Shown here: piece after piece, positions 1-64,000 of the stretch | Position numbering within the stretch: position 1 is the stretch's first letter | How the letters are laid out: each line of letters starts with the position of its first letter | Origin: Cyanidioschyzon merolae | Lineage: Eukaryota | Assembly (NCBI GenBank): GCA_000091205.1 | Contig: AP006490.2 | Length of the DNA stretch: 64,000 bases | Strand: one strand, 5' to 3' | Notes under the pieces: generated by a model | What the model saw: only the letters and a program-made list of their open reading frames with translations | Databases searched by the model: none | What the model was told of the DNA's origin: nothing | Translations under genes and position numbers: made by a program

Positions 1-74
1 ACACCACTGGCAGCCTCCCAGAATCGCACAGTATGATCGTAACCCCCGGTTGCGAGGATGACTTTCTTGGACAT
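1..74 (-). CDS. LST8: LST8-like WD40 protein, N-terminal fragment; the gene continues beyond the left window edge
   Basis: Reverse translation of nt 1-74 gives [25 protein letters not shown]. This matches the conserved N-terminus of LST8/GbetaL (human [20 protein letters not shown]). The ATG (cat on +) is at 72-74. Confidence 0.55.
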   Translation of the reverse strand, partial: [24 protein letters not shown]

Positions 75-879
75 CAGTTCGTAGGCTCCGTCTACGGGCC
101 CTTTGACTCGCTTCCGGGGTAAGTCCAGCTCTCTGTAAGCGTTCCAGCGAAAAAATATACGTAGCTTGCGAGGCTCGTCCCAAACGATCGACCCCGAAGA
201 CTACGTTGCTTCGTTCAAAAGCATACTTCGGTGGTTATCCAGCCCCTTTAGCTGTGTGTGTGTAGTATGTTTGAACGTCGCAACGCCTCGGCAGGTATGC
301 ACCAGGAAAAGACGAGCAACGGAAACGCTTCGTTGTATGGGACCGTGCGGATGCTGCAATGTGCACATCGGCGCTCTCTTCCGAACACTCATCTCTGGAT
401 GGAATAGAACGGTTTTGTCTGACGGACTTGATTGCGTACAGTAAAGTTTGGGTGCTTTCCCGCTATGATCAGCACGGGCCTTTTCTTGTTTTTCGTGCTG
501 CAACTTCTTTTTCCTCCATCGTTGGTCCGGTTTTCGAGTACGCTGGTCTCTTGTTCTCCTGCAGCAACGTTGACAGCTGTCCAAGCAGGATGATAGCAGC
601 GCGCAAGTATCGATTTCAGTATTTCCAGCTGTTGTCTACACATTTCATGCACAGGCAAACAAAAAATTCGCGGTGTACGCTTCACTTGCCATAAGCATGA
701 TCCTACTGGTATAGAACTCGTGTGCGCCCTTCGCAGTGGTGACACCTGGTCGTTGTCCGGTGTCACTTTACATTGGTGGTACCTCGGCTTCGGACGGCTG
801 CCTTGTGGAGCGTAAACGCTTGCTCCCGAAGGATAGAGAAGTCTCGATCCGACACATTCATCGGTGACAGCGCTCGGTT

Positions 880-1400
880 GCATACCCTAGGATCAATGTG
901 CTGCTTCTGGACGATTCCCTCGGGGATGAACCCATCGCCTGCACCCACAATCGGATGCTTTTCCATTCGATGCATGATTTAAGGGATTCAAGGTTGTCCG
1001 CGATGGAGCAAGTGCCGAAAAGCAACTGCTGGTTGGAGAACAAGTCGAGAAACCTGGGTCCGTCTACGTCCACCTCGTGCAAAGCGCGAGCACGCCCTCG
1101 ACTGCAGCCGACAGCTGCGATCACCGAACGCCGACTCCAAGACACGATTCCATGTACACAAAAGACACTTCGTTTTTCGACCGTATATTCCGTGACAGGA
1201 ATCATGGCGCTACTGTTCACTACCTTTCCGGCAATGATCAAGAAGAAGGGATCACTTGTCTTTCGAGCGGAGTCGATGATTTGACGAGAAAAGTTCACTG
1301 AACGTGCGGCATGTGCTTGTGAACAAGTCTCCATGGGACCAGGTCGAGAGGTTTCTTCGCTAGTTCAGCGACGCGGACAGATTCGACCACGGGTTGCCTT
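880..1400 (-). repeat. Diverged dispersed repeat 'R1', copy A; inverted relative to copy B at about 18040-18460
   Basis: The reverse complement of about 1150-1340 aligns to 18100-18260 at roughly 80% identity. The ORF fragments of both copies share the peptide QIIDSxRKTSxP. Boundaries are approximate. Confidence 0.45.
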
Positions 1401-3220
1401 GCTGCTAGTCTACGGAACACTTGACGAGTGATGATTTGGGTGTGCGACACACAAGCAAAGGAGAAAAGTGGATGCTTGCGCCTATGCATTTGATTATAAT
1501 AGCGCTTATTTCAAGAGTCTTTTCTCGAGGGCACCGGGGATCATCTCGATCACTTGTCCATAACGAATTCCAGCGGTGTAGGATCCAAGGAGCCACACTG
1601 ACAACCATAAACCGGAATCCCGACACTCTCCATGAACCAGGACGCCCTGCTCGCTGTACGTCGACTGCCGAGGCAGTCCATCTGTAAAGTTCCAAGGACA
1701 AATCAAAAGCCAGGCAAAGCGTGAGCATTCCGAGCTCCGTTGCAAAGCGACACAGGTAGGGAAAAGGAGCACACGGTCTCTCGCCATCGACCTGGAGTAC
1801 TTGCACAAGACGGATAACGCGCCTCTCATGAACGTTATAGAGGCAGACAAAGCGTCAAGTCGCTGGCGCTCTGCGTACATACGGGCGGCGTCTATCATGG
1901 GCCCCGAAAGCCATTATCCATTCCGAATTCTGGGATCCGTGGTCAATCGAAACGTTTTGTCATCTGAAAATAAAATCTGTCAAGCACACGACGAGAACTG
2001 CAACCGTTGTGTTCGGGCATGTTTTCTCTAAAGTTATTTCGGTCCTGCGCCCTATGATTTAGAAACACTTTAGAAGTGTCTGCAGATCCGCTCATCTCGA
2101 GGCTCTACCAAACACAAGAATCGCTTGTGTTGAACAGACTCGGATGATCGAGTACCTCGCGATCGATACATCCATTGCCGTCTTGCACCCTTCCGTGGAC
2201 GTCCGGATGCCTCCGACGAACCATGCATGCAAGCATCGAACTTGGCCTCTCCACAGGCACCGATGTATTCAGGAACGTTGCTCACGCTCCATAAGCACCC
2301 ACGGAGGTGAACAAGAGGACCAGGTTCAGCGTAGGCGATGTTCTCGGCATTTAAGTGCGGCATTTTTCAAATAAGGATAGCGCACTCGATGCCAGCTGGT
2401 TCGGGAGTCAGCTCTCCGAATGATCTGGATATGCGGGAACCTTGGTGCTGCATAGAAAGCCTGTCCACTTCGGACAAAGGTCGCGGCGTGCAGAGAAAAA
2501 AAGTTCATATGGATTGGTCGTATTCCATGCATTCTCGAAATGCCTGGAGCGAACGCTGTCATGCCCTATCGCATGGCTTCTTGGCGTGTTCCTGCAATGC
2601 TCGCATCCTCTGACTCGATCGAATGATGCCGTTCCTGGAATCCGTGGCTGGCAAGTCTTAAAGTATCCTTTATTCCAAAGGTATCGGTTGCCATGGATAA
2701 GCCCGTTGTGTACCAGCGTTGCACGTGATTGGCACGCTGCCCTGCGTCACGTTCAAAGGTGCTGTTCGAGGCTGTTGGTGCGTTTCTTGTCCAGAGGTTT
2801 CGCGTCTGCTACGCCGACGCGCATGCGGACCGTATCCCAGTCGCGTGCCCGAGGATGTCGTGGTATTCATCGGGACGTACACAGCCATCAAGTATCGATA
2901 AAGCATGCGACGCACCAGAAACCAGGTCTGTGGATCTCAGCAGCCGAAGCTCGACGACACCAGCATATCGCTTTTACCCAGACGCCTACCGCACACAGCG
3001 CACTGGTGGAAAACGTAGCACACGACGACGTTGTGGACTTGCTCCCGACAGCTCCACCTGGGACCTGCTTTCCCAGATTGTAACTACCCAAGCGTTGCTG
3101 TCGGGACGCGGAGCTGAGCGAGTCTCGGCTCCTGACGCCTGCCTACCAGCGATCACGCGACATCGTCTCGTTTCTTCACTGTCGCCACTGAAGCGCTGAG
3201 CTCCCAATCGATCTGAAAGC

Positions 3221-4687
3221 TCACCGCATTCCCCGATCATGCAACAGGCGATGCAGCAGAATCGCTCCAGCCACACTAACATTCAGCGAGTCTACAGCGG
3301 CCAGCGCTGCATCCTCAGCCGCAACGAGTCCTCTTTCGATAAAAGCAAATGCGGTACATGCGCGTTCCACATTGGTGCGCAAGCCGTGACCCTCATTGCC
3401 CAACACCAGTATCGTCGGAGTGTGCAGCGCCAGCTCCGCACATGGCGTTACCGGGCGAGATGCTTGCGCGTGTCGAGGAGCGCCACCACCATCCGACAAG
3501 TGCTCACGAGTCTGCAAAATCATCCCAGATGTCGGTAGAGCAGTTCCCAGAACGCGCCATCCGTGGACACGATGGGCTTGTTCTAGAAATCGCGGCATGT
3601 TTGAGACAGCGTGCACTTGCATGAACTCCATGGCACCACTGCTTGCCTTGCTGACCGTCGCAGTCAGTCCAGCAGAGTTCTTCCTCGATACCATGACGCC
3701 ATCACAGCCGAAAAAATAAGCAGATCGTAGCAGGGCTCCCAGGTTTTGCGGATCCCAGACCTCGTCAAGTGCTAACCAGCACGGGTGACGCGGTTCATGG
3801 TTCTCGTTAGTCGGCGAGTACACCCGAGGCCTCGGCTCAAATGCCTCCGGAGATACCATCGGTACCGGTTCCAGAGCAGAGCACTCCAAGACAAAGCCCT
3901 GATGCGGTCGATTTCCGCACAAGGTGTTCAGCGTACCTTTATCGACGCGCTGAATCTTCACTCCCTGCTGATTCGCAGCGAGAAGAATCTGCTCTTCCAC
4001 TGCTTTTTTCGTTTCTCTTCGCGGGACCGGATATTGTTGTTCTTGATGCTCTACAGACACTGCCAACCTATCCAGCAGAAAGAGCTCGTAGAAATGCGCT
4101 CGCCGACGGGCGCTCAGCGCTGCGAATACCGGCGCCAGTCCATAGAGAAAGTCATGGCCGCTCTGCAGTTTTTCCTGCAACGGTGAAAGTACATCGCGCT
4201 GACGAGGAGGCCTTGCACCTGGTCCGCGGCGCCATTGCCGTTCCGTGAGCTCCGTTTCGGGCTTTGGAAACGAAGGCGCTCTGTCAGCAGAGCGCGGAAA
4301 CGGTGCACGTTTTCCGCTCCGCTGTTTCGGGACTTGCGGGCGCGGCTCCGACTCCGATGCAGCTGCGTACCAGCGAACGCGATAAACGCTTCGTGCGCGC
4401 AGCCTCCTACCTAAACCAGCACCAATGCCTCCAAAGCGCGAAGCAAGAACGGCTGGCGTCCAGCGATGAAGCCCCGCTATCCATGCAACCGCGGGATCCA
4501 TTCGTTGATCGAGCGAGACGCAGTGCTCGCTAGGCATCTTGCGGAATTTATCCCTCCAGTCAAACTCAGGCTGAGCGCAGAAGTTTCGCTCCATGGAAAC
4601 TGCTTTCAGTTTCGCACTAGAGCGGCCCGCTGAAGTATGCACCAGCGGGAAAGCGGGGGCGGTCTGACAACGGTGCAGCCGCTGCAC
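3221..4687 (-). CDS. SpoU/TrmH-family RNA 2'-O-ribose methyltransferase (MRM1-like) with a long N-terminal extension that may be an organellar presequence
   Basis: The C-terminal catalytic region carries SpoU motifs (LVLGNEGHGLR...LNVSVAGAILLHRL). The ORF-track start is GTG; the first in-frame ATG (MERNF...) ends at 4594. Confidence 0.7.
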   Translation of the reverse strand: MQRLHRCQTAPAFPLVHTSAGRSSAKLKAVSMERNFCAQPEFDWRDKFRKMPSEHCVSLDQRMDPAVAWIAGLHRWTPAVLASRFGGIGAGLGRRLRARSVYRVRWYAAASESEPRPQVPKQRSGKRAPFPRSADRAPSFPKPETELTERQWRRGPGARPPRQRDVLSPLQEKLQSGHDFLYGLAPVFAALSARRRAHFYELFLLDRLAVSVEHQEQQYPVPRRETKKAVEEQILLAANQQGVKIQRVDKGTLNTLCGNRPHQGFVLECSALEPVPMVSPEAFEPRPRVYSPTNENHEPRHPCWLALDEVWDPQNLGALLRSAYFFGCDGVMVSRKNSAGLTATVSKASSGAMEFMQVHAVSNMPRFLEQAHRVHGWRVLGTALPTSGMILQTREHLSDGGGAPRHAQASRPVTPCAELALHTPTILVLGNEGHGLRTNVERACTAFAFIERGLVAAEDAALAAVDSLNVSVAGAILLHRLLHDRGMR

Positions 4688-5031
4688 GCTATACGGAGCT
4701 TCTCCAGACTCAACTTTGATGTACCGAGTGGAAACAAGGCACGCTGGAGAAACAAAGAGAAAGGTTTGCGTAACAGCGCAACTGAAGAAAAACAGCAGTC
4801 AATACGACAGCAAGCAAGCAAAGCGTTTCGAACGGTGCTGGTCGAGGAAGCCATATGTCGAGGGGGCGCTCTCAAGTCTGTACAAAGTAGTACAAAGCTT
4901 TGAGGACGTCGTTTGTCTCCTCGTTCGCATATACTCGCTGACGTTCGTGTTGGACCAGGTTGTTGACGGGGCGGAGGTGTTCACGATTCGGCAGGCATCA
5001 CCTATTCTGTAGCGTCCAACTGGACTGGAAC
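4595..5031. promoter_or_regulatory. Probable bidirectional promoter between the divergent SpoU-like and TAF1 genes
   Basis: Head-to-head ATGs at 4594 (-) and 5032 (+) are separated by about 440 bp of non-coding sequence. Confidence 0.3.
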
Positions 5032-8000
5032 ATGTCCAGTGATAATGGAGCGGTACCTCGCGGAGACTCCAGCGAGTTCCAGGACGCAAACTGGCCGGCA
5101 GATGCCGCCCCAGCACTGAGCGGCTTTCTCTTTGGCAACGTCGACGCCGAAGGCCGTCTCGAAGCAGACTACCTCGATGCGGACGCGAAAGCCTCGCTGC
5201 ACGTCATAGCACCAATGGTGCTGCCCGACGATGCCGAGGTGTTCACTGTCGCTACAGCACGCGCGAGCAAAAACTTCAACGACGGACACGAGCTCGGAGC
5301 GGACCCGAGGGCCTCGAGTGCGCTCGGGAGAGGCGTGTCGCAGGTGCTCACCTCCGCTCCACTGAACGGGGATACTGGTCTGGTGCATGCTGCCTCCGCT
5401 GCGCCTGAGACCGAACAAGATCGAGTGAGGCCGCTGCGCTCGACCCCGTCGCTTGTCCAAGACAGGAGCGCGTCTCCCGAGAACCTCGACTTTTACGATG
5501 CGTCTGATCTCTCTGAAGACCTCGATACCAGTTTCGACTCCCCGGGATTTATGAAGCCCTCTTCGAGCGCTCCACAGCGGACGTTGGAAGTGGTCGTAGG
5601 GGCATCGGAGGGCGCGCTGCCTTCCGCTGAGAGCAGCGAGCATCAACACCGGCACGGAGACGAAAACGCGTATAGCCTTCATGAGCAAGCTGCTCGCGAG
5701 GCGCTGCTCTCCACGGACTATGACGCCCTAAGTGAAGGCGATGATGAAACGGGCGACTCGAAACTGAAGGTCGCCGAGCCCGCCAGACTCGGACCTGGAA
5801 CCTCATCTGCGGGCTCTGAACGAGCGTTGCTGTCGGCGGAGAGAGCGCCCCTGCAACCTCAACCGGCTGCGAAAGCCTCTTCGCCTCAACAGAATCTTTG
5901 CTCAGATACGGATATACCGCGTTTCACGCGCTTCCTTGTGCCAGAGGAGCTGGTGCATCCATTTCACGCCACGAAGCGGAAACGAATCCGCTGGCAGAGC
6001 AAGTCGACACAAGCAGATGATCCGTCCGAACGCCTGGTCGGTGAGGAGCTTCTCTTCCAACGACCAGAGGATCTCAGATGGATCCGTTTTCCCTATGCCT
6101 ACCTGATTTTAGACGACATGCAAGAGGTACAGGAGCTCTTGCGCAAGACGATCCACCGACGTGTCCTAGCGGGCCGCGCTGGTGAATCCAAAGCGAATAC
6201 CCGCCGCTGCACACCGCTGGTAGCTGAAGCGGTCACAGAGATAGCGTCCAGTCGTGAAGGTACTCCAGCGACACCAGCACACCAAGCCGTCGAGGCGCCT
6301 GTAGCGGATGCTCACCGCTCTAACGGGCGATTGGCTGCAGGGGAGCGCACGCGAGCCGCAGCACCTTGTGCTCGTCCACATACGACAAGCGCGGACGATA
6401 CCTGCGCTGCTTTTCTGTGGCAGCAATGGCAATGGGAGCAGGATGTCTGCTGGGAAGAAACCAACAAGTCCACAACATTGCGATATTTGCCGGCTTCAGA
6501 GCGACTCGAACATGACGCGCAGCGAAATGAAGCGCTTGTCAATGGCGCCTGGACGCAGCTGGTCGCCTGGGAAGGACCGGCACCTGTGTGGCAGCGCTGG
6601 CGTCATCAGCTGGGGAAGAAAACCACCAGCGTACTAGAACTAGATGAGCATGCGATTGCCATCAGCAGACGATTCAGCTGGCTGCATCTGGATGAGAATG
6701 ATCCTCAGCTGATTCTGTGTCGCGCTGCGAATCGGCTGTTAACACAATCAGCGCCGAATCTGTACCTGCCGCAGCAGTTAGGCCAGATAGAGTCCCTGCT
6801 CATGAATGCGTCCAACGATCGTTTTTACGGTATCGAGATGACCGGGCAAAGGCGACGGAGTGCCCGCACCGAGGCCCTCGCAAACTTGCGTCATGCACTG
6901 AAAGCGCGCCAGGGCTATACCTCGGCGTGGTGCTACGGCTACACGGAACCCCAGAGTTACTATCGACCGAATATCTTGCCGATACTCTGGCAGTTGTGCG
7001 GTCAGCGTGCGGTGCCGTTGCTCCTATTTGCGGCAAAGTCGGCGCCCTCGATGCTACCGCACGAGATGCGTGCCTGGGTCCCGAAGAGCTGGAGCGACCT
7101 CTCGGGCATTTCGCCCAAAGCAGGCGGAGATATTTACTTGTTTGAATATCCACTGGAAGCCGATCCTTTTCTGGTCCAATTGCCAGGTATGGCTAGTCGG
7201 CTGCTCACCTATAGTCGCCGTGCAGCTGACGACACGGTCTCGAATCCCAGCGAAGACCCCGATACCGTCTATCTTGCCGCAGACGACTTGCCTCCGCTGC
7301 ACACCGGAGACGTGCGCCCCGGTCAGGTGTTACGCGTCTATGAGAACAATGCGTTTGCGGCTCCGTTTGAACCCGTTTCGCCACCTCAAACGGACTTTTT
7401 GGTCGTCTGTTCCGCTCAGCGCGGATTATACGTACGTCCAATCAAGCAAGTCCTAGCGATCGGGCGTCTCGAGCCACGGAACCGGCCCAAGGTCATGATT
7501 CCCAATAGTGACCGCATGAAGCGTTTCGTGAAAAACAAGATAGAACTCGATGTAACTCGTGAGCTGATTCGGCGTGGCGATACCGGGGTCGAGCGCTCCG
7601 AGGTCATTCAGATGTTCCCGCGACGTCGGGTTTACCCCGAGACCACGATTGCGAGCGTGCTGCGCGAGACTTGCGACAATGCCCGGAACCGTTACGTTAT
7701 CAAGAAGAACTATGTAGAGACCGTATGGCCCAAACGTGAGCTCGAGTTGTTGCGTTTCGTGACGCCCGAGGAAACCTGCGCCTTCGAATCGATGGAAATC
7801 GGCTGGGAGCAGCTGTCTGCCAAAGGGATCACGATCTTTTCGAGCCCGTCTATGCAGGGAAACATCGTTGGCGGAGCCGAGAAAGCAGGTCTCGGAGCCC
7901 GAGGTATCGAGATTGCTCGCTACATTCGAGAGGAACTGGCCAAGACACGTTGGGTTCGCACTGAGGTGCTCGTGCGCGCTCAGAAGAGTCTCCAGTTCGC

Positions 8001-9228
8001 GCTGCGGAGTGTACTGAGTGCTGCATCCCTGGCGATGGATATCTTACGCGGCAATCCAGCTGCGGACGATCGACTCAAAACCATGTCGCGGGATGATGCG
8101 CTGCGGTTTTTGAAAGTGCAGTTCTCATGCAACCTGAACCCTTCCCAACGCGCAGCCATTGACGTTGCCGAGACCAGAGCTGCCACCGTCCGTCAAATTG
8201 CCCTTGAGAGAGCCCGTCAACGCCCGCTTGTACCGCTTGCTGTTCAAGTGCAACGTCTCATCGATGAACACGTCCAGACGGTACGGGCGCTCTCGCTGGA
8301 GCACCAGCTGGTGCTGCTACGTGAGGGATACCCCCGCAGCGCCACCGGTCGCCCTAGCGGCAGCGGCCTCAACAACAACATCGGCAGAAAAGCGCTGCAA
8401 CGCATGGAGAATTCTCGGGCAACGAACATGCCCAAACCTGCTGATGACTGGGAGGAGCGGCAGGAGCTGTCACGTCTGTTGGCCTCGCAGCGGCGGAGTG
8501 TGCCGGCTCCGATGGACTCGGGACTCTCCGTATCCGGTTCTGATCGGCGCTCAGAGGCGTCAAGCGCACCTGTGCAGTATGTGCGCAAGCGTCGCTTGAA
8601 GATCATCCGCCGAATCAACGGTCAGGTGCAGGTGCTGTATCTGGAAGATCCCCAGGAGATAGAGGCGTATCTTCAGCATCGGCGGATGCGTGAGGAGGCC
8701 CTCCGCACCGGCATTGGGGGCGGGATCGGATTCGCTGCTCGCAGTATGACACAGAGTCGCAAAGCAGGTAAGAAGGGAACCGCAGAAGAGCGTCTCCGGG
8801 AGCGCCTCGAAGAGTTGGCTGAAGCAGCGCGGCGCATCAACGCGTGGATGCTGGGGCCCACGACGGCGCTCGGTGCCGCCAAACCTGCAACAACAATGAC
8901 AACAACAACAGGAGCAGCAGGAGCAGCGACCAGTGCTTCTAATGGTGCAAGTACCGCTCAGAGCTCACACGCTATCGCGGAAGCGCTCTCTGGCGCCGTG
9001 CATACGATCCGAGAGTCCATTCGGATCAGCGGTGCCTCAACAAACCAGGCCGTAGGCACTCTGGGAGACACCGGGCGCCTGCAGCAGCGGCCTGCAGCGC
9101 CACCGGCAACGTCCATGAGAGCAGAGACAGGTGCTGCTTCTATGCAGCATCATCAGGCGGGTCTGTGGCTGGACGCGAGCGCCTCCAACTCGACCGATGT
9201 CTCTTGGTTGCGGGTGACACTACCAAAT

Positions 9229-9261
<33 letters not shown>

Positions 9262-10347
9262 GCAGGAACGCCTCCAGTAGCCAGTTTTCGCAGTGTAGCC
9301 GAACGCGACGGTGAGGCATCCCTACTGGAGCCTAGCCAGGCCGGGTTCCCCGCTGCGCACCGCAAGCCCGACACCATCGAGAGCGGTCAGCACGGAGACC
9401 AGATACCTTCTGTCGAGCACAGTGACCAGCAGGGAGCATTTGCGTGGCTCGCCCCGGATCGAGCGAATGCGCTCACCTCAGACCTGAGTCAGTCATCGAG
9501 CCGAAACGCTTCCCCGAAACCCTCATCACTCGTCACCAATGGCGCTGGTGCGCCCAGCCGCCTCAAGCTGCGCATTCCCGCTGCACTTGCAACCGAAGCG
9601 CCGGGGCTTTCTCAGGGAGCTCAGCTGCACGGCACTGCGGAGAGTACGAGTGGCGTGCCGGCACCGGCGCTGACTAGTGAAGCGCCCCCCTCATCCGGTG
9701 TGCCGCGCATTTTCATTTGGGCACCCAAAGATGAGCCTGAGGGCTCGCTATCCGCATCTACGCGGACGTCGAGCGGATTCGAAGCATCCACCGCCCTGGC
9801 GAAGGATACGACCCTCTGGGTGGAACAGGGCTCATCACCGCGACCTGGTCCCCGAGTTCGGGTCAGCAAACGTAGCAGCGGCAAAGTGCACCTGAACAAT
9901 ATTCTACGGGAGGTGGAAACCTGCGTTCGCGATGCCGAAGGCGTTGTTGTTGCCACCACGCCCTACATCTCTGTGGTGCGCGTACGTCCGGGTGAAGCGC
10001 TGCCCCCGGGCGGGCTCGATCGACCCGCCAAGCTTGCCGTAGCCGGGAACATCGACTTTATCAATCCGGTACGTGACGCTGCGTACCGCAAGAAAATACC
10101 GTTACCAAAGCAGATGTACTTGCAGAGAATACGGCGCAAATGTGAGGAGGTCGCCTATAATTCGGTGGACGAGTTCCTGTCGGATATGCGCCAGATTGTA
10201 GAGAATGCTCGTCAGTACCATACAGCTCCCGAAGCACACTGGGTCGTCCAACACGCCGAGTACCTGCACGAGGCAGCCGAGGAGGAGCTCAAGAAACGAC
10301 AACAGGATATCGACGAGGCGATTCAACGGGACGCGCAGGCACCCTGA
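4960..10347 (+). CDS. TAF1: TFIID largest subunit TAF1-like, with a DUF3591 core and a single C-terminal bromodomain
   Basis: GQVLRVYENNAFAAPFEPVSPPQTDFLVVCSAQRGLYVRPIKQVLAIGRLEPRNRPKVMIPNS aligns with human TAF1 [60 protein letters not shown]. The C-terminus carries a bromodomain motif (YNSVDEFLSDMRQIVENARQYH). The track start is TTG; the first ATG (MSSDNG) is at 5032, and the stop is TGA. Confidence 0.8.
9229..9258 (+). repeat. (CAG)10-11 microsatellite encoding a polyQ tract inside TAF1
   Basis: The sequence is pure CAG triplets; the translation reads NQQQQQQQQQQQP. Confidence 0.9.
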
Positions 10348-10903
10348 AGTTTTACACCCGTGTCAGATAAAAATGGGACACTGAACTGGTTGTTCTCTAT
10401 ATGGTTTTCCATGTCGTATCGTGGTTGTCAGATGCTCGGCCTCGACACCCATAAGATACCAGGACTGGTGTACCGTTTCGTACGCATGAGGATGCGCGGT
10501 TTTGTTTTGCGAGCGCTTTCTTCGACGCTTTGCCCCTGGCATTTTCAGAACGTCATCGGAATGGTGATGATTCGTGGCACCTTCGAGACCGGATTCGTCC
10601 AACGAATGAATTCTTAATCGATTGCATAGGTCGGGGCCTTCAGTGCTCCTCGTACCGTATGTGTAGCGTGTTCCATGCCACAGTTGCATCAAGTGTTCGA
10701 TCGTTCTGATTGCAGGCGCTTCGTGAGCGCTGGCACTCACGACGCTGCATCAACGAGACAAAGATTCTCGAACTTGTCCCTGAACGACTTTTTCACACCA
10801 AATCAGAACGAGCGTCCACCGAACTTTTCTGATAGCATTATCGATTCCATCGGAGAGGCGAGCGCTGCTCTTTAACCATTCGTAAACGAAACAAGATTCG
10901 TTA

Positions 10904-10948
10904 GCATCAGCAGCATCAGCAGCATCAGCAGCATCAGCAGCATCAGCA
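10904..10948. repeat. (CAGCAT)n microsatellite, about 7-8 units, in the TAF1 3' flank
   Basis: The sequence reads gcatcagcagcatcagcagcatcagcagcatcagca... Confidence 0.85.
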
Positions 10949-12237
10949 CCTGGATATCTGTCTAGGGATAAGCGCACAGGAGTTTCCGCCCCTACGGTTT
11001 CTAGGGTAAAGGTTCCTGGGCTCGGACTTGGCCTTGGGCGTGAATCAGCGCTGCGAACGATTCCAGTAGCGAGCGCTCTACCGCTACGGACGAATGTCGC
11101 GTAGAACGCTCGGCAAATCCCGAGGTACGCGCGCAAGCCGCGGTTTCCCTTTCGGTACCTGATTCATCATGAACTGCATCGCCTCCCATCCATCCTCTAC
11201 CGAATGCAACAGTATGCGCTTGCGTGTGTCGCGGAAAGAGCACTTGGCTGGGGAATCGCTCAGAAGAAGCCTGGGATCATAGAGAACGGCACCGGGCGCG
11301 AAAACGGAGGATGGCATCGAGGCGAACCCCGTGCACCCATCAAGTCCATGAAACGAGCGATGACCTGAGCCTTCTCGGATGCCAGGGCAGCACTTGGAGC
11401 AGTAGCTACGGTGACAACGCGGGAATAACTGACCCAGGTCAAGTGTCAGTGCTACGAGCAGCGCACCGGCGCTTGATCCATAGAAGACCACGCAAATGAC
11501 AAGCGATGCATCGATCGCAGCTTCCGCCTGTGCATGGTACTGGTCGACGACAGCCACAAGCGGCGATATCGGGACACGGAACCCTACCACGAGTATCTTT
11601 TCATTGCTGACGATGGAGCTGCTGGCACACGGGAGACCCGTCGTACCAGTAGCAGGAGATGCGAGAGACACCGAAAAAGCCCGATTATGCTGGTGCTGAA
11701 GACAACGGAACGAGGCATCAACTTGAGCTAGGACGCTGGAGTCAGCCAAGCTGACCCATTCCATTTTTTCTCTGCCAAGGACACAGAAATGAACGATGAT
11801 CAGCTGCAGGGCCGAACGCGCAGCACCATGTTCCTCGGTGATGTACCTGGGTATGCTGCAACAAATCAGCACGACTGGAGACTGCTCGCTCAAGGACGGA
11901 TCGTCGAAGCCATCCTTGTTCGACTTTTCGACGTCGTCGGATGCCTGAAACCTTTTCACAAGCGTGCGGCTCGCTTTGGAACCTCAGCTGTGCTGTGTTC
12001 AGCGGCTCGCGAACGCCTGCGCAAAAGCACGTTTCCTGAAGGCAGTCCAGAAATACAAGGACTAGGGAAACGTCGGCATCATCATCAGGAAGGTTTCGTA
12101 TTGCCATGCCATCTCCCGAGGCGCAGCGATGTTGTGCTCCATCGTCCGTCCCGTGCGCAATACCGTAGTGTTTCCGTTCAATACCCGCCAGGTTGCCGTA
12201 CTTAACTCGATGCGCTCCAGCATCATTTACCTCATGT

Positions 12238-12984
12238 TCACAGCTCTCCGTGTACATCATCGCTTTGAACTCCGTCTGGCGACAGTTCACCCGAGTCCAC
12301 GATGGTGACGAGTCGTTTCGGGGTTCCAGACGCCGATCCAACTGCCTCCAGCTGGGCAAGGACGCGTTCGCTCTCGGCACCTACGATCTTACCAAAGACA
12401 ACGTGGTGTCCATCGAGCCAAGGTGTCTCCTGGAACGTGATGAAAAACTGAGATGAACCCGTATGCGGACCCGCATTCGCCATCGAGACGTAGCCACGTC
12501 CTCGATGTCTCACGAGAAAGTTCTCGTCAGGTAACCGTGGTCGACCATCCGCACAGATACCTCCGGTACCGTCACCAGCAGTGATATCGCCCATCTGGAT
12601 CATAAACTTGGGAATAATGCGGTGACTGTGGCTTTGGCGGAAGCCAGTGCCCTTGCCCTTCCCATCCCCGACGCCTTGGTTGCGTGCGAGTCGCAGAAAG
12701 TTCTGCACAGTTCGCGGCGTCGTATCACCAAACAGACCTATTGTTACTCGACCTATACGCTCCGAATCAATCGCCATGTCCAGGTAAGCGTAGTGCGTGA
12801 TGCGTTCCCACTTGCTGCTCGGGTTACGCGGGCGTTCCGCACCTGCTCCAGCAGCGAGCACACAGCGCCCTGAAGGCAAGAAGCGCGTACAACAGACCAG
12901 TGCTACGAGCGTGCCTAGCAAGAACAGTTTGAAAAGTGAAGTGCCCGCTTTCATGGTCCGCTCAGCGTTTCTCTGAGTTTGCAA
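12238..12984 (-). CDS. Cyclophilin-type peptidyl-prolyl cis-trans isomerase, secretory/ER form (cyclophilin B-like)
   Basis: Cyclophilin core motifs are present: HRIIPKFMIQMGD, SMANAGPHTGSSQFFIT, WLDGHHVVFGKIV. The first ATG, at 12952-12954, gives MKAGTSLFKLFLLGTLVALVCC, which looks like a signal peptide. The C-terminus ends in HGEL, an H/KDEL-like ER-retention tail. Confidence 0.85.
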   Translation of the reverse strand: MQTQRNAERTMKAGTSLFKLFLLGTLVALVCCTRFLPSGRCVLAAGAGAERPRNPSSKWERITHYAYLDMAIDSERIGRVTIGLFGDTTPRTVQNFLRLARNQGVGDGKGKGTGFRQSHSHRIIPKFMIQMGDITAGDGTGGICADGRPRLPDENFLVRHRGRGYVSMANAGPHTGSSQFFITFQETPWLDGHHVVFGKIVGAESERVLAQLEAVGSASGTPKRLVTIVDSGELSPDGVQSDDVHGEL

Positions 12985-13275
12985 GCGATGCGCTCCGAGT
13001 GATAAGTCGGCAGCTCTGCAACCTCGCGTAACCAGGGTGTGCTTGACGATTTGTTGACGCTGCGTCTGGCCAGTGCGAACGAACGTCGTTTTCTCCAGTG
13101 GACGTCGGCTGCCGACTCAGAGGGTTCCTGCGATGAACCGCTGGAGTGCACAAGGTATGGTGTGTTGTACGTGTGATCGATAAGACGCACACGAGAAGAG
13201 TGAAGGCGACGGAACCGCGGTAACCGCACTGGCGCACAACGTTACCGCTCGCAGTCGGCAACGCGAACGTTAACT

Positions 13276-13410
<135 letters not shown>

Positions 13411-13655
13411 GGGGTTTTGTCGTGCGCTTCTACTGCTGTAGGAGTCGGAGCGAGTGCTCCGGATACGACGAACCCGCACCCGCTTTTCCGGGCGGTTTCT
13501 CGTTGCGTGTACCTTTGTTGCGCTTCAAAAGCCGTCCTAATGGTGTAGGCACTAGCGTCTCGTGCTGGTGGCTAGTTGAGGTCAATGCAGGCAAGCAGTC
13601 TGCAGGACGGAATCAGGCATAGAGTCCTGAACGATACAGGACTTTACAGTACTGT

Positions 13656-16640
13656 TTAGATGCGAAAGATCAAGTTTGAGCGGTACATGATAAGGCCCAT
13701 TGCTTCCAGTGCCTGGAGGGCGCGCTCCACCTGTTCTCTTTCGATGGTTGGATCTGCGAGCTGTTCAACGAGCTGATCGAATGAGGTGGACTCGCTCCGC
13801 TCCGCTGATGTAATGGCTTCAATAGCTTGCTGGACGCGCTCGAGCAGAGCGTCATCGACGAGCGGTACGGTCATAGCGTCCGCCTGTTGGTTGGGCGGGG
13901 TCACTCGCTCCCCGGTCACGCGCAGGGCAGCTAAGTTTTCGGTAACTGGTCTTGTCTCCGGGCCGCTGGATATGCCGCCTGCCTGCGGCGACAAAGTCGA
14001 ATGTGCTGCAATGTCACTCGCCTGGGGCGTTACACTGCTGCCGAGCGCTGCACCTGATCGAACGCGTCGGCGAATGCGCTGCTGCGACGCTCTCGACGAA
14101 CGTGACGCTGCTTGCCGCCGTCCAGGGCTGTAGGATGGCTCGTCGCTCGCGGATGCATTGGATGCGGCCTCGGACTCATCGCCATCATCACCGTCGCCAT
14201 TATTGTCATCGTCGTCATCGAAAGCGAACGGATCCAAACGGCGACTCGCTGGCGCGGTTCGACGTCGCGTACCAGAGCGTTGCGGCAATGGCGCTGCAGC
14301 CGATGCCGACACCGGACTCGTATTCGCGTCAGGTGAGCGCACGGGGGCAGCTCTGGCGACGTCGTGTTCGCGGTCGATTTGAGTCTCATGGTAAAGGGCG
14401 AAATTCAGCAGATCAAAAGCAGCACGCGCATCAGTGATGTCCACTGTCAGGCTGAGACGCAACTTGGCGTGCGCAGTTGCGAGGCGAATCATTGTCTCCA
14501 GCTGCCGAGCGGTAATGGGTAGCGTGCGAGCGTCATCTTTGGCTCGCAAGTCACGGTATCGCGACGCAATGTACGCCGCTGCCTCTTCAGTAAGCTGCGG
14601 ACTCAGCTCACGTGCGTAGTGGATGTATTTCTGTAAGAACGGCACGGAGAGGATGCGATGCGCGGCAGCACCCTGGATAGCTTCGTTGGCCTGGTGCGAT
14701 ACGAACAATGGTGCCGTCATGGGATCATCGCTTGCCCTAGCAGCACCAGCGGCAGCAGCAGCATCCGATTCGAAGCCCTGATCGTCTGTTGACTCCACGG
14801 TGGTCGCTTCCGCTGGGGGCGCGTTATTTTCAGGCGTCGCTCGCTCGTCGAGTGGCGTGTCCACGTCTGCGCCGGCGTATCCCGCCAGTTCCGCGCGACC
14901 TGCCCTGTCGGGGTTCCGATACTGATGGACGCGCAGCACATGCCTTGCAATGAGCTCGTCTCTTTCGCGGGAGATAGTGTCAAGAACGATGAACACCAAA
15001 TCGAAACGCGAGAGCAACGAATCGGGCAGGGCAATGTTTTCTGCGGGTTTGCGGCGTCGATCATAGGATCCGTAGATCGGATTCGCCGCGGCAAGTACGG
15101 AACAGCGAGCATTCAAAGTAGTATGGATGCCGGCCTTGGCGATCGTTACCGTCTGCTGCTCCATAACTTCATGGATTGCAACTCGGTCCGCATCGCTCAT
15201 CTTGTCGAACTCGTCGATGCAGACGACACCCCGATCAGCGAGTACCATTGCGCCGGCCTCGAGATGGCGCTCCCCCGTGTCTGGGTCTGTGGTGACGGCA
15301 GCGGTGAGACCGACCCCCGAGGAGCCCCGGCCGGTAGTGGATATGGCGGACGGGGCCACGTGAAGTACGAAGCGCAGCATTTGTGACTTGGCTGTGGACG
15401 GGTCTCCCACGAGCAGGATATTGATGTCGCCACGGAGGTGGGTGCCATTGCTGAGGTTCTTTTCAGCGCCCCCTACGAGCTGCAGTAGTACCGCTTTCTT
15501 AATGAAATAGTGGCCACAAATGGATGGAGCAATCGATGCAGTCAGCAACTCGATACCACCCGGCGTGGAGGCTACCTCACGAATGTTCGCAAGGTCGCGT
15601 TCAGAAAACTTGAGGCGATGCTGTGTGTCGCTCAACGGAATACAATGATTGGCCACGATCTTGGTCGCAAAGTACGTCGTCGTCTTGCCTCCCAGAGCGC
15701 GATATGTGCCGATAATACGGACGCGCATGCCGGGTTTGCAAACATCGACCAAATCTGCTTCAAAAACAATGTCAACGGTGCGCGGCAACTGGCCCGGTGG
15801 TGTACGTTCGGGCATCTCTTGCAGGGTCGCCGTCTGAAAGTCGCGGTATGCCGATAACCCGAATTCCGTTTCCATGGGGTTGCCGTCTTCGTCACGGGTG
15901 GGATAGATGGCTGCCCCGAGCCCTCGGTTCTGGGCGACATCCAGCGAGATACCATCGCGGTAGACGCGGTGAACTATTTCGTTCTTCGCGGGGATGAAGT
16001 GCACAGACTCTACGACTTTGGGTCGAACAGCAGACACGCGAGTAATTATACCGTCAACGCATACCATCGAGTTCAGCATCGAGGCACGCAGTGAGCGCGG
16101 CGTCGCGTGCAGCGCCCCGAAAGCACCCTCGAACCCAACATGGAGGCGCTGACGTTCCCGCCCAGCAGCACCAGCAGCCGCGAGTGCTGTATTCCACTGC
16201 GCGATATAGTCTGTAAGGACTTCCTCAAATATTGGTAGAAATCGTAGCGGATTTTCAAACAGAAGCTTTGCTATTGTGGGTTCCTCGCGACGTAGGAGGT
16301 CCAGTGAGACGATAAGGCGTCGCTGACGTCCCCGTCGCAGCGCCTCAAGTTGTTGCTGTAGAGGTTCCCACACAGGAGCCTCTGACTCGAACAAGTCCCT
16401 GATCTTGGAACGAAAGTCTTGATCCTGATCAGGGGCAGTAAACAGTGATTGAAAAGCCGTCTCCATGGTACCTAAACGCGAAGCAGCAGCGAAAAGCGCA
16501 CGCTGTTGTTCAGTGGGTCGATGCGCACGCAGCCTGCGTGCACGCATGGGTGCATCGCAGCGATTTCCCGCGCTCGCGCGTCCACGGGTACCTGCTTGCA
16601 TTCCGCGCGAAAATCGCATCGTGCCTTTCGATTTTGCCAC
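13656..16640 (-). CDS. MCM3: DNA replication licensing factor MCM3
   Basis: Walker A (GDPSTAKSQ), the MCM box IDEFDKM, an arginine finger region (SVLAAANP...SRFDL) and an MCM3-type N-terminus are present. Identity to human MCM3 is extensive. The first ATG (METAFQSLF) is at 16464-16466, and it aligns with the human N-terminus; the upstream part of the ORF starts on a non-ATG codon. Confidence 0.9.
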   Translation of the reverse strand: MAKSKGTMRFSRGMQAGTRGRASAGNRCDAPMRARRLRAHRPTEQQRALFAAASRLGTMETAFQSLFTAPDQDQDFRSKIRDLFESEAPVWEPLQQQLEALRRGRQRRLIVSLDLLRREEPTIAKLLFENPLRFLPIFEEVLTDYIAQWNTALAAAGAAGRERQRLHVGFEGAFGALHATPRSLRASMLNSMVCVDGIITRVSAVRPKVVESVHFIPAKNEIVHRVYRDGISLDVAQNRGLGAAIYPTRDEDGNPMETEFGLSAYRDFQTATLQEMPERTPPGQLPRTVDIVFEADLVDVCKPGMRVRIIGTYRALGGKTTTYFATKIVANHCIPLSDTQHRLKFSERDLANIREVASTPGGIELLTASIAPSICGHYFIKKAVLLQLVGGAEKNLSNGTHLRGDINILLVGDPSTAKSQMLRFVLHVAPSAISTTGRGSSGVGLTAAVTTDPDTGERHLEAGAMVLADRGVVCIDEFDKMSDADRVAIHEVMEQQTVTIAKAGIHTTLNARCSVLAAANPIYGSYDRRRKPAENIALPDSLLSRFDLVFIVLDTISRERDELIARHVLRVHQYRNPDRAGRAELAGYAGADVDTPLDERATPENNAPPAEATTVESTDDQGFESDAAAAAGAARASDDPMTAPLFVSHQANEAIQGAAAHRILSVPFLQKYIHYARELSPQLTEEAAAYIASRYRDLRAKDDARTLPITARQLETMIRLATAHAKLRLSLTVDITDARAAFDLLNFALYHETQIDREHDVARAAPVRSPDANTSPVSASAAAPLPQRSGTRRRTAPASRRLDPFAFDDDDDNNGDGDDGDESEAASNASASDEPSYSPGRRQAASRSSRASQQRIRRRVRSGAALGSSVTPQASDIAAHSTLSPQAGGISSGPETRPVTENLAALRVTGERVTPPNQQADAMTVPLVDDALLERVQQAIEAITSAERSESTSFDQLVEQLADPTIEREQVERALQALEAMGLIMYRSNLIFRI

Positions 16641-18039
16641 AGGTGCGATTTCCCTTCGTTCGACAGAGCGTTGACACTGGATCAGGCCTCTCCGATAGCG
16701 TGCTTGCTATCAGCGATCAAGCGCGAATGGAGCGATGCGCTGCCTGTTCGGGCGCTGACGAGTCATGCGCTTGTCGCGGGCGTCTCCAAGCTTCGTTCAC
16801 GGATCCGTCACAGATGGTGTCTTAGGGCAGCGCGTAGCTGCCTCTAGAACGCTGTCCTCGACGTGTGCACTCCTGGAATGTGCGTATAACCACAACTCGA
16901 GCAGCGCGACGGGCGCATCCTGCTTGGATCTTGTTTAGACCCGCAGGGTCAGGCATCCGCACGGAACGATCGAGCATCCTGCAGATACGTTCCATCGATG
17001 CCATGCGCAGCTGCACACGACTTCTCTTCATTGACAAAACGTTTCCATAGGCCAGCGTTCTCCGATTATGCGCATTTTTCTTTTCTTTCTCTTTTGTTTT
17101 TTTTTTCAGTGCGAGGTGGAGTATCCATCAAACCCCCGATTTCCATGTTACATTACCTATATATCATCTCGGATATTTTGGTCGTTTCGTACGTCCTATG
17201 GTGTGCCGCACCCGCCGAAAGCGACAACAATGGCGCCTATAGCGCCGGTGCGGTCGCCGTATGGAGACAGAACGGCGTTAGCAGCACACGATGCGGGCGT
17301 GCAGGCGATGCGCTCGCGGTGACATGCACGATCATCGGGACGCCTTTACACACCGGTGTGCTTTGATTTGCTCTCCTCCAGTCGTGCACATCTGTGTACA
17401 TAGAGCGGCTGCTGCCTCGGGAAAAACGCCCATATAGGGTCTAACATGAGCGTTTGTGGTGTGGGATGCGAGCGTTCGCTCGGGGAGCGCGTGCGTCGCG
17501 TCACCCGATGTGGTAGATGCATACGCTGCGAGCACGACACCTGAACAACTCTGCCAGCGGTGCGCTTTACGCATCACAAAGTCACTTTAACCATTGCGGT
17601 CTCAGTGAATGGGCCCTAAAAGCATAACAGAGTCTTGGTTGGTGCGTCGGAAGCACGCTTTCCAGGTATTGTCACATGCGTAAAGATCAAAGAATGGGGC
17701 ACTGAACCGCTCACCCTCTTCCTGTCTCTCTCCTTTCTTCGGACTTTTCGTAGATGTACCTACTCGACATGACAAGTGTATCAGCAAGGACTTTTGGATG
17801 CATACGTTCTGTTCCGAGCTTCGGTCGTCGATTTGGATCGTCCGCTGCCACGTACGGCTCCTGGAGTTTGTCACATTATCGGGATCGAGATGATACGCGA
17901 CGCCGTCGTACAACGGTTCGTAAAATAACCGATATCATTACATAATGCAGACGTACAAGGCTTCGTGCTTCTCCTTTCGTTACGTGATGCACGCTCAAAT
18001 CATGTACGCATCAAGCTTTCGATCTTTCTCTTTGAAGGC

Positions 18040-18460
18040 ACGCTGTGGGGACACAACTTCTCGCTGGTGGATTGACGAGTGGAAAGACTCAACGTGTTTC
18101 CGTGGCGACTTGTTCAGAAGCTCGTGCCGCACTTTTACTCGAACTGTCAAGCCAGATCATCGATTCCGTTCGAAAGACGAGTCCTCCACTCTGTGTGGCC
18201 ATCCGCCACACTGGACTCGACACTAGCATCATACCCCCAGGGGAAAGATTCACATATGCCCTCACCTTCTCTTTTTGGATAGAAGACCGTGTTGCGTTCG
18301 AGATTCATTCACCGCAGCGATCGCTTTCATCGGAAAGGTCGTCATCGGTTTGCACGAGTGAAACAGATATACACTGGAATTTCTCGACTTGTTCTGCAGC
18401 GAAGTCCTTGGGCGGAGAAATCTGCATGGTATCCCTGAGCCATGGCACCGCTCACCACCA
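18040..18460 (+). repeat. Diverged dispersed repeat 'R1', copy B
   Basis: See copy A. The blocks gcgacttgttcagaagctcgtgccgcac and cagatcatcgattccgttcgaaagacgagtcc are shared with the reverse complement of 1150-1340. Confidence 0.45.
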
Positions 18461-19407
18461 CCGGCACCTCAAGGCTTCGATGACGCGCAGGCGAATGTGC
18501 CACGACTCGGCCAACATCCTGGAAGGCCGGAAAGAGTTCTTCATGGGCGGCGCTTCGTCGAAGCCTATGGGCTTGGATGATAGCCTTATGGCAATTAGGC
18601 TCCATCAAATACTACGCAAAGTTCCAGATGCAGATATGAGAATGGAGCTGCTTCCGCTTCTACGTTCCCCGCTTACGAAAGCGAGGACCCTGTCGCATCT
18701 GGAATGCTGTTCCAGAGCCCCGAACGGAAGCGTGTTTCCCCATTTCCTAATGCTCTTTTCGGTCGCTCGTAACAGCACGTCTTTATGGGGATGTTCTCGC
18801 TTCCTTATGGAGCTGGACGCCCGCGCACAAGCGCCGCAGCTGCGTCCCATGGAGAATCAGGGCATCGACGAACCAGAAAGGCTGATCACAGTTATGGACT
18901 TCACGAAGTGGTCGATGCATCTTTCGCCAGAACATGCAAAATTACTCATGAACCATAGGTTGAACAAAAAAGGATAAAGCGGTCCAAGGAAGATGCCGAG
19001 CTGAAGAAAACATGCAGGAAAGTGTGGCTCTCTTGACGACGAGGATACGCATTGCTCTCCCAGAGAACGAGACACCAGAGGTAGAGGAAACGGAATCAAA
19101 CTGAGCAAAAGGCCGCAAAAGCTGTTGTTCATAACAGCGGCAAGGAACCCAAACGTTACACTGCACGATCAAGTTAGAGGATCCGTCCCATGTACCTGTA
19201 ACCAGTGTCCAGAATATACATCTACGATATCCACGCGTACTGACAAGAACGCAGTGCATACCGGGCCCCGGTTCCGATCAAGCCAAGTGGCCAGCGCTTC
19301 CCCCGGCATCGCGTTCATCATCGACCGGAATCTTTCGTTTTCTTCGCCAAGGTTCAGCGCTGGGCTTCGTCTCTCTTTCGAGAACGTCGACACTGGTCTG
19401 CCGAGTC

Positions 19408-20160
19408 ATGGAAGCACAAGTCAGACTCTTACAGCTGAAAGAGCAGCGCTTGCGTCTGTATCGAGTTTTCGCGACGGAGCCTTATGCAGAGAGCGTTCGA
19501 AAACGCTCGGCTGCCCGTGTGTGGCAAGATCCCGGTTTGCAACTTCGGCTCGCTCGGAGCGTCGCCCAAGGGTGGCTCGCCGCTCCAGACTGCAGTTGTG
19601 AGCGTTGTATGGCTATTTTTGAAAACGAACAAGATGCAAAGCAGCGACTTGCCCGTCAAGGTAGCACGGCCCTGGACAGACTAGACGTCCGACGCGTACG
19701 CAAGGCACTTGTTCACGAGCTCGCCTATTGCCCGTTGCTTGCGAACTCGTGGCGTCGTGAAGGAGCGCCTACCTGGAGCCTCGAGCAGCGCGAAACGCTT
19801 TGTCGAGGACCTGACAAGCGCGCGCGCGAGTCCGCCAGTACGAGGCGGAACGAGAGCACGAGCGCGGGGGACACGAGATCACCCAGTTTGTCTGGAAGCG
19901 AAAGCACGACGTCGATGGCCGTGGATGCAGAGATCGAGGACGGAGGCCAAGAGCAATTTCCTGGGAGAGAACCTCCATGGGCAGTGCAGCTCATGGAGCT
20001 CCAGCAGGTATGGGAGGTGGCGACGACGCCGGTGCCGCTGCACGAAGCTTTCGCCGCGGCTACTCCATCCCGCGACACCCTCCACGTGCCTGATTCCGAT
20101 GCCGATGACTCTGAGGATCACCAAAATCCTGTCAACCAGGATGAATCTCCGAGCCGATAG
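19408..20160 (+). CDS. Hypothetical protein, 250 aa, with no recognised domain
   Basis: ATG-initiated ORF with an acidic, Ser-rich C-terminus. Codon usage resembles the neighbouring genes. Confidence 0.3.
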   Translation: MEAQVRLLQLKEQRLRLYRVFATEPYAESVRKRSAARVWQDPGLQLRLARSVAQGWLAAPDCSCERCMAIFENEQDAKQRLARQGSTALDRLDVRRVRKALVHELAYCPLLANSWRREGAPTWSLEQRETLCRGPDKRARESASTRRNESTSAGDTRSPSLSGSESTTSMAVDAEIEDGGQEQFPGREPPWAVQLMELQQVWEVATTPVPLHEAFAAATPSRDTLHVPDSDADDSEDHQNPVNQDESPSR

Positions 20161-20721
20161 CCCTCACGCGGGCGCGTAATCGCGAAAGACACAACGTCGG
20201 CGACTAGATAAAGATGTGCACGACGATGTTCTGCGTACAGTGTTGCTCAGGTGACGTTCTGCGTTGCACGAGCACCACCTCGAAAGCGGCAGCTTCCATT
20301 CGCGAGAATATCGATGAAGCCGATGCGGGATGCATTTCTGCGGCTCCCTCTGACGAGTCCCAGGATCTGTTGGACTCTTTGCACAGCCCGTAACTCATTG
20401 CGTAAAACATCCTTGAGTGCCGAAGACGTTCTTCACGATGTGTTTGCGCTCCTCGCACAAGGACGCTACAACTGGTTCCTCTCTGCCAGATGATCTGCAT
20501 GAGGCATGCCGAGCGATGTTCATAGCGTCTGTGTCAGACTGCTCAGATCCAGACCGGGCGTTTCTTGCCATCGCTGCATCCTTCTCGTTGACGAATGGGA
20601 TACGTTATCTGAGCAGCGCGATCTTCCATGGTAATCGGGACACCTCCGTGAACGGTGCTTTCTCTGCAAGCGTTGATTACGGTCAAACTTTATTTTTATG
20701 CATAACGAATCTGTTGCTCAC

Positions 20722-20973
20722 CTAGTCTGGAGAAAAATTATCTATGGGATCCGCGTACGCATTCCAGCAGGCAGCATCTGGGGTCCCCGCTCCCGAAGCA
20801 GGCACCAGTTCGGTCACAAAACTTGGTATAGCGGCGTCGTGCTTTCTGACGGCTTCGCGCCTCTCAGAAACCTGTCCCGACGATGCCTTCGCCCAAGCGG
20901 TTTCCGCAGCGCGTCCATGCCGAAGAAGCGCTCCAGCGTTCTCAGCGTTCATGTCGCTGGTTGGGGTCCTGAT

Positions 20974-21007
<34 letters not shown>

Positions 21008-22965
21008 CGAGCATCCCAGCTATGGCCCAAGCGATCGCAGCTGCCACTGCCACTGCTGGTGTTGTTGCTGTTGTTCCGGAATAGCTGCTGGTGCCCTGTT
21101 GCCGATGACGTACCATGCTCGAGGCACACAAGCCGTCTTTGACGATTCAGATTGAACCTGTTGCGATTCCTGTCATCACTGGACAAGGATACGCTTTCAT
21201 GAAGATCCGGCAATCGGGCTCCCGCGCCGAGCTCACCATCAGCATCAGAATCAGAGTCGCTGCACAGGCTGGATGCATTCGTCTCAGACCAGCTGGTATC
21301 GGATTCGAAAGAAGCGCTGTCGAAGGTACTCGAGCAAGCGCCTTCTGCGCTCGAGTCTGTCATCTGTGCAAATGCGGCATCAAACAGCTCATCTTCGTTG
21401 TATGTAGGACGCTGTCGCCTTCCTGTCCGGGCGCTACGATGCGGCATCTCTGTCGCCGACGTCGTTATCGCTGCCTCCTGGTCCAAGCACGACTCCCGGG
21501 CAGCCTGTTTCGAGATGCGCACTTCTCGTCGCACCGCAGCCAAATAGCCATGCTCGAGCTCAGCAATGACCGAATCCTGGATGCAACTCCACAACCGGCG
21601 ATTGCGAGAGGACATGGCATCGCCACCGAGCTCCTGGAAGAGACGCTCCATGGCCTGCACTCTGTCTGCATAATCCCGAACAACGACCTCTATCTGAGGA
21701 GGTACGCTGCATTGTGCTGCGGCGCCGCCGTCCAGACGCTCCCCGGTCAGAGAAGCGCTACCATTCGAATGTGCCTCAGAGACACCGCCGCCATAACGGA
21801 GGCGATATATTCGGAAGCAGCCGCACGCCGCAGCCGCTCTCAGGCCTCCGGGAACCCAGTAGCGCCAACCGTAATCGTCTTCACCAAAAGCATCAATCCG
21901 AGTGGCACCATCCCCACGTCGATACACCTGGTCACAGGAAGGCGCTTTCACTGACTTGGAATCGTCCATCGCTGCTTCCCAATCGCTCACAGAGGGTTTT
22001 CTGGTGGAATCGAACCCAGTTCGTAATGCTTTCGCTTTCGAGATGCAGCCATCCGTTCGTGAGCGGCCTGCCGCTGCGGTAGTTGATCGACGAGTGTGAA
22101 ACGGCGCTTGTCGCTGCTCCTGTTGTTTTCGGGCTCGTCGATGTCGCCTTGTGGGCTGTCCAAGGCGCTGGCTGCATTCCTGCTCCTGTTTCGCCATTTC
22201 CCAGATCACGCGGCGCAGACTCTCGTTCGTTTCCGAGACAACCTCACATAGCGCTAAGAGAATGACCACACGCATCCGCGGGTGGAGCATTTCATACCGA
22301 CATCGATCGAGGATGGACGCTCCGTCCTGATCATAAAGGCTGCAACCCGGGTCGCTGCCAGCAGCTGGCCCGCTCAGGTCGTAGAGTTCAGGCCGCGTAC
22401 GTAGTTCCGCTGCGAGCAATTCTATCCACCCGTCTTTCCCGTAGGCATGTATTGCGTCGACCTTGCGCACATGCAGGCAGTTGAGCAACCCGGCATGTAC
22501 GCGCGAGAGCAGTAGCTCTTGGCTTGTTCCTTCCTGGTGCGAGGTCGCAGTCGACGACTGAGCAGTTGTGCTTGCGTGAGCGTCATCAGCTGGGGGTCGT
22601 TCGCGCAAGCCGTGAACGATGTCCGCTTCCAAGCGCCCCGGATCGATCTGGGGCACAAGCGCATCTGTGGGCTTTTTCGGTCGTCCTGCTCGAAAGTACG
22701 TCCGGATTTCCTCATTGATGAAGCCTTGAAGAGCAACGAGAAACTGCAGCACGCTCACGAACTCCGGCATACAGCGTACCTGCGCCACAGCCTTTTCCTT
22801 ATCCTCGTGATCGGCGAGAATTCTATTATCCGAGGTGTAGTCATATACGACACCGTTCACACAGTCCACAGAGGAACACGCGACAGCTTCTGGTGCAGCA
22901 CAGTGCCCGTTCATGAGATCGCACCGGCCGTCTGTGGCTGTGGAGCCGGTACCGCACCACCACAC
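20722..22965 (-). CDS. DDT/WHIM (WSD)-domain chromatin protein, probably an ISWI-accessory-like factor, with an internal poly-Asp tract
   Basis: A DDT-like block (PEFVSVLQFLVALQGFINEE) and a WSD/WHIM2 motif (FGEDDYGWRYWV...RIYRL) are present. The first ATG (MNGHC) is at 22912-22914. Confidence 0.55.
20974..21006. repeat. (ATC)11 / (GAT)11 microsatellite encoding DDDDDDDDDDDD in the DDT/WSD protein
   Basis: The sequence is pure atc triplets, read as GAT on the coding strand. Confidence 0.9.
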
Positions 22966-23458
22966 TGCAGTCGGTTCAACGTCCAGCTCTTTCGGAAAGC
23001 TAGGCCCCGCTAAAGCAAGCCTGAAGCGTCACCGGAGGCACTGCGTCCTTGCGCACACCCTCTACCTCTGTTTTCAAGCTGCCTGTGCAGGCACAACTCG
23101 GAACGAGTCTCCGTTCGCGCCAAAGCGTCCTCCTGTAGCCACCTGCAATGATTGTGAGGCGCGCGTGTGTGCCAACCGGAGCGCTGGGCAGAAGCATATG
23201 CGCTCGACGTCACTGGCGCTATCCTCGATGATGCATTGCCTGGTTCAGTAGCCGTCCTAGTCTGATGCTGTCGCAGTCCCAACTGGACCAATTGAGCACC
23301 ATGCAAGGCGGGGAGGCTGGTCCGTTTGCCAGCGTAACTCGGCGCTGGTCGTTGGCACTCGTTTATCTGGACGCCTAGCTGGCAGGCACGGGTAGGGTAC
23401 TCGAGTGCCGAGTATCCATGCGATGCATTTCCACGGGGCAGTGCAACTCGCATATATA

Positions 23459-23790
23459 TGTTTGGCAATGCCGAATGACAGAATCTGATTATTGTATACG
23501 AGGTGTGCATGAGCATCGTTTTCATATTTGGCAATGCCGAATGACAGAATCTGATTATTGTTCACGAGGTGTCCATGAGCATCGTTTTCATATTTGGCAA
23601 TGCCGAATGACAGAATCTGATTATTGTTCACCAGGTGTGCATGAGCATCGTTTTCATATTTGGCAATGCCGAATGACAGAATCTGATTATTGTTCACGAG
23701 GTGTGCATGAGCATCGTTTTCATATTTGGCAATGCCGAATGACAGAATCTGATTATTGTTCACCAGTTATCCTTGAGAATCGTTTTCGGT
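23459..23790. repeat. 66-bp minisatellite, about 5 tandem units
   Basis: The unit tttggcaatgccgaatgacagaatctgattattgttcacgaggtgtgcatgagcatcgttttcata repeats with a 66-bp period (unit starts 23461, 23527, 23593, 23659, 23725) and a few point variants. The overlapping ORFs on both strands derive from the repeat. Confidence 0.9.
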
Positions 23791-25772
23791 GCACATAAAC
23801 GGCGCTCCGGCCTTGATGGGATGTTCATTGCACCATACCGATGTCTTGTACCAGGCGGGATTCCAGTGCCATCTGTCCTGGCTGATGCGCTTTGCGCACC
23901 AAAAGTTTTCCGCGTTCCAGCAAAGTGCTCAGACTGAACACGAAACGATTCTTTCGAACTTTCTCTCGACAGAAAGCCGTTGGATACTCAGGAAGCATGA
24001 GAAATTTCCGGATGTTGATCTAAGCGTTCAAGTCTCGGTACAGGATGTTCTTGCACGTTATGTTGCCGGTGGAATCACACCATAGCACGCCCAACGGATT
24101 CGATGGCCTTGCCGTTCGACGTACGAGCATCTTACCGAACGCCTCTGCTTCAGACGCTTCTTCTCGACCTGTTTCAGCGTGCACCCGGGTTCGGGATGCG
24201 CTGATGTCGTTCTCTACGCATCGATAGGAATCGTACAGAATCGATACCTGCACACATTGGACGCTCTCTTCGACGGAGCATGACCTGGGAATTCGCGCAC
24301 TTCAACATGACAAGTGCCACAGGCTGCGAGCTTACCGTGCGACTGATCAGTTATATCCCTGGCCAACCCAATGAGAAGAGGTTTGCGATTCCTTGCTCCT
24401 TTCCTGCGTACAATCGAGTCCTTTTGCGACTCGATCGCGGTCTCATGGATGATTGCCGCGGATCGTCCACAGAGGCCATTTGAACGTTGATGCACGGTAC
24501 GAGCAAGGAGTACAAAATTAAATTCTGCGTGATATGGATCCTGCCAACGCCATTCCATCGGGTCGTATGATCCATTATATCCCTGATGCCGGACGCATGA
24601 TAATGTCGAGACCTGAAAGAATCAGGCTGCAATTCATGAGGTGTTCCTAGCATTAGCACTGGTACAAAGGTATGATCGAATCGCTCGGCTGGAATTGGAC
24701 GCATTGAAGACCTTCCATGGAATCCTCTACGGAAACTTTCGTGAAGAAATGCTTCAAGGCGAGATAAGCTAGGTATTCCATCATGACGTCCAAATTAATA
24801 TTTTGAAAGATTTTCCCCGTTGGTGACTTTTAGAACGGAGGTACCGACAACGGGTCCACACTGATCTTCCTCCTCCGACAGATTTCCATGCTGTTTCTCT
24901 GCGTCCTCTTTCCGGGAGGGTCTTTCACGTTTTTGTCCGTTTTCCCGATTTCTCGTTTACCTCGCTTGGTAGCATAGACGTGGTCGCTGTATCCCATCTC
25001 CGTGCTTTCCATTGAATTCAGACGCACCGGATGGGCGACGGAACTGAAACTTGCCTCTCATGTTCATGTACCTGGTGTTGCTCAGGTGCCTTTTCGTCAC
25101 CCTTACCATGGCGTACACGCGCTTGGACCGAATCGGGCATGGCCTCCCTGTCCCGCATCCGAGCACAGTACCAACAGAGCAGCTCAGTGCTGGTGAAGCT
25201 ACAAAATGGATTGTCGAAGTCTTTTTGGGCCGCGGATGCGAACGACTCGTCCATGCATGCGTGAGCGTGAAAGTTGCGTTTTACGATACAGAAGACGCAT
25301 TCGACGCATTGTGCTGATACCGATGAGCGTTGCCACGAGCGACCGACTCGGCAGCTTGCCGCCGCCCTAGCTCCCAATGTCTCGTTTCCGAGGTACTCTT
25401 TCGAACGCTGACGCGAGCCTACGCCAGCAAGATGCGCACATTTCAGGTCGATCTGGATGGAACCTGGGTTGCCACGCTCGCGCTTCCTCCATCCCGACAT
25501 TCCCCATGTATCAACAAGACAAAAAAGGTTGCGCTGTACACCGCTCATCGATCATGTACTGGACGCCGTCGAGCTGGTGCGCACCAGACTAGCCATCATA
25601 CGCACTACACAGAAACGTCATACGCGTGCACAAGCTTTGAGCATGATCTGCTCCGCTGCTGCCGGGACCTGCCCCGGATCCAGCGCTAGTCTAGTAGCAG
25701 CTGCATTTGCGCCACGCTGTGTGCCAATGATGTGCTAGGTGCACCGCTCGAGATCACGCAAACACTCTAAAA

Positions 25773-26591
25773 ATGAAGTACAGAGGCCTCCAAGGCTTGT
25801 CAGTTGCGCGCCTGGCAACATCCTTGAGGATCCAGTACCAGCGCCGAGATCTGCAGCGAATCTCCCGGCAGCGCGCGGCGTCAAGACAGATTCCTCGTCT
25901 GAAGTACGGACTCGCTGTGGGCCTTTCTGAGAATATGTTCGTTTTTGGAGCTTACTGGTTCGACTGTGGTGAAAGAGCGGTCTTACCTGCAAATAGCAGG
26001 GGCGCACTGCGCCCACAGTGCACCAGGCTGCGTTTCTGGCGTGGTCGATACTGGCACCGCGGTGCTGTGTCCGCGTTGAGGCGCGTGCGGCCGCTCAGCG
26101 CTTCGACACCGTCGCCGCGGGTGCTCGACGGATCGCAGTCGTTGGCGGATACCCCCGACAACGTTCAGCAGTTGTTGCAGCACATGAGTCAGGAGCTCGA
26201 CAGCGTTGTTCAGAGTATGGTGCATCTCGAGGAGTACGCACTCGAGCAGGTCGAGAAGTTGAAAGGCGCCATGGAAGCGGACCTACGAAAGCTAGCACTT
26301 TACGAGGAGGAGCAGGCCTTTGCACAGAAACTAACTGAGCAGCTCCAGAAAAAGGAAGGTGCTGTTTTTGAGGCGATGCGTCATTTTCTCTTCCATGTCG
26401 TGGGCCTGCAGGAGCAGACGGTAGCGATTACCAATGAGCTGCAGGTGCTGCACGAATTCGTGAGCGAGAATCATGAACGAGTCGAGCTCGTTCTCGAGTC
26501 TCTGCGGGAAAGGGGCCTATTTGGATCGCGCCAGGACGTTTTCGAGGGCGAGGTCAAGAAGAAACTCGACCGATTCGACCCAGAAATATGA
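25773..26591 (+). CDS. Hypothetical coiled-coil protein
   Basis: ATG start. The C-terminal half (from about 26150) has a heptad-like coiled-coil character; the N-terminal half is Arg-rich and of uncertain reality. Confidence 0.35.
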   Translation: MKYRGLQGLSVARLATSLRIQYQRRDLQRISRQRAASRQIPRLKYGLAVGLSENMFVFGAYWFDCGERAVLPANSRGALRPQCTRLRFWRGRYWHRGAVSALRRVRPLSASTPSPRVLDGSQSLADTPDNVQQLLQHMSQELDSVVQSMVHLEEYALEQVEKLKGAMEADLRKLALYEEEQAFAQKLTEQLQKKEGAVFEAMRHFLFHVVGLQEQTVAITNELQVLHEFVSENHERVELVLESLRERGLFGSRQDVFEGEVKKKLDRFDPEI

Positions 26592-28080
26592 CGATCTGGC
26601 ACTGAACGCCGCAGTTGCGCTGCGAATCGATGACGCTGCCAGCACCGGTACCGACATCCATCGAGGAGCCGTCCTGGAGCGCACGCTTACGACGGGAATG
26701 CACTGATCGCACTATTGGATAAGCGCTCGCTTCGAGCATCCGAGAGCATCTAACGGTACGATGTGCGCTGGTGTACTGTGCAGCAAGCCACGCTGGAGCC
26801 CAGTAGTGGGCACAAGGCAGCCAGCGGCTTGTCCGGACTACAGGGGCAGCGCGAGCGCCTGCGCAAGGCGATTCGTCGCTGTGTGCCGCCGGGCAATGCA
26901 GCCTATCGCCTGTGAAAGCAGCGAGTCGCAGGGCTGCCGCTTATATGCAATATTTGCGCTGCGTTCGCTGGTAATGACCATGATAGCCTACTGAGGAGTA
27001 AGTGTCAGGTGGATTACCTGGTAACAGGTGCTGGGATCCATTGGGCGACCATTAGGCTCAAATTTGACGTTTATGTGTCTCCAATGCGAACCTGATTCAC
27101 AAACAACTGGAAAAGATGACTGCTCGCAGATATCCTTGCATCAGAGTGCTACTCTTGATTTACAATGCATGTAACATATGGGAAAGATGCTCCGCGGCAA
27201 TCGTGGCTGCGGCGATCGATCGTGCAGTACCGCAGGTACGGGCGATACGTTCGCTCCGAGTGGCGGCTGCACAAAACTGCCCGGAGCATGTGCTTGCTCC
27301 AGTGCCCAACCTGGTGCTTTATTTGCGACTCTTTGGGCGCATTTTTAATGTACGCCAGATGCCAGCTACGCAGGATGGACGCGACGCCGTCCATTCTTCG
27401 ACTTCGGACTCGTACCAGTGCACGCTCTCTACCATGACGTATGTGTCGTGGCAACGCTGGATGCGCTGCGCAATCGCCATAGCGAGCTGCTCTTCGGAAG
27501 CCGACCAGCGTGCATCGTCCATGAGCTCGGGTACGGTTTCATCGATCCATTCAGACGTAACCTCTTCGAACACGTAAACGGAACGCATGGGGTATCGTGT
27601 GTCGGTTGCACTGTTCGAGTCCTCCAGGCGAAACGCTGTATACTGCATGATCTCGTGGTGTCTGTAGAGACGCTTCGTGCTGCGAACAACACCAACGCCT
27701 TATGGGGTGAGTCGGTACCCGTTGAGCAGCAACGCAAACCAGTCGAGCGATCATCTCGAAGAAAGCGTCAGTCAAACGTTCTGAACACACACTGACGACT
27801 CTTGTCAAAGACACTGCACTTTAGGAATCAGGCACGACCCGCGTGCCCTGTCAATCCAACAGTGCGCCGTTGATTCGGATGACTAGTCCAGCGGGTCAAG
27901 GGCGCTGCGATCGGAATCAACGCTTGACTGACAGTCGCTGCACGATGTAGTGCTTTTGCAGTTTCGCTCTATGAGTGACACAGGTGCGCTATGCAGTCCA
28001 GCGTCTTGAGCGCTTTCTGGAAATAGCGTGGTACAGTTCAAGGAGCGAACAGACACGCTTGCGGCTAAGCTTGATCGTTC

Positions 28081-30144
28081 ATGGCGGAAGAGCCGGCGAC
28101 TCCAGCAGACACCGAGCTGCGGGACTCGCAAGGCGCTGACACTAGCCAGGAAGGGTCCTGGAGCCCCCACGAGTACCTCATTGAGCAGCCGCTGCACGTA
28201 AAGCAGCACCAAGGCGACGAGGCATCAGTTGCGGCCGACAGCGCACTGCCAACTGCCGAGACGGCTATGTGCACTGCACCAGCGCTGATGGAATACGAGG
28301 GTGATCGTCAGAGCAAAAGGGCTCGCGCCTCGGAGCTGGACTGGCCACCAGCGCTACCTCAAGGCAAAGACGAAGCATCAGCAACTGCTCACAAGACAAA
28401 TAGTGAACATCGCGGGTCAGAGAGCCCCGACGATGTTGAGAAATCGAGTACGCCAGGTCGTACCGACACAGAACTGGACAGGAATAGCACGTTAGTGTCG
28501 AACGCGGATCACGCACGAGAACCCCTGGAGCGACGCCCTGGTGGTGACTATGACGAGCGCGACGCTTGTGCGACTACAGCTATGACAACGGGCGCTGCAC
28601 CCCAAGACCCCGGGGACGAATGCAACGGCGACAGCGACGCTGCATCCACTGTCGACACAGAGCTCCTATTCGAGACACCGCTCGCCATCCTGAAAAAGTT
28701 TCTGGATGGCCACTGGGTAGATGCCGGTCGCGGTCCAGTGCGCATTCTACGCCTACGCAGGTGCAGCGAGTCATCGGGCAACACAGAGACGTTTCTGCGC
28801 ATGGACAGCGGCCTGCGCCCAGTGCTTTACCTCAGACTGGAGCACGAAACGGCACGTACTGCGCGATGGGAAAAAGTTCGCGAACGAAGTATCCGGTTTC
28901 TATGTCCAGTCAGCGGGCAGGGCCCAGTGATGTGTGTGTTGCAGTTGCGCAATGCAGCGACTGCAGACAAGCTGCTGGCCCTGATCGAGCAGGTGGCGTT
29001 TGCTGCGGCCGAAAAGGCGCCAGTGGCATCGTATACTGAGCGTTCAACTGGCGTTCAGTACTCGAGTAGCTTTACTGAGCTGTGGACTAGATTCCAGGCA
29101 GACACAGTACCTGTTTTGGAGCAGTATCGAGCAAAAGCGCTCGACGATGACGAGACGGCTACTGCTCCTCGGGTTGTGCGCTTGGAGCAGCTCATCGATG
29201 CCTCACGCAAGACGCTCGAGCTGCAGGACGCAGCGCAAGAGCGTCTCCTTCAGCTCCTAGAGGAAGCACGCGAGACTTGCACCCGGACAGAGCGCGAGCT
29301 CCAGACTGTGCACCAGCGTCTGTGCCGGCGCATCGCGGCCGTGGAGCCGCAGCTCTCCAAGCTGAGGTCTAGTCTGGGACCCGTCGACTCGCCCGCACCG
29401 CTGACATCGGATCCTGCGAAAGCGCTCTCCAACAATGACCTGATGATCACGTCGGTAGAGACGCGTGCAGCGGAGGCATCCGCGTATGCAGATCCTGCCG
29501 ACTTTCTTGGTTTCTGCGCGCGCTTATGCTCGTTTCGACCAAGCTGCTTCAAGCAGATGCGCTTAGAAGAGAAAGGGGCACAGGGCACGGGATATCCGCT
29601 TGTTATTGAGCTCGCACTTGGCGGATGGACGTATCTCTTGTCTGGGGCGTTGCACTGTGGGCGCTGCGGGGCCACATCAGCTGTCAGTGAACTCGTGAAC
29701 GAGTCGGAATCCAGTACACAGGGATGCAGACACCAGCCTGGGTGTCGCTGGCTCAGCGAGCGCTCTCCGACGACTTTTGCGTCGTTTCGTGCGGACTCGT
29801 CCACAAGTCGGACGGAAGCATGCTGGGCACTGCACCTCGCTGACGCAGTCCGCTACTTGCGCGACGCACTGGAACGCTCCGCGTCTCCAAATGCCTCTGT
29901 TACTGAGCGTGTTGCATTTCGCAAGCTAGCCAGTCATGGTTGGGTATGCCAAACGCGGCAGGAGCGACTGCTTTTTTCCTGTATGTTCTGCGGGACACCG
30001 CGTTTCATGGCTCAGGGCGAGATCGAGCGTAGCCTCGACTCGACCGCAGCCGCAGGTCACCATCGCAGGTACTGTGCGTTCGCGGATACCACTGTTGCTG
30101 TCGATATCGAGCAGCAGCTACGGAATGGAACATCTGCAGCCTGA
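28081..30144 (+). CDS. Hypothetical 687-aa protein: acidic N-terminus, a possible PH-like fold, a coiled coil and a C-terminal Cys/His-rich region
   Basis: A long ATG-initiated ORF with balanced composition. The segment VRILRLRRC...PVLYLRLEH...SIRFLCPVSGQGPVMCVLQLRN resembles a PH-like fold, and CGRCG...CRHQPGC...FSCMFCG suggests zinc fingers. No firm family assignment. Confidence 0.5.
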   Translation: MAEEPATPADTELRDSQGADTSQEGSWSPHEYLIEQPLHVKQHQGDEASVAADSALPTAETAMCTAPALMEYEGDRQSKRARASELDWPPALPQGKDEASATAHKTNSEHRGSESPDDVEKSSTPGRTDTELDRNSTLVSNADHAREPLERRPGGDYDERDACATTAMTTGAAPQDPGDECNGDSDAASTVDTELLFETPLAILKKFLDGHWVDAGRGPVRILRLRRCSESSGNTETFLRMDSGLRPVLYLRLEHETARTARWEKVRERSIRFLCPVSGQGPVMCVLQLRNAATADKLLALIEQVAFAAAEKAPVASYTERSTGVQYSSSFTELWTRFQADTVPVLEQYRAKALDDDETATAPRVVRLEQLIDASRKTLELQDAAQERLLQLLEEARETCTRTERELQTVHQRLCRRIAAVEPQLSKLRSSLGPVDSPAPLTSDPAKALSNNDLMITSVETRAAEASAYADPADFLGFCARLCSFRPSCFKQMRLEEKGAQGTGYPLVIELALGGWTYLLSGALHCGRCGATSAVSELVNESESSTQGCRHQPGCRWLSERSPTTFASFRADSSTSRTEACWALHLADAVRYLRDALERSASPNASVTERVAFRKLASHGWVCQTRQERLLFSCMFCGTPRFMAQGEIERSLDSTAAAGHHRRYCAFADTTVAVDIEQQLRNGTSAA

Positions 30145-31369
30145 CGCGTATCGGATGGATTGCGTAGAGCTCATTCGAACATGCATGGATACTTCGCAGG
30201 CAGTGCTCAGTGCTCTCTGGGATGGAGAGCAGGTCCCGAACGAGCGCACGTACCTGCCAGCGACGTCTAGACTGGAGCACCCGACAAGCAGCCGCACCAG
30301 ATCACTTTTTGACATCAAGGCAGCTGGCTGCGTACCATTCGCTGGCCTGTAAACAAGCATGGATGTAGCGTTGCAGAAACATCGACGATACGCAGCACCT
30401 CTCTGAAGTTTTATGGATACCGACGCAAGCTGCTTCCTGGCGATGGCGAATGCAGGTGCCTCATGGACAAGCGTTTGATGCAGCGACAGACGCCACGGCA
30501 AGCGCGTCTACGCGGTATGCTAGGCCTCTGCTTGCATCGTTGAATGAGGGCAATGACGCTGAAACTGCAAGAGACTGGCACTTTCCATGGTCCAGTGTTC
30601 GCCTGTCGAGCGCGTGTCTTACAAGGCCGGGAGCAACCCCAGTTGAATTCGTGAGCAGAGTCACTGCCGCGCAAGACTAGTAGACTCGATCGACTGGGTA
30701 CGTGACGGGAAGCTGGACGGCATATTGCGCAGGTGCGATCGCGTGGAAGTGGAATCATACCATGGTGGTGCTCTGATAACCTGGTGTACCAAGATGGACA
30801 AGGGCACTGGGTTTGCGCTCTGGCAGAACAGTTGCACCTGATGTCGACACTGCGCTATGGGTACGCTGCAGTCGACTCTGGATTCAGTACGTTATTCACC
30901 AAGTTTCGTTAACATGTTGACCAGAGGAAGCAACATAGCGTCGCCTATCCGGATCAATCGACGATTGGTACCTCATTGCGCTTCAAGCGGCATACAAGCA
31001 CGCAGGCGCTTTCTTAAACGTCGCCGCCGTCACCAGCGCAACCTGTTCCACGTCACGATACTTTGACAGACTCTGAGCACCCTTCCAGTCCAAGCGCTTC
31101 CCCGTAGACAGTGAAGTAGCAGTAGCGGCACTGGTATCGTCGCTGCCTGTCCTAAGCACTGGATACCGCTGCTCCTGCTTCTAGAATACCCAGGCAACGC
31201 TGCCTTCGCCGCTGACAACCCTCACCAATCGATAAGCAACTCGACGCAGCGGGCGCCTTGCAAGCCGTTCTGCGTACGGCTCCCGTCAAGGTTCCGTAGA
31301 CGTTCGTGATAGGAGCTACAACGCTGACGTTACTTGTCTGCTGCACCAATGTCTGTCTGACGGTCACCA

Positions 31370-33190
31370 ATGTTCATAACAGCACACTGTTTTCGTCATT
31401 GTATACAGGGCGTCGGCTCAACGAGCTGGCACACCAGGGACTGCCCTCGGGGACGATCGAAAAGGTGCCGCCCGGTGTGCGCTTCCCGAGCACTCCCAGC
31501 GCTACGTGCGACGCAGGATCGTACAGAGACTGCTGCGAAACTGACAGTGGCGAGTAATGGTGATGCTCCAGTTTACTGCTACATCGCCAGTTCACCGTTC
31601 AAGAACGATTACCTGGAGCGCGTCCTTAACGCCCGCGTTTACGAAGCGGCCGTTGAGACACCGCTTGACAACGCTCCGCTGCTGTCGCGTCGCCTTGGTC
31701 GACGAGTCCTGCTCAAACGCGAGGATCTCCAGCCAGTTTTCAGTTTCAAGATCCGTGGCGCCTACAATATGATCGCACTCACAGACATGAGCCAGTACGA
31801 AGGCGGAGTCGTTGCAGCCTCCGCTGGTAACCACGCGCAGGGCGTTGCACTGAGTGCGCAGCTGCTCGGGTTGCGTGCCACCATCGTGATGCCTTGCACC
31901 ACACCGTCGATCAAAGTGAATGCGGTTCATCAACGAGGCGCTGAAGCCGTGCTCCACGGCGACACGTTCGATGACGCACAGGCACATGCACTGGCGCTGG
32001 CAGCGGAGCGTGGGGCGCTTTTCGTGCCCCCGTTCGACCATCCCGATATCATTGCGGGTCAGGGAACGATCGCTCTGGAGATACTTCGCAAGCATCCTGG
32101 ACCCATTGAGGCAATTTTTGTGCCAGTTGGTGGGGGCGGTCTCATCGCTGGCATTGCTGTGGTTGTGAAGCGCCTTCGTCCCGAGATACGGATTATCGGT
32201 GTCGAGCCGTTCGATGCCGATGCCATGTACCAGAGCCTGCAGGCTAGTCAACGGGTCCGTTTGGCGCAGGTCGGGGTATTCGCTGATGGGGTTGCAGTGA
32301 AAGAGGTCGGCACCGAGACGTTTCGCCTGTGTCGAGACCTCGTCGATGAGGTCATCCGTGTCGAGAACGACGAAATCTGCGCAGCCATTAAGGACATGTT
32401 CGAGGACACACGCTCGATCCTGGAGCCGGCTGGGGCACTCGCTATTGCCGGCTTGAAGCGCTACGCGCAGCGGAACATGGACACTAGCACTAGCACTAGC
32501 AATAGCACTAGCAGCAGTAGCAGTAGCAGCAATAGCAGTAGCAGTGGTACCCTCATTGCCATTGCGAGCGGTGCGAACACCAACTTCGATCGACTTCGAC
32601 ACGTCAGTGAGCGAGCAGAGATCGGCGAGCACCGTGAGGCGGTACTAGCGGTTCGTATCCCGGAACGGCCGGGCGCCTTTCGGGCGATGATGAACGCACT
32701 CGGGCCGGGTGCCAATATCACCGAGTTCAACTACCGCTACGCATCACCGGAAGTTGCGCATGTGTTTGTGGGACTCTCGGTCTCGGATCGACGCGGTGCT
32801 GCAGCAGCAATATCAAAGCTTGCCGCCCAAGGGTTTGTGGCTACAGATCTCACCGACAATGAGATGGCGAAGTTGCACTTGCGCCACTGCGTTGGGGGCA
32901 TGGGTGGACCACACTTCGCCCCAGCGCACGAGATTGTCTACCGCTTTGAGTTCCCGGAGCGCCCAGGGGCGCTAGCACGATTCCTGAATGGTCTTCGTGG
33001 CTGGAATATTACCCTGTTTCATTATCGGAATCACGGTAGCGATGTTGGTCGGGTGCTTGTCGGCTTGCAGGTGCCGCCATTGGAGCGTTCCACCTTCTTA
33101 GAGTTTGTGGAGCGCCTTGGCTACGCGTACGTGGACGAGACCCAGAATATCGCCTACCGGATGTTTCTGCGTCTGGGGGATACTCCATGA
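31370..33190 (+). CDS. Threonine dehydratase (biosynthetic threonine ammonia-lyase) with an N-terminal transit-peptide-like extension and two C-terminal regulatory domains
   Basis: The PLP lysine motif FSFKIRGAYN, the glycine-rich loop and duplicated ACT-like C-terminal domains are present. It is homologous to E. coli IlvA from YLERVLNARVYEAAVETPL onward. The roughly 70-aa N-terminal presequence is typical of plastid-targeted forms. Confidence 0.85.
   Translation: MFITAHCFRHCIQGVGSTSWHTRDCPRGRSKRCRPVCASRALPALRATQDRTETAAKLTVASNGDAPVYCYIASSPFKNDYLERVLNARVYEAAVETPLDNAPLLSRRLGRRVLLKREDLQPVFSFKIRGAYNMIALTDMSQYEGGVVAASAGNHAQGVALSAQLLGLRATIVMPCTTPSIKVNAVHQRGAEAVLHGDTFDDAQAHALALAAERGALFVPPFDHPDIIAGQGTIALEILRKHPGPIEAIFVPVGGGGLIAGIAVVVKRLRPEIRIIGVEPFDADAMYQSLQASQRVRLAQVGVFADGVAVKEVGTETFRLCRDLVDEVIRVENDEICAAIKDMFEDTRSILEPAGALAIAGLKRYAQRNMDTSTSTSNSTSSSSSSSNSSSSGTLIAIASGANTNFDRLRHVSERAEIGEHREAVLAVRIPERPGAFRAMMNALGPGANITEFNYRYASPEVAHVFVGLSVSDRRGAAAAISKLAAQGFVATDLTDNEMAKLHLRHCVGGMGGPHFAPAHEIVYRFEFPERPGALARFLNGLRGWNITLFHYRNHGSDVGRVLVGLQVPPLERSTFLEFVERLGYAYVDETQNIAYRMFLRLGDTP
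32481..32546 (+). repeat. AGC/AGT/ACT-rich imperfect trinucleotide repeat encoding a Ser/Thr/Asn tract inserted in threonine dehydratase
   Basis: The peptide DTSTSTSNSTSSSSSSSNSSSSGT lies between the catalytic and regulatory domains. Confidence 0.8.
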
Positions 33191-34509
33191 ATGAAGGCAT
33201 ATTTACATTGCGAAATCGTTTCGAGAATGAGCCGGTGAAATGCATCCGAGGATGCCGCCAATGACGCAGCACCTTCCGAGTGCAGATCTCCAGGCAGCAG
33301 AGTGTTTATCAAAAGCGCCTATACGTTAGTGTCAGCACGAGTCGCAGAAAGGCTGTGCCTCGTCAAGCTCCGTACACGACAAGTTTCCGTTGTTGGCTTT
33401 TTTCCTTGTTCATGTGTGTTCCTTGCCGGATTCGCCGCGGAGCTCGCCTGGCGACCACCTCCACTGAGGCATTGCCCCAATTCTGATCCAGCGTTGGCGG
33501 TACCTCAGTTTGTGCGTTCCTGTCTTGCGCAAGCGCAGAGACATCTACTTCCGGTCATTCTTCTTCGCTTGATTCTTTGGGGAAGCACATCTGACACGCG
33601 GTGTCGGTGCCTTACCGGGCGCTCGAGATGTGCGTCCGGGTGCTGCACAGCCAGTCAATATAATGCGCACAGCATATTATCAGGAAAGAGGCTCTCGAAC
33701 AGTGTTGCCGCCTCTAGCGCAACCCAAGCAATCGATGTACAGCGAAGCGCGTCTCATACTTTTCAGAGACGACCGCTTCAACCCAAGACAACACGGAAAA
33801 CTCGACAGCCTGCTCGGGTGATCGTTCGTGTATGTAAGCGCCTCAGCCGTTCACGGTGCCCTGAGTACCTGCCCCGGAAAGCAACGTGCATTCGTGCTAC
33901 CTCGCTTTTCGCTCGGTTGGCCTCATCCCAAATACCGTAACGCTGCTCGCGTTTCCAAGGTCTACAGCGCCTGTCGGCCGTCGCGGGTGACACGACTCCA
34001 GGGCGGTTTCCGAAAGCGTTACAAGTTCGCGGGTTCCACGACTCTCCCTGCGCAAATCACAACGTTCCACTAGTATACGAGCCAGTTCCGGTTCTGAGTC
34101 CGGCTTGTCCCTGTCATACACAAAGCCAGACGAGCAACAGGCTTCCTTGGCGTGCTTCACGCGAGACCTCGAGATCGGAACTCCTTGGTGTACGTGCGTT
34201 AGAAGCGAGCGCCCAGCGCCAACGTCGAGCAACTCAAGACTCAAGATCCCGAGACGACGCTATGTGCGCATCAGGGACATCAGTGCAACATTACAAAACG
34301 TCAGCACGTTTGCTAAACTAACGAGACTGATCCAAGCAACCAGTACGGACTGCAGCTGTAGGCACGCTCGTCGCTGAGGTAGCACCCGAGCTCGACCTGC
34401 CTTGACGGGTAGCGGACGCTTCTGGAGGCGCGTGCACGCTCCCTAGACCGCACGTTTCGAGCTTCACTTTTATTCAGTGGACTGAACAGGTCACTACTGA
34501 CACCCAAGT

Positions 34510-35988
34510 GTGTATTCATCGAGTGGGGATATGTTGGTGCGCGTTCGGAAGGAAGACGGCACGGTTGTACGGTTCACTGTGGAGCCGCAGACCACTGTCG
34601 GTGAGCTGAAGCGGGAGATCTTGAGGCTCGGCCATAGTAACCGCGTTGATCTCGAGCTTCTTAAGGATCCTTCACTCACAGATTCGCGCCTGCAAGATGA
34701 AACTGCTTCCCTGGAAGCCTGCGGTGTAACCCATGGGGACCTGCTGGTCATCGAACGCGACCTGCAGAAGCCTCCCAACGGCGAGTCGGTGTCAGCGCCT
34801 CCGTCTGGGGCCCGGTCACCCGCACCAAACGCGACAGCCCAAGGCGGCTGCCAGAACTCCACCGAACCTACCGCTACACCGCAGTACCTTGTGTCCTATG
34901 CGCCAAGCGGGCTCTTCACTGAGAGCGAATACGAACGAGCGTGCGAGGCGTACTCGCGTCTGATGGACGAACGACGAAAGCGGAAACAGCACGAGTTTAT
35001 GGAGCGGCGAGGTCTTGGCGGCCTCAAAGGAATGACAGTGGACTACCTGGAATGGCTTGACGCCCAGCACTTTAGACTGCGCTCTCAGGATGAATCACCG
35101 TGTAGTCAGTGCTCGATCGATCGCCAGGCTGCTGACGCCTTCCAGTCGTATCTTTTGCGCATCCACGACTCGCAGATGCGTTATGGGATTCTCTATGGTG
35201 ACGTTGTCGCCAGTGAGGGTCTGGTGAAAGTAGAGGCGATTTTTGAGCCACCGCAAGCCGGAGACGCCGACCGGTATCTTCCGCTACCCGAGAGCGAGGT
35301 CGCCATTCGAGAAGCCGACACACTCGCCCATTATCTTGGCATGCGGCGAGTTGGTTGGATTTTTACGCACCGAGCCGAGGACCGCTCGCATGCGCTGCAT
35401 GCTCGTGATGTTGCCTATGCGGCTAAACTGCAACTGGAGACTACGGCATACCACCTGGCCGAGCAGGAGCGAGATCAAACACCCGAGGCGTCTTTTGATT
35501 GGTCGCGGTACTTTGTCACGATTGCTGTTTCTATCCAGCCTGACGGTCGACGACATTTTGAGGCATACCAGCTGTCTGATCAGTGTCTGTTGATGGCACA
35601 AGCGGGAATTTTGATGCCGGTGAGCGATAGCGGTGAGCTTCACACGCTCGATGAAGTTGTTGTCGAAGGCAATCGCGTTCGCCGAGTCGACACGGACTTT
35701 TTCCTCGTGTTGGTACCCATTCGCGACCATCAAGGATGGCTCCGCACTGCGTTTCCTATTGAGAATCGCGAAGTGGAGCCCCAGAGCATCACTGATGTAC
35801 AGCGTGTGCTAGAAAGCGGCTATGGAAAATTTACAGAGCGAATTGCAGACTTTCATTTGCTTCTCTTTCTTTCTCGGATCCTTGGTATGGAGAGCGATAT
35901 GCCGCTCCTCGCGAATGCTATCGTCGAGCGACGTGACTTGGAACCGGCTGAGTTGGGATACCAGCTACTCATTGAGAGTCTCCGTTGA
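34510..35988 (+). CDS. NPL4: NPL4 (Cdc48/p97 cofactor): a ubiquitin-like N-domain, zf-NPL4 and an MPN-like core
   Basis: RYGILYGDVVASEGLVKVEAIFEPPQ...RRVGWIFTH...FEAYQLSDQCLLMAQ...PIENREV...IADFHLLLFL aligns closely with human NPLOC4. The track start is GTG; the first ATG (MLVRVRKEDG) is at 34531. Confidence 0.85.
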   Translation: MYSSSGDMLVRVRKEDGTVVRFTVEPQTTVGELKREILRLGHSNRVDLELLKDPSLTDSRLQDETASLEACGVTHGDLLVIERDLQKPPNGESVSAPPSGARSPAPNATAQGGCQNSTEPTATPQYLVSYAPSGLFTESEYERACEAYSRLMDERRKRKQHEFMERRGLGGLKGMTVDYLEWLDAQHFRLRSQDESPCSQCSIDRQAADAFQSYLLRIHDSQMRYGILYGDVVASEGLVKVEAIFEPPQAGDADRYLPLPESEVAIREADTLAHYLGMRRVGWIFTHRAEDRSHALHARDVAYAAKLQLETTAYHLAEQERDQTPEASFDWSRYFVTIAVSIQPDGRRHFEAYQLSDQCLLMAQAGILMPVSDSGELHTLDEVVVEGNRVRRVDTDFFLVLVPIRDHQGWLRTAFPIENREVEPQSITDVQRVLESGYGKFTERIADFHLLLFLSRILGMESDMPLLANAIVERRDLEPAELGYQLLIESLR

Positions 35989-36395
35989 GCGTGAGCGTGT
36001 CTCGATGCATCGCACGTGCTATGCGGCGAATCTATGCACAAGTGGTACCTGCTGCGCGGTGTTTCTCGCATGTGTTCGTGCTTGTTCACGCGACAGGCGC
36101 TCGGGTTATCGCTTTCCAATGTTCGTCGTCGGTATCGCGACCGTCGCAGCTCACACCGGCGCCGCAGCAGCTACAGCGAGAAACACGGTACCTTGTGTAT
36201 CGAACCGTGCTCGCTTTTCTACCGTCCATTGGATTACGAAACCTCGGGGAGATGACTCGACCCGTTCCAGTTCTGCTCATTCTGGAGGAATCGTGGAATC
36301 ATCCAACGAGCAACATCTGATGTGGAGTGTTTTTCAAGTCGAAAACGCGCTTCTCAGTCGTGGATTAGAGGCGGCGCGTCCGACACTCGCCACGA

Positions 36396-38573
36396 TCAGG
36401 CAGCAGCTTGAGCGTCACTTTTGCCTTGCATGGCCCGCGTGGAGTCCTTCGGGAGCAACTGCGCCTCCTGCCGATCACACGCTTCTGTTTCATGTGGCAG
36501 GTGCGTCGCAAAGGGGGCCTCGCGAAACTCGCGTCGAGTAAACACATGCCGCCAAACCGTGTTATCCGCTGTCGCTGTCTGCTGGAATCTTTCATGCGGC
36601 AATGAGACGGCTTTCAGGACGGGTACCCGTATTCGATCGTAACCGTCAGCGTTGAAAAACTGGGGCATGGATCGAGATCGCATCTCGAGAACTGCCGCTT
36701 GCGATTGTTTCCGAGCTGCTCCAAGGTCAGCGATGATGCGCTGGGGGTAGGTCGCACCAAGCTGAACGCCTGCACTGGACAAGACCGACTCAGGCGCTTT
36801 CCACGGTGCATGAATATAAGCGTTCGGCAGTTGAGCTAGTTCGGGTAGCCACTTGCGAACGTACGCACCAGTTGGGTCGCTCGACCGGGCGCTGGTCTCT
36901 GGATGAATAACGAAATTCCACATGTCCAGGCCGGTGCGTCCCGCATTCTGCCACATCATCGCGTTGATGGCAATGTCCAAATCGATGAGCGTACGATGGA
37001 ACCATTGCAGGCCGTGTATCCAGTGTATATTGAGGTACTCGACCAGAAACGATGCCGCAGCCATGCGGATATTCTGGGGCATCCAACCCGTTTGCCAAAG
37101 TTGTCGCATTCCGGCATCAATGATGGGGTATCCCGTGGATCCCCGCTGCCAGGCCGCGAGCAGACGCGGATCCTCGTTCCATTCCTGCGAGGCATAATGG
37201 CTCCGAATGGGCGTCGTGACCGCCTCTGGAAACATATAGAGCGTCCAGTACGCCAGGTCTCGCCAGATAAGTCGACGCTCAAATGTCTTGGATCGCTTTG
37301 ATGCCGCCAGTCGTCTAGAGGCCGCTCTCGTAGCGTGGAACACCTCCCGTGCGCTGAGCATACCCAGTGCCAGATACGGTGACAGACGCGATACGACCTC
37401 GAGGTCTGCTCTAGATTTGTTCTTCTCGTACAGGGGTAGTCGGTGTTCCAGAAAATCCCGCAAAAACGCGCGAACGCGTTCCTCGTCGACCGCCCACGAA
37501 CCGAGCAGCACCGTATCCCAGCGTTTTGTACCCGGACGCACCGGGTGCAACCCCGTTTCCACCAACGATGTGACAAACTGGAAGGGCGCGCAGCGTGTTG
37601 TCCTATCGACAAACGCATCTCCAGCAAGCGGAGGCGGCTTCTCACAGCATGCTGGTGTCCGTGGCTCGCAGCGCTCCAGCGCCGCAGCCGGCGGTAGCGT
37701 AGACGGCGCTGCTGCAGGCTCGGGCGGTAGGTCGGCGTTTCGTTGCCAGGCCTGCCAGAAGGGAAGCAGTGTTCCAAAGTGTCCAGCACTCGAGGTTGCA
37801 TCGCCATCGTACGCTACTGTCCAGGGCTCATGTAGGAGGTGCATGTTGTGCGTATACACCTTCCATTTACGCTGTTTTGTGAGCGTGCATTCCAGCTCCA
37901 TGTCGAGCTGGAGTAGAGGAGGCTCATAGCGTCGAGCCATCAGCAGCGTTCGTGCTGACAAAGAGGCTTCAAGGAAATGAAACAATTGCAGGTACTCTTC
38001 GAGGCCTGCGTCATCGCTGAGACGCACGTAGTGAATCACCTGCTGAAAGCGCATGTTTAAGGCTCGATTGAGTGCATCCACGGCGCTGAAGAGGAAAACG
38101 CGTTGTGCTTCACCAAAGCCGTAGTTTTTGTCCGCATCCGCCGATGACCATGTAAACATTATGAAAAGAGGTTCATTGAGCCTCTGCGCTTGCAGCAATA
38201 ACGGATTATCGTGTATTCGCAGGTCCCCGCGTCCTCGGAGCCACACGATGGTAGCTGCTGAGGATGATGATCGCTTCACGGCCGTTTTCTGTGCGTCTAT
38301 TTTTGAGAACAACGTATCAGGTGAATCCGTTGCTCGATTAGAGGACTCAACGGGCCGACGCTTTGCTTTTCGCATGCGTAGAAGAGCGCGATACCGGCTC
38401 GGTGTCCGTCGCCCGTTGTACGATCTCGGGCGAGCGTCAACCAAGTCCCTCTGTGCCGTGAAACCCTGACTGTCACTGCAGTAGCGCTCACCAGGGCACC
38501 AGCCATATGTAGACCTCGGAATCACTTCGCAAAACAGCAACGAGCTGCCGTTCACTGTGACACAATGGTGCAT
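36396..38573 (-). CDS. Cryptochrome/photolyase-family protein (class I CPD photolyase or plant-type cryptochrome-like) with an N-terminal extension
   Basis: The FAD-binding domain TGYPIIDAGMRQLWQTGWMPQNIRMAAASFLVEYLNIHW...YVRKWLPELAQLPNAYIHAPW matches the class-I photolyase / CRY / CRY-DASH consensus. Confidence 0.85.
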   Translation of the reverse strand: MHHCVTVNGSSLLFCEVIPRSTYGWCPGERYCSDSQGFTAQRDLVDARPRSYNGRRTPSRYRALLRMRKAKRRPVESSNRATDSPDTLFSKIDAQKTAVKRSSSSAATIVWLRGRGDLRIHDNPLLLQAQRLNEPLFIMFTWSSADADKNYGFGEAQRVFLFSAVDALNRALNMRFQQVIHYVRLSDDAGLEEYLQLFHFLEASLSARTLLMARRYEPPLLQLDMELECTLTKQRKWKVYTHNMHLLHEPWTVAYDGDATSSAGHFGTLLPFWQAWQRNADLPPEPAAAPSTLPPAAALERCEPRTPACCEKPPPLAGDAFVDRTTRCAPFQFVTSLVETGLHPVRPGTKRWDTVLLGSWAVDEERVRAFLRDFLEHRLPLYEKNKSRADLEVVSRLSPYLALGMLSAREVFHATRAASRRLAASKRSKTFERRLIWRDLAYWTLYMFPEAVTTPIRSHYASQEWNEDPRLLAAWQRGSTGYPIIDAGMRQLWQTGWMPQNIRMAAASFLVEYLNIHWIHGLQWFHRTLIDLDIAINAMMWQNAGRTGLDMWNFVIHPETSARSSDPTGAYVRKWLPELAQLPNAYIHAPWKAPESVLSSAGVQLGATYPQRIIADLGAARKQSQAAVLEMRSRSMPQFFNADGYDRIRVPVLKAVSLPHERFQQTATADNTVWRHVFTRREFREAPFATHLPHETEACDRQEAQLLPKDSTRAMQGKSDAQAAA

Positions 38574-40599
38574 TCAATGCAAACGACAAGGCCGCGGAAG
38601 GTCCTGGACGACACCTTCCGACTCACCGAGACCGTTCACGTAGCGCACTTACTGATCAGTCTAAAGTTCTTCGTGTCCAGCGATGTTGTCCACGGTGATT
38701 GTCTGCACCGTCCTGCCGGCACGCTACGAGCGCGGTGTTGAACACGAAGTCTACTGTTGAAAAATACCGGTTCGTTAACTGATTGGTTTCCGAGCACATC
38801 GCTTGCGGCGACTAGCCTGGTGCAGCAGAACGATTCGTTTCCAGGATGAATTGGGTCGCATCGGGTTCATGTTACTCGATATTGACTTTTATTACCCGGA
38901 AGCATGGCACTTGGAAGGATTTCTCTCGAGTTCAAGAGCGATCCGGAGTTGCCGTTCGTTTCGGTGACGTTGCCCGCCGGTGACGTTCTTCGCTCGTGCA
39001 AGCCCCCGATTCCGACCTGTACCTTAATCATGGTGCAGTAAGCATGAAAGAGGAGGAGGAAATGATCTAGAATGCTCCTGAGATTTGTTCTCACATAGAA
39101 CAGACGACACATATGTTTCCCATAGCGTTGCCAGTCACGCCTTGTGCTGGTTGTCCTCCTTTTCATCGTCTTTGGCGCTTACGGTTGCAAAGTCCAAGCC
39201 GTCCGCATGACTGCACTGCCATTTTTCGGCAAGTTCTTTTTCAGCAGTGTCCCATATGTGTCTAAGTTTTCGACTAGGCAGCACATTTCTTCCTGCGTTG
39301 CGTCTGAAATAGAGTGACCGATGGTTGCACGGCTGCGTTGTACTGATTTGCCCAGTGGAGACGAGAACCACTCATAGCGTCACGCGGCTGTGGCAACCAT
39401 GTGTTCGACGGATCCAAACCATACGGCGGATGGAATGAGTGATATCGTATCCAGGTTTTGAATGCATAAATGTGCTGATGAGCTCGAGCACGTACGCCGT
39501 GCACGAGAAGCGCTGATGATTTCGGAGACTCACATTCATATCGCCAGAAAGATTTGATGCACGATCACGACCCCCTTGTCGCAGAATCGCAAAGCGTACA
39601 TGACTATGTTGATTGCACCAGCACGTAGTTGGAGAACTGGTGCGACTCACTGGCACCAAAGTAGACGCGAGCGGACCGGCTCTTCGACGTATGCTCTGCT
39701 TGTCATGAAAACCGGGGACGGTCACTGAAAACATCGGAGAGCTTCGTTCGAGATATGTCCTCCGATTCGACGAAAGACTTGGGATCAAAATGGTGCCTAT
39801 TAAAGGTCGCTAAAGAAAGCGAACATGTTTGAAACGAAATCTTCTTCTGCTCAAGTATAGCAGAAAACTGTGCATGCGGAAGAACGCGCAATCGACAAGG
39901 TTGCCCGAACTGAAACGTTTTGAAGTTGCATCCATCCAAGTATAGCATAAAACAGTGAATGCTGGGGAATGCCTGATATGCGGACCTGCTACGGAGCACG
40001 CAAGCTTTCATGGGCATTTGTGAGCGATTCGGGGTTTGAGGTTTGCACCCGCCATAGCTGCCGCTTTGTTGCCCTGAAGTGCTCTGTCGCCTGTCGAGAA
40101 GCACTGCGGTAACATTGCTCAGCGCACCGTCTCATATCCAGTGGGCGCGTTCAGAGGCGCTCGCTGTCGAACGCAGCATCTACACATGTGGATTCTTCAT
40201 TGGAGCACTTAACTGCTGCGAGGCTCCTGCCTTTTCGATTTTGCCGAACTGTTCACCAGATGTTCAGCTTCGGAATTCGATTTACAGTATTAAGCAATAA
40301 AGAATTCAGGGTCAAGTTCAGGAATCTCGGTCGTTTCCACGGGGTTGCCCCTTCGACGCTTTGTTGCCGAAACCCAATCCATCATTGTGAGAAAGATGAT
40401 CCAGGACGCCCTCGGGAATGGATTCGTATAATTAGCGATACCGTTATCGATATCAACCAAGAAGCCACCACGCTCCCTTGCTCCACACCAGCCGCATTTC
40501 AAATTACGTATTCAGTAACTTTTCTATTCCTCTGCTTCAAAGCAACTCTTGGGCACAGCAATCTGCATTGATTGCTTGAGGAGAAGAAACGCGCCCGAC

Positions 40600-41268
40600 G
40601 TCACTGGGTGACGGATAATTCACCAACTCATGCGGAGTGTGTACTGCAGTCGTAAGGCCAAAAATAGATTTGGTTCGAAATAGAAATTATGATCTCTTTC
40701 GTGGAGACCGACGGAACGGAATTCCATAGCTCGCCCTTGCGCTTGCGCTTGTGCGTGCAGGGAGCAACATACTCTTTAAGAAGATCACCGAACGCAAGCC
40801 GATGACCCTACGGTGCGACTTTACTCGTGGAAATGGATGAGGATATCGAGAGACGCACTTGGCGCACGTCGAGAGCACGTACGGCACCATGAAGTCAGCT
40901 CTCACGCGCCCCAGTACAGTGCGTGGAAGCGAAAGTGTGCAGGGCGTACGGAAACACCTCAGCAACGATGACTGGCACCGCTGCGGGGGCCGAGCCTCGA
41001 CTACAAGCAAAGGGGATGAAAATGGCGAGCGAAGCAGAGATTGCAATGATTCCCAGTGCTTGAAATGGAGAGACGAGAGTCCTATGGGCAAATTCTGGAG
41101 TTTTAGACTGACGTGAATAGCCATCGACCGCTGACGACGGAGCTGGAGAGTGTGGAGCGACTGGCTCGTTTGAAGCGCTAGCTAAGCGAGGGTATTTAGA
41201 AGCAGGGACAGTGAAGGCCCGCACGGGCTGGTACTCATGCCAACGAGAGAAGCGATGCAGACCTTTAG
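40600..41268 (+). repeat. 669-bp direct repeat, copy 1 (family unknown; possibly a solo-LTR-like or other dispersed element)
   Basis: About 98% identical to 46645-47313 in the same orientation. The shared block runs from gtcactgggtgacggataattcacc to gcgatgcagacctttag. The first 13 nt form a short palindrome, gtcacTGGgtgac. Confidence 0.9.
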
Positions 41269-41363
41269 TATGTACATATGTATCAGATGTATGGACTAGT
41301 TCCACTGGATGCTCAAATAGGTACACGCTGGCACGTGCATTCTCCACCAAAGAGCGACACCCG

Positions 41364-42395
41364 CTACCACACTACAGGCGCGACTGATCGATAATAATCC
41401 GGTGGTAAATATTCCGGCAGTTCCTCGGCTGTAACCCATGCATAATCTACTGCAGCTGGTGCGCGTACCCCAGTAATACAGCCGCTAATCAACTGTGCAC
41501 GATAAAAAAAGATTTTGATCCCGGAAATGCCCTGAGCCTCTTGGAGCGCTGGCGAATAGATATGCTTCAAATGTGCACATGGAGCATTGCCAATAAAATG
41601 AGCCTCAAAATCGTTTTCGTCATCGCCATCGGTTCCGCCAGTCTCGATGAGACTTTGGAGCGCTTTTTCGGCCTCGCCCCGAAAGAAAAAGGTTTTCGAG
41701 CAGCGCGTCTCAGCGCCGCCACTGGTACCTAGCGCTTCGGCGGATGCAGCGGCTGCGTCTGTACCGGCCCGCAGAGGCATCGGGTCATTACTGGATTGCA
41801 TTAGGCGCTCTTCTTCGATGAATCGCTGAGGGAACTGCCACAGTGAACGGCCTGTCGGACCAAGTTTGCGTTGAACGATAAGGAACAGCCACTGGTCCAG
41901 TTTGCGACGCAGGGAACGCCGATCATTGGTACGGTCGGCCTCTGTTTCGCGAGGCGCCGGCACATATTCACTATCGTCGAGCTCAAAAACTTTCGAGTTT
42001 AGAAAGGGGTGCTTGTCTGGGATCGTGTCACCACTTTCGCCGAAGAGTCGCTGCATGACCTCGGGAGAAAGCTCTCGGGCTTGCGCGTTGGCCATCAACA
42101 GCTGAAACTTGAGGAACGCCCGCTCCTCAGGAGTAGGCTCTGGCATGATGATCGGCGTTCGCTCCAAAATAGTAGCGACCGCATAACGATACGGCAGCCG
42201 CTGAGGCTCAGTACTCGGTTTGCTCGCGCCCGCTTTGGAGGCAGAGCCTCTCCGCGGGAAACCGTTCGGCGGCAGCTGGTAGCGTGCTAGCCGCAAGCAA
42301 CGACGCGACGCTGCCAGTGCCTGATTCAGGCAGCTACTGCATAGGTATCTTTTCCACGTATGCAGCAGCGAAGCGGCCATACGCGTAGCGTACAA
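41364..42395 (-). CDS. MRPL46: Mitochondrial ribosomal protein L46 (NUDIX-like fold)
   Basis: EADRTNDRRSLRRKLDQWLFLIV...FIGNAPCAH...KIFFYRAQLISG aligns with human MRPL46 [22 protein letters not shown]...FLGNAPCGH...KVFFFKALLLTG. The first ATG is at 42378-42380. Confidence 0.8.
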   Translation of the reverse strand: MYATRMAASLLHTWKRYLCSSCLNQALAASRRCLRLARYQLPPNGFPRRGSASKAGASKPSTEPQRLPYRYAVATILERTPIIMPEPTPEERAFLKFQLLMANAQARELSPEVMQRLFGESGDTIPDKHPFLNSKVFELDDSEYVPAPRETEADRTNDRRSLRRKLDQWLFLIVQRKLGPTGRSLWQFPQRFIEEERLMQSSNDPMPLRAGTDAAAASAEALGTSGGAETRCSKTFFFRGEAEKALQSLIETGGTDGDDENDFEAHFIGNAPCAHLKHIYSPALQEAQGISGIKIFFYRAQLISGCITGVRAPAAVDYAWVTAEELPEYLPPDYYRSVAPVVW

Positions 42396-43104
42396 CGACG
42401 CTCGTACTGCGCAGGTACTGAATGAGGCGCCTTGTTACGCGTCGACCAGGATCGTAGATGAACAGTATATTTCATATATGTTTCAGGATATACAGTTATG
42501 TACATATAGATACATTTACGAAAAGGGACCACGTGGGCAATGCACCACAGGCGGCCGACGGGGATCTATCCTCAGCAGCGGCGCCTGTGCGCATGAAGCC
42601 GCTGCGCAGGCCTGTCAGAAAGTGCGTCTCTGGCGCATGAATCATTCAAGCACACAGCCGGCGGCTGCGGATAAGGTTCGCGAGTTTCGCCCTGTGCCTG
42701 ATGGGTCATGTTCGAGTCATGTGTCTGCGGTACCAGGTCTTTGTCCCGTGTCGGAGAAGGAGACCGGGATCGATGTTGAGCGATCCACGCAAGACGCATG
42801 CTGCAGATTCGTTCAGACGCTGTTTCACCATCAGAGATGTGTGGGGCATCTCTCCATGCCAATGCACGAGGTAGCCGCAAAACGCTTTGCAACAACGAGC
42901 CCAAGCACGTCGAACCAAAGACAAGGTGTCTCTTATGGTACCTGACGTACTGGATTCCCCAGAGACCGTGATCGTTGCGATGGTGCTGGACAACGCCGCA
43001 CAGCTACGGCTGCGATGCACGTGCCATGCCTGCTCGTCTCTGCGAGACAAGTGGCTTGCAGAGCGCTCAGCGACTCGGATCGGATGCACGACGTGATGCA
43101 TGCC

Positions 43105-43767
43105 TCATTCCCCAGCATCCTCGTTCAATGCCTGATCTTTCACACCCATCAGGATGCAGATGTTTGTCATGGTGAGCAGCATCTCTGCAGTGCCGTGTAG
43201 GTAGTCTACATTTGCCAGCTTCTCGTGATATACCCGCAAAGCAATCACCCCGGCGACGATTGTGCCCAGAACGAAAACTAGCAGGTACGACAAACCGATC
43301 TTGGTGATCGTCGTGAGCGTTCGTTCTCGCGTCCATAGCACGTACAGAAACCCGGCGTACGGGATGATTGAGACCTGAAACAAGAACGTTACCAACTCGT
43401 CTGCACTCGGGAGCCGATCTAGCGACGGCAGCATCGGTACCAGGGCCAACAACGTACTTGAGTGCCGCACGCGCTGGATTCGACGTCCGAGTGATGCACT
43501 CTGCCGGTTGCGAACGCGCGTAGCGGCACCCGTCCCGTGAAGTCTTCCTGCACGCTGCCCTGCTCGTGCAAGGAAACAAGTCCGCAGAAACCGCGGCCGT
43601 GCGTTCGAGACCTGCGGCGTTAACCCCGCATCCTTCGAGGGTATTGCAACTCCAACGTAAAAGAGTTGGGAAAGAGTCCTCATCGCAACGTGCGCTACGC
43701 AGGATTGCCAGGATCCTTGCCGGCGAGTCGACCAGGGCGCAGCCGCAGCAGCAGCGTACGGAAACAA
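43105..43767 (-). CDS. Hypothetical small membrane protein with an Arg/Ser-rich presequence-like N-terminus and 2-3 predicted transmembrane helices
   Basis: The first ATG, at 43681-43683, gives MRTLSQLFYV. The hydrophobic segments are FLFQVSIIPYAGFLYVLW and IGLSYLLVFVLGTIVAGVIAL. It is paired divergently with TMEM120. Confidence 0.4.
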   Translation of the reverse strand: MFPYAAAAAAPWSTRRQGSWQSCVAHVAMRTLSQLFYVGVAIPSKDAGLTPQVSNARPRFLRTCFLARAGQRAGRLHGTGAATRVRNRQSASLGRRIQRVRHSSTLLALVPMLPSLDRLPSADELVTFLFQVSIIPYAGFLYVLWTRERTLTTITKIGLSYLLVFVLGTIVAGVIALRVYHEKLANVDYLHGTAEMLLTMTNICILMGVKDQALNEDAGE

Positions 43768-43956
43768 ACGACTACTTCCGGCCGCGGCAGCAGCAGCAGC
43801 AGCAGCAGCACCAAAGGCAGTAGATCCTTCAGTACACGGGTTCTTTTGCTAGCGCACTGGTTTGCGTCTCTGGTGAGGTGTACCCGTCCGACAAAGTTTT
43901 CCCTCCTGTAACCGTTGGTGAATATTTGTTTTTTGTTGTATAGTGCGCTCGTGTCC
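43684..43956. promoter_or_regulatory. Compact bidirectional promoter region containing a (CAG)8-9 tract
   Basis: About 270 bp separate the head-to-head ATGs at 43683 (-) and 43957 (+). The tract gcagcagcagcagcagcagcagcacc lies at about 43787-43812. Confidence 0.35.
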
Positions 43957-45141
43957 ATGGTTGTAGAGGTTGGTGCTGCTGGAGAGGCATCGCTCGGCAG
44001 GCGACAAGCGCAGGTGCAACAAGACACCAGAGGTGCAAACTCGGAACCAGCGCACGTCGTCTCGGGGGGACGTGCTCAAGACTCGACAGCATCCGTAGCG
44101 CAAGCTTCGGTCCAGGAGGAGAGGACGTCGCCACTGGGCGCAGAATTGAACGAGCTGGAGCGAGCAAACGGTGAACTCGAAAAGACTGTGAACGAATATG
44201 GCTCTTTAATAGAGCGTTACACGAAACTTCAGCAGCAGCTATGCCAGCTGGCAGCAAAGCAACAGAAGCGACTTGTACACTTAGAACGGACCCTTGCCAA
44301 CCAGCGGGAGACGATGCGGCCTCGGAACAACTCGCCGGACTTGCGGCAAGAGACACGCGCTGTGCTCGAACGCTCCCGGAAACTATTACGGGAGCGGGTC
44401 GAGCCGCTTCTCCCCTCTGACGGTGGCTGGTTTGTGCGTCTCTTTCTGGGCACTATCAACGTGCGCTTTATGGATAAGCGAACACGACTCTCATTCAAGC
44501 GCGAGTACGAGCAGTTCAAGCAGCAAACGGCCCCGGCGCTGGTCATTGCTTCTGTGGTCTGTCTGCTGTGGACGTCGTCACGGTGGCCAAGCCTGCTTCT
44601 CCAAATGTTCATCGCCTATTATTACAGCGCTCTAGCTCTGAGAGAAAGTGTTCTAGTCGCGAACGGCTCAAATATTCGACGCTGGTGGCGTCTACATCAT
44701 TACCTGAGTCTGGTACTTGCCGTTGTCGTGCTCACCTGGCCGGATGGGGAAGCGTATGCAGAATTCCGAGGCGAAATCCATTTTCTTGGACTCTACCTGT
44801 CGCTGCTACAGATTTTGCAAGCTCGTTATCAGATGTCGCGATTATATACGCTGCGCTCGCTTGGCAAGGCAGGTGAACTGGACGTGGCAAACACCGACTC
44901 GCCAGCGCAGTTACACTGGGGCGCAAATATGTCGCTATTGCTACCAGCTATTCTGGTAGCGCACGCGCTGCAAGCGTGGACTGCTGTCCGGGCGTTTCAG
45001 GTGTATTTCAAATACCCGCGTGTTGCGCAAGCGCTTCTTGGTGGCACAATCACCCTCATTACGTGTATTGGAAACGTGGTGACGACTTTCCGCACGCTGA
45101 GAGAGAAAGCCGTCTTGTCTGGTCAGCACGCTTCGAGCTAA
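43915..45141 (+). CDS. TMEM120: TMEM120/TMPIT-family membrane protein
   Basis: AYYYSALALRESVLVANGSNIRRWWRLHHYLSLVLAVVVLTWPDG aligns with human TMEM120A [44 protein letters not shown]. An N-terminal coiled coil precedes the transmembrane domain. The first ATG is at about 43957. Confidence 0.85.
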   Translation: MVNICFLLYSALVSMVVEVGAAGEASLGRRQAQVQQDTRGANSEPAHVVSGGRAQDSTASVAQASVQEERTSPLGAELNELERANGELEKTVNEYGSLIERYTKLQQQLCQLAAKQQKRLVHLERTLANQRETMRPRNNSPDLRQETRAVLERSRKLLRERVEPLLPSDGGWFVRLFLGTINVRFMDKRTRLSFKREYEQFKQQTAPALVIASVVCLLWTSSRWPSLLLQMFIAYYYSALALRESVLVANGSNIRRWWRLHHYLSLVLAVVVLTWPDGEAYAEFRGEIHFLGLYLSLLQILQARYQMSRLYTLRSLGKAGELDVANTDSPAQLHWGANMSLLLPAILVAHALQAWTAVRAFQVYFKYPRVAQALLGGTITLITCIGNVVTTFRTLREKAVLSGQHASS

Positions 45142-46644
45142 CGAAGTAGATTGGGGTCTCGCGTACATACTGGGGATTTATTTACGACCTGATGGATGAT
45201 TGAAACCGAAAACAAAACCGGGCACTTTTCGTTGCCAGTGCGTCGCGATCGGCTTGGCGAATGATCTGCCGGGGCGGACGCTTTGCGTCTGCATACGCAT
45301 GTCTTTTATACCATACAGTCTGCGGTTTATGTTTGTGGCGCAGGGAATTGGTCTGCTTGGTATGAAGCATTGGTGAGTTGCGGCTTTCCATGCTTGCAGT
45401 TGTGGAACCCGGTCCTGGATAGGTCCCCAGGCAAGATGATGTCGGTACCAGCGGCGTTCCATCTTCGTCATAGCCTTGCAAAACATCGGAATGAGTATGA
45501 TCGGGTCCTGCGTCTCTGGAGGTACTCTATACTGCATTTAAATTCCACTGTGCATCTCTCGTCGAAGAGCAGCATACACTGGAGGCATTTCGAATGGAGT
45601 TACCGGTGAGCACCGCCATTCCTGGGTATGGCGTATCCTGTTGGCCAGCAACACCGCCCGTGAATGCGAGCAAGCTTATCGGTACAGTCCGTAATGTTTA
45701 GAGTCGATGCTGCCGCTAGATCTTCCTTAGCCTCCACGCATTTCATGGAGATTGGAAAAGCTGATCTCGACATGCAATGTGACGCCTAGGTGCGCACCGC
45801 TGACCGCCATGTGAATACTAGCAGCGCGTAGGTTTCCATCGGAGGTGTCGTTATTCAGTGAGTGTGGTTTCGTAGGTGACCCGCGTCATCCTATGTCAGA
45901 GCGTTGTGATAGAACACGAATCTCTCCCAGTACGGATGGATTCGAGGTATAAGATGGATGCATTTTCAAAGCGGCAACGCTATCGGCTTCTCACTCATTC
46001 GAGTCATTCCTCACTGCCGCGCGATAGAATGCGTATCCAAACGACCGCCGCAGCGACATCGAAATTCTTTACTGTCTCCGGATGACTCCGGCTCTAAGCT
46101 CAAAGCGCAGGAGAGCGATAGGATTCTCGGGCCTTTGTCTCGTAGGATCTTATGGTGCCGTAGCTCGTGGATACCGCACATAACTGACTAGGCGCAGAGG
46201 TAACGAGCCAGCCACTGGTAGCGTATGCGCTTCATGTGGCGTCTTGGCGGATGCTTTGAATGTTCAAATGGGACACTGAACTGCCCAGTCCGTTCTCGCG
46301 TGTTTAAATTTATTCCGAACCTTGCATCAGATCCTCAGCCGTGGGACTCGGAGTGCGGCAAAAAGCAATTGCGTATTCATGAAAAGTCTCTGGATCCGCA
46401 TTCGGAATTTCCATGGGGCAGCTTTGTAGCCTTGTCGCTAGAATTCAGTTCGCCAACGCGAGAACGTTGCATCGTGAACTCTCGAAATGGATTCCAAAAA
46501 TGACAGGCATCACTGTCGAGTTCAAAAATGAGAGACTCAGAGATTTCCAAATAATGCCTTCTGAAGTCGTCAGATGCTTCCATTTCAAGGCAGCACGACA
46601 GCGAAAAATTTACGCCTCTCGATCGACGGGGAATCGTCTACGAG

Positions 46645-47313
46645 GTCACTGGGTGACGGATAATTCACCAACTCATGCGGAGTGTGTACTGCAATCGTAA
46701 GGCCAAAAATAGATTTGGTTCGAAATAGAAATTATGATCTCTCTCGTGGAGATCGACGGAACGGAATTCCATAGCTCGCCCTTGCGCTTGCGCTTGTGCG
46801 TGCAGGGAGCAACATACTCGTTAAGAAGATCACCGAACGCAAGCCGATGACCCTACGGTGCGACTTTACTCGTGGAAACGGATGAGGATATCGAGAGACG
46901 CACTTGGCGCACGTCGAGAGCACGTACGGCACCATGAAGTCAGCTCTCACGCGCCCCAGTACAGTGCGTGGAAGCGAAAGTGTGCAGGGCGTACGGAAAC
47001 ACCTCAGCAACGATGACTGGCACCGCTGCGGGGGCCGAGCCTAGACTACAAGCAAAGATGATGAAAATGGCGAGCGAAGCAGAGATTGCAATGATTCCCA
47101 GTGCTTGAAATGGAGAGACGAGAGTCCTATGGGCAAATTCTGGAGTTTTAGACTGACGTGAATAGCCATCGACCGCTGACGACGGAGCTGGAGAGTGTGG
47201 AGCGACTGGCTCGTTTGAAGCGCTAGCTAAGCGAGGTTAATTAGAAGCAGGGACAGTGAAGGCCCGCACGGGCTGGTACTCATGACAACGAGAGAAGCGA
47301 TGCAGACCTTTAG
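46645..47313 (+). repeat. 669-bp direct repeat, copy 2
   Basis: See copy 1. The two copies differ by a few substitutions and two 1-2 bp indels. Confidence 0.9.
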
Positions 47314-50300
47314 CAAATATTTGCGATTTACAGAACACGTCACATTTTCAACTTACATGGGTGTAATAAGACGGATTAATCTCTCATCATGAAAAAGAAA
47401 TGCATCATCTCCCGAATTATGTTATTCTTTACATTCTATATACTACATGACTATCTGAATTTCTCTGTGGCCCTCCTCGGCTCATCTCAAACGAGCCCTC
47501 CAGCGAGACGCTTACGTTCTCACACCAGTGCTCGTTTGCTGCTTACGAAGGTTTAGTAATATCGAAAAATGGAAACCAAGAGGACTTGCTTCATCCTGCT
47601 AGAGAAAATCGTCCGGATGCATGGATATCGTGCTCCGGCTGTGCAATTTATTGAACGTTCCGTTAAAGTGGCACGCTCTAGGTGGGAATCCAGTAACCGC
47701 TCCCCTGGCCACTGATGTGTCTCATAGGATTTCAGCAGTTATTCAGCACAAAGTAGAGCGCGAATACGTGACAACTACCCCAAAACTTTCCTCAAAACAG
47801 AGCCGATGTACCCGCTTGATGCACGATGAATTTCCGAACAATCATCGAGGCGAACAATTCTCAGTATAGAGATGGCTCGAGCGCATTGAGGTTTGTCGAA
47901 TATCGCAAAAGTCAGTTTTTCGCATTCGATTACATCGCCATGTGATGTGCAGTCGACTCATTGAATACCATCTCGTGAACCTGGGTCAGGTACTCTCTCT
48001 TCTTCCGTACTTGTTTCTGCGTGCAGCCATGCTCATGATGCGTTTATATCCTGATGAACGCACCAATGAGAGTCCCGCAGAATCGAATCCTGTGCTCGTT
48101 TCATGCCCTCGTTGAAGGAGCAGTAATGCAGCCTTTACGCGCTACAGAAAGTCCAGCGACCTTAGCCGTTAAAGTGGGACACGAATTATATGTCAATGCC
48201 TGTTCCAACACCTTGACCATTTTTGGTGAATGCACACTACCTGCATCAGTGCGATTGGACCCGTTCGTGGCCATGGTGAATTCTCGTTTACTCCTGCCAA
48301 GGATCGTCCATATGAGAGAGTTGGACGCTAATGTACGCTGCGAATGCTGCGTGCAGAGATGCCCTTCAGCTCGATCCGGTGCTCAGGGCGACAAGTTGCA
48401 TATACTGCCGCCCCATTCGATTTTTCTCTGTTCCTCTCGGTATCCAGTATTTCCGACTGGCGATGATGTCGAGGCATGGTAAAACTGAGCAGCTACAACT
48501 GCTTTCTGTTCATGTCTTTGGCCCCGTTTTGGATTTATCGGAACCGAGACGGACACGATGCTATTGAACCGCGGATGCACGCCCTTCACGATGGCATTCC
48601 CTTCATAGAATTCGAAGCGTTCGACATGCGACCCGTTGCGTGATCCATTCCTAGGCATCACGAAGTGTTTGAAGACAGGCATTTCTTCGGTCTCCATATG
48701 CCTGTGAACTTGATCCAACTTCCTACCTGAATCGAGAGCTCTTCCACGTCCGCCCGAGCGCTTAACAAAATAGACCGAATAGATCATTCATGCTCGCAGA
48801 GACGATCCGTAGCGTACTGAGAAGGCCACAATTTACGATACGGAAATATCGGGGTTAGTATAAAGCAACGTAATGTGACAAACGGGCACCACATTTCTGA
48901 AACCAAAAGGAGTCTGGGGCTCGCAACTTTGATGGTCGGGGCTGCTCAGCTCTGAAGGGCCCTGCTCAGGAAGAACTCGCAGCGCGATGAGCATCCGAGG
49001 CACCCTCAGGTTCCAGATATCAACTCGTTCTGACACCCGTTGATCCGAACTTGATGGAACAAATACCGACTTTGGACGATCTCAAGCTATTCTCGCTCCG
49101 ATTGCGACATATTTTCCGATCTCGGTACCACCTCGATCTCTTCCGCTCCAGTTTAAAAATCACCCGCTTCGATATCCCCAAGAGTCCTTTTAACCAGTAC
49201 CCTCGGTTTCTGAGTCGCTACCGTGTCGCTCTAGAGAACGCAAGGTGCGGTTTGTGAAGCGCCGAAGCTTGAACGGTACACAATTTTTCCGCTTCTGAGA
49301 TTGGCTCGATGCTTTTCGTTGCCATTGGCACTTTCGGTGATCTGATTACCGAGATGGCACGCCCGCACTTCAATGCATTCTAAGCAATGGTTTGACGAAT
49401 CTCTGATATTTTAAACAGATTCTTCGCCTCCTCTGTGCCGAGTATCAGTTGTACTGGTGCGAGAAAGTATGATCCGAAAAATTCGGCGAAATGCCAACCG
49501 CTGATAGCCCTGCGTCTTTAGTTCCTCCCATTCGTTGCATGGCGAGATGCACCAAGACGAGGGAAACTGTGCGAATAGTCCCCGAGTGAGGAGCTGCGCG
49601 CTTCCCAACGGCTTGCTGCATCTCAAGTTTTGGGCCAATTTCCCCAATGATGTGATATAGTATGGAGGAATTGTTTGCTGTTTTTACTGATCTTTTAAAA
49701 CAGACTTTTCTCCTTTCTGTGGCTCCTAGTCCTCCGCGAAAATTGATCATTTACTTCTTTTTCCGGTAGTGTTGCCCTATCCTTTGTTGGGCAGGGAGAC
49801 CTGAATATGGCCGGTAAAAGCGAAACCAGTTTTTTGGCCCTTGGAATTTTGACGCACTTGGTCGACTCCGAGGCTCTAACTTGCTCTTTTTTTCGTCTGC
49901 ATCTCATACTGCCCGAATACGTGTACACCACCTTCCTGGTCGCGAGCACGCCCACAGACTGGACTGCACTTCTTCTGCCCCCTCCGACGCAAAGACGGAG
50001 CAGCGATAGTGCAGTTCATAGCTGTGACTGTAAAAATCAACTTGTCTATGGACAATGGGAAGAAGATCTATATTGCCGCGGATACCAGTGTCGCGTCTCT
50101 TGATTTGGGAACGTGAAAAAATGCATTTGACCAAGAAGAGGAAGCCTTCGTCCTAACTGTCTCGTAAAGAAAGGGCCTCAGCGAAGGGCAGCTCAACGCA
50201 GATCGCAGCGGCGGACAAGTTGACTGCTCCTGAGTCATGGAATGCGACGATTTCCAAGAGATAGACAGAATACTGTAGGATGGAGGAGCCGTAAAGCCCT

Positions 50301-51460
50301 CTAACGACAGATTTGCTGAGGAAAGCGTCCTGTCCGTTTTACAATTTCCAGGCAAACACAAGACTGAATCACGACTTGGCGCGATATCGGAATGCTCACA
50401 GGTCTCTTCGTTACGACCAGATACTAAGCGCTCTTTCAGCAACCATTTGCAGTCCTCTCTCTCCTAGCGAATGAAAACTCATCGAATGAGGCGAGCAGCC
50501 GGCCATCCAGTGGGAAACCTTTGAGTTTCAATATATATTTGGTATATTGTCGTTCGACGCGAGACGCTCCGGAGTAGTGGCGCTCGTTTTTTCGCTTCGA
50601 ATGGTGTCAGTTCATTTCCGATCCAATCAAAAGTACAGAAACTTCGCACCTTGCGGCTTCTCTTGAATTCGTGCTAGGTCAATGCATGGAGTGGCATGGA
50701 GTTTGAAGCACACATTTATGAAGACAGAGTGTCATATGTTCTATTTTGGGTGCGCCACGTTCACGATACTATTTACAAGACCGGATAAAATACACCCATA
50801 TTTTTTACTGTAGAATGGTTGGCTTACAGAGATGAGGCCGTTACTTACCGGACACCAGTGACCGCCTTGAGTCAGTTCACGACCTTTTACCAATCTACAA
50901 AATGCATCACTTTTGCTGAATATGCGGAAGAAGAGAAAACAAAAATTAAAAAGCGAGGAAGCTCAGGAATTCCACAATTGAATGTTCAGCGTATAACGCC
51001 GCTTTAGAACGGCGCTCGTAAGGTAACCCTCGATGAGACGCAATTCGCGAAAGTTCCCTCGACGTGGAAAGCCAGTACATTTGGAGAATGCAATCTTTAA
51101 AGCCACCAAAACAGAAGCAGATCCGCAGATAGTGAGTCACACCCCAACAATGCGACCTACGCCATAGGCTCTTGAACACCTTCGGTTCCGAGTCCGAACA
51201 TGTGGGTGCGTTGCTCCTGCATACAGTGGCAACTTTAGAACCCGAGCCAGCCAGAAAGACGATCCTTTCCGGACAACGAAGCACGATAGGAAGCTACAGA
51301 ATCCAGAAGTTTCACGACCAGCGGCTTGCTTGTCCGTCGCTGACGGCGGCGCGAACTGTCAATACAGGTACGATTCCTGATTCGTAGACTTTGCAACCGT
51401 CAATCGCCTCACTCAAATACTGGTTTGAGGCTATTCGATTGTAGCCGCAAAGGAGACTTC

Positions 51461-54400
51461 TTAGCTTCGACGAGCCGGCAAGGATACAAGACGTACAGGA
51501 GCGGCTCCAGAATCAGCCGGCTGCATATTCGTATCCAGTGCAAAGCGCGGCCTACTTTCGGACGATTTCCCCCCGATGTCAACATAGGGTGTCGAGTCGG
51601 GCCTCAGGGAGTCTAACGTTTGCTGCGACCGGGTTAGCTGACGCGACGTCGAGCTGCTGCTGTGGTCTGCGGCGGCCACTTGGGAAACATCCCCGTTTCG
51701 CGAAGAAGCGGCACGCTCCGTTATCGGATGTAAGGGCAGATCTGTGCTCGCTTCCTCTTCCGCAAGTCGTTTCCATTCATTTGCAAACTTACGACATATC
51801 TTCCCAAAAAGCGCGAGCAACTGAGCACTTTCAACCTGCATTTCTGCCCCGAGCTCTTCGAGTGGACGGCGCTGGAGTCCCACACCAACCAGGATAGCCT
51901 GCTGCGCCGGCGACAGCGTAATCCGCTCTGCAGCAAAATGGCCTTCAAAGTACAGACGACTCAGCACCGGAATGATATCCAAAATCACGTGATAGTCCAG
52001 CAGATGGTTTGCATACGCTTGCAAACGCCGCAAGTCGTGCATGGAAAGTAGCAAGCGAAGTTGTGCCGCGTTCCACAGACTGGCGTCGGGCGGTGCAGCT
52101 CGCAAGACGTCCAGCACGAGACCCAAGGGTAACGAGCGAAAGTCGTATGAGAGCAGCGACAGAAACCGTGCTCGCCAGTCCAAGTGCAGGGCCCTAAATC
52201 CCTGTTCATGGGCCTGCTTCAAACTCCGAAGCATGATGCAGGTATGCTCCGCAGTGACCTCATTCGGGGTAAGTCGCACGTAGACTGGCAGCATACCGAT
52301 GCGATTCCAGAATCGATACAGTCCGTGTGAGAGACCGAACGAAACCCCCAGATAGTCCAGATCCGGAACCCTCTGTTCACTCAGTCTGTAAAGCAACGGC
52401 TCCGGTACCGTGTCGTCATTGATGCTTCCCACAGACAGATCGGGTTGTGCATCATCGGTTTCTCGCAGAGTCTTTCGTTCATGCTGCTGCACACCGGAGG
52501 CCACTCGACGGCGGAAATGTTCCACGAGGCACTCCATGGCGCGGGTGCCGTAGCCCATACCTTGCACATCAGGATGCGTAGCAATGCGGATGACCCGAGC
52601 ACCTGCCAGTTGAGCAAAGGCTGTCTCCTGGAACTGTTGCGTTAGCGTCCACGGAATGAGGTCCCCAGCAGCTCGCTTCCCTCGCGACAACTGAGACTCG
52701 GTGTGTTCACGCGAGAGGCGCCCCTCGAGTCCTAGCTGAATGGCGCACAGCACATCCGGTAGTCGTTTTGGATCAGAGGAAGTTGGCCCCAGCAGCACAT
52801 ACAGCTGCTGGTTCGATGCATCGCTCAGCATCTGAAGATCATTGGGGGTGTTCTTATAGTGCGAGGACACAAAAAGCGCCATTACCCGACGGAGGAAAAT
52901 TTCCGCTAGGGCGTGTCCACTGAAAAGAACGTCGCGATTGACTTGGCATAGCGTGCACATGGAAGGGTGCGGAAGCGCACGTGTCTGCAACGCTGGCGCT
53001 TCTGTCGTCTCCAGGCAGAGGAGCGCGTGAAGCCACGCCTCCACCGGATCGTTGCGAGCGTAGCGGATGGGCTCCTCGAGAACAAGCTCGTGGAAGCGTC
53101 GACCATATTGCCGGGTGCTGGAGTCACAGCCGTGCTCTACTGGCGGCTCGATGCCGCCATTTGGGGTATGCGACACATCTTCCGGCATTGGGGGTGGCAC
53201 AAGCCTACTTTCTGCCGCCACTGAAGTGTTTTGTTGAACATGGCGGCGAGCCTGCGCGATCAGCTTGAGGGAGAGACTACGGCCGGTTCCTTCGTAACCG
53301 AAGATCGTCGACGATAGGAAGACGTGACACGATTTGCTGGGCAGAAGTGAGAGTATTCGTTTCACAAGTACCAGCGGTATAGCGGCTGCTTCATCAATAA
53401 TGACGAGGTCAGCGCTTACGAGGGCACCAATGGTGGCGGCATCCACCCGCCGGATAGCCTCTGGCTCAAGGTACGAGACCTGACGCACCCGCCGCCCAAG
53501 CATAGAGAGCTTGCTTATGCAGCGATCGTGTCGGGATTCTAGCACATAGTCCGTATGTTCTTGTAACTTGAGCTCATTCAGGCCTGACACTAAGAGTGAA
53601 AATAGAGTCTGGACGTTGTCCGCTGCGGGCGCTGTCACCACAATGGACGTGTAGCCGAGCGCAAGCGCCGCAGCCGCCGCTAGCCCCAGCGCCGCAGATT
53701 TGCCCCTGCCACGAGCTGCTGTCAAGACCACCATGGACGCTGCAAGCGCAGCCGGAGTTGTTGTATCGACGTTGCGGGCCAGCAGGGCATGAAGCGTCTC
53801 CAGGACACGAGCCTGGTCGAGCGTGCGGGTGCGACGCAGCAGCGGCCCTAGCACTTGCAGGTCTGCACGGGATGACCATAAGATTTCGAGCTGCTTTTGG
53901 CGAAACTCCGCTTCCGAAGTGACGTTGGAGTCGCCCACGGTGCCGCCAACTTCCGGAGGCGAACGAACATGAATCCGGGGAATAGAAGCGAGATCTTGCG
54001 CCCTGGAGCTATCATCTGCATTTGCAGCCTGAGGTATCGAATATGCTGACGAGCAGCTCGCACCACCAACGGCAGGAAGCACATTGAGTTCATCATCTAC
54101 TGCAAGCGCCATAGGGCAGGTCTCGAGGCTGAGGACGAGTCGCCGATTAAATCGTGGTACTATATCCGGGCACGATTCCGTGCGATAGTGGGCGTGTACG
54201 TCCATTTTCAGCGTGTACAGCTGCCGCAAACTCTCCATGTTATGCAAGAGGAACAATACCAAACCGCCTCCCTGCACAGTCTCGATCGTGCGTGCAAGAA
54301 GGTTCGGTGTAAGGGCTCCAAAGTCCTGTAGAACAAGGAGACCATAAGTGTTCCCAAGCACCTTTTCGGATTCAGAGTAGTACGAGAAGCGGATGTTAGC

Positions 54401-54700
54401 TGTCGAGACGAATAGTTCAAAAAGGTCTTCGGTTTTGGCGTCCACAGAGACTCCACCGTGTCGCAGCTTTTTGCGGAGTTGTCGCAGGCGTTTGCGGCGG
54501 TGCGACGAAAAACCCAGTTCCTTCTTATACATCCAAAGGACATCTGGCCGCGGCCTCGTTCCGATCCGAGTAAGTAAGTGGTAAAAGAAAGGGACCTGAT
54601 CTTTGGCGTGATCACCAACAACAAAGAAAAGCGCGCGGGTGTGTGTCTCGTAGGCGCGAACGAGCAGCTGCCGTACGCGTTCATCAACACGCTTCTTCAT
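51461..54700 (-). CDS. NAT10: RNA cytidine acetyltransferase NAT10/Kre33
   Basis: The N-terminus MKKRVDERVRQLL...RALFFVVGD aligns with human MHRKKVDNRIRILIENGV...RSLFVVVGD. A helicase-like Walker A motif and GNAT and tRNA-binding regions are present in a single 1079-aa ORF. The ATG is at 54698-54700. Confidence 0.9.
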   Translation of the reverse strand: MKKRVDERVRQLLVRAYETHTRALFFVVGDHAKDQVPFFYHLLTRIGTRPRPDVLWMYKKELGFSSHRRKRLRQLRKKLRHGGVSVDAKTEDLFELFVSTANIRFSYYSESEKVLGNTYGLLVLQDFGALTPNLLARTIETVQGGGLVLFLLHNMESLRQLYTLKMDVHAHYRTESCPDIVPRFNRRLVLSLETCPMALAVDDELNVLPAVGGASCSSAYSIPQAANADDSSRAQDLASIPRIHVRSPPEVGGTVGDSNVTSEAEFRQKQLEILWSSRADLQVLGPLLRRTRTLDQARVLETLHALLARNVDTTTPAALAASMVVLTAARGRGKSAALGLAAAAALALGYTSIVVTAPAADNVQTLFSLLVSGLNELKLQEHTDYVLESRHDRCISKLSMLGRRVRQVSYLEPEAIRRVDAATIGALVSADLVIIDEAAAIPLVLVKRILSLLPSKSCHVFLSSTIFGYEGTGRSLSLKLIAQARRHVQQNTSVAAESRLVPPPMPEDVSHTPNGGIEPPVEHGCDSSTRQYGRRFHELVLEEPIRYARNDPVEAWLHALLCLETTEAPALQTRALPHPSMCTLCQVNRDVLFSGHALAEIFLRRVMALFVSSHYKNTPNDLQMLSDASNQQLYVLLGPTSSDPKRLPDVLCAIQLGLEGRLSREHTESQLSRGKRAAGDLIPWTLTQQFQETAFAQLAGARVIRIATHPDVQGMGYGTRAMECLVEHFRRRVASGVQQHERKTLRETDDAQPDLSVGSINDDTVPEPLLYRLSEQRVPDLDYLGVSFGLSHGLYRFWNRIGMLPVYVRLTPNEVTAEHTCIMLRSLKQAHEQGFRALHLDWRARFLSLLSYDFRSLPLGLVLDVLRAAPPDASLWNAAQLRLLLSMHDLRRLQAYANHLLDYHVILDIIPVLSRLYFEGHFAAERITLSPAQQAILVGVGLQRRPLEELGAEMQVESAQLLALFGKICRKFANEWKRLAEEEASTDLPLHPITERAASSRNGDVSQVAAADHSSSSTSRQLTRSQQTLDSLRPDSTPYVDIGGKSSESRPRFALDTNMQPADSGAAPVRLVSLPARRS

Positions 54701-54884
54701 CGAAAGCTGCTAACGGTACCAAAGTTCGTTGCAGGTCCGTACCGATCCAAAGCGTAGCCACGCTGTAAAGCGCCGTTCTCAAGTGGAACGTCGCCGGTCG
54801 TGTACAGTAGTGACGAGGCACCCGCCCTAAACATAGAGTACCAAGCGACGTGCAGACGCCTCGTAGTTTTGGACCCGCCACGTT

Positions 54885-57513
54885 CTACTGCTTCCAGGTT
54901 TTTCTCATATAGTTCCACTTTGGGTTTTCTACCCCAACAATCACTTTTGTCCATTCTGGAGGTCTTTTCTCCATCATCGCACATCTACTCATATAGAGCG
55001 CGGCGCTAATATCTCGGTTCACAAACTCCATACGTTTCTTGCCATCATTGGTTGTACTAAACAATGCAGGTACTCCATCAACTTTCGCCCTCCTTTCCAT
55101 TCGCTCTTCCGTCAACGCTCCATGCTTTTTTATATCCTTCGGGGCTCCTTTGGCACTTTTCCATCTCGACGCTTTCAAGTACACAACCCAACTCGTGTGG
55201 TGCATAGGACGTTCGAGACTCATTTACAGGTATCGTAACGAGACTCCGTGTACACTCCTTGTACGTTCTTGTCGTCGAGGCTGGTGTACACCCTTTTTGG
55301 GTCTTCCAGCGCCCTGCTCCGTATGCTACTACGAGCATCTGACATTCATTCTCCTTCAGGGCGCTCAACTGATTGAAAAAGTTGGCAAATGCACGCTGCC
55401 ACCCACAGTATAGATTGATTCGCAGACGAGCCCACGGAGGCTTTGTAGATTCTTTCCACATTTCCTCCTACTAAACAAGGCGAACCTTCCATGGACTCGC
55501 GAAAAGCTTCAGTGTCCGCTCTGGCGCTCGCCGCCTCGCTCAAAGCTTCCACGTGCTCTTTCATTCATGCATTCCAGGCCCCAATTTTCTTCCTCGCACT
55601 CATGATTCCCGATTCTCCATGGTATCTCGCTCTCGAGAACATCAACAGACGCATGTCTTTCTGAAGCAAGTTACCGTCAGTACCATCTTCCGCACGCTTG
55701 GGAGCAGCGGTGGTACTGATATTCGTGTTGCCGGGGTCCGCGCCAGCGAAAAGGTCGTTATCCTCCACCTCCTGCGTCGCAGGACCCGCCACCTTCTTTT
55801 CTTCCTGCTTCGCCGCGCCAACGACAATATGGTTATCTCCACCTCCTGCGCCGTTGGATGCTCCTACTTCTCATCTTCATCCTTCGCCAAGGGCGGAACT
55901 GGACGATCTGTCTTCAAGCGCCGATGGTGTCCACACATGGCTACCCTATCGGTCTCGATCAACCCAGTGAATACCTTTTTCTTGCTCGTTTTCAGACGTT
56001 GGGAATCGAAGGTATTGTTCCAGTACGTGTCCCGGTTTTCACCGGAGAACACCTCCCCGCTGAAATCGAGCTCCGGGCTGATCTCCTGCATAATGCCATG
56101 GATTCTGGAGTCGATACTCACAAAATGTGACTTGAAGTTGCATAACGGAGCGACACTGAAGCGGCTCTCCAGAAGCGCAGCCTTCTGTGTCTCCCACTCT
56201 TCATTTTTCCCCACGCCCAGTTCCGTTTCGGCCTTGCATTCCAGTTCTCGGTCCAAAAACACGAAATGTCGCTGGATGCGATAATAATATCTTTCTTTAT
56301 CTTTTTGCAACTCTGATATCTTGTATGTTGGACTCATCAGCTCCAAGACTGCATGGTGCTCTTGTATAAACGCACGGATGAGGGAGTCCTCATTTATGCC
56401 ATCGTTTGACGTCTTCTAGCCGACAAATTCGACCTCATCTTCATGCTCACGATTGTTCGTGATGCGTTTGATAATCGCCCGTTTCCCATTACGAGAGACG
56501 CCCGGGCAGAGTGCAAACACGGCGCGTAACATGAAACGTTCGAGGTTCACCGTCAAATGGTTCTCCAGGTTCGTGATGTACTTCATCGCCCCATAGCCGT
56601 AAATATTCTGGTCACCCTTGCATCGAGTACCATTGAAGCTGTAAAAGGGATGCTTTTCGTGGAGAGCATGCACTAGCTCATTTTCACTCCGCGCTTCCTC
56701 TGTACCAAGTATCAGCTGACGAATTAAGGTCTTGTCGAAACCTCGTCTGGAATCTCGACAGTTTCCATGTGCGCCACGTCGCGATACATCTCCCTCGCCT
56801 AATGCATCAGTCCTGAAGAAGCCTTTATAATGCTCATGGAGTACGAGTCGCCACGTTTTATGATAGAGTCTCGCAATTTTTCCATGTATGGATCCTTGAT
56901 TTGTCCAAGAAGAAAGGTTTTCACAATCATCTCGTCGTACAGTTGCCTTTCCCGCAGCCTGCGACGTAGGGCCTCCCCTTGGCTTCTTCTCGACTTCCTT
57001 TTCTTCTGGACTCGGCACTGTTTTTTGTTTTTTCGGGCACCCAGCGACCCTGGGCCTCCAGGATCGTGGACTTGCTTTGTGATAGCTTCCTTTTTTAGTT
57101 TTTTTTTGAAAAACAACGCTCTTTGAACGCTTCTGCGATATACTGCGAAAAAACACTTGACTAGATATGTTTGAGGTGTGAAACAAAAACGAACTGAAAG
57201 ACTGTACTTGGCTACGACCTGAACGGAAATCCAACTTTTTTCGGTAGAACAACACGCTTCTGATCGAGATCGCGTTTCCCTTCAACAACGGCATGCGCAT
57301 CGTGTCAGTTGACTGACTGATCTCCCAGTTGCGCTCATTTAGCGCAATGCATCCACTGCGCGAGACGCTACTCCGATCGATGAAGGACACGTGTCCGAAA
57401 ACCCCGCCTTGGCACATGCGTGTTCGCATACCACTGCAGCCAAAATAAAGTATCGTAGATTGGAAACTCACGTAGAATGATCTCTTGCTACAGGCTCTGT
57501 CGCTGGTGCCCAT
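54885..57513 (-). pseudogene. Fragmented TnpB/Fanzor-like (OMEGA-family RuvC nuclease) gene relic within an AT-richer spacer; probably part of a decayed transposon
   Basis: Four collinear minus-strand ORF pieces are present. Piece 56416..57513 has a Lys-rich, NLS-like N-terminus. Piece 55864..56346 lies in the same frame as the first, separated by a single TAG, and contains a RuvC-I-like segment [31 protein letters not shown]. Piece 55078..55461 reads I-NLYC-GWQRAFANFFNQLSALKENECQMLVVAYGAGRWKTQKGC, which aligns with ISDra2 TnpB [41 protein letters not shown]. Piece 54885..55223, in another frame, has KKRMEFVNRDISAALYMS, matching the RuvC-III signature DRDVNAAKNI. A possible RuvC-II remnant, QEVEDNDL, lies between. 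Domain order and span (about 870 aa) fit Fanzor1/TnpB. Confidence 0.5.
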
Positions 57514-58540
57514 TGCAGTACCGCCCTGACATACATGGAGATGCAGCGGCCTGGTACGATACCCGTCGACGCTTCTATCAAACGCGTATCTTTCTCTGCG
57601 GCTTACGCGTGTGCGGATGAGGTATGCATCACTCTACTCAATAGAAATTTCGTTAATTTTATTGATCGTATATAAACAAGACACGGAATGATTCCTGACC
57701 AAGGATATTCGTTTAATCAATATGCTTGTTATGCATGCCGCACCGACGCTGGAATAAGGACCTGACCTGAATTTCGCTACTATCCTGTGCCATGGGCTGG
57801 AGCTGATGCCTGTTCAAGTCATTGCCATGCTGCCGTGGTTGTCCAAGTTATGGTGCCTGCTTCGTCCTCAGGATCCGGCGATCTTGGCGGAGGCAGAGCA
57901 CACAGGTAGCGTCCATGTCTGCCACGAGGTTTGAGCCTTCCATCTCGCCTGGCACGATCGTGGCACTTGACAAAAGCGCATACTGTATTCTGGTCTACTC
58001 TATCAGATTATTTTCAAAAGCCTAACCCGTACATCGAGCCCGAACGAGGCACCCCTGAAAACAAACGCCTTTCGAAAGTCGAACGGCGCCAGCGGTGCAC
58101 AGTAGTGGCGAGTGGCCCGCCCTAGAAATGACATCTCCAACTGACGTGCAGACGCATCCAAAATAAGATACCACCTTTGAAAATTTCCTTATGCCTCCTC
58201 TACGGTACTCGTCGGCGAGCTACGTGGAAGTTCGTCTACGATTGTTGTGATCTCTGAGCGCAGCACTGCGGAACCCTTGGCACCAATTACTGATGAGGTT
58301 GTTGATGGGAAGCATAGGAGATACGTCTAGTTTCTGAAAAAGACACTGAGCGCTTGTGCTAGATGTGCTCAACGCTAGACATTCTACGGGAGATTTAGGT
58401 CGGACTCTGGACAATGGATGGGTGATCACTCGTGCAGCTACGCAAAAGAGGTTTTTGACTGGATACGCACACCTACGCGAGCGATTCTAGCCGGTGACGT
58501 GATCGGCAGCTTTGCACCGGAGAAAATCTAATCCAAGAAA

Positions 58541-59616
58541 ATGCAAGCTCTTTTCGTTTCTGTTCCGCTGTACCAGGAAAGACATATTGTTTGCGCGCGC
58601 GCTGCAACCCGAGCACCGTTCCTGCTGCGTACGCATCGTGACGGTTACTTCGCAGCTGTACATCGTCACCATTGCCAGCATCCGCTGCCCTTCGTGGTGC
58701 AGCGTTCGCCTGCGGTGCGCAGGCATCGTATGCCGCATCTTCGTATGGGTCCGAAGCAGTCGCAGATCGCCGTCATCACTGGCGCGTCCTCTGGGGTCGG
58801 TCTGTATGCAGCTCCCGCTCTGATCAACAAGGGCAACTGGCACATCGTCATGGCATTTCGTGACATCGACCTCGTGGAGCGCGCAGCAAACAGCGTAAAC
58901 CTTCTAAAGGACGCCTATACCGTGCTGCATTGTGTTATGGCTGATTTCGCCTCTGTGTTGAAGTTTGTGAGAGAGCTGTCAAGTGTGGCGCGCGTCGATC
59001 ACCTGGATACCCTGATCTGCAATGCCGCAATCTGGCATCCGCCGGACAAGAAACGGCGTTTCACGGTGGACGGCATCGAGGAAACCATGCAGGTATGCCA
59101 TCTGAGCCATTTGCTTCTATGTCGGGAGCTGTTGCCGAAGCTGAAAATATCGCGCAGGCGCATTGTGTTTCTGACGACTCAGACACACTCGCCGAATTCG
59201 CTACCGGGAAAGATCCCCCGCAGGCTCGTCTCGGGGATTCGTCTAGTCTAGCCGCGGGGCTTGGTCCGCAGACGACAGGCATGGTAGAAAGTGGTCCGTT
59301 TGAGCCCACAAAAGCCTACAAAGACGCCAAAGCCGCGAACGTGTTATCAATGAAGGCGCTCGGTCATTGATACGGCCGCGACGGTGTGACCTCTGTGACG
59401 ATTTTCCCGGGATGTGTCGCCAACAGCAACCTCTTCCGCGAAAAGCGTGGCTGGTTCCGCTACATATTCTTCCCGATTCATCAGAAGTACATCACTCGGC
59501 AATACGTTCCCAATGATGAGGCCGGACGCCGTGAAGCCGAAGTGGCGACCCAGGGACAGTTCTCGGACTCGGGCTCGTATTATCAGTGGCGTGGCAAATA
59601 TACGTATGGGGGATAG
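58541..59616 (+). pseudogene. Light-dependent protochlorophyllide oxidoreductase (LPOR)-like SDR with a presequence; disrupted by a 1-bp frameshift and an in-frame TGA
   Basis: VITGASSGVGLYAAPALINKGNWHIVMAFRD aligns with Arabidopsis PORA [45 protein letters not shown] aligns with KAYKDSKVCNMLTM. PGCVANSNLFREKRGWFRYIFFPIHQKYITRQYVPNDEAGRR aligns with [41 protein letters not shown]. The frame shifts from 2 to 1 at the A3/C5 run gggaaagatccccc near 59205-59220. The stop at 59368-59370 (cat TGA tac) aligns with a conserved Arg, so it is a CGA>TGA change. Confidence 0.6.
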
Positions 59617-60279
59617 AAGTCCGAACCGCACGTTATTGAACCAACGTACGAAATCGACAAGGCAGATCAGCTTTACGAACTGAGTCTTGATCTGATCGAC
59701 CAGGCGTTACGGAGGCGAGGCCTCAAGTCGACTATCTTGGCCCCTGTCTAAGGTTTGTTAGTGGTGAATATGGGATGCGCCTTCGAAGCGCAGACCGCTG
59801 CGTCGAGGACGCATGTGGGAGCAACAGCGTAACGATGAAACGGCACCCCACTGTCACGATCGGATAGTGATCGGGTGAAAGGGCACTCCTCCTGATGTGG
59901 TGAGCCAAAATTGCTTCGCAAGTCATAAAGCGTACTGCAGTAGTGATTAATATAGCTATAGCTATGAGCTATTTCGCATCGAATGCGCCAGAGACTGCCA
60001 ACTGTGGTCGTTCAAGAGGGCAGAGCGTGTTTATTTGGGTAATCTGTAACTCTTTTTGCCATAAAGGATACGGCAATAGAAGCGCACTTGCAGACGTTTG
60101 AAAAATCTGTGGGTATTCGATATCAAAGTGGGTCAACGGGCGTGGATTAATGAAAGCTCGGCAGTGAATGCTCCAGCAAGATATGGTGCATTGAACGAAT
60201 CCGACCCAAGGATTGTACCAGGCGCTAGCTATGGGTCAGCATTCTGGAACAACATTGAGACTAATCCGATCATATTTGG

Positions 60280-61410
60280 TTGATTTGGATGTTCAAACAC
60301 GCTTGCAGTGACTTTCTCAATGATGTGTTTGCATTGAGGAAAGCATTCCCTACTCCAACACCAAAAACTTCGCGGACGCCTACCACCATCTGCTCCAATG
60401 AGCTCTGCGGATCTCCAGGACAGTGCATCAACCAGGACGCTTACGAGCAAGTCGGGTGCTGCTTCAACTCCCAGACGAACGCGTGCACCCTGAAGAGCGT
60501 CTCAGCGGCCTGCAGCGCTGTTCCAGTGACGCAGCGCGTCCCCTGCGGCTGGAGCTACATCTACCCTGACGATTGCACTGCGATACCGGGATGCTGCTGG
60601 CAGCCAACAGCGAACGGCATCCTCGCGCCCTGGTGCTACTACGACATCAACCATGCACCCCAGGCTTCTGTAGCGTTGCAGGAGGTGCAGGCACCGGTTC
60701 CCCTCTGCCCGTCACCGGGAGCGCAGCGCCAGCCGTGCGGCAACGCGGGTATCAACCAGTTTACCTGCTATGCCCAGGGCTGCTGCTACGACTCGCAGGC
60801 GCAGAACCAGTGGGTGCAGAACGGCAAGCAGCAGTGCGACTTTGCGTCGAACCCGTACTGCTTCCAGCCCGAGAAGACGTGCGCGGTGGGTGAGTTTGAG
60901 CGCCAGCCGTGCACGAACGCGGTGAATCACAACCAGCAGCTGACCAATAACATCAACAACAACCAGTTTGTGCGTCTGCTGAACACGCTTCTGTACGGGG
61001 AGCAGCACGGGACGCAGCGCACGAGCTACGCGCCGCAGCAGTGCCTGGAGGCGGGTTGCTGCCTGGGGCTTTGCAACGAGTGCTGCCAGCCGGTTACTGA
61101 GAACGTGTGCCAGACCTACGGGTACGTCTCGAACTCGCTGAGCGGCACGACCGGCAACGTATCGAACTCGAGCTATATTCCGTGTGGCCCGGAGTGCTGC
61201 AACGCCGAGATAGAGAACTGTACGTACAACCCGTTCAGCAACAGCAATAACCTGCGACAACAGCAGCAGCAGCAACAGGTGCTGTTGCCGTCATTCTGTG
61301 TATGCAAGGACCCTACAAAGCAGTGCGGGACGTACCTGATCGCTTCGGATAACCTTGTGAACAAGGTGCGTTGTTGCCGCTCTGGCGAGGAGTGCATCAA
61401 CAACGAGTGA
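60280..61410 (+). CDS. Cys-rich protein with tandem trefoil (P-type) domains and a Q/N-rich, Cys-rich C-terminal half
   Basis: CSAVPVTQRVPCGWSYIYPDDCTAIPGCCWQPTANGILAPWCYYD fits the trefoil consensus C-x(n)-R-x2-CG-x(n)-C-x(n)-GCC[FW]-x(n)-PWC[FY]. A second domain (CPSPGAQRQPCGNAGINQFTCYAQGCCYD...) and a partial first domain are also present. The track start is TTG, and the first ATG, at 60289, gives MFKHACSDF..., which has no signal peptide. A missing upstream exon is possible. Confidence 0.6.
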   Translation: MIWMFKHACSDFLNDVFALRKAFPTPTPKTSRTPTTICSNELCGSPGQCINQDAYEQVGCCFNSQTNACTLKSVSAACSAVPVTQRVPCGWSYIYPDDCTAIPGCCWQPTANGILAPWCYYDINHAPQASVALQEVQAPVPLCPSPGAQRQPCGNAGINQFTCYAQGCCYDSQAQNQWVQNGKQQCDFASNPYCFQPEKTCAVGEFERQPCTNAVNHNQQLTNNINNNQFVRLLNTLLYGEQHGTQRTSYAPQQCLEAGCCLGLCNECCQPVTENVCQTYGYVSNSLSGTTGNVSNSSYIPCGPECCNAEIENCTYNPFSNSNNLRQQQQQQQVLLPSFCVCKDPTKQCGTYLIASDNLVNKVRCCRSGEECINNE

Positions 61411-62208
61411 TTGTAGATTAGTCCCACACCGACTCCGAGTGCCATTATTGCGACTGCAACTGCGTCTCCAAGTGCGTCATATTGGTGTCGACCACAACGC
61501 ATGCCTCAGCAAGTGGTTCAGTATGAACCACTGCGTTGACGCCAGCTATCTGTACAGCCCCGCGCGCGACCATAGAACTAAGAATATGTTTCAGTTATTG
61601 ATATATTCATTCCATGAGGATCTTAGTTGTGCAATATAGTTCGCACATGCATGCACGCAACCTTCCAGTCCGGGTTGGCGGCCCATCATCCAATGTTGAG
61701 GGTGTCTGGACACCAAACTTCCCCCTAGACGGGATGCCAACAAATATGCAGATGGCGTGCAGAAAGAGGGAGTTTTTCGTATTGCGTCATAGCGGGCCGG
61801 GTCCGAATGTGCGACGGGCATGCTATTAGACCTTTTGGGTGTTTGGACTCTGCATGTGTATCTGAAACACGACTGCGGCGTAGAATGTTAACTTGCATTG
61901 CCATTACGAGAACGCCTTCATGAAACTAGATAGCAGACGCTGCAAAATATCTTTGTCCGTTTATTATAGAAATGTCCTGTTGTGGGAGCGCCGTGCGCAG
62001 ATCTGCGTCATTCAGAAGGCGGTGCTTGACGCGCTTCCGTGCTGCTTACCTCAGAATACTTCGTTGAGCCTGGTGGTGGTAAGGACGGAGACAGCAGTGA
62101 CAACAGTACCAGCAGCTGGAGTCTCTCCTATCCCTGGAGATTCTAAGCAACTTGTTTCTCTCAGTGGCGCTTTCTTTTCACTGGTGCAGAACCTCTTTCG
62201 TATCCCAT

Positions 62209-64000
62209 ATGCGAAGAAGATATTTTTCTATATTGAGACTCCTGGTGGTAGTATTGGTTGTGTCGGGCACACACACAGTTCGTGGAGTTTTGTCCTCCGA
62301 AGATACTTTTTTATGGACCTGGATCGGTGGTAGTAACTCTACCAGCAGTTCAGGTAGCTACGGTGTTCAGGGTGTGCCAAACACCAGCAACGTGCCTCCG
62401 GCGCGGTACGGTGCGGCCTTCTGGACCGGCGCTGACGGGGTGCTCTGGTTGTTTGGTGGTGGCAGCGACTTGAGAGACGTCTTCGGTGATCTCTGGAACT
62501 ACAATCTAAGCACGTTCTCTTGGACCTGGGTTGGAGGCTCTGCATCCCTCAACTCTGGAGGGGTATACGGCTCCCGCGGAGTTCCCAACAAGAGCAACTA
62601 TCCGCCTTCGAGGACGGAATCCGCTGCTTGGAGTGACAGCAACGGAAACCTTTGGTTATATGGAGGCCATAATTTGAACTCGGGCTATAGTGATATGTGG
62701 ATGTATAATGTATCGTCGGGCGAGTGGACATGGGAGCAGGGATCCAACAAGACCAATGTTCCCCCGACATATGGTACTCTTGGGAACTCGTCTTCAAGCA
62801 ACACGCCTGGCGCTCGTTTCCAACCCGCGACCTGGGTTGGCCTAGATGGCCAGTTTTATCTCTTTGCCGGATCTAGTCCTAATGGTACGTATTACGGTGA
62901 CTTGTGGCAGTACAACACAGTGACCAACGAATGGAGCTGGATAGGTGGCACTCAACAGCAGATTCCCTCTGGAAGCTATGGTGCGTTTCGCCAGGCATCG
63001 CCGAGCAATTATCCCGCTGGACGTCTCGGAGCCACATCGTGGCGAGACCTTGATGGGAACTTTTGGCTCTTTAGCGGTTACGGACAGATTGACGGAAATG
63101 GCGGCTCTCTGAATGATTTATGGCTGTACAATGTCAGCTCCAAAGAATGGACTTGGATGTCTGGAAATGACAGTGTTGGTTCGGATGGGGCAGTATACGG
63201 CGAGAAAGGAGTGCCGTCATCGAGCAACACTCCGGGGTACAGGTCCTCTTCCTCTGGATTTGTAGACTCGTCAAACACTCTGTATCTCTTCGGTGGTTAT
63301 TCACCCGGTTTCTGCAACGACCTGTGGACGTTCAATACTACGAGTCTTGAATGGACTTGGGTAGACGGTGACAATACAACGGATGGAGCCTATAGCTACG
63401 GCGAGCTTAACAAGACAAGCAATACAACGCTTCCACCTCCGCGAGCTTATGCAGTTCTTTGGAATACCGATCAAAACGACCCGGTCCTGTTCGGAGGCGT
63501 AGGCAACTCAGGTTCCCTTAACGACCTCTTCACATTATACATCGCAACACCGACGCCTACACCGACACCAACACCGACACCAACACCGACACCAACACCA
63601 ACACCAACACCGACGGCATCACCGACGCCCTCCGTTACTGCACCCCCGTCGGCAACGACAAATGTGACGCAGACCGCTGTAGGCGAAGGCTCTGCGGTCT
63701 GCTTCCCCGCGGATGCCCCGGTGCTGATCGATGGTCTGGGCAACCATCTGCAGATAAGCGAGCTTCGATCAGGTATGGCCGTAATGGGCGTCAATGGGCG
63801 CGGGCAACTGGTCGAAGATAGTGTACTAGGATGGTTGCATAACGAGGCCGGCGCTACTGCGGAGATTCTGGCGATCAAGACGCTTTCCGGAAAGCAGCTG
63901 CGTCTGACGAGACAGCATCTGGTATATCGAATGATCGAACACTCTAGAGACTTTTACGGTATGACGACCGCTTTCTCGTGTATTTCACAGAAGCAGCAGC
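62209..64000 (+). CDS. Secreted Kelch-repeat beta-propeller, (Thr-Pro)n linker and Hedgehog/intein-type Hint domain protein (Hog-like autoprocessing architecture); the 3' end lies beyond the window
   Basis: The frame opens after a TGA at about 62098-62100, and the first ATG gives the signal-peptide-like MRRRYFSILRLLVVVLVVSGTHTVRG. At least six Kelch-like repeats follow, of the form W[TS]W[IVM]GG...G.YG..G.P....P.R....W.D..G..WLFGG. A TPTPTPTPTPTPTPTPTPTPTASPTP linker comes next. The Hint module CFPADAPVLIDGLGNHLQISELRSGMAVMGVNGRGQLVEDSVLGWLHNEAGATAEILAIKTLSGKQLRLTRQHLVY aligns with Hedgehog [48 protein letters not shown]...LLLTAAHLLF. The ORF has no stop before nt 64000. Confidence 0.75.
   Translation, partial: MRRRYFSILRLLVVVLVVSGTHTVRGVLSSEDTFLWTWIGGSNSTSSSGSYGVQGVPNTSNVPPARYGAAFWTGADGVLWLFGGGSDLRDVFGDLWNYNLSTFSWTWVGGSASLNSGGVYGSRGVPNKSNYPPSRTESAAWSDSNGNLWLYGGHNLNSGYSDMWMYNVSSGEWTWEQGSNKTNVPPTYGTLGNSSSSNTPGARFQPATWVGLDGQFYLFAGSSPNGTYYGDLWQYNTVTNEWSWIGGTQQQIPSGSYGAFRQASPSNYPAGRLGATSWRDLDGNFWLFSGYGQIDGNGGSLNDLWLYNVSSKEWTWMSGNDSVGSDGAVYGEKGVPSSSNTPGYRSSSSGFVDSSNTLYLFGGYSPGFCNDLWTFNTTSLEWTWVDGDNTTDGAYSYGELNKTSNTTLPPPRAYAVLWNTDQNDPVLFGGVGNSGSLNDLFTLYIATPTPTPTPTPTPTPTPTPTPTPTASPTPSVTAPPSATTNVTQTAVGEGSAVCFPADAPVLIDGLGNHLQISELRSGMAVMGVNGRGQLVEDSVLGWLHNEAGATAEILAIKTLSGKQLRLTRQHLVYRMIEHSRDFYGMTTAFSCISQKQQ
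63547..63625 (+). repeat. (ACACCG/ACACCA)n hexanucleotide repeat encoding the (TP)n linker
   Basis: The sequence reads acaccgacaccaacaccgacaccaacaccgacaccaacaccaacaccaacaccgacg. Confidence 0.85.

Follow-up and report, generated by a model that had tools for sequence, protein, structure and literature searches.

Interlocus gene conversion and the concerted evolution of dispersed repeats are known from human LTRs and Alu elements (PMC4921805, PMC8230782). In the red alga Cyanidioschyzon merolae, intergenic repeats have expanded to 25.9% of the genome, versus 3.2% in Cyanidiococcus (Cho 2023, PMC9812998), and RepeatModeler-based work has recovered thousands of repeat fragments. One of the described families is a novel interspersed repetitive element of 3.2 kb, present in 253 copies and carrying a truncated ORF weakly similar to WSSV WSV486 (Nozaki 2007, PMC1955436). 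Transforming DNA is integrated by homologous recombination in this species (PMC3764038).

Here we analysed a 64,000-nucleotide stretch of C. merolae 10D chromosome 8 (the window), in which two near-identical direct repeats bracket three host genes. The pair resembles the human cases in that the two copies in one lineage are closer to each other than either is to its orthologue in another lineage, both loci have polymorphisms in common, the partners are close together on one chromosome, and the tracts have sharp limits given by the extent of homology. It differs from them in that the partners are otherwise only ~54% identical, so that the homogenised island sits in two very old copies; moreover, the species, a red alga, is haploid and its genome tiny, and conversion is here deduced from sequence comparison. 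We conclude that the two 669-bp blocks (cores A and B) are probably one block of two ancient, decayed copies of a repeat family, kept near-identical by interlocus gene conversion. The features on which this reading draws are listed below; L002 is a Cyanidiococcus locus, L003/L004 belong to a JGI relative and L008 is a wild contig.

40600 to 41268, plus strand: core A, near-identical 669-bp block forming the right-hand part of family unit A (self-BLAST, repeat search)
46645 to 47313, plus strand: core B, the partner block forming the right-hand part of family unit B (self-BLAST, repeat search)
40151 to 40599, plus strand: left half of unit A, old and diverged, ~54% identical to the left half of unit B and as distant from copies D and E (nhmmer)
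46257 to 46644, plus strand: left half of unit B, old and diverged (nhmmer, local alignment)
10323 to 11792, plus strand: family copy C, diverged, with an extra internal segment of ~330 bp (nhmmer, alignment)
375 to 1758, minus strand: family copy D, diverged (nhmmer)
17653 to 18402, plus strand: family copy E, diverged, truncated on its right side (nhmmer)
47551 to 50155, plus strand: module 2, another degenerate repeat, unrelated to the first family and lying 225 bp right of unit B, homologous to 23724-25308 (nhmmer)
41364 to 42395, minus strand: MRPL46-like host gene (Pfam PF11788, MRP-L46; same position in L002, L003 and L008)
43105 to 43767, minus strand: DUF3593 membrane-protein host gene (Pfam PF12159, E = 1.1e-26; syntenic in L003/L004)
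43957 to 45141, plus strand: TMEM120 (TMEM120A/B) host gene (Pfam PF07851, E = 1.4e-78; 100% identical to the C. merolae 10D protein)

A preliminary description had noted a pair of 669-bp direct repeats in the same orientation, and both self-BLAST of the window and a second repeat search recovered it. Self-BLAST returned a single long dispersed pair, the cores themselves, as 40596-41268 versus 46641-47313 (673 bp, 12 mismatches, 0 gap openings, 98.2%). The 669-bp limits are equally valid because one mismatch sits in the first 4 bases (cgaC/cgaG); within them there are 11 mismatches and no indels (98.4%), so that of the "substitutions and indels" first attributed to the pair, the substitutions stand and the indels do not, at least between the copies in the 10D genome. 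The cores lie on the same strand; their starts are 6045 bp apart and 5376 bp separate the two. Core A lies directly beside the MRPL46 3' end, the right end of the core falling 96 bp past the stop codon. Both cores start with GTCAC and finish with TTTAG; the ends are thus GT...AG and, as described earlier, not TG...CA. The flanks (outer, ...gcccgac / caaatat...; inner, tatgtac / ctacgag) have no short repeat in common, in keeping with the earlier view that no target-site duplication is evident. The palindrome said to open each repeat, GTCACTGGGTGAC, does begin both cores; perfect 5-3-5 palindromes are common in the window, however (88 observed versus 62 expected by chance), and the homologous position is imperfect in other family members.

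The similarity between the two loci does not end at the left border. Weak homology (~54-60% identity) continues for ~400 bp further left (40189-40595 versus 46257-46640), with a local alignment score of 39 versus 11.1 +/- 1.3 for shuffles, and local alignment found no homology between the loci rightward of the cores. Each 669-bp repeat makes up the right-hand portion of one ~1.1-kb unit. These units belong to a degenerate, non-coding dispersed family (unit length ~1.1-1.5 kb) with five copies in the 64-kb window. By nhmmer and alignment all pairs of copies are 45-57% identical, cores A and B excepted. The three further copies (C, D and E) were recovered by nhmmer with E-values of 1e-7 to 1e-51, are collinear with one another and occupy unrelated loci; all three carry the ~330-bp segment that is missing from both A and B. 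Core A is homologous to copies C and D at 40728-41251 and core B to copy C at 46772-47296, while homology to D and E spans the left border at 40600 (40159-40692 and 40196-40729, nhmmer). The left half of unit A scores 51 bits against the left half of unit B, with 50 for E and 46 for D. The left edge of the 669-bp block is therefore, as the alignments place it, internal to the family unit and not an element terminus. The earlier proposal of two copies of a dispersed element holds insofar as both repeats belong to a dispersed family, and fails insofar as the 669-bp block makes up no more than a part of each unit. GC content is 53-54% in the cores and 47% in the left halves; because copy C has the same left/right difference, this contrast is uninformative on biased conversion.

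In several respects the family looks like the lineage-specific repeats of C. merolae: it is degenerate, intergenic and numerous (five copies plus two of the other family in 64 kb), and it is missing from the syntenic Cyanidiococcus spacers. Whether or not it is the 3.2-kb element of Nozaki 2007, with its WSV486-like ORF, the family has no ORF conserved among copies: no reading frame is preferentially conserved among the family members, and the longest ORF of all, 291 aa in copy C (11084-11959), matches orthologues only (98%). Terminal inverted repeats in units A-D show no excess over shuffles. Module 2 likewise shows no frame-specific conservation, nor a Pfam domain in any of its six frames. 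The minus-strand ORFs noted earlier in the repeats, 145 aa at 40687-41124 in core A and 92 aa at 46732-47010 in core B, are indeed present and, as had been said, of no recognisable family: neither has a Pfam match. The 145-aa ORF has zero homologues among 5.8 billion proteins, protein searches with it and with the 291-aa ORF of copy C found no paralogues, and in a wild relative the ORF is shortened to 42 aa in both copies. Together the missing Pfam match, the missing homologue and the shortened frame mark these as chance ORFs, as judged from sequence.

What lies between the repeats is host DNA. The earlier assignment of MRPL46, a small membrane protein and TMEM120 as conserved host genes is confirmed by Pfam and by synteny. 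The order NPL4-photolyase-MRPL46-DUF3593-TMEM120-NAT10-TBCC is conserved in Cyanidiococcus (L002) and in the JGI relative (L003/L004), and on this synteny the MRPL46-DUF3593-TMEM120 order is ancestral. The spacers that hold units A and B are longer in the window than in these relatives: 2.8 kb versus 1.4-1.6 kb between photolyase and MRPL46, and 6.3 kb versus 1.2-2.0 kb between TMEM120 and NAT10. Searches of the relatives' syntenic loci with the family HMM and with both spacers gave no match.

What keeps the two cores alike? The preliminary description had left "recent origin or ongoing homogenisation" as alternatives, and the population data favour the second. Four wild contigs (L005, L008, L009 and L010; 99% identical to the window, short-read consensus) retain both copies, with identical borders, in the linear reference arrangement. 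Several features of the cores emerged from these strains: (i) the paralogues of one lineage differ less than orthologues from different lineages do, with 11 (10D), 5, 3 and 0 differences between A and B within strains (range 0-11), and with A differing by 18-21 and B by 9-12 when 10D is compared with the wild strains (9-21), a pattern of concerted evolution; (ii) at nine core sites A equals B within every strain and yet differs between strains, although six of the nine lie inside 30 bp (40801-40830) and may represent one mutational event; (iii) fixed differences between the two loci are found at zero sites inside the core; and (iv) at sites 40649, 40698, 41160 and 41257 the same two alleles are present at both loci. 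The last four sites lie 11-108 bp from a border and are therefore phased by single reads, and the unique flanks that adjoin the borders are specific to their locus throughout. Assembly could have merged the paralogues of the wild contigs across the central ~560 bp of the core and so made them look identical; the argument for conversion therefore leans chiefly on the finished 10D sequence and on the sites near the borders, and the zero differences between A and B in L009 may be such an assembly artefact. Divergence between 10D and the wild strains is 2.7-3.1% in the A core and 1.35-1.8% in the B core, versus 0.9-1.45% in unique intergenic DNA, 0-1.1% in the left half of unit A and 0.58% in the unconverted copy C. 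A metagenome pattern scan returned two contigs only and is no guide to copy number, because dozens of samples demonstrably carry the locus.

We propose that the repeat family expanded in the C. merolae lineage and that units A and B (~1.1 kb each) would have inserted independently into the two intergenic spacers flanking the MRPL46-DUF3593-TMEM120 cluster. Both units would then have decayed to ~50% identity like other members, one block excepted, where non-allelic (interlocus) gene conversion between the close direct copies would maintain near-identity. Homologous-recombination repair, with one core copied from the other, is the probable mechanism. Conversion tracts would stop at the block edges because homology ends there, and, being confined to the block, would leave sharp borders that are the same in different strains. 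To our knowledge, canonical homologous recombination cannot initiate between ~50%-identical sequences, and for this reason the first origin of the identical block is something we only infer. The block may be the last surviving island of a homogenisation begun when the copies were young; alternatively, a single older copying event may have created it, with maintenance since. Elsewhere in the 10D genome there may be a third near-identical copy from which both cores are converted, or a young core subfamily.

Could the cores also recombine reciprocally? As a substrate for deletion or circularisation of the intervening genes, the pair is mechanistically possible. Crossing-over between the cores would excise or amplify a 6.05-kb unit (core, MRPL46, DUF3593, TMEM120 and the left half of B) in wild populations, as an extrachromosomal circle or tandem duplication. 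Contigs L006 and L011-L017 carry the junction predicted for either product exactly, that is, the left half of B, a core and the right flank of A. Six different samples each yielded one contig that closes on itself, 6043-6049 bp long and with ends that overlap exactly by 123 nt, and in L006 the core changes from B-type to A-type alleles within the block. Yet 123 nt is the largest k in the JGI metatranscriptome MEGAHIT k-list (PMC9302102), and a direct repeat yields exactly such a de Bruijn cycle when few reads cover the outer flanks, as is to be expected of RNA. Every cycle comes from one accession series (Ga05065xx-66xx). Other series contributed four long contigs (L005, L008, L009 and L010), each of them linear. 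Moreover, one contig of the cycle series, L011, is clearly a chimera of different organisms, with a tail of 38% GC that contains a WD40 gene and its unspliced intron. The junction occurs with at least four different core haplotypes, so real circles would need a recurrent origin in every strain, and no deletion junction was seen among the contigs examined. The ~6.05-kb circular contigs are best explained as de Bruijn graph cycles in metatranscriptome assemblies. The locus shares with direct-repeat excision (eccDNA) or tandem duplication the two direct repeats around genes and the existence of predicted-junction contigs, and differs in that these contigs are probably graph cycles and that DNA-type contigs show only the reference arrangement. 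We consider excision or amplification unlikely at this locus, and rate a shade lower still the chance that the cores recombine reciprocally in nature and that the closed contigs, found in at least six samples, are a real gene-bearing extrachromosomal circle or tandem amplification in wild Cyanidioschyzon. If they were, the conversion-maintained repeat pair would drive natural copy-number variation of MRPL46-DUF3593-TMEM120. A circle or amplification would be compatible with gene conversion and not an alternative to it.

The similarity of the blocks might instead reflect youth, the 669-bp block being a mobile or duplicated element (a 5'-truncated retro-copy or a short non-autonomous element) that landed twice in recent time. 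The block does finish near the right-hand end of the family unit, like a 5'-truncated copy; its copy number was counted within the 64-kb window, and the RepeatModeler fragments of the genome number in the thousands. However, an old left half of the same family adjoins each block in register, and the homology to D and E continues past the left border, so two independent in-register insertions are not credible. There are no target-site duplications, and youth alone cannot explain the joint lineage changes in both copies or the shared segregating alleles. Two recent landings therefore seem improbable.

We regard it as very unlikely that purifying selection preserves the block as a non-coding RNA, a terminator/3'UTR module or a regulatory element. 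Such a role would fit the position of core A next to the MRPL46 3' end; the cores are transcribed if the cycle contigs are RNA-derived, and transcription of C. merolae repeats has been reported (Nozaki 2007, PMC1955436). Against it, the cores diverge faster between strains than the adjacent intergenic DNA, not slower, and the same segment is ~50% diverged in other family copies. RNA folding of the cores is not above shuffles (z = +0.57 and -1.67), Rfam and tRNA scans of the whole window gave no match, and the ORF is disrupted in the wild copies. The block shows no sign of a selected function, and we rejected this reading on the faster divergence, the lack of RNA structure and Rfam match, and the broken ORF.

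Two direct repeats, 98% identical and 5.4 kb apart, also suggest an LTR retrotransposon or its pair of solo LTRs; repeats of several hundred bp, ~98% alike and a few kb apart are the geometry that LTR-finding programs seek, and one RepeatModeler survey classes 12.7% of the genome as "LTR elements". The ends are nonetheless GT...AG with no target-site duplication, and the interior is an ancestral cluster of three host genes, syntenic in relatives that lack the repeats. Six-frame Pfam searches of 45142-51460 were empty at E <= 1, with no gag, RT or integrase, and a longer homologous unit extends beyond the left edge of the block. Consistent with this, no LTR retrotransposon was reported in C. 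merolae (Nozaki 2007, PMC1955436) and no intact one is recorded in PlantLTRdb. An LTR retrotransposon is thus effectively refuted for the pair, and the initial judgement that this is no ordinary LTR element and that its internal genes belong to the host proved sound. A recent segmental duplication, also raised at first, was rejected: the adjoining left halves of units A and B are only ~54% identical, like any two family members, and the gene order is ancestral.

The repeat pair is real but ordinary, a new instance of a known mechanism and not a mobile element carrying genes. Conversion between two remnants of one old repeat accounts for the LTR-like geometry, which removes a false lead, that of an element capturing host genes. 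Near-identical 669-bp tracts 6 kb apart flank an essential mitoribosomal gene and are a hazard when this locus is targeted by homologous recombination; such tracts also give rise to false "circular" contigs in metagenome and metatranscriptome assemblies. For the biology of C. merolae, the locus offers a small, clean case of repeats evolving in concert in an alga that is haploid and has a genome of 16.5 Mb, and indicates that ectopic recombination acts on the lineage-specific repeats of this species.

Comparing the window with itself returned a single long dispersed pair, two copies in the same orientation and 6045 bp apart (40596–41268 versus 46641–47313; 673 bp, 12 mismatches, no gaps). Limits of 40600–41268 and 46645–47313 (669 bp; cores A and B) are equally valid, the four additional left bases being cgaC/cgaG. 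The preliminary description had given these limits and this orientation, and its sole observational error was to claim indels between the copies. The genes that it had placed between them are indeed there:

41364–42395, minus strand, MRP-L46 gene
43105–43767, minus strand, DUF3593 membrane-protein gene
43957–45141, plus strand, TMEM120 gene

The TMEM120 product matches the C. merolae 10D protein at 100% identity. Two 3-bp (GCA) indel polymorphisms separate the reference strain 10D from the wild contig L005, one at the N-terminal end of the DUF3593 ORF (43745–43747) and the other a short way upstream of that ORF (43786). Both Cyanidiococcus yangmingshanensis (L002) and a relative from a JGI metagenome (L003/L004) share the order NPL4-photolyase-MRPL46-DUF3593-TMEM120-NAT10-TBCC. 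Thus, the three bracketed genes are ancestral residents. The photolyase/MRPL46 spacer measures 2.8 kb in the window versus 1.4–1.6 kb in these relatives and the TMEM120/NAT10 spacer 6.3 kb versus 1.2–2.0 kb; searching the relatives with both spacers and with the family profile described below gave no match. Both observations agree with the published repeat expansion, in which repeats make up 25.9% of the C. merolae genome versus 3.2% in Cyanidiococcus, with intergenic expansion (Cho 2023, PMC9812998).

The repeats carry minus-strand ORFs of 145 and 92 aa, which, as previously described, belong to no recognisable family and for which we found no homologue; in a wild relative, the repeat ORF is shortened to 42 aa in both copies. 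The palindrome reported to open each repeat is genuine but unremarkable, as perfect 5-3-5 palindromes number 88 in the window, where 62 would be expected by chance.

The near-identical block sits within much older repeats. Weak but significant homology between the two copies extends ~400 bp to its left (local alignment score 39 versus 11.1 ± 1.3 for shuffles), and local alignment found none to its right. The proposed membership of a dispersed family holds, since an nhmmer search of the window found three more copies of a ~1.1–1.5-kb unit:

10323–11792, plus strand, family copy C
375–1758, minus strand, family copy D
17653–18402, plus strand, family copy E

All pairs of copies in the window are 45–57% identical, including the left parts of units A and B (A-left, 40151–40599; B-left, 46257–46644; 54%), and the A/B core, at 98%, alone departs from this range. 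A-left matches B-left (51 bits) no better than it matches E (50) or D (46). Because matches of unit A to D and E cross position 40600, the left boundary of the block falls inside the unit rather than at an element terminus. A ~330-bp segment of C, D, and E is missing from both A and B. Neither coding capacity nor a known structure is evident in the family: no reading frame was preferred in translated comparisons, no terminal inverted repeats were found, and neither six-frame Pfam searches over 45142–51460 nor Rfam and tRNA scans gave a match. Copy C contains a 291-aa ORF (11084–11959, minus strand), intact and 98% identical in 27 metagenome sequences, with no paralogue or domain found; it is probably conserved merely through the closeness of the strains. 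We do not equate this family with the 253-copy C. merolae element carrying a WSV486-like ORF (Nozaki 2007, PMC1955436).

Other repeats are present. The TMEM120/NAT10 spacer is composed largely of repeat relics, and a second repeat, non-coding by tblastx, follows unit B at a distance of 225 bp on its right:

47551–50155, module 2, degenerate dispersed repeat homologous to 23724–25308 (nhmmer, E 1e-19 to 1e-43)

A 66-bp unit repeated five times in tandem (23461–23787, 95% matching) directly abuts and overlaps the start of the module-2 copy at 23724–25308. A perfect (TCTG)34 microsatellite (13276–13411) lies between a cyclophilin gene (12238–12984) and an MCM gene (13656–16640). Two weak pairs (nhmmer, E about 1e-9) were also detected, 54743–54863 with 58035–58159, and 62592–62994 with 63003–63414, the latter being adjacent tandem copies of ~400 bp.

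How is the block maintained? Scanning metagenomes with a left-border 24-mer yielded two contigs that match the window at ~99% identity, and ten further contigs were reached via cluster members of the TMEM120 protein. Four contigs from wild relatives (L005, L008, L009, and L010) are linear and collinear with the window, with unchanged block borders. When all cores were aligned, A and B differed within a strain at 11 (10D), 5 (L005), 3 (L008), and 0 (L009) sites, and 10D differed from its wild orthologues at 18–21 sites in A and 9–12 in B. At nine sites A equals B inside every strain but differs among strains; no site in the core showed a fixed A-versus-B difference across the aligned strains, and the unique sequence immediately flanking the block is strictly locus-specific. 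At each of sites 40649, 40698, 41160, and 41257, the same two alleles occur in A and in B; these sites lie 11–108 bp from a border, so that one read or k-mer suffices to phase them. Since the wild contigs are short-read consensus, in which identity over the central ~560 bp could partly be assembler collapse of paralogues, we place weight mainly on these four sites near the borders and on 10D, whose sequence is finished. Such an allele pattern marks interlocus gene conversion that postdates the lineage split. Thus, with alleles common to both loci and no fixed locus differences, the suggested ongoing homogenisation is borne out. In L005, a single B-to-A conversion spanning the entire block would be the simplest history, and would remove the ten alleles private to the 10D A copy. 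Separately, six changes and a 1-bp insertion within 30 bp (40801–40830 and 46846–46875) set both 10D cores apart from both cores of all wild contigs; this cluster looks like one complex mutation or short templated patch, later spread to the partner copy.

Between strains, core A diverges by 2.7–3.1% and core B by 1.35–1.8%, compared with 0.9–1.45% for unique intergenic DNA, 0–1.1% for A-left, and 0.58% for the unconverted copy C. Thus, the block is not under purifying selection. RNA folding of the core was unremarkable.

A genuine circle or tandem duplication predicts exactly a B-left/core/A-right junction, and this junction is present in L006 and L011–L017. L012–L017, from six different JGI samples (3300050363–3300050390), are contigs of 6166–6172 bp whose ends overlap exactly over 123 nt and which close into cycles of 6043–6049 bp, all rotations of core, MRPL46, DUF3593, TMEM120, and B-left. 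We nevertheless consider a real circle or tandem duplication quite improbable. The overlap equals the largest k in the MEGAHIT k-list of the JGI metatranscriptome workflow (PMC9302102), and, according to the literature, a C. merolae 10D-like alga dominates Lemonade Creek, Yellowstone, where sampling has comprised 12 metagenomes along with many metatranscriptomes, both poly-A and RiboMinus. Moreover, the cycles are confined to one accession series, long contigs of other series being all linear; L011, of the cycle series, is fused to a 38%-GC WD40 gene from another organism; and at least four different core haplotypes are represented among the junction contigs. On these grounds, the closed contigs, although episome-like in look, are most likely assembly-graph cycles from the direct repeat, which poorly covered outer flanks, as in RNA data, would yield. 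No deletion junction was seen among the contigs. In the chimeric L011 (5980–7659), the C. merolae-like part breaks off within the 5′ end of MRPL46 (window position 42370), where it is joined to a WD40 gene that retains a 76-nt GTGAGT...AG intron and, judged by GC content, is probably from the co-occurring Galdieria.

A segmental duplication, also proposed, is not upheld, as the left halves are 54% identical and the bracketed gene order is ancestral. An LTR retrotransposon fails on every count tested: the termini are GT...AG and, as already noted, not TG...CA, the flanks of both copies share no short target-site duplication, the internal genes are not those of an element, and the block edge is not a true element end, in agreement with surveys lacking intact LTR elements in C. 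merolae (Nozaki 2007, PMC1955436; PlantLTRdb).

Conversion, then, maintains the block; for the first event that made it, we infer either of two histories. Homogenisation of A and B may have gone on from the family's early days, with their left halves escaping early and then diverging past the reach of recombination. Alternatively, before 10D and the wild lineages separated, a single older copying event, possibly microhomology-mediated, may have made the block. Either history fits the data, core identity to C and D (48–53%) resembling that of C to D (54%). The mechanism is interlocus gene conversion, or concerted evolution of dispersed repeats, and the pair is a new instance of this known process; in contrast to textbook cases, the converted block is here an island in two almost unrecognisably diverged copies. 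The closed contigs are a caution for circular-contig screens and, if RNA-derived, would imply transcription of the cores and of B-left.

Follow-up and report, generated by a model that had tools for sequence, protein, structure and literature searches.

The 64,000-nucleotide stretch of Cyanidioschyzon merolae DNA analysed here (the window) contains a dead, mutation-riddled copy of CMe-1A, an element family of this red alga; four proteins encoded in the window, among them NAT10, are identical to NCBI entries for strain 10D. The segment 57352-54771 on the minus strand is almost certainly an old, neutrally decaying copy of that element and of the Fanzor1 gene it carries, CMe-1, and one that is unable to make protein; the copy probably also takes in a 5' module extending to 58065. 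Its identity as CMe-1A, its Fanzor1 homology and its pseudogene status are established by the alignments and searches described below.

A decayed copy of CMe-1A

The published CMe-1A consensus is 3169 bp long and encodes a Fanzor1 protein, CMe-1, of 734 aa (Bao & Jurka 2013, Mobile DNA 4:12; PMC3627910); both sequences were taken from Additional files 2 and 3 of that paper, which named Fanzor and includes this family. There, CMe-1A is a family of non-autonomous DNA transposons without terminal inverted repeats (TIRs), its classification left unknown, with ~150 copies in the C. merolae genome, each ~80% identical to a TIR-less consensus of ~3 kb (PMC3627910). Consensus positions ~650-3169 align with 57352-54771 (minus strand) at 82% identity, consistent with the published per-copy value. 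By blastn, consensus 671-2196 corresponds to 57322-55813 (81.0%) and consensus 2117-3145 to 55817-54792 (82.7%), and in a global alignment of 2543 columns, which runs to 54771, identity is 82.3%. This core block is common to about 70 related loci; P0124 (752 aa) is an intact relative. The first-pass annotation had described an AT-richer block, and the GC content of 54771-57352, at 0.495, is indeed below that of the NAT10 CDS (0.565) and of the window as a whole (0.547); nor did our search of the window copy find any TIRs, in agreement with its inspection by eye.

The window copy resembles the consensus in genome, ORF, exact 3' terminus, absence of TIRs and ~80% divergence class, with 82% identity over 2.5 kb, and differs from it in having a destroyed ORF, one additional 25-aa repeat unit and a rearranged 5' side. 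In an alignment of the 5' regions of 35 copies, the common limit of the core is a small GC-rich hairpin, TGCGCT-AAATG-AGCGCA (57330-57346, minus strand), at which at least four unrelated upstream modules join the core; among copies the hairpin varies (GCGCTC..GAGCGC, GCGCG..CGCGC). In the window an unrelated module of ~710 bp (57353-58065, minus strand), with no match to consensus 1-~650, stands where the consensus has its 635-bp TE-N2_CMe part, and about 11 of 71 related loci have the same module. Ahead of it, 3.3 kb upstream of the point where the relic itself ends, lies a solo 3'-terminal module of CMe-1A that includes the hairpin and is directly oriented (58066-58159, minus strand; direct repeats D1/D5); here consensus 3073-3169 matches 58159-58066 at 79.4%. 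The same arrangement is found at four other loci (L006, L037, L059 and L071). Since the 635 bp at the 5' end are missing, the window copy is a variant or 5'-mosaic and not a canonical full-length element.

Homology to Fanzor1 nucleases

Direct Pfam and PDB searches with the ORF pieces and with a frameshift-corrected concatenate returned no match, and the homology of the window copy to Fanzor, as read from sequence, is transitive: closer relatives and a family profile form the link. That profile (A2; 94 sequences, including relatives 70% identical to the window copy) matched only PpFz1 (9cf0, E=1.5e-18) and SpuFz1 (8gkh, E=7e-12) among 177,635 PDB sequences. A six-frame hmmsearch of the window with the family profile gave collinear matches in six minus-strand segments (E 7e-35 to 1e-7) spanning profile positions 3-595 of 620, a match far beyond chance. 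P0124, which is 70% identical to the window copy and forms a single uninterrupted ORF, gave an AF2 model with pLDDT 83 and pTM 0.80. The best Foldseek match of this model is SpuFz1 (E=5e-16, TM 0.72), and its top seven PDB matches are all Fanzor1 (E 5e-16 to 2e-13; target TM up to 0.73), the predicted fold matching SpuFz1, PpFz and GtFz before the list continues with Cas12 and TnpB. More distant relatives in the family exceed the Pfam gathering score for PF07282 (Cas12f1-like TNB domain), and identities of 0.84, 0.87 and 0.77 at codon positions 1, 2 and 3 point to past selection on the family.

Three residues, D484, E656 and D725 in P0124 numbering, are near-invariant among the 94 family members, and all three catalytic codons survive in the window copy. 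The RuvC-I motif is GADPGNTNI (55718-55744, minus strand; Asp codon 55738-55736, D484), which lies in the reading frame 55870-55568, a piece overlooked at first pass, and aligns to the 'DPG/DPN' strand of PpFz1/SpuFz1. The Glu codon (55221-55219, E656) lies in VNE (55219-55227, minus strand) of VNESRTS, for which the family consensus is VDEFRTS; it aligns to 'DEFRTS/DEYKTS' of PpFz1/SpuFz1 and corresponds to the relocated RuvC-II glutamate described in Fanzors (PMC10530073). The RuvC-III NRD of NRDISAAL (55011-55019, minus strand; Asp codon 55013-55011, D725) aligns to nRD of PpFz1/SpuFz1. The strings NRDISAAL, GW..F...QL..K...LVV and VSIDSRIHG are present in that order; VSIDSRIHG (56095-56121, minus strand), however, had been taken for RuvC-I, an assignment we reject, as it lies ~180 residues N-terminal of the catalytic Asp. 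It is a conserved N-terminal family motif, equivalent to FVTIDSRVLHG of CMe-1, and its aligned counterpart in SpuFz1 is 'VRIDTIILYQ', which precedes the FxGxIxTDG strands.

That one of three motifs was mis-assigned and that the fragments gave nothing in direct searches would suit an unrelated gene family with TnpB-like motifs arising by chance. We reject this reading, whose likelihood we consider negligible: the profile E-values of 1e-18 and 7e-12 are exclusively to Fanzor1 structures, all top Foldseek matches are Fanzor1, relatives bear PF07282, and the DNA is 82% identical to an element that its discoverers named as Fanzor1-bearing. The original description of a fragmented TnpB/Fanzor-like nuclease inside a degraded transposon upstream of NAT10 is borne out by the 82% identity to CMe-1A, the profile matches (E=1.5e-18 and 7e-12) and the fold match.

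Comparison with the structurally and biochemically characterised SpuFz1 (8GKH, 9CEU-9CEZ), PpFz1 (9CF0-3) and GtFz1 (9CER) indicates the same predicted overall fold for the CMe-1 lineage (Foldseek E~1e-15, TM up to 0.73), with collinear 'xIDxxxLY', 'FxGxIxTDG', RuvC-I DPG, relocated Glu (DEFRTS) and RuvC-III NRD motifs, at an identity of only 12-14%; nuclease activity of CMe-1 would follow from this homology. Ahead of RuvC-I the CMe-1 lineage has, unlike these proteins, a tandem acidic repeat of 25 aa that is disordered. In the window two ~75-bp tandem units (55763-55888, minus strand) with a 1-bp slip encode this family repeat (..KHEEKKEAxPATQEVxDNDxVV..); they are seen as direct repeat D2 with a spacing of 74 bp and as a surplus of 62 bp over the consensus, and the corresponding segment of the P0124 model (residues 378-470) is predicted to be disordered. 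The lineage is also without zinc-ribbon cysteines, having TSYTHHELGC...RGLLALVSTT where SpuFz1/PpFz1 show CxxC...C..C. Four zinc-finger cysteines are a stated hallmark of Fanzor and TnpB, and their absence in CMe-1 speaks against the Fanzor1 reading.

Loss of the reading frame

The Fanzor1 ORF remnant (consensus ORF 906-3110, 734 aa) occupies 54828-57083 on the minus strand, as placed by alignment to the consensus and a tblastn frame map, its 3' limit (~54828) being extrapolated from the alignment. Relative to the consensus, the start codon has changed from ATG to ATC (57083-57081), and there are ten frameshifting indels, near 57034, 56996, 56990, 56979, 56744, 55821, 55486, 55139, 54934 and 54841. 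Alignment to the consensus ORF also places five premature stops on the minus strand: TAG at 56801-56799 (consensus Leu96), TAG at 56418-56416 (consensus AAG, Lys224), TGA at 55567-55565 (consensus Gly488) and a double TAG TAG at 55473-55471 and 55470-55468 (His519/Trp520). With its start lost, ten frameshifts and five premature stops, the window copy cannot make Fanzor1 protein.

The four ORF pieces delimited at first pass (54885-55223, 55078-55461, 55864-56346 and 56416-57513) are correctly placed, and the last two do share a frame split by the single TAG at Lys224, but the full tally of lesions is larger and a fifth piece, 55870-55568, has to be added. The frame of the 365-aa ORF also requires correction: only its last ~107 codons (56739-56419) are ancestral, and the true N-terminal third lies in another frame (57083-56748).

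The first-pass annotation had left a choice between a decaying pseudogene and a gene with short introns. All of the disruptions are 1-5 bp indels or codon-aligned stops arising by point mutation, and compared with the intron-less consensus ORF there is no intervening sequence at the frame changes, which are therefore not introns. The whole genome of C. merolae contains no more than a few dozen introns, which counts further against a live Fanzor gene whose frame changes are short spliceosomal introns or programmed frameshifts. Such a gene would fit the three intact catalytic codons and the introns present in Fanzor genes elsewhere in eukaryotes (PMC10530073); against it stand indels with nothing inserted, the five stops, the change of ATG to ATC, and intact relatives that are uninterrupted single ORFs (P0124, 752 aa; the consensus, 734 aa). 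We reject it as highly improbable and retain the pseudogene reading.

The 3' end and the neighbouring NAT10 gene

The published consensus ends in a hairpin found family-wide, GCGACGTTCC-ACTTGA-GAACGGCGC (54770-54794, minus strand), which marks a sharp edge in 50 copies, folds at -10.8 kcal/mol in the window copy, and is more stable on the sense than on the antisense strand in 39 of 44 copies. A weakly supported short tail, TTTACAGCGTGGC (54757-54769, minus strand), may follow it, as several independent copies have similar G/T-rich tails past the hairpin (TTTGTTTCCAGGAGTGGC and TTGATGGTGC among them); the element boundary is therefore fuzzy (54771, possibly 54757). It lies 56-70 bp, rather than the ~185 bp first given, upstream of the ATG (54700) of NAT10, an RNA cytidine acetyltransferase gene in the same orientation (51461-54700, minus strand; identical to BAM79919.1 / XP_005536205.1 from C. 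merolae 10D) and outside the element. The same insertion is present at the orthologous locus of a closely related strain (L075), and between strains the relic is 98.45% identical and the NAT10 CDS 99.38%.

The hairpin is a plausible candidate for a cis-acting transposition end or for the stem that closes an omegaRNA scaffold at its end, and any omegaRNA role of the 3' module would be by inference. The module (54862-54757) might still be in use although the protein gene is dead, either supplying intact CMe-1 in trans with an omegaRNA whose guide would extend into the NAT10 leader, or co-opted as NAT10 promoter or 5' UTR. We regard this as unlikely. The retained hairpin with its sense-strand bias and the closeness of a same-strand gene speak for it, as do two further loci: at L001 (3' end at 1842) a gene on the same strand follows the element after ~60 bp, and at L002 (3' end ~7430) the next such gene begins after ~150 bp. 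However, the search for a structured RNA, also proposed at first pass, found no covariation above shuffles in the module, RNAalifold gave 3 pairs only, and Rfam returned no match; conservation of the final 100 nt among copies (0.72) does not exceed that of third codon positions (0.77), and the relic evolves at ~2.5 times the rate of the NAT10 CDS, as measured by between-strain divergence. We favour neutral decay of the copy.

The ends of CMe-1A resemble those of TnpB elements of IS200/IS605 (e.g. ISDra2), being TIR-less and hairpin-bearing in both, and both encode proteins of the RuvC nuclease superfamily. TnpB elements encode their guide RNA, an omegaRNA, at the 3' (right) end, overlapping the end of the ORF; comparably, the CMe-1A ORF stops 59 nt ahead of its hairpin-ended terminus. 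The omegaRNA of CMe-1A is a candidate only. CMe-1A differs in being eukaryotic, its protein is about twice the size and has an extended N-terminal region, it has no known TnpA (Y1 HUH) partner, and the Foldseek similarity of the P0124 model to TnpB is weak (E=0.018). Further parallels are the Fanzor1 elements carried by Helitron2 in Chlamydomonas (CRe-1, -2, -3), which like CMe-1A are multi-copy and algal, carry Fanzor1 as their sole gene, and have hairpins near both ends but neither TIRs nor target-site duplications (PMC3627910). For CMe-1A itself, neither a RepHel partner nor asymmetric terminal inverted repeats nor the end signatures of Helitrons have been identified. The SPu-1 element, in contrast, combines TIRs of 33 bp with TA target-site duplications, neither of which CMe-1A has (PMC3627910).

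The rarity or novelty that the first description implied does not hold, as the family numbers ~150 copies and is described in the Fanzor-naming paper (PMC3627910): CMe-1A and its Fanzor gene have been known since 2013, and because the family was then described as a Fanzor carrier, the window element is real but an ordinary example. Intact members encode a ~734-aa nuclease of the TnpB superfamily with a RuvC Asp / relocated Glu / Asp triad, which, by homology with SpuFz1, PpFz1 and GtFz1, may act as an omegaRNA-guided DNA endonuclease, its guide RNA coming from transcription at the element 3' end. The window copy is almost certainly an old insertion that has decayed neutrally and lost its protein, its 3' end lying upstream of NAT10.

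A copy of the CMe-1A transposon family

The paper that named Fanzor describes the transposon family CMe-1A in the Cyanidioschyzon merolae genome, where about 150 copies are each about 80% identical to a consensus of about 3 kb; the family has no terminal inverted repeats (TIRs), its target-site duplications could not be determined, its classification is given as 'unknown', its first 635 bp at the 5' side are TE-N2_CMe, and intact Fanzor1 ORFs persist in some copies (Bao and Jurka, 2013; PMC3627910). Using the 3169-bp consensus from the supplement of that paper, a global alignment places window 57390-54771 on consensus positions 601-3169 with 82.3% identity over 2543 aligned columns, stopping exactly at the consensus terminus, 54771. 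Because the identity holds at this level up to the terminus, the relic is a copy belonging to a known family, published in 2013, and an ordinary, dead member of it. Nucleotide alignment of the same consensus with the window matched consensus 671-2196 to 57322-55813 (81.0%) and 2117-3145 to 55817-54792 (82.7%); a further match, of 3073-3169 to 58159-58066 (79.4%), is a solo 3'-terminal module. The identity of the relic lies at the level typical of the family (about 80%), and its host is C. merolae: NAT10, the downstream gene on the same strand, and three further proteins of the window are identical to NCBI/UniRef records of C. merolae 10D.

The first-pass annotation, which had read this DNA as a Fanzor relic within a decayed transposon, was essentially correct. 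The four minus-strand ORFs it named are present where it placed them, as are its three peptide strings, in the order claimed; the list of pieces was incomplete, however, since three-frame minus-strand translation of 54700-58200 gave more homologous pieces, one of which resembles the RuvC-I strand of TnpB/Fanzor. The string VSIDSRIHG, taken at first for RuvC-I, is instead a conserved N-terminal motif about 180 residues before it and not the catalytic strand.

The consensus ORF (CMe-1A 906-3110, 734 aa) served as reference for the defects of the window copy. Its start codon is changed from ATG to ATC at 57083-57081; it has 10 frameshifting indels of 1-5 bp each, five codon-aligned premature stops (56801-799, 56418-416, 55567-565, 55473-471 and 55470-468) and one extra, slipped repeat unit. 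The earlier suggestion of a pseudogene or a gene with short introns therefore holds in its first half; the intron reading was rejected because no intervening sequence separates the frames. The catalytic codons all persist, in three different frames: the RuvC Asp at 55738-36, the relocated Glu at 55221-19 and the RuvC-III Asp at 55013-11 (all minus strand), equivalent to D484, E656 and D725 of the family. The ancestral N-terminal third lies in another frame than most of the 365-aa ORF. The window copy is the relic of a Fanzor1 member and not a functional one.

Among 31 copies, identity by codon position is 0.84, 0.87 and 0.77 for positions 1, 2 and 3, which indicates that the family evolved under protein-level constraint even though the window copy is dead. 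The same insertion is present at an orthologous locus, L075, of a closely related strain, where identity over 13.5 kb is 97.6%. Between the strains the relic is 98.45% identical and the NAT10 CDS 99.38%; the faster divergence of the relic fits an old insertion that decays without constraint.

Fanzor1 homology of the CMe-1 proteins

Neither the six ORF pieces nor a 300-aa concatenate with its frameshifts corrected had a Pfam match, and phmmer matched the concatenate to nothing in the PDB. Close relatives of the relic likewise have no Pfam match, and their precomputed label, 'PF26935/DUF8286 (weak)', was uninformative. The C-terminal 300-aa concatenate retrieved 214 relatives, all of them metagenome ORFs, with identity up to 71%, and the N-terminal part retrieved longer ones, including P0124 (752 aa, uninterrupted) and P0150 (665 aa, intact, 28% identical). 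P0150 has about 95 diverse relatives of roughly 600 aa each, several of which match the Cas12f/TnpB TNB domain (PF07282) above its Pfam gathering score. An exhaustive profile search gave 2292 relatives at E<=1e-3.

An early, shallow profile (A1) and P0150 as a single protein gave only marginal matches to SpuFz1 (E about 0.4), and a deeper alignment was needed. A significant TnpB/Fanzor profile match was found with the 94-sequence alignment headed by P0124 (A2), whose profile matched exactly two PDB sequences, the Fanzor1 proteins of Parasitella parasitica (PpFz1, E=1.5e-18) and Spizellomyces punctatus (SpuFz1, E=7e-12). The match runs collinearly from the N-terminal xIDxxxLY and FxGxIxTDG through DPG and DEFRTS to NRD, and the fragments of the window copy in turn fit the family profile in collinear order, with E down to 7e-35. 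D484, E656 and D725 are near-invariant in this alignment. An AlphaFold2 model of P0124, the intact relative and not the pseudogene, has a pLDDT of 83 and a pTM of 0.80, with residues 378-470, an insert of 25-aa tandem repeats, disordered. In a Foldseek search of this model against the PDB the top seven hits were all Fanzor1 (SpuFz, PpFz and GtFz; E 5e-16 to 2e-13), with target TM up to 0.73 and Cas12 and TnpB far behind.

Two features of the lineage bear on its place among the Fanzors. The peptide LVVAYGAG carries Gly at the canonical RuvC-II position, with the Glu of VDEFRTS about 35 residues downstream, an arrangement that agrees with the 'rearranged catalytic site' described in Fanzors (PMC10530073). 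Secondly, Bao and Jurka give a C4 zinc-finger motif for Fanzor (PMC3627910), which is not present between RuvC-II and RuvC-III in the CMe-1 consensus and its relatives: these read TSYTHHELGC...EKC...RGLLALVSTT, with two Cys only, whereas SpuFz1 and PpFz1 have CxxC...C..C. Since the discoverers of the family still placed CMe-1 in Fanzor1, we treat the missing Cys as a lineage-specific loss and not as grounds for exclusion. The nearest intact CMe-1 relatives beyond Cyanidioschyzon-like metagenomes (P0150-P0244; about 590-700 aa, about 30% identical) come from AT-rich contigs, some of 150-560 kb, and mostly lack the zinc-ribbon cysteines, as CMe-1 does.

Ends of the element and the candidate omegaRNA

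Similarity among 50 related copies drops sharply past a terminal hairpin, ...GGCGTCGTTCGA-CTT-TCGAACGGCG, where the published consensus also ends. In the window this hairpin lies at 54794-54770 (minus strand), so that 70 bp lie between the terminus at 54771 and the NAT10 ATG; counting in the fuzzy G/T-rich tail of several copies would shorten this to 56 bp. The first estimate had been 185 bp. The consensus ORF stops 59 nt before the terminus, which is the layout expected were an omegaRNA to overlap the end of the ORF. The hairpin occurs in nearly all copies with a bias to the sense strand: the sense RNA is the more stable in 39 of 44 copies (means -11.5 vs -7.4 kcal/mol), a gap due to G-U pairs. 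These strand-folding features are inherited properties of the consensus.

In an alignment of the copies, three hand-drawn hairpins showed no covariation, the paired share of cells (84.7%) being the same as the mean after shuffling; in a set of 37 3' ends RNAalifold gave three invariant pairs only; the last 100 nt are conserved no better than third codon positions; and Rfam models at E<=1 had no match in 54400-58400. On these four grounds we go no further than to infer, reasonably and by analogy, that the 3' end may act as an omegaRNA. An all-against-all column-pair scan of the 3' ends returned many spurious GU-rich helices, the 3' flanks hold no clear target or TAM motif beyond the G/T-rich tail, and ARAGORN found no tRNA in the whole window. 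In one copy (L030, about 2400-2429) the usual hairpin gives way to a perfect GC-rich hairpin of 11 bp that is unrelated to it, GAGCACGCGC-TCG-TGCGCGTGCTC (-22.9 kcal/mol), which could be a structure-preserving replacement or a mere palindromic flank.

The first-pass annotation could define no TIRs by eye, and a repeat search of 53000-60000 gave just short, low-identity inverted pairs, none of them at the ends of the relic. On its 5' side the relic lacks the 635-bp TE-N2_CMe part (consensus 1 to about 650 is unmatched at the locus), making it a 5'-variant copy. For most relatives, resemblance to this copy ends around 57335-57350, where it has a small GC hairpin (57346-57330), so that hairpins mark both the 3' end of the element and the 5' limit of its core. 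At least four unrelated upstream modules join the core at this junction. One is the TE-N2_CMe module of the consensus, whose matching part (consensus 90-227) lies directly 5' of the core in some 10 of the 38 copies compared, the remainder having other modules. The window copy carries a module of about 710 bp (58065-57353, minus strand), common to about 11 loci and preceded by the solo 3'-terminal module (58159-58066, minus strand). Its 5' terminus could not be defined, as the limits of similarity scatter over about 57335-57350, 57390, 57474, 57546, 57966, 58031 and 58126, and neither could a target-site duplication or target motif. Solo TE-N2_CMe fragments also occur elsewhere in the window, at 17018-17311 (consensus 90-227 at 17142-17279, 73%) and 1903-1977 (consensus 2-63 at 1964-1903, 89%). 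The piece of about 260 bp recurs in more than 20 of the loci analysed, and in roughly 10 copies out of 38 just 10 bp separate it from the Fanzor core downstream.

Neighbouring loci, mobilisation and significance

Two further relics lie on the minus strand of the window, as the CMe-1A copy does. The second, at 23960-24932, is a much older Fanzor relic with no relation to CMe-1A at the DNA level; it gives collinear protein matches to CMe-1 residues 112-129, 466-552 and 560-624 at about 37% identity (for example TIPIDA*RTT..PEPGCTLKQVE), also matches the RuvC-III region of distant relatives, and contains stops and an internal deletion. Bao and Jurka give just one Fanzor family for C. merolae (PMC3627910). 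A third, very degraded Fanzor-like relic spans 48008-48979, possibly to 49750: 48157-48008 matches CMe-1 residues 571-620 at 40% identity (..THHEHGCTQKQV), 48979-48839 matches residues 280-329, and a weak profile match lies nearby at 49448-49750 (E=0.0024).

At 58541-59700 on the plus strand is a gene for a short-chain dehydrogenase (adh_short in Pfam, E=7e-15) that by eye resembles protochlorophyllide reductase (POR-like). In 10D it is broken, with a frameshift at about 59206-59218 and a stop codon in frame at about 59370; in L075 it is an intact 352-aa ORF. Between the strains it is only 94.7% identical, vs 98-99% for its neighbours. Two other loci, L006 and L037, were rejected as orthologous: they share the POR-like gene and the element at about 80% and lack NAT10, the true orthologue being L075. 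In them (L006 1-4583, L037 8-4961, vs window 59384-54768) the POR-like gene, solo 3' module, 5' module and CMe-1A copy form one block of about 4.6 kb at about 80% identity, with a downstream gene that differs from that of the window (a Myb-like protein in L037). This points to an old duplication of the whole segment, transposon included.

We also considered how the family might move. CMe-1A might be a hairpin-ended, TIR-less element of ssDNA type, like IS200/IS605 or Helitron2, or might have spread by Fanzor-assisted homing, with the 3' module of about 95 nt as both cis-acting end and omegaRNA scaffold and with dead copies still guiding intact Fanzor; we regard this proposal as improbable. Under it, three features would be footprints of the mechanism: the solo 3' module (58159-58066), the joining of several unrelated 5' modules at one hairpin-marked junction, and the frequent position of the element just upstream of genes. 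Dead copies, that of the window included, could supply guide RNAs to Fanzor protein from intact copies elsewhere in the genome, and the guide from the window copy would read into the NAT10 leader. As to position, at three unrelated loci a host gene of the same orientation begins about 60-150 bp beyond the 3' end of the element, a recurrence that in so compact a genome may be due to chance: the element ends at 1842 before an SMC gene from 1902 (L001), at about 7430 before a VHL-domain gene from 7577 (L002/L003), and at 54771 before NAT10 (54700) in the window.

The locus itself adds little, being one of about 150 diverged copies of a family from the Fanzor-defining paper, and dead; it confirms that a Fanzor relic can be recognised by reading raw sequence. 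The sharp, hairpin-ended 3' terminus and mosaic 5' side could aid the classification of CMe-1A, and the CMe-1 lineage represents a Fanzor1 clade that retained coding capacity after loss of the zinc-ribbon cysteines. C. merolae can be manipulated genetically and has almost no introns, so that intact CMe-1 copies would be convenient material for testing the role of Fanzors in their host elements.

Follow-up and report, generated by a model that had tools for sequence, protein, structure and literature searches.

The analysed stretch of DNA (64,000 nucleotides, hereafter the window) contains, towards its 3' part, a broken copy of a gene for light-dependent NADPH:protochlorophyllide oxidoreductase (LPOR; gene POR), followed by an intact gene annotated as similar to trefoil factor. 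Exact full-length matches to proteins of Cyanidioschyzon merolae strain 10D were obtained for CMH265C, CMH270C, BAM79913 (threonine dehydratase), BAM79915 (photolyase) and BAM79919, all of them encoded on a 739,753-bp chromosome; this identifies the window as 10D DNA, and the CMH locus tags assign it to chromosome 8. The composition of the window is about 55% G+C, with long intron-less open reading frames. The accessions of the last annotated gene upstream of the broken copy (BAM79919) and of the trefoil-factor gene (BAM79920) are consecutive, so that no protein-coding gene is annotated in the 5.6 kb between them, the POR locus included. The trefoil-factor product contains a Trefoil domain (Pfam PF00088, E=4.5e-13). 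The positions of the features are presented in Table 1.

Table 1. Features of the POR locus and its surroundings in the window
Feature	Position	Strand	Remarks
NAT10-like RNA cytidine acetyltransferase, BAM79919.1; last annotated gene upstream	51461..54700	-	exact protein match
DNA shared with related contigs; minimum duplicated block	54771..62886	.	blastn
Whole POR copy, putative pseudogene	58541..59752	+	ATG to ancestral TAA; 403 codon equivalents after frame restoration
Presequence, 68 codons; equivalent of the plastid-targeting extension	58541..58744	+	aligns with the N-terminal extension of P0196 ('chloroplast precursor')
GASSGVGL, NADPH-binding glycine-rich motif	58781..58804	+	columns invariant in the protein alignment
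Lesion 1: C5 run against C6, 1-bp deletion	59215..59219	+	C6 in L002, L003, L005, L006
YKDAK, catalytic (SDR YxxxK)	59317..59331	+	columns invariant in the protein alignment; 3' of the frameshift
Lesion 2: CGA>TGA, Arg277	59368..59370	+	CGA in L002, L003, L005, L006
Substitution-dense patch, window copy only	59605..59631	+	9 differences in 27 bp; contains lesion 3
Lesion 3: GAG>TAG, Glu359	59614..59616	+	GAG in 5/5 C. merolae-clade DNA copies
Ancestral stop TAA	59750..59752	+	position of the stop of intact copy L002
'Similar to trefoil factor', BAM79920.1, intact	60289..61410	+	exact protein match

On three-frame translation of 58541-59760, the LPOR-like product was found to be divided between two frames. 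The first of them, frame 0, is open from the ATG for 236 codons, after which the homology resumes in the +2 frame. For the protein comparisons, both frames were joined across the lesions into a stitched product of 403 residues. Residues 46-386 of this product were aligned with residues 9-350 of Arabidopsis PORB (9tl6_A; E=4.3e-66), and the cyanobacterial LPORs 6rnw, 6l1h and 6r46 were matched with E values of about 1e-54 to 1e-56. The best match to an SDR other than LPOR in the structure search reached an E value of only 4e-8. The NCBIfam LPOR model TIGR01289 was matched by residues 73-386 at model positions 2-312 of 315 (E=6e-79, 265.8 bits); this score lies below the curated equivalog cut-off of 331.35 bits, as do the scores of intact Cyanidiales LPORs (295-315 bits), and it is about 45 bits lower than those of the intact C. 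merolae paralogues (310-312 bits). The strong collinear similarity to LPOR described in the first-pass annotation, which had been made from the sequence alone, was thus reproduced.

The characteristic parts of the enzyme were recovered as well. Besides the glycine-rich and YKDAK motifs, the LPOR-specific loop between the Rossmann core and YxxxK is present, with the PORB alignment unbroken through PGKIPPQARLGD...GPFEPTKAYKD, and the C-terminal FPxFQKxIT block is found as FFPIHQKYITRQYV. Both motifs and the C-terminal block had been named in the first-pass annotation, as had the presequence, whose 68-codon extension matches that of an intact paralogue. The presequence is the most diverged segment of the copy (78-87% DNA identity). 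In its full-length collinearity, NADPH motif, YxxxK, loop and QKxIT block the copy resembles the LPORs covered by TIGR01289, those with known structures (PORB 9tl6/7jk9 and Thermosynechococcus 6l1h) among them. In contrast to these, it has a broken frame and a score under the curated cut-off, and would be inactive as encoded; an uninterrupted reading frame for the whole enzyme is precluded by a 1-bp deletion, a TGA and a TAG.

The lesions were determined from DNA alignments. The protein search gave a tight group of relatives with 73-90% identity, the DNA of six relatives was aligned, and the five related copies of the C. merolae clade (L001, L002, L003, L005 and L006) served as the reference. 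At the first lesion, the window and L001 both have C5, one base shorter than the other four copies. The loss of this base leads to the termination of frame 0 at the TAG in 59249-59251. The TGA of the second lesion is likewise shared by the window and L001; the Arg277 it replaces was found in 9 of the 9 aligned homologues, and its column in the protein alignment is near-invariant. Both of these lesions had been claimed in the first-pass annotation, the base loss as lying near 59205-59220, and both were confirmed. A third one had been overlooked there, since the feature was taken to end with the TAG at 59614-59616. The homology extends for 45 codons past this TAG, up to the TAA, and the PORB alignment continues beyond it through ...EPTYEIDKADQLYELSLDLI. 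At the TAG site, Glu is also present in the aligned Cyanidiococcus and Cyanidium proteins. Judged by these alignments, the TAG is a nonsense codon and not the natural stop, and the 3' end of the copy is accordingly at 59752.

The third lesion is located in a patch in which substitutions of the window copy are concentrated. Within 59601-59635, the window is 71-74% identical to its relatives, compared with at least 97% between L001 and L002, the sole other pair measured. No donor of the patch was detected in the window or in the fetched related loci. Two other causes of the interrupted frame were considered and rejected. An alternative genetic code does not apply, as TGA and TAG both serve as ordinary stops in genes of the window with exactly matching deposited proteins (4/4). 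TGA closes the frames of CMH270C, threonine dehydratase and photolyase, in agreement with the first-pass statement that TGA is a genuine stop in the window, and TAG closes that of CMH265C. An intron behind the frame change was dismissed because the difference from the intact copies consists of a single homopolymer base.

Among the related contigs carrying POR-region DNA, the identity with the window was 84-91% over 1.6-4.7 kb. One of these, L001, is an independently assembled 4.7-kb JGI metagenome contig, which over its whole length is 91% identical to 58181-62886 of the window by blastn. Its called protein, P0011 (236 aa), has the same out-of-frame tail as the window ORF. L005 matches 56757-60026 at 84%, and L003 matches 54771-57031 at 76% and 58236-60011 at 84% (blastn). 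The POR copies of these two contigs are damaged differently, by a +1/-1 frameshift pair in L005 and, in L003, by the loss of 2 bp from the presequence together with a premature TGA elsewhere. As the lesions of these other family copies are non-homologous, the decay of surplus POR copies is common in the C. merolae clade. A search of the JGI metagenome contigs with an 18-mer across the C5 run returned 45 loci, all of them chance matches, and the sample of L001 was not recovered. As to whether POR was ancestral at chromosome 8, the Cyanidiococcus-like contig L007 was compared, and its two upstream genes had no match in the window.

The substitution pattern of the mature region was studied with the changes polarised by the five other C. 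merolae-clade copies. The branch of the window copy had 8 synonymous, 16 nonsynonymous and 1 nonsense change with an omega-like ratio of 0.68, for which neutrality was not rejected (p=0.36), whereas the branch of the intact L002 had 8 synonymous, 1 nonsynonymous and no nonsense change, with a ratio of 0.04; these branch-specific numbers are low, and the branches may be blurred by gene conversion. In the part covered by the 236-codon ORF, the changes specific to L001 comprised 1 synonymous and 14 nonsynonymous ones. The pairwise dN/dS values between the window copy and intact copies, for which metagenome and Logan contigs were used in place of other chromosome ends of 10D, were 0.29-0.50 and not 1. 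Values below 1 are to be expected, since selection acted along the greater part of each pairwise path. When set against the intact paralogues and the orthologues from Cyanidiococcus and Cyanidium (P0234, P0237), the window copy shows non-conservative replacements of its own at conserved sites, for example C106F, R111L, D132V/L133M, P172R, G236S, L314H and V332E. The contrast between the two branches is clear, although the counts are small, and it suggests that the window copy has been under relaxed constraint, its own substitutions looking neutral. This is in line with the relaxation of selection for which a check had been proposed in the first-pass annotation. The copy had also been described there as recently pseudogenised. 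Its decay is well supported by the present results, but its recency is not demonstrable, as the frameshift and the TGA were already present before the window copy and L001 separated (dS~0.08).

Two intact paralogues of strain 10D were found in the 90%-identity cluster of the best protein match. One of them, BAM79708.1 (CMG217C, P0197; 'NADPH:protochlorophyllide oxidoreductase'), has 403 aa and is encoded on chromosome 7 (584,452 bp); the other, BAM81403.1 (CMN338C, P0196; '...chloroplast precursor'), is of the same length and is encoded on chromosome 14 (852,727 bp). The stitched product was 90% identical to the former and 88% identical to the latter. Like the window copy, both genes consist of 403 codons with the same presequence and motifs, and both of the corresponding ends, 7R and 14R, are on the list of PH-element ends of Nozaki et al. 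(PMC1955436). Unlike the window copy with its frameshift, two nonsense codons and about 40 differing residues, the two genes are uninterrupted. Three por genes, CMD190C, CMG217C and CMN338C, have been reported in strain 10D by Hunsperger et al. (2015, PMC4337275). The same authors found that the 10D plastid genome lacks chlL, chlN and chlB (their Table 2), and consequently DPOR, the plastid enzyme suggested for a search in the first-pass annotation, is not encoded there. As LIPOR is absent according to that study, C. merolae depends on LPOR.

Since the intact paralogues on other chromosomes supply the enzyme, the copy in the window is redundant and irrelevant to the photosynthetic capacity of the alga; this contradicts the proposal that its loss might reflect the photosynthetic status of the organism. 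A related case is known from the chlL/N/B pseudogenes in the plastids of cryptophytes (PMC4337275), where, likewise, a single step of chlorophyll synthesis is served redundantly and one of the routes or copies decays. The difference is that the whole LIPOR system was lost from those plastid genomes (PMC4337275), whereas at the window locus the enzyme is retained, only a redundant nuclear copy of its gene decays, and the pathway does not suffer.

The surroundings of the copy correspond to a duplicated chromosome end. The boundaries of the shared block were drawn with metagenome and Logan contigs, not with other chromosome ends of 10D, and the extent in Table 1 is a minimum. In L003, a metagenome contig of 102.8 kb, about 2.5 kb separate the POR copy from the contig end. 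According to Nozaki et al. (2007, BMC Biol 5:28, PMC1955436), directed sequencing brought the genome to completion from telomere to telomere, and the telomeres are adjoined by homologous subtelomeric elements, which fall into eight types and are up to 20 kb long. The commonest type is 'PH', named for the genes of NADPH:protochlorophyllide oxidoreductase (P) and hedgehog (H) and located at 6L, 7R, 8L, 8R, 11L, 14R, 18R and 19R; the genes that these authors report from chromosome ends include those for trefoil factor (T). BAM79920.1 is the T gene of the subtelomeric elements.

The window agrees with the PH elements (PMC1955436) in having POR and then a trefoil-factor gene after the last unique gene of chromosome 8. 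It differs from them in that no telomere repeat or hedgehog gene occurs inside it. The repeat AATGGGGGG was not found anywhere in the window, which ends 4.2 kb past the pseudogene, while the elements reach 20 kb. Among the ORFs of 54.7-64.0 kb, no Hint/hedgehog gene was detected, the Trefoil-domain gene being the only hit, and the ORFs of the unannotated 54.7-58.5 kb had no Pfam matches at a permissive threshold. The hedgehog gene may lie beyond the end of the window. The gene order, with CMH numbers that rise along the window and then POR and trefoil, fits the 8R element, and the gene numbering together with the published map indicates that the duplicated block probably belongs to the PH element of 8R rather than of 8L. 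Which of the P copies are pseudogenes is not specified in the accessible part of the text of PMC1955436.

The locus is best explained as an unprocessed LPOR pseudogene in a duplicated block, probably of the 8R subtelomeric PH element of C. merolae 10D, to which a probability of about 0.93 was assigned. Disabling lesions, an intact paralogue in the genome, relaxed selection and duplicated flanks, which together characterise unprocessed pseudogenes, were all found. The homology to related contigs reaches well beyond the ORF on both sides, and there is no poly(A) or retrocopy signature.

The competing view that the gene is intact and its lesions are local sequencing or assembly errors of the reference had been left open in the first-pass annotation. 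An error in the length of a homopolymer is a classic artefact, the exact product of the 236-aa ORF occurs in no other assembly of the protein collection, and the 10D allele is without independent confirmation. Such errors would have to account for three separate lesions. The recurrence of the deletion and the TGA in L001, which was assembled independently and is only 91% identical to the window, excludes an assembly error for both of them, and a base-calling error could not yield the TAG, because it is inside a patch of 9 substitutions. About 16 private replacements, several of them at conserved or invariant sites and with a neutral ratio of synonymous to nonsynonymous changes, are equally foreign to an intact gene. 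The neighbouring long genes are intact, as had been noted in the first pass, and match deposited proteins exactly, and the genome was completed by directed sequencing from telomere to telomere (PMC1955436). Errors in the reference are thus an extremely improbable explanation. No more credence can be given to a full-length enzyme produced by recoding, that is, by a +1/-1 frameshift at the C run and read-through of the TGA and TAG. Homopolymer runs can be slippery, and the downstream frame is open between the lesions and keeps YKDAK and the C-terminal POR block. Nevertheless, three independent events would be needed, in a window whose annotated genes terminate at TGA and TAG. At the lesion sites, normal sense codons are found in the intact paralogues and in other copies, purifying selection is not visible in the substitution pattern of the window copy, and the non-homologous lesions of L005 and L003 point to decay and not to a conserved recoding.

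It was also considered that the 5' ORF (58541-59251) encodes a truncated plastid-targeted Rossmann-fold protein of 236 aa with a new non-catalytic role in NADPH binding or regulation. The ORF begins with an ATG and retains both the presequence and an undamaged GASSGVGL, and the same length and tail are kept by P0011 of L001. On the other hand, the private non-conservative replacements C106F, D132V and P172R at conserved SDR positions argue against constraint, and within the ORF part the window and L001 differ by many nonsynonymous changes, consistent with the L001-specific counts given above. The ORF is unannotated as a gene, and its exact product was absent from the protein collection. A new role for the fragment is accordingly very unlikely. 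Translation from the ATG would yield 236 residues, made up of the presequence and 168 residues of the Rossmann domain. Since the catalytic Tyr and Lys are missing from this fragment, the reduction of protochlorophyllide by it should be impossible. Residual function of the locus is, we infer, absent.

For the origin of the pseudogene, the following order of events is proposed. Segmental duplication among the chromosome ends would have spread POR copies to several termini, of which the copies of chromosomes 7 and 14 (and 4) escaped damage and supplied the enzyme. With two or three active genes present, the chromosome 8 copy would have been free to decay. The 1-bp deletion in the C6 run and the CGA>TGA change are placed first because they are common to L001. 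Later, on the lineage of the window, the GAG>TAG change and about 16 amino-acid replacements would have followed, with neutral drift since then.

A wider interpretation, in which the chromosome-end POR copies form a birth-and-death family in flux through subtelomeric gene conversion, is put forward only tentatively and is rather doubtful. The identity between the copies varies along the gene in a mosaic fashion: around the shared lesions it reaches 98% between the window and L001, and in the N-terminal third it is 98% between L001 and the intact L002. This mosaic and the 27-bp substitution patch fit gene conversion. If the interpretation were true, the broken copies would be sequence donors or acceptors for the active 7R and 14R genes, and the system might have arisen in compensation for the loss of LIPOR, the dark enzyme.

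The presence of POR copies in PH elements, including that of 8R, was already published in 2007 (PMC1955436). The present analysis adds the anatomy of the three lesions, the true 3' end of the copy and its neutral substitution pattern. Given the dependence on LPOR (PMC4337275), a broken POR might have seemed alarming; intact paralogues exist. For the annotation of the genome, it is of value to flag 58541-59752 as a POR pseudogene with three lesions, and degenerate subtelomeric copies of this kind matter to POR gene counts and to the design of knock-outs in C. merolae. The broader biological weight of the finding is low, as the copy is an ordinary redundant pseudogene. It represents a clean small case of neutral decay among subtelomeric duplicates in a very compact genome.

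The POR pseudogene copy at 58541-59752 was compared with the copy in L001, a 4.7-kb metagenome contig that shares its first two lesions, and with the intact copy L002, and the resulting pattern of identity was mosaic. Across 59215-59400, the segment spanning the shared lesions, the window copy and L001 were 98% identical, and the identity of the same pair was just 92% at 58745-58960, where L001 matched intact L002 at 98%. This mosaic identity among the three sequences suggests that subtelomeric POR copies have undergone gene conversion with one another.

The TAG lesion of the pseudogene falls inside a patch at 59601-59635 with 10 substitutions over its 35 bp, all private to the window copy (identity 71-74%). 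The identity between L001 and L002, the sole other pair measured in this segment, was 97%. A search of the window and the fetched loci yielded no donor for the patch. Its sequence, TATGGGGGAT, faintly resembles the telomere unit AATGGGGGG, perhaps by coincidence.

The POR relatives from hot-spring metagenomes in contigs L003 and L005 each carried lesions of their own, different from those of the other copies (see the table). The frameshift pair of L005 scrambles about 34 residues within a seemingly "intact" 403-aa ORF (P0003).

The 3.8 kb at 54771-58500, between the NAT10-like gene and the POR pseudogene, are without an annotated protein, and a Pfam search of this stretch gave no match. It contains ORFs such as the minus-strand example in the table, the equivalent of which is fragmented in L003, a related 102.8-kb contig with about 76% DNA identity to the stretch. 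The stretch is probably additional decayed subtelomeric DNA.

Features of the subtelomeric block and lesions of the metagenomic POR copies
Feature	Sequence	Coordinates	Strand	Description
Example ORF within 54771-58500	Window	56416-57513	minus	365 aa, ATG start
Tandem duplication, subtelomeric block	Window	55738-55888		74-bp unit, 2 copies, 76% match
CAACAC/CAACACCGACAC microsatellite, subtelomeric block	Window	63545-63626		~7-11 copies
POR copy	L003	10001-10762		2-bp deletion in presequence and premature TGA
POR copy	L005	1796-3007		compensating +1/-1 frameshift pair

Outside the window, the third "intact" C. merolae paralogue, CMD190C on chromosome 4, reads KAFKDAK in a published supplementary alignment (PMC4337275), with Phe in place of the Tyr that is catalytic in the SDR motif YxxxK. 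The same replacement was detected in the metagenomic protein cluster P0007. CMD190C may be catalytically impaired despite its open frame. The intact Cyanidiales LPORs, namely CMN338C and CMG217C of C. merolae (P0196, P0197) and the Cyanidiococcus and Cyanidium orthologues (P0234, P0237), scored 295-315 bits on the LPOR profile TIGR01289, all below the curated cut-off of 331.35, and have Ala (KAAN) at the site where other LPORs carry a Cys after YKDSK. The sub-cut-off score and the Cys to Ala replacement are a lineage peculiarity of functional enzymes and not a sign of decay.

What the first reader, a model, noticed from the sequence alone, without database searches (positions are those of the whole stretch)
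62098..64000. Secreted Kelch-propeller protein fused through a (TP)n linker to a Hedgehog-type Hint autoprocessing domain
The C-terminal part begins with the canonical Cys-Phe-Pro (VCFPADAPV...) and shows Hedgehog-Hint conservation through ...LTRQHLVY. Upstream are at least six Kelch repeats and a signal peptide. Hint modules cleave at the Cys and, in Hedgehog, attach a sterol to the released N-terminal cargo. Here the cargo would be an extracellular beta-propeller. Hog-type proteins outside animals are known but uncommon, and the cargo domains are diverse. A Kelch propeller cargo with a Thr/Pro, mucin-like stalk suggests a processed cell-surface or secreted adhesion/lectin-like molecule. The gene runs off the window, so the presence of a sterol-recognition or other C-terminal region is unknown.
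Basis: seen in the sequence. Interest (0 to 1): 0.7.

Follow-up and report, generated by a model that had tools for sequence, protein, structure and literature searches.

The report
Known red-alga Kelch–Hog subtelomeric gene

Summary
One open frame runs from ATG 62209 to the window end (597 codons). It encodes a signal peptide, a six-bladed Kelch propeller, a (TP)11-rich linker and the first 100 residues of a Hedgehog-type Hint/Hog domain. That domain starts at Cys498-Phe-Pro and has the T-x-x-H motif.

The window is the right end of chromosome 8 of Cyanidioschyzon merolae 10D. By gene order, the gene is CMH283C (BAM79921.1, "similar to hedgehog protein").

The architecture is already published:
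- Nozaki 2007 described the subtelomeric P/T/H elements, including end 8R.
- Cho 2023 described Kelch+Hint genes joined by a Thr/Pro/Ala linker, with 11 copies in Cyanidioschyzon.
- A 2026 Plant Cell paper lists this gene as "K+Hog", predicted secreted, and about 70-fold higher in haploid 10D cells than in diploid cells.

Full-length paralogues (88-93% identical) carry the rest of the Hog domain. Its best fold match is Drosophila Hh-C.

Two details are worth keeping. His replaces the Hedgehog general-base Asp. The Kelch part varies about 2.7 times more among paralogues than the Hint part.

Self-cleavage and any lipid adduct remain untested. Novelty: already known. Interest: low.

The parts
62209..64000 (+). 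5' 1.8 kb (aa 1-597 of about 730) of CMH283C, the K+Hog precursor gene. It is a single exon and is cut by the window end.
   Evidence: The ORF is open from ATG 62209. Pfam finds Kelch plus Hint. It is 88.8-92.5% identical to C. merolae 10D paralogues. The gene order CMH278C (exact match) > CMH282C > CMH283C comes from Data Set S8 of PMC13353863.
62209..62286 (+). Signal peptide (aa 1-26): MRRR, a hydrophobic core, then THTVRG.
   Evidence: The hydropathy peak is 3.3 at aa 8-18. The model predicts a helix at aa 2-19. SignalP-5.0 'SP(Sec/SPI)' is reported for CMH283C. The cleavage site itself is not determined.
62299..63546 (+). Six-bladed Kelch beta-propeller (aa 31-446), the cargo. It carries 14 of the protein's 15 N-x-S/T sequons.
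   Evidence: Pfam Kelch families. Six repeat motifs and the sequon count, 15 against 8.4 +/- 2.6 in shuffles. AF2 pLDDT above 90. Foldseek matches to ESP, LZTR1 and Keap1 Kelch domains at E about 1e-15.
63547..63699 (+). Thr/Pro/Ala/Ser-rich linker (aa 447-497). It holds the (TP)11 run at 63547-63612 and ends ...GEGSAV just before the cleavage-site Cys.
   Evidence: Modelled as disordered, pLDDT 28-47. Its length varies among paralogues. The family's linker is described in PMC9812998.
63700..64000 (+). N-terminal 100 residues of the Hog (Hint) autoprocessing domain. Cys498 is at 63700-63702, His544 at 63838-63840 (the position of Drosophila Hh Asp303/D46), Thr567 at 63907-63909 and His570 at 63916-63918 (TxxH).
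   Evidence: Pfam PF01079 at 47.9 bits. Alignments to Shh and Drosophila Hh-C.
60280..61410 (+). Upstream neighbour CMH282C, a trefoil-factor-like Cys-rich gene (the 'T' of the subtelomeric element). It begins with a PTPTPKTSRTPT linker remnant.
   Evidence: Pfam Trefoil at 49.3 bits, two stretches. Listed as 'similar to trefoil factor, KTH variant T'. The same T-to-H spacing of 799 bp is seen in locus L001.
60098..60283 (+). Remnant of a Kelch blade in another frame, directly before the trefoil ORF. It looks like a decayed K part of a former K+T gene.
   Evidence: The translation ...NAPARYGA...GASYGSAFW...NPIIFG resembles Kelch blades, and the next frame continues LNDVFAL-PTPTP. There is no Pfam hit, so this is read by eye.
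58541..59700 (+). Short-chain-dehydrogenase (protochlorophyllide-reductase-like) sequence broken over three frames. It is probably a pseudogenised 'P' copy of the subtelomeric element.
   Evidence: ORFs at 58541-59251, 59095-59370 and 59386-59616 lie in different frames. Pfam adh_short E=7.4e-15 on the first. No protein is listed between CMH278C and CMH282C, whereas end 7R has an intact POR gene, CMG217C, next to its K+Hog gene.

Best explanation
The feature is CMH283C. It is the last gene on the right arm of chromosome 8 of Cyanidioschyzon merolae 10D and a member of the subtelomeric 'K+Hog' (Kelch + Hedgehog-type Hog domain) family of Cyanidiales.

Shown:
- A single ORF encodes a signal peptide, a heavily sequon-rich six-bladed Kelch propeller, a disordered (TP)n linker, and a Hint domain. 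The Hint domain has the nucleophilic Cys498 and the TxxH motif.
- Paralogues supply the second Hint half (YAPLTRSG...VSCYG) and a roughly 65-residue helical tail.
- According to the 2026 Plant Cell data, the gene is transcribed mainly in haploid, wall-less cells.

Inferred by analogy with Hedgehog and other Hog proteins:
- The precursor enters the ER. The Hog domain performs an N-to-S acyl shift at Val497|Cys498. The thioester is then resolved by a nucleophile. This releases a glycosylated propeller-plus-stalk of about 470 residues, and the Hog domain is discarded. I rate self-cleavage at about 0.7.
- The nucleophile may be a sterol or another lipid recruited by the helical tail, which would tether the propeller to the outer membrane leaflet. 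I rate this at about 0.4. It is favoured by the Shh-like tail motif and by a His at the general-base position, a swap shown to keep cholesterolysis in Drosophila Hh-C.

The ligand of the propeller is unknown.
For: Identity:
- Four window ORFs are letter-for-letter C. merolae 10D chromosome 8 proteins: BAM79912, 79913, 79915 and 79919 (= CMH278C).
- The next listed genes are CMH282C (trefoil) and CMH283C (K+Hog, SP). This matches the Trefoil ORF and the Kelch-Hint ORF in the window.
- Nozaki 2007 places a PH element at end 8R.
- The window's last 3.7 kb is 93.9% identical to a contig in which the homologous gene lies 3.3 kb from AATGGGGGG telomere repeats.

Domains:
- Searches support the domain layout.
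- Hog completeness in paralogues: PF01079 at 110 bits over profile positions 10-207 of 213.
- Shh match at E=1.5e-10, with CFP, TxxH, YAPLT..G..SCY and HxxAH..P.R aligned.
- The model's Hint core has block-mean pLDDT of 76-93, and its best PDB fold match is 1at0 Hh-C (TM 0.89, E=5e-12).

Activity is plausible:
- D303H keeps activity and widens sterol tolerance (PMC9163320).
- C. merolae is predicted to make cycloartenol, from its oxidosqualene cyclase (ERG7) sequence (PMC2817430).

This is not a dead copy:
- It has 5 private substitutions at positions invariant in all other copies, against 0-11 in other copies.
- TPM is 527-629 in 10D.
Against: - No experiment anywhere shows cleavage, an adduct or surface location for any Cyanidiales Hog protein.
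- The last roughly 130 codons of this copy are outside the window. Its own second Hint half and tail were therefore not seen.
- BAM79921.1 was not retrievable from the protein collection.
- The canonical general-base Asp is replaced by His.
- The residue before the Cys is Val rather than Gly.
- The C-terminal tail is modelled with low confidence (pLDDT 37-54). Its match to the Shh sterol-recognition region is not significant on its own (domain 2).
- The loci carry H3K27me3 and are described as moderately repressed (PMC5405695).
Confidence: 0.8

Rival explanations
1. The Hog domain only cuts. The thioester is hydrolysed, or resolved by a small soluble nucleophile. The Kelch propeller is then released as a soluble secreted glycoprotein with no lipid anchor.
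For: - The sterol-transfer Asp is absent (His544).
- The adducts of non-Hedgehog Hog proteins are unknown, and their C-terminal regions differ from the Hedgehog sterol-recognition region (PMC2362128).
- The tail is modelled at low confidence.
- Phobius finds no membrane segment.
Against: - His at this position still supports sterol transfer in Drosophila Hh-C.
- The tail of about 65 residues is conserved from Cyanidioschyzon to Cyanidiococcus and lines up with GIHWY..LY of animal Hedgehog. Such conservation would be hard to explain if the tail had no role in choosing a nucleophile.
Confidence: 0.3
2. This particular copy is a silenced or decaying subtelomeric pseudogene rather than a working gene.
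For: - Its neighbours are decayed: a POR-like sequence broken over three frames and a Kelch remnant before the trefoil ORF.
- Two blades have LFAG and LFSG instead of LFGG.
- The protein was not found in the 5.8-billion-sequence collection.
- Hedgehog-like loci carry H3K27me3.
Against: - 597 codons are open with no stop.
- The number of private substitutions is typical of the family.
- Kelch dN/dS is below 1 (0.35-0.85).
- It is annotated as BAM79921.1 and has TPM of 527-629 in 10D haploid cells.
Confidence: 0.04
3. The Kelch and Hint parts are separate genes, or are separated by splicing, and the fusion is an artefact of reading one long ORF.
For: None found.
Against: - The frame is continuous through the linker.
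- The same fusion occurs in at least seven annotated C. merolae proteins of 724-762 aa, in Cyanidiococcus (747 aa) and on environmental contigs.
- The literature treats K+H as one gene.
Confidence: 0.02

Closest known systems
Cyanidiales subtelomeric KTH family, K+H / K+Hog class (Nozaki 2007 'H' genes; Cho et al. 2023; Plant Cell 2026 Data Set S8)
   Same: It is a member, gene CMH283C. It has the same order of signal peptide, Kelch, Thr/Pro linker and Hog. It sits at a chromosome end next to T and P genes. It is 88.8-92.5% identical to the paralogues CMF001C, CMG220C and others, and it shows the same haploid-biased expression.
   Different: Only copy-level differences. The (TP) run is longer, 11 units against 3-7 in the other copies. 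There are five private substitutions. The adjacent P copy is decayed.
Animal Hedgehog C-terminal autoprocessing domain (Hh-C/Hog; PDB 1at0, 6tyy, 7e2i)
   Same: It has the Cys-Phe start, TxxH and the YAPLT..G..SCY block (in paralogues). It has the Hint fold (TM 0.89 to 1at0) and a helical tail with a GI..Y..LY motif resembling the sterol-recognition region.
   Different: - The cargo is a Kelch propeller, not the Hedge signalling domain.
- His replaces the general-base Asp303.
- Val rather than Gly precedes the Cys.
- A Gln-rich insertion of about 34 residues follows the TxxH strand.
- Sequence identity is only 23-30%.
- No cleavage or cholesterol transfer has been shown.
Non-Hedgehog Hog proteins of protists, red algae, mosses and nematodes (Burglin 2008)
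   Same: It is a secreted precursor with a lineage-specific N-terminal cargo followed by a Hog domain, and its function is unknown.
   Different: Burglin reports that the red-algal and moss Hog domains he sampled have lost the Cys of motif J. The Cyanidioschyzon and Cyanidiococcus proteins keep it (VSCYG). C. merolae was not in his sample.
Inteins and bacterial intein-like (BIL) domains
   Same: They share the Hint fold and an N-terminal Cys that makes a thioester (fold matches at E of 1e-8 to 1e-6).
   Different: The paralogues have no C-extein. They end at ...AAC after the helical tail, so no splicing is possible. The Hedgehog-type matches are clearly better.

Membership tests
Hedgehog-type Hint/Hog domain (Pfam PF01079) | Profile match above the curated threshold | tested here: met
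   The window fragment scores 47.9 bits against a cut-off of 29.7, over profile positions 10-91 of 213. Paralogue P0001 scores 110 bits over positions 10-207 of 213.
Hedgehog-type Hint/Hog domain (Pfam PF01079) | Nucleophilic Cys at the first position (Cys-Phe) at the cargo/Hint junction | tested here: met
   Cys498-Phe499-Pro500 aligns to Shh and Drosophila Hh Cys1.
Hedgehog-type Hint/Hog domain (Pfam PF01079) | T-x-x-H motif (Thr69/His72 in Hint numbering) | tested here: met
   Thr567-Arg-Gln-His570 aligns to VTPAH and LTAAH. It is invariant in alignment A1.
Hedgehog-type Hint/Hog domain (Pfam PF01079) | General-base Asp (D46 / Drosophila D303), needed for sterol transfer | tested here: not met
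   His544 occupies this column, as it does in all Cyanidioschyzon-type sequences of A1 apart from one Tyr and one Asp. The D303H swap retains activity in Drosophila Hh-C (PMC9163320). This weakens strict equivalence with Hedgehog but does not exclude the mechanism.
Hedgehog-type Hint/Hog domain (Pfam PF01079) | Second Hint half with the conserved YAPLT..G and S-C-Y (Cys143) block | not testable with these tools
   It lies beyond the window end for this copy. It is present and invariant in paralogues and in Hog-only relatives.
Hedgehog-type Hint/Hog domain (Pfam PF01079) | Hint fold | tested here: met
   Tested on a relative, P0141, which is 95% identical to the P0001 Hog region. The core has block-mean pLDDT of 76-93, and the best PDB match is 1at0 at E=5.3e-12 and TM 0.89. 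The window's own truncated Hint did not fold confidently.
Hedgehog-type Hint/Hog domain (Pfam PF01079) | Autocatalytic cleavage, and an adduct on the released cargo | not testable with these tools
   No experiment was found in the papers read.
Bona fide Hedgehog protein | N-terminal Hedge signalling domain (PF01085) | tested here: not met
   There is no PF01085 hit. The N-terminal part is Kelch. The literature reclassifies these proteins as non-Hh Hog proteins.
Kelch beta-propeller | Repeated Kelch motifs forming a closed propeller | tested here: met
   Seven Kelch-type Pfam families are above threshold. There are six repeat units. The model has pLDDT above 90 and matches six-bladed Kelch structures.
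Cyanidiales subtelomeric K+Hog family (gene CMH283C) | High identity to annotated paralogues and the same domain order | tested here: met
   88.8-92.5% identity to BAM79404, BAM81404, BAM80407 and BAM82656 (BAM79709 was fetched later and its identity was not computed), with the same order in all.
Cyanidiales subtelomeric K+Hog family (gene CMH283C) | Location at a chromosome end within a P/T/H element | tested here: met
   The window carries exact chromosome 8 proteins up to CMH278C, followed by P-like, T and H in that order. A homologous contig ends in telomere repeats 3.3 kb after the gene. Nozaki 2007 lists a PH element at 8R. The telomere itself lies outside the window.
Intein | C-terminal Asn and a following extein that is ligated | tested here: not met
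   The paralogues end about 230 residues after Cys1 with ...VSV(V/I)xAAC and have no downstream polypeptide.

The most novel reading that the evidence does not exclude
The K+Hog proteins may be sterol- or lipid-tethered, rapidly diversifying surface receptors of the wall-less haploid (gamete-like) cell. In this reading, the Hog domain uses a natural His general base to esterify a red-algal sterol onto a glycosylated Kelch propeller. The propeller's variable blade loops would then mediate cell-cell or ligand recognition. The propeller itself may have come from acidophilic bacteria by gene transfer. This would be the first demonstrated Hedgehog-style lipidation outside animals, in a genetically tractable alga.
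Probability: 0.12. Interest if true: 0.6.

Novelty: already known. Interest (0 to 1): 0.12.

Why it matters
As a genome-scan finding it adds nothing new. The gene is annotated, and the Kelch-linker-Hint architecture, its copy number, its chromosome-end location, its H3K27me3 marking and its haploid-biased expression have all been published.

Its remaining value is as a test case. No non-animal Hog domain has had its cleavage chemistry or adduct determined. C. merolae is transformable, has a tiny genome, and expresses this gene strongly in the haploid cells used in the laboratory.

Three details seen here would help anyone who takes up that experiment:
- the natural His at the general-base position;
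- the retained motif-J Cys;
- the contrast between a variable propeller and a conserved Hog domain.

Tried and rejected
1. Extending the window.
- Exact-protein look-ups for two window ORFs and for P0001 found no gene positions.
- A metagenome scan returned only 87-92% identical copies, several of them also cut at contig ends.
- BAM79921.1 is not in the protein collection or in the three 90% clusters I opened.
- The 3' end of this copy therefore had to be inferred from paralogues.

2. Telomere repeat (AATGGGGGG)2 in the window: none. The window stops short of the telomere.

3. The pseudogene idea was rejected on the private-substitution count, the open frame, and the published expression.

4. 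The intein reading was rejected because there is no C-extein, and Hedgehog-type matches beat inteins.

5. A functional clue from the propeller fold: only generic Kelch matches (ESP, LZTR1, KLHDC, Keap1), with no specific ligand hint. The label 'N-acetylneuraminic acid mutarotase' on bacterial relatives is an automatic name and was not used.

6. dN/dS in the Hint part rests on 1-3 substitutions per pair and is not informative.

7. A word-indexed search with the Hog region found only 10 relatives. I did not survey how common His is at the general-base position.
Full report
**What is in the sequence**

The first ATG is at 62209, and the frame then stays open for 597 codons to the last base of the window.

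Pfam finds seven Kelch-type families on this translation. The strongest are PF24681 at E=6.8e-38 and Kelch_4 at 1.3e-33. It also finds the Hint module PF01079 at 47.9 bits, above its curated cut-off of 29.7. The Hint match covers residues 495-577, which is profile positions 10-91 of 213, so the match is simply cut by the window end.

The N-terminus has three basic residues followed by a hydrophobic core (MRRRYFSILRLLVVVLVVSG). There are 15 N-x-S/T sequons, against 8.4 +/- 2.6 in shuffles of the same sequence. Six repeat units are marked by the DLW-type motif, and each also has an xWTW motif (five caught by the pattern, the sixth, FSWTW at aa 103-107, read by eye). A run of eleven Thr-Pro pairs occupies residues 447-468. 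The Hint domain begins at Cys498-Phe-Pro (nt 63700).

An AlphaFold model built on 35 homologues gives pLDDT above 90 for residues 31-445. The linker is modelled as disordered. The best solved-structure matches are all six-bladed Kelch propellers at E of about 1e-15.

**Where it comes from**

Four other ORFs of the window are letter-for-letter identical to proteins of Cyanidioschyzon merolae strain 10D. These are BAM79912 (CMH270C), BAM79913, BAM79915 and BAM79919 (CMH278C). All four lie on the 739,753-bp record, and the CMH locus tags mark it as chromosome 8.

In the gene list of a 2026 Plant Cell paper, CMH278C is followed by CMH282C ("similar to trefoil factor", KTH variant T). Next comes CMH283C ("similar to hedgehog protein", BAM79921.1, SignalP SP(Sec/SPI), KTH variant K+Hog). 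After that, chromosome 9 begins.

The window shows exactly this order:
- the CMH278C ORF at 51461-54700;
- a Trefoil-domain ORF at 60280-61410 (Pfam 49.3 bits);
- the Kelch-Hint ORF from 62209.

The finding is therefore CMH283C, the last gene on the right arm of chromosome 8. This identification rests on gene order. I could not retrieve BAM79921.1 itself.

**It is a described family**

- Nozaki et al. 2007 reported homologous elements next to the telomeres of C. merolae. These carry genes for trefoil factor (T), protochlorophyllide oxidoreductase (P) and hedgehog protein (H). "PH" elements sit at eight ends, including 8R (PMC1955436).
- Cho et al. 2023 described the most prevalent subtelomeric duplications of Cyanidiales. 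These are a kelch domain fused with a trefoil domain or a hint domain, [quoted passage not shown]. They counted 11 K+H copies in Cyanidioschyzon and three in Cyanidiococcus (PMC9812998).
- Mikulski et al. 2017 found H3K27me3 on these loci (PMC5405695).
- The 2026 Plant Cell paper, following Burglin 2008, reclassifies them as non-Hedgehog Hog proteins. It counts 17 Hog genes in C. merolae and reports that most are expressed mainly in haploid cells (PMC13353863).
- For CMH283C itself, TPM is 7-8 in diploid MS1, 45-46 in haploid MS1 Ha3, and 527-629 in haploid 10D.

My own checks agree with this picture:
- The last 6 kb of the window is 92-94% identical at the DNA level to several hot-spring metagenome contigs.
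- On one of these contigs (L001), the trefoil gene, the same 799-bp spacer and a complete 729-codon K+Hog gene are followed 3.3 kb later by AATGGGGGG telomere repeats.

**The missing 3' part, judged from paralogues**

The annotated paralogues are 88.8-92.5% identical to the window protein over the shared 575-587 residues. The C. merolae 10D K+Hog proteins retrieved are 724-762 aa long.

In these paralogues PF01079 scores 110 bits over profile positions 10-207 of 213. A search of solved structures with the Hog region of P0001 finds human Sonic hedgehog at E=1.5e-10. The aligned features are the Cys-Phe-Pro start, LTRQHL against LTAAHL, YAPLTRSGRLAVDGVLVSCY against [20 protein letters not shown], and HAVAHAVLWPARV against HSWAHRAFAPFRL.

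A model of a Hog-only relative (P0141, 95% identical to the P0001 Hog region) has a Hint core with block-mean pLDDT of 76-93. Its best fold match is the Drosophila Hh-C fragment 1at0 (E=5e-12, TM 0.89). Inteins and BIL domains score worse.

After the Hint core come about 65 residues, modelled as helices at low confidence. They contain GIMPYAERLYHIW, which lines up with GIHWYSQLLYQIG in the Shh sterol-recognition region. On its own this match is not significant. The proteins end there, so no splicing to a C-extein is possible.

Neither is met.

**Departures from Hedgehog**

- The cargo is Kelch, not the Hedge domain.
- The column of the general-base Asp (Drosophila D303, D46 in Hint numbering) holds His544. 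The other Cyanidioschyzon-type sequences also have His there, apart from one Tyr and one Asp.
- The engineered D303H swap keeps both structure and cholesterolysis, and it widens sterol tolerance (Zhao et al. 2019, as reviewed in PMC9163320). PDB entry 6tyy is that mutant. The His is therefore compatible with transfer chemistry, but it is a real difference.
- Val, not Gly, precedes the Cys.
- A Gln-rich stretch of about 34 residues, modelled with low confidence, follows the TxxH strand.
- Burglin noted that the red-algal and moss Hog domains he sampled had lost the Cys of motif J. These proteins keep it (VSCYG).

**How it most likely works**

Shown: the domain order, the catalytic residues present in the window, the complete Hog domain in close paralogues, and transcription in haploid cells (from the literature).

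Inferred: the precursor enters the secretory pathway. The Hog domain converts the Val497-Cys498 peptide bond to a thioester. A nucleophile resolves the thioester, freeing the glycosylated propeller on its Thr/Pro stalk. I put self-cleavage at about 0.7.

Whether the nucleophile is a sterol or other lipid, which would give a membrane tether, or water, which would give a soluble protein, is open. I put lipid transfer at about 0.4. My reasons are the conserved tail and the fact that C. merolae is predicted, from its oxidosqualene cyclase sequence, to make sterols by the cycloartenol route (PMC2817430). No experiment on any Cyanidiales Hog protein was found.

**Is this copy alive?**

Its neighbours are decayed. 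The P-like sequence at 58541-59700 is broken over three frames. A Kelch-blade remnant at 60098-60283 sits out of frame before the trefoil ORF.

The K+Hog ORF itself looks healthy:
- It has five private substitutions at positions invariant in all other copies, against 0-11 in the other copies.
- It has no stop in 597 codons.
- Kelch dN/dS against environmental copies is 0.35-0.85.
- Published expression is strong.

**Extra observations**

Among the six 10D copies compared, 24.6% of Kelch positions vary, against 9% of Hint positions. The variation is concentrated just after the LFGG motif of blades 3 and 4.

Outside Cyanidiales, the closest relatives of the propeller are proteins of Acidobacteriaceae/Terracidiphilus and Promethearchaeota genomes, at 36-43% identity across all six blades. 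No named eukaryote other than Cyanidioschyzon and Cyanidiococcus appears in the top 120 hits. This hints at a bacterial origin of the cargo, but I built no tree.

**Verdict**

The feature is an annotated member of a published gene family in a model organism. Novelty: already known. Interest: low. What remains open is the biochemistry, not the existence or the architecture.

Noticed in passing
window 62299-63546 (Kelch part); loci L081-L115: The nearest non-Cyanidiales relatives of the propeller are Acidobacteriaceae/Terracidiphilus and Promethearchaeota proteins, at 36-43% identity over all six blades. No named eukaryote other than Cyanidioschyzon and Cyanidiococcus is among the top 120 database hits. 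This may mean the cargo domain was acquired by horizontal transfer. I built no phylogeny, and the papers read do not mention such a transfer.
   Followed up: partly
window 58541-59700: A short-chain dehydrogenase (protochlorophyllide-reductase-like) sequence is split over three reading frames, and no protein is listed here in the 10D gene table. It looks like a pseudogenised 'P' copy of the subtelomeric PH element. The 7R end keeps an intact POR gene (CMG217C).
   Followed up: partly
window 60098-60283 and 60280-61410: The trefoil gene CMH282C is preceded, in another frame, by a Kelch-blade remnant, and its ORF opens with LNDVFAL-PTPTPKTSRTPT. It therefore appears to be a former K+T gene that lost its propeller. 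It is listed as variant 'T' with no signal peptide.
   Followed up: partly
window 62209-64000 compared with paralogues P0001, P0122, P0003, P0124, P0213: Variable sites are 2.7 times denser in the Kelch part (24.6%) than in the Hint part (9%). They cluster after the LFGG motif of blades 3 and 4. Synonymous divergence is also lower in the Hint part, which may reflect gene conversion among chromosome ends.
   Followed up: partly
window 63838-63840 (His544): A natural His sits at the Hedgehog general-base position. In the small alignment made here, a beetle Hedgehog sequence (P0148) also has His, while two other hedgehog-like sequences have Asp. I did not survey how common His is across Hog domains.
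   Followed up: no
L002 (Ga0078972_1002626) and L005 (Ga0080006_1190176): Two long metagenome contigs (58 kb and 46 kb) end inside their K+Hog gene, just as the window does. This is consistent with assemblies breaking in this multi-copy subtelomeric repeat.
   Followed up: no
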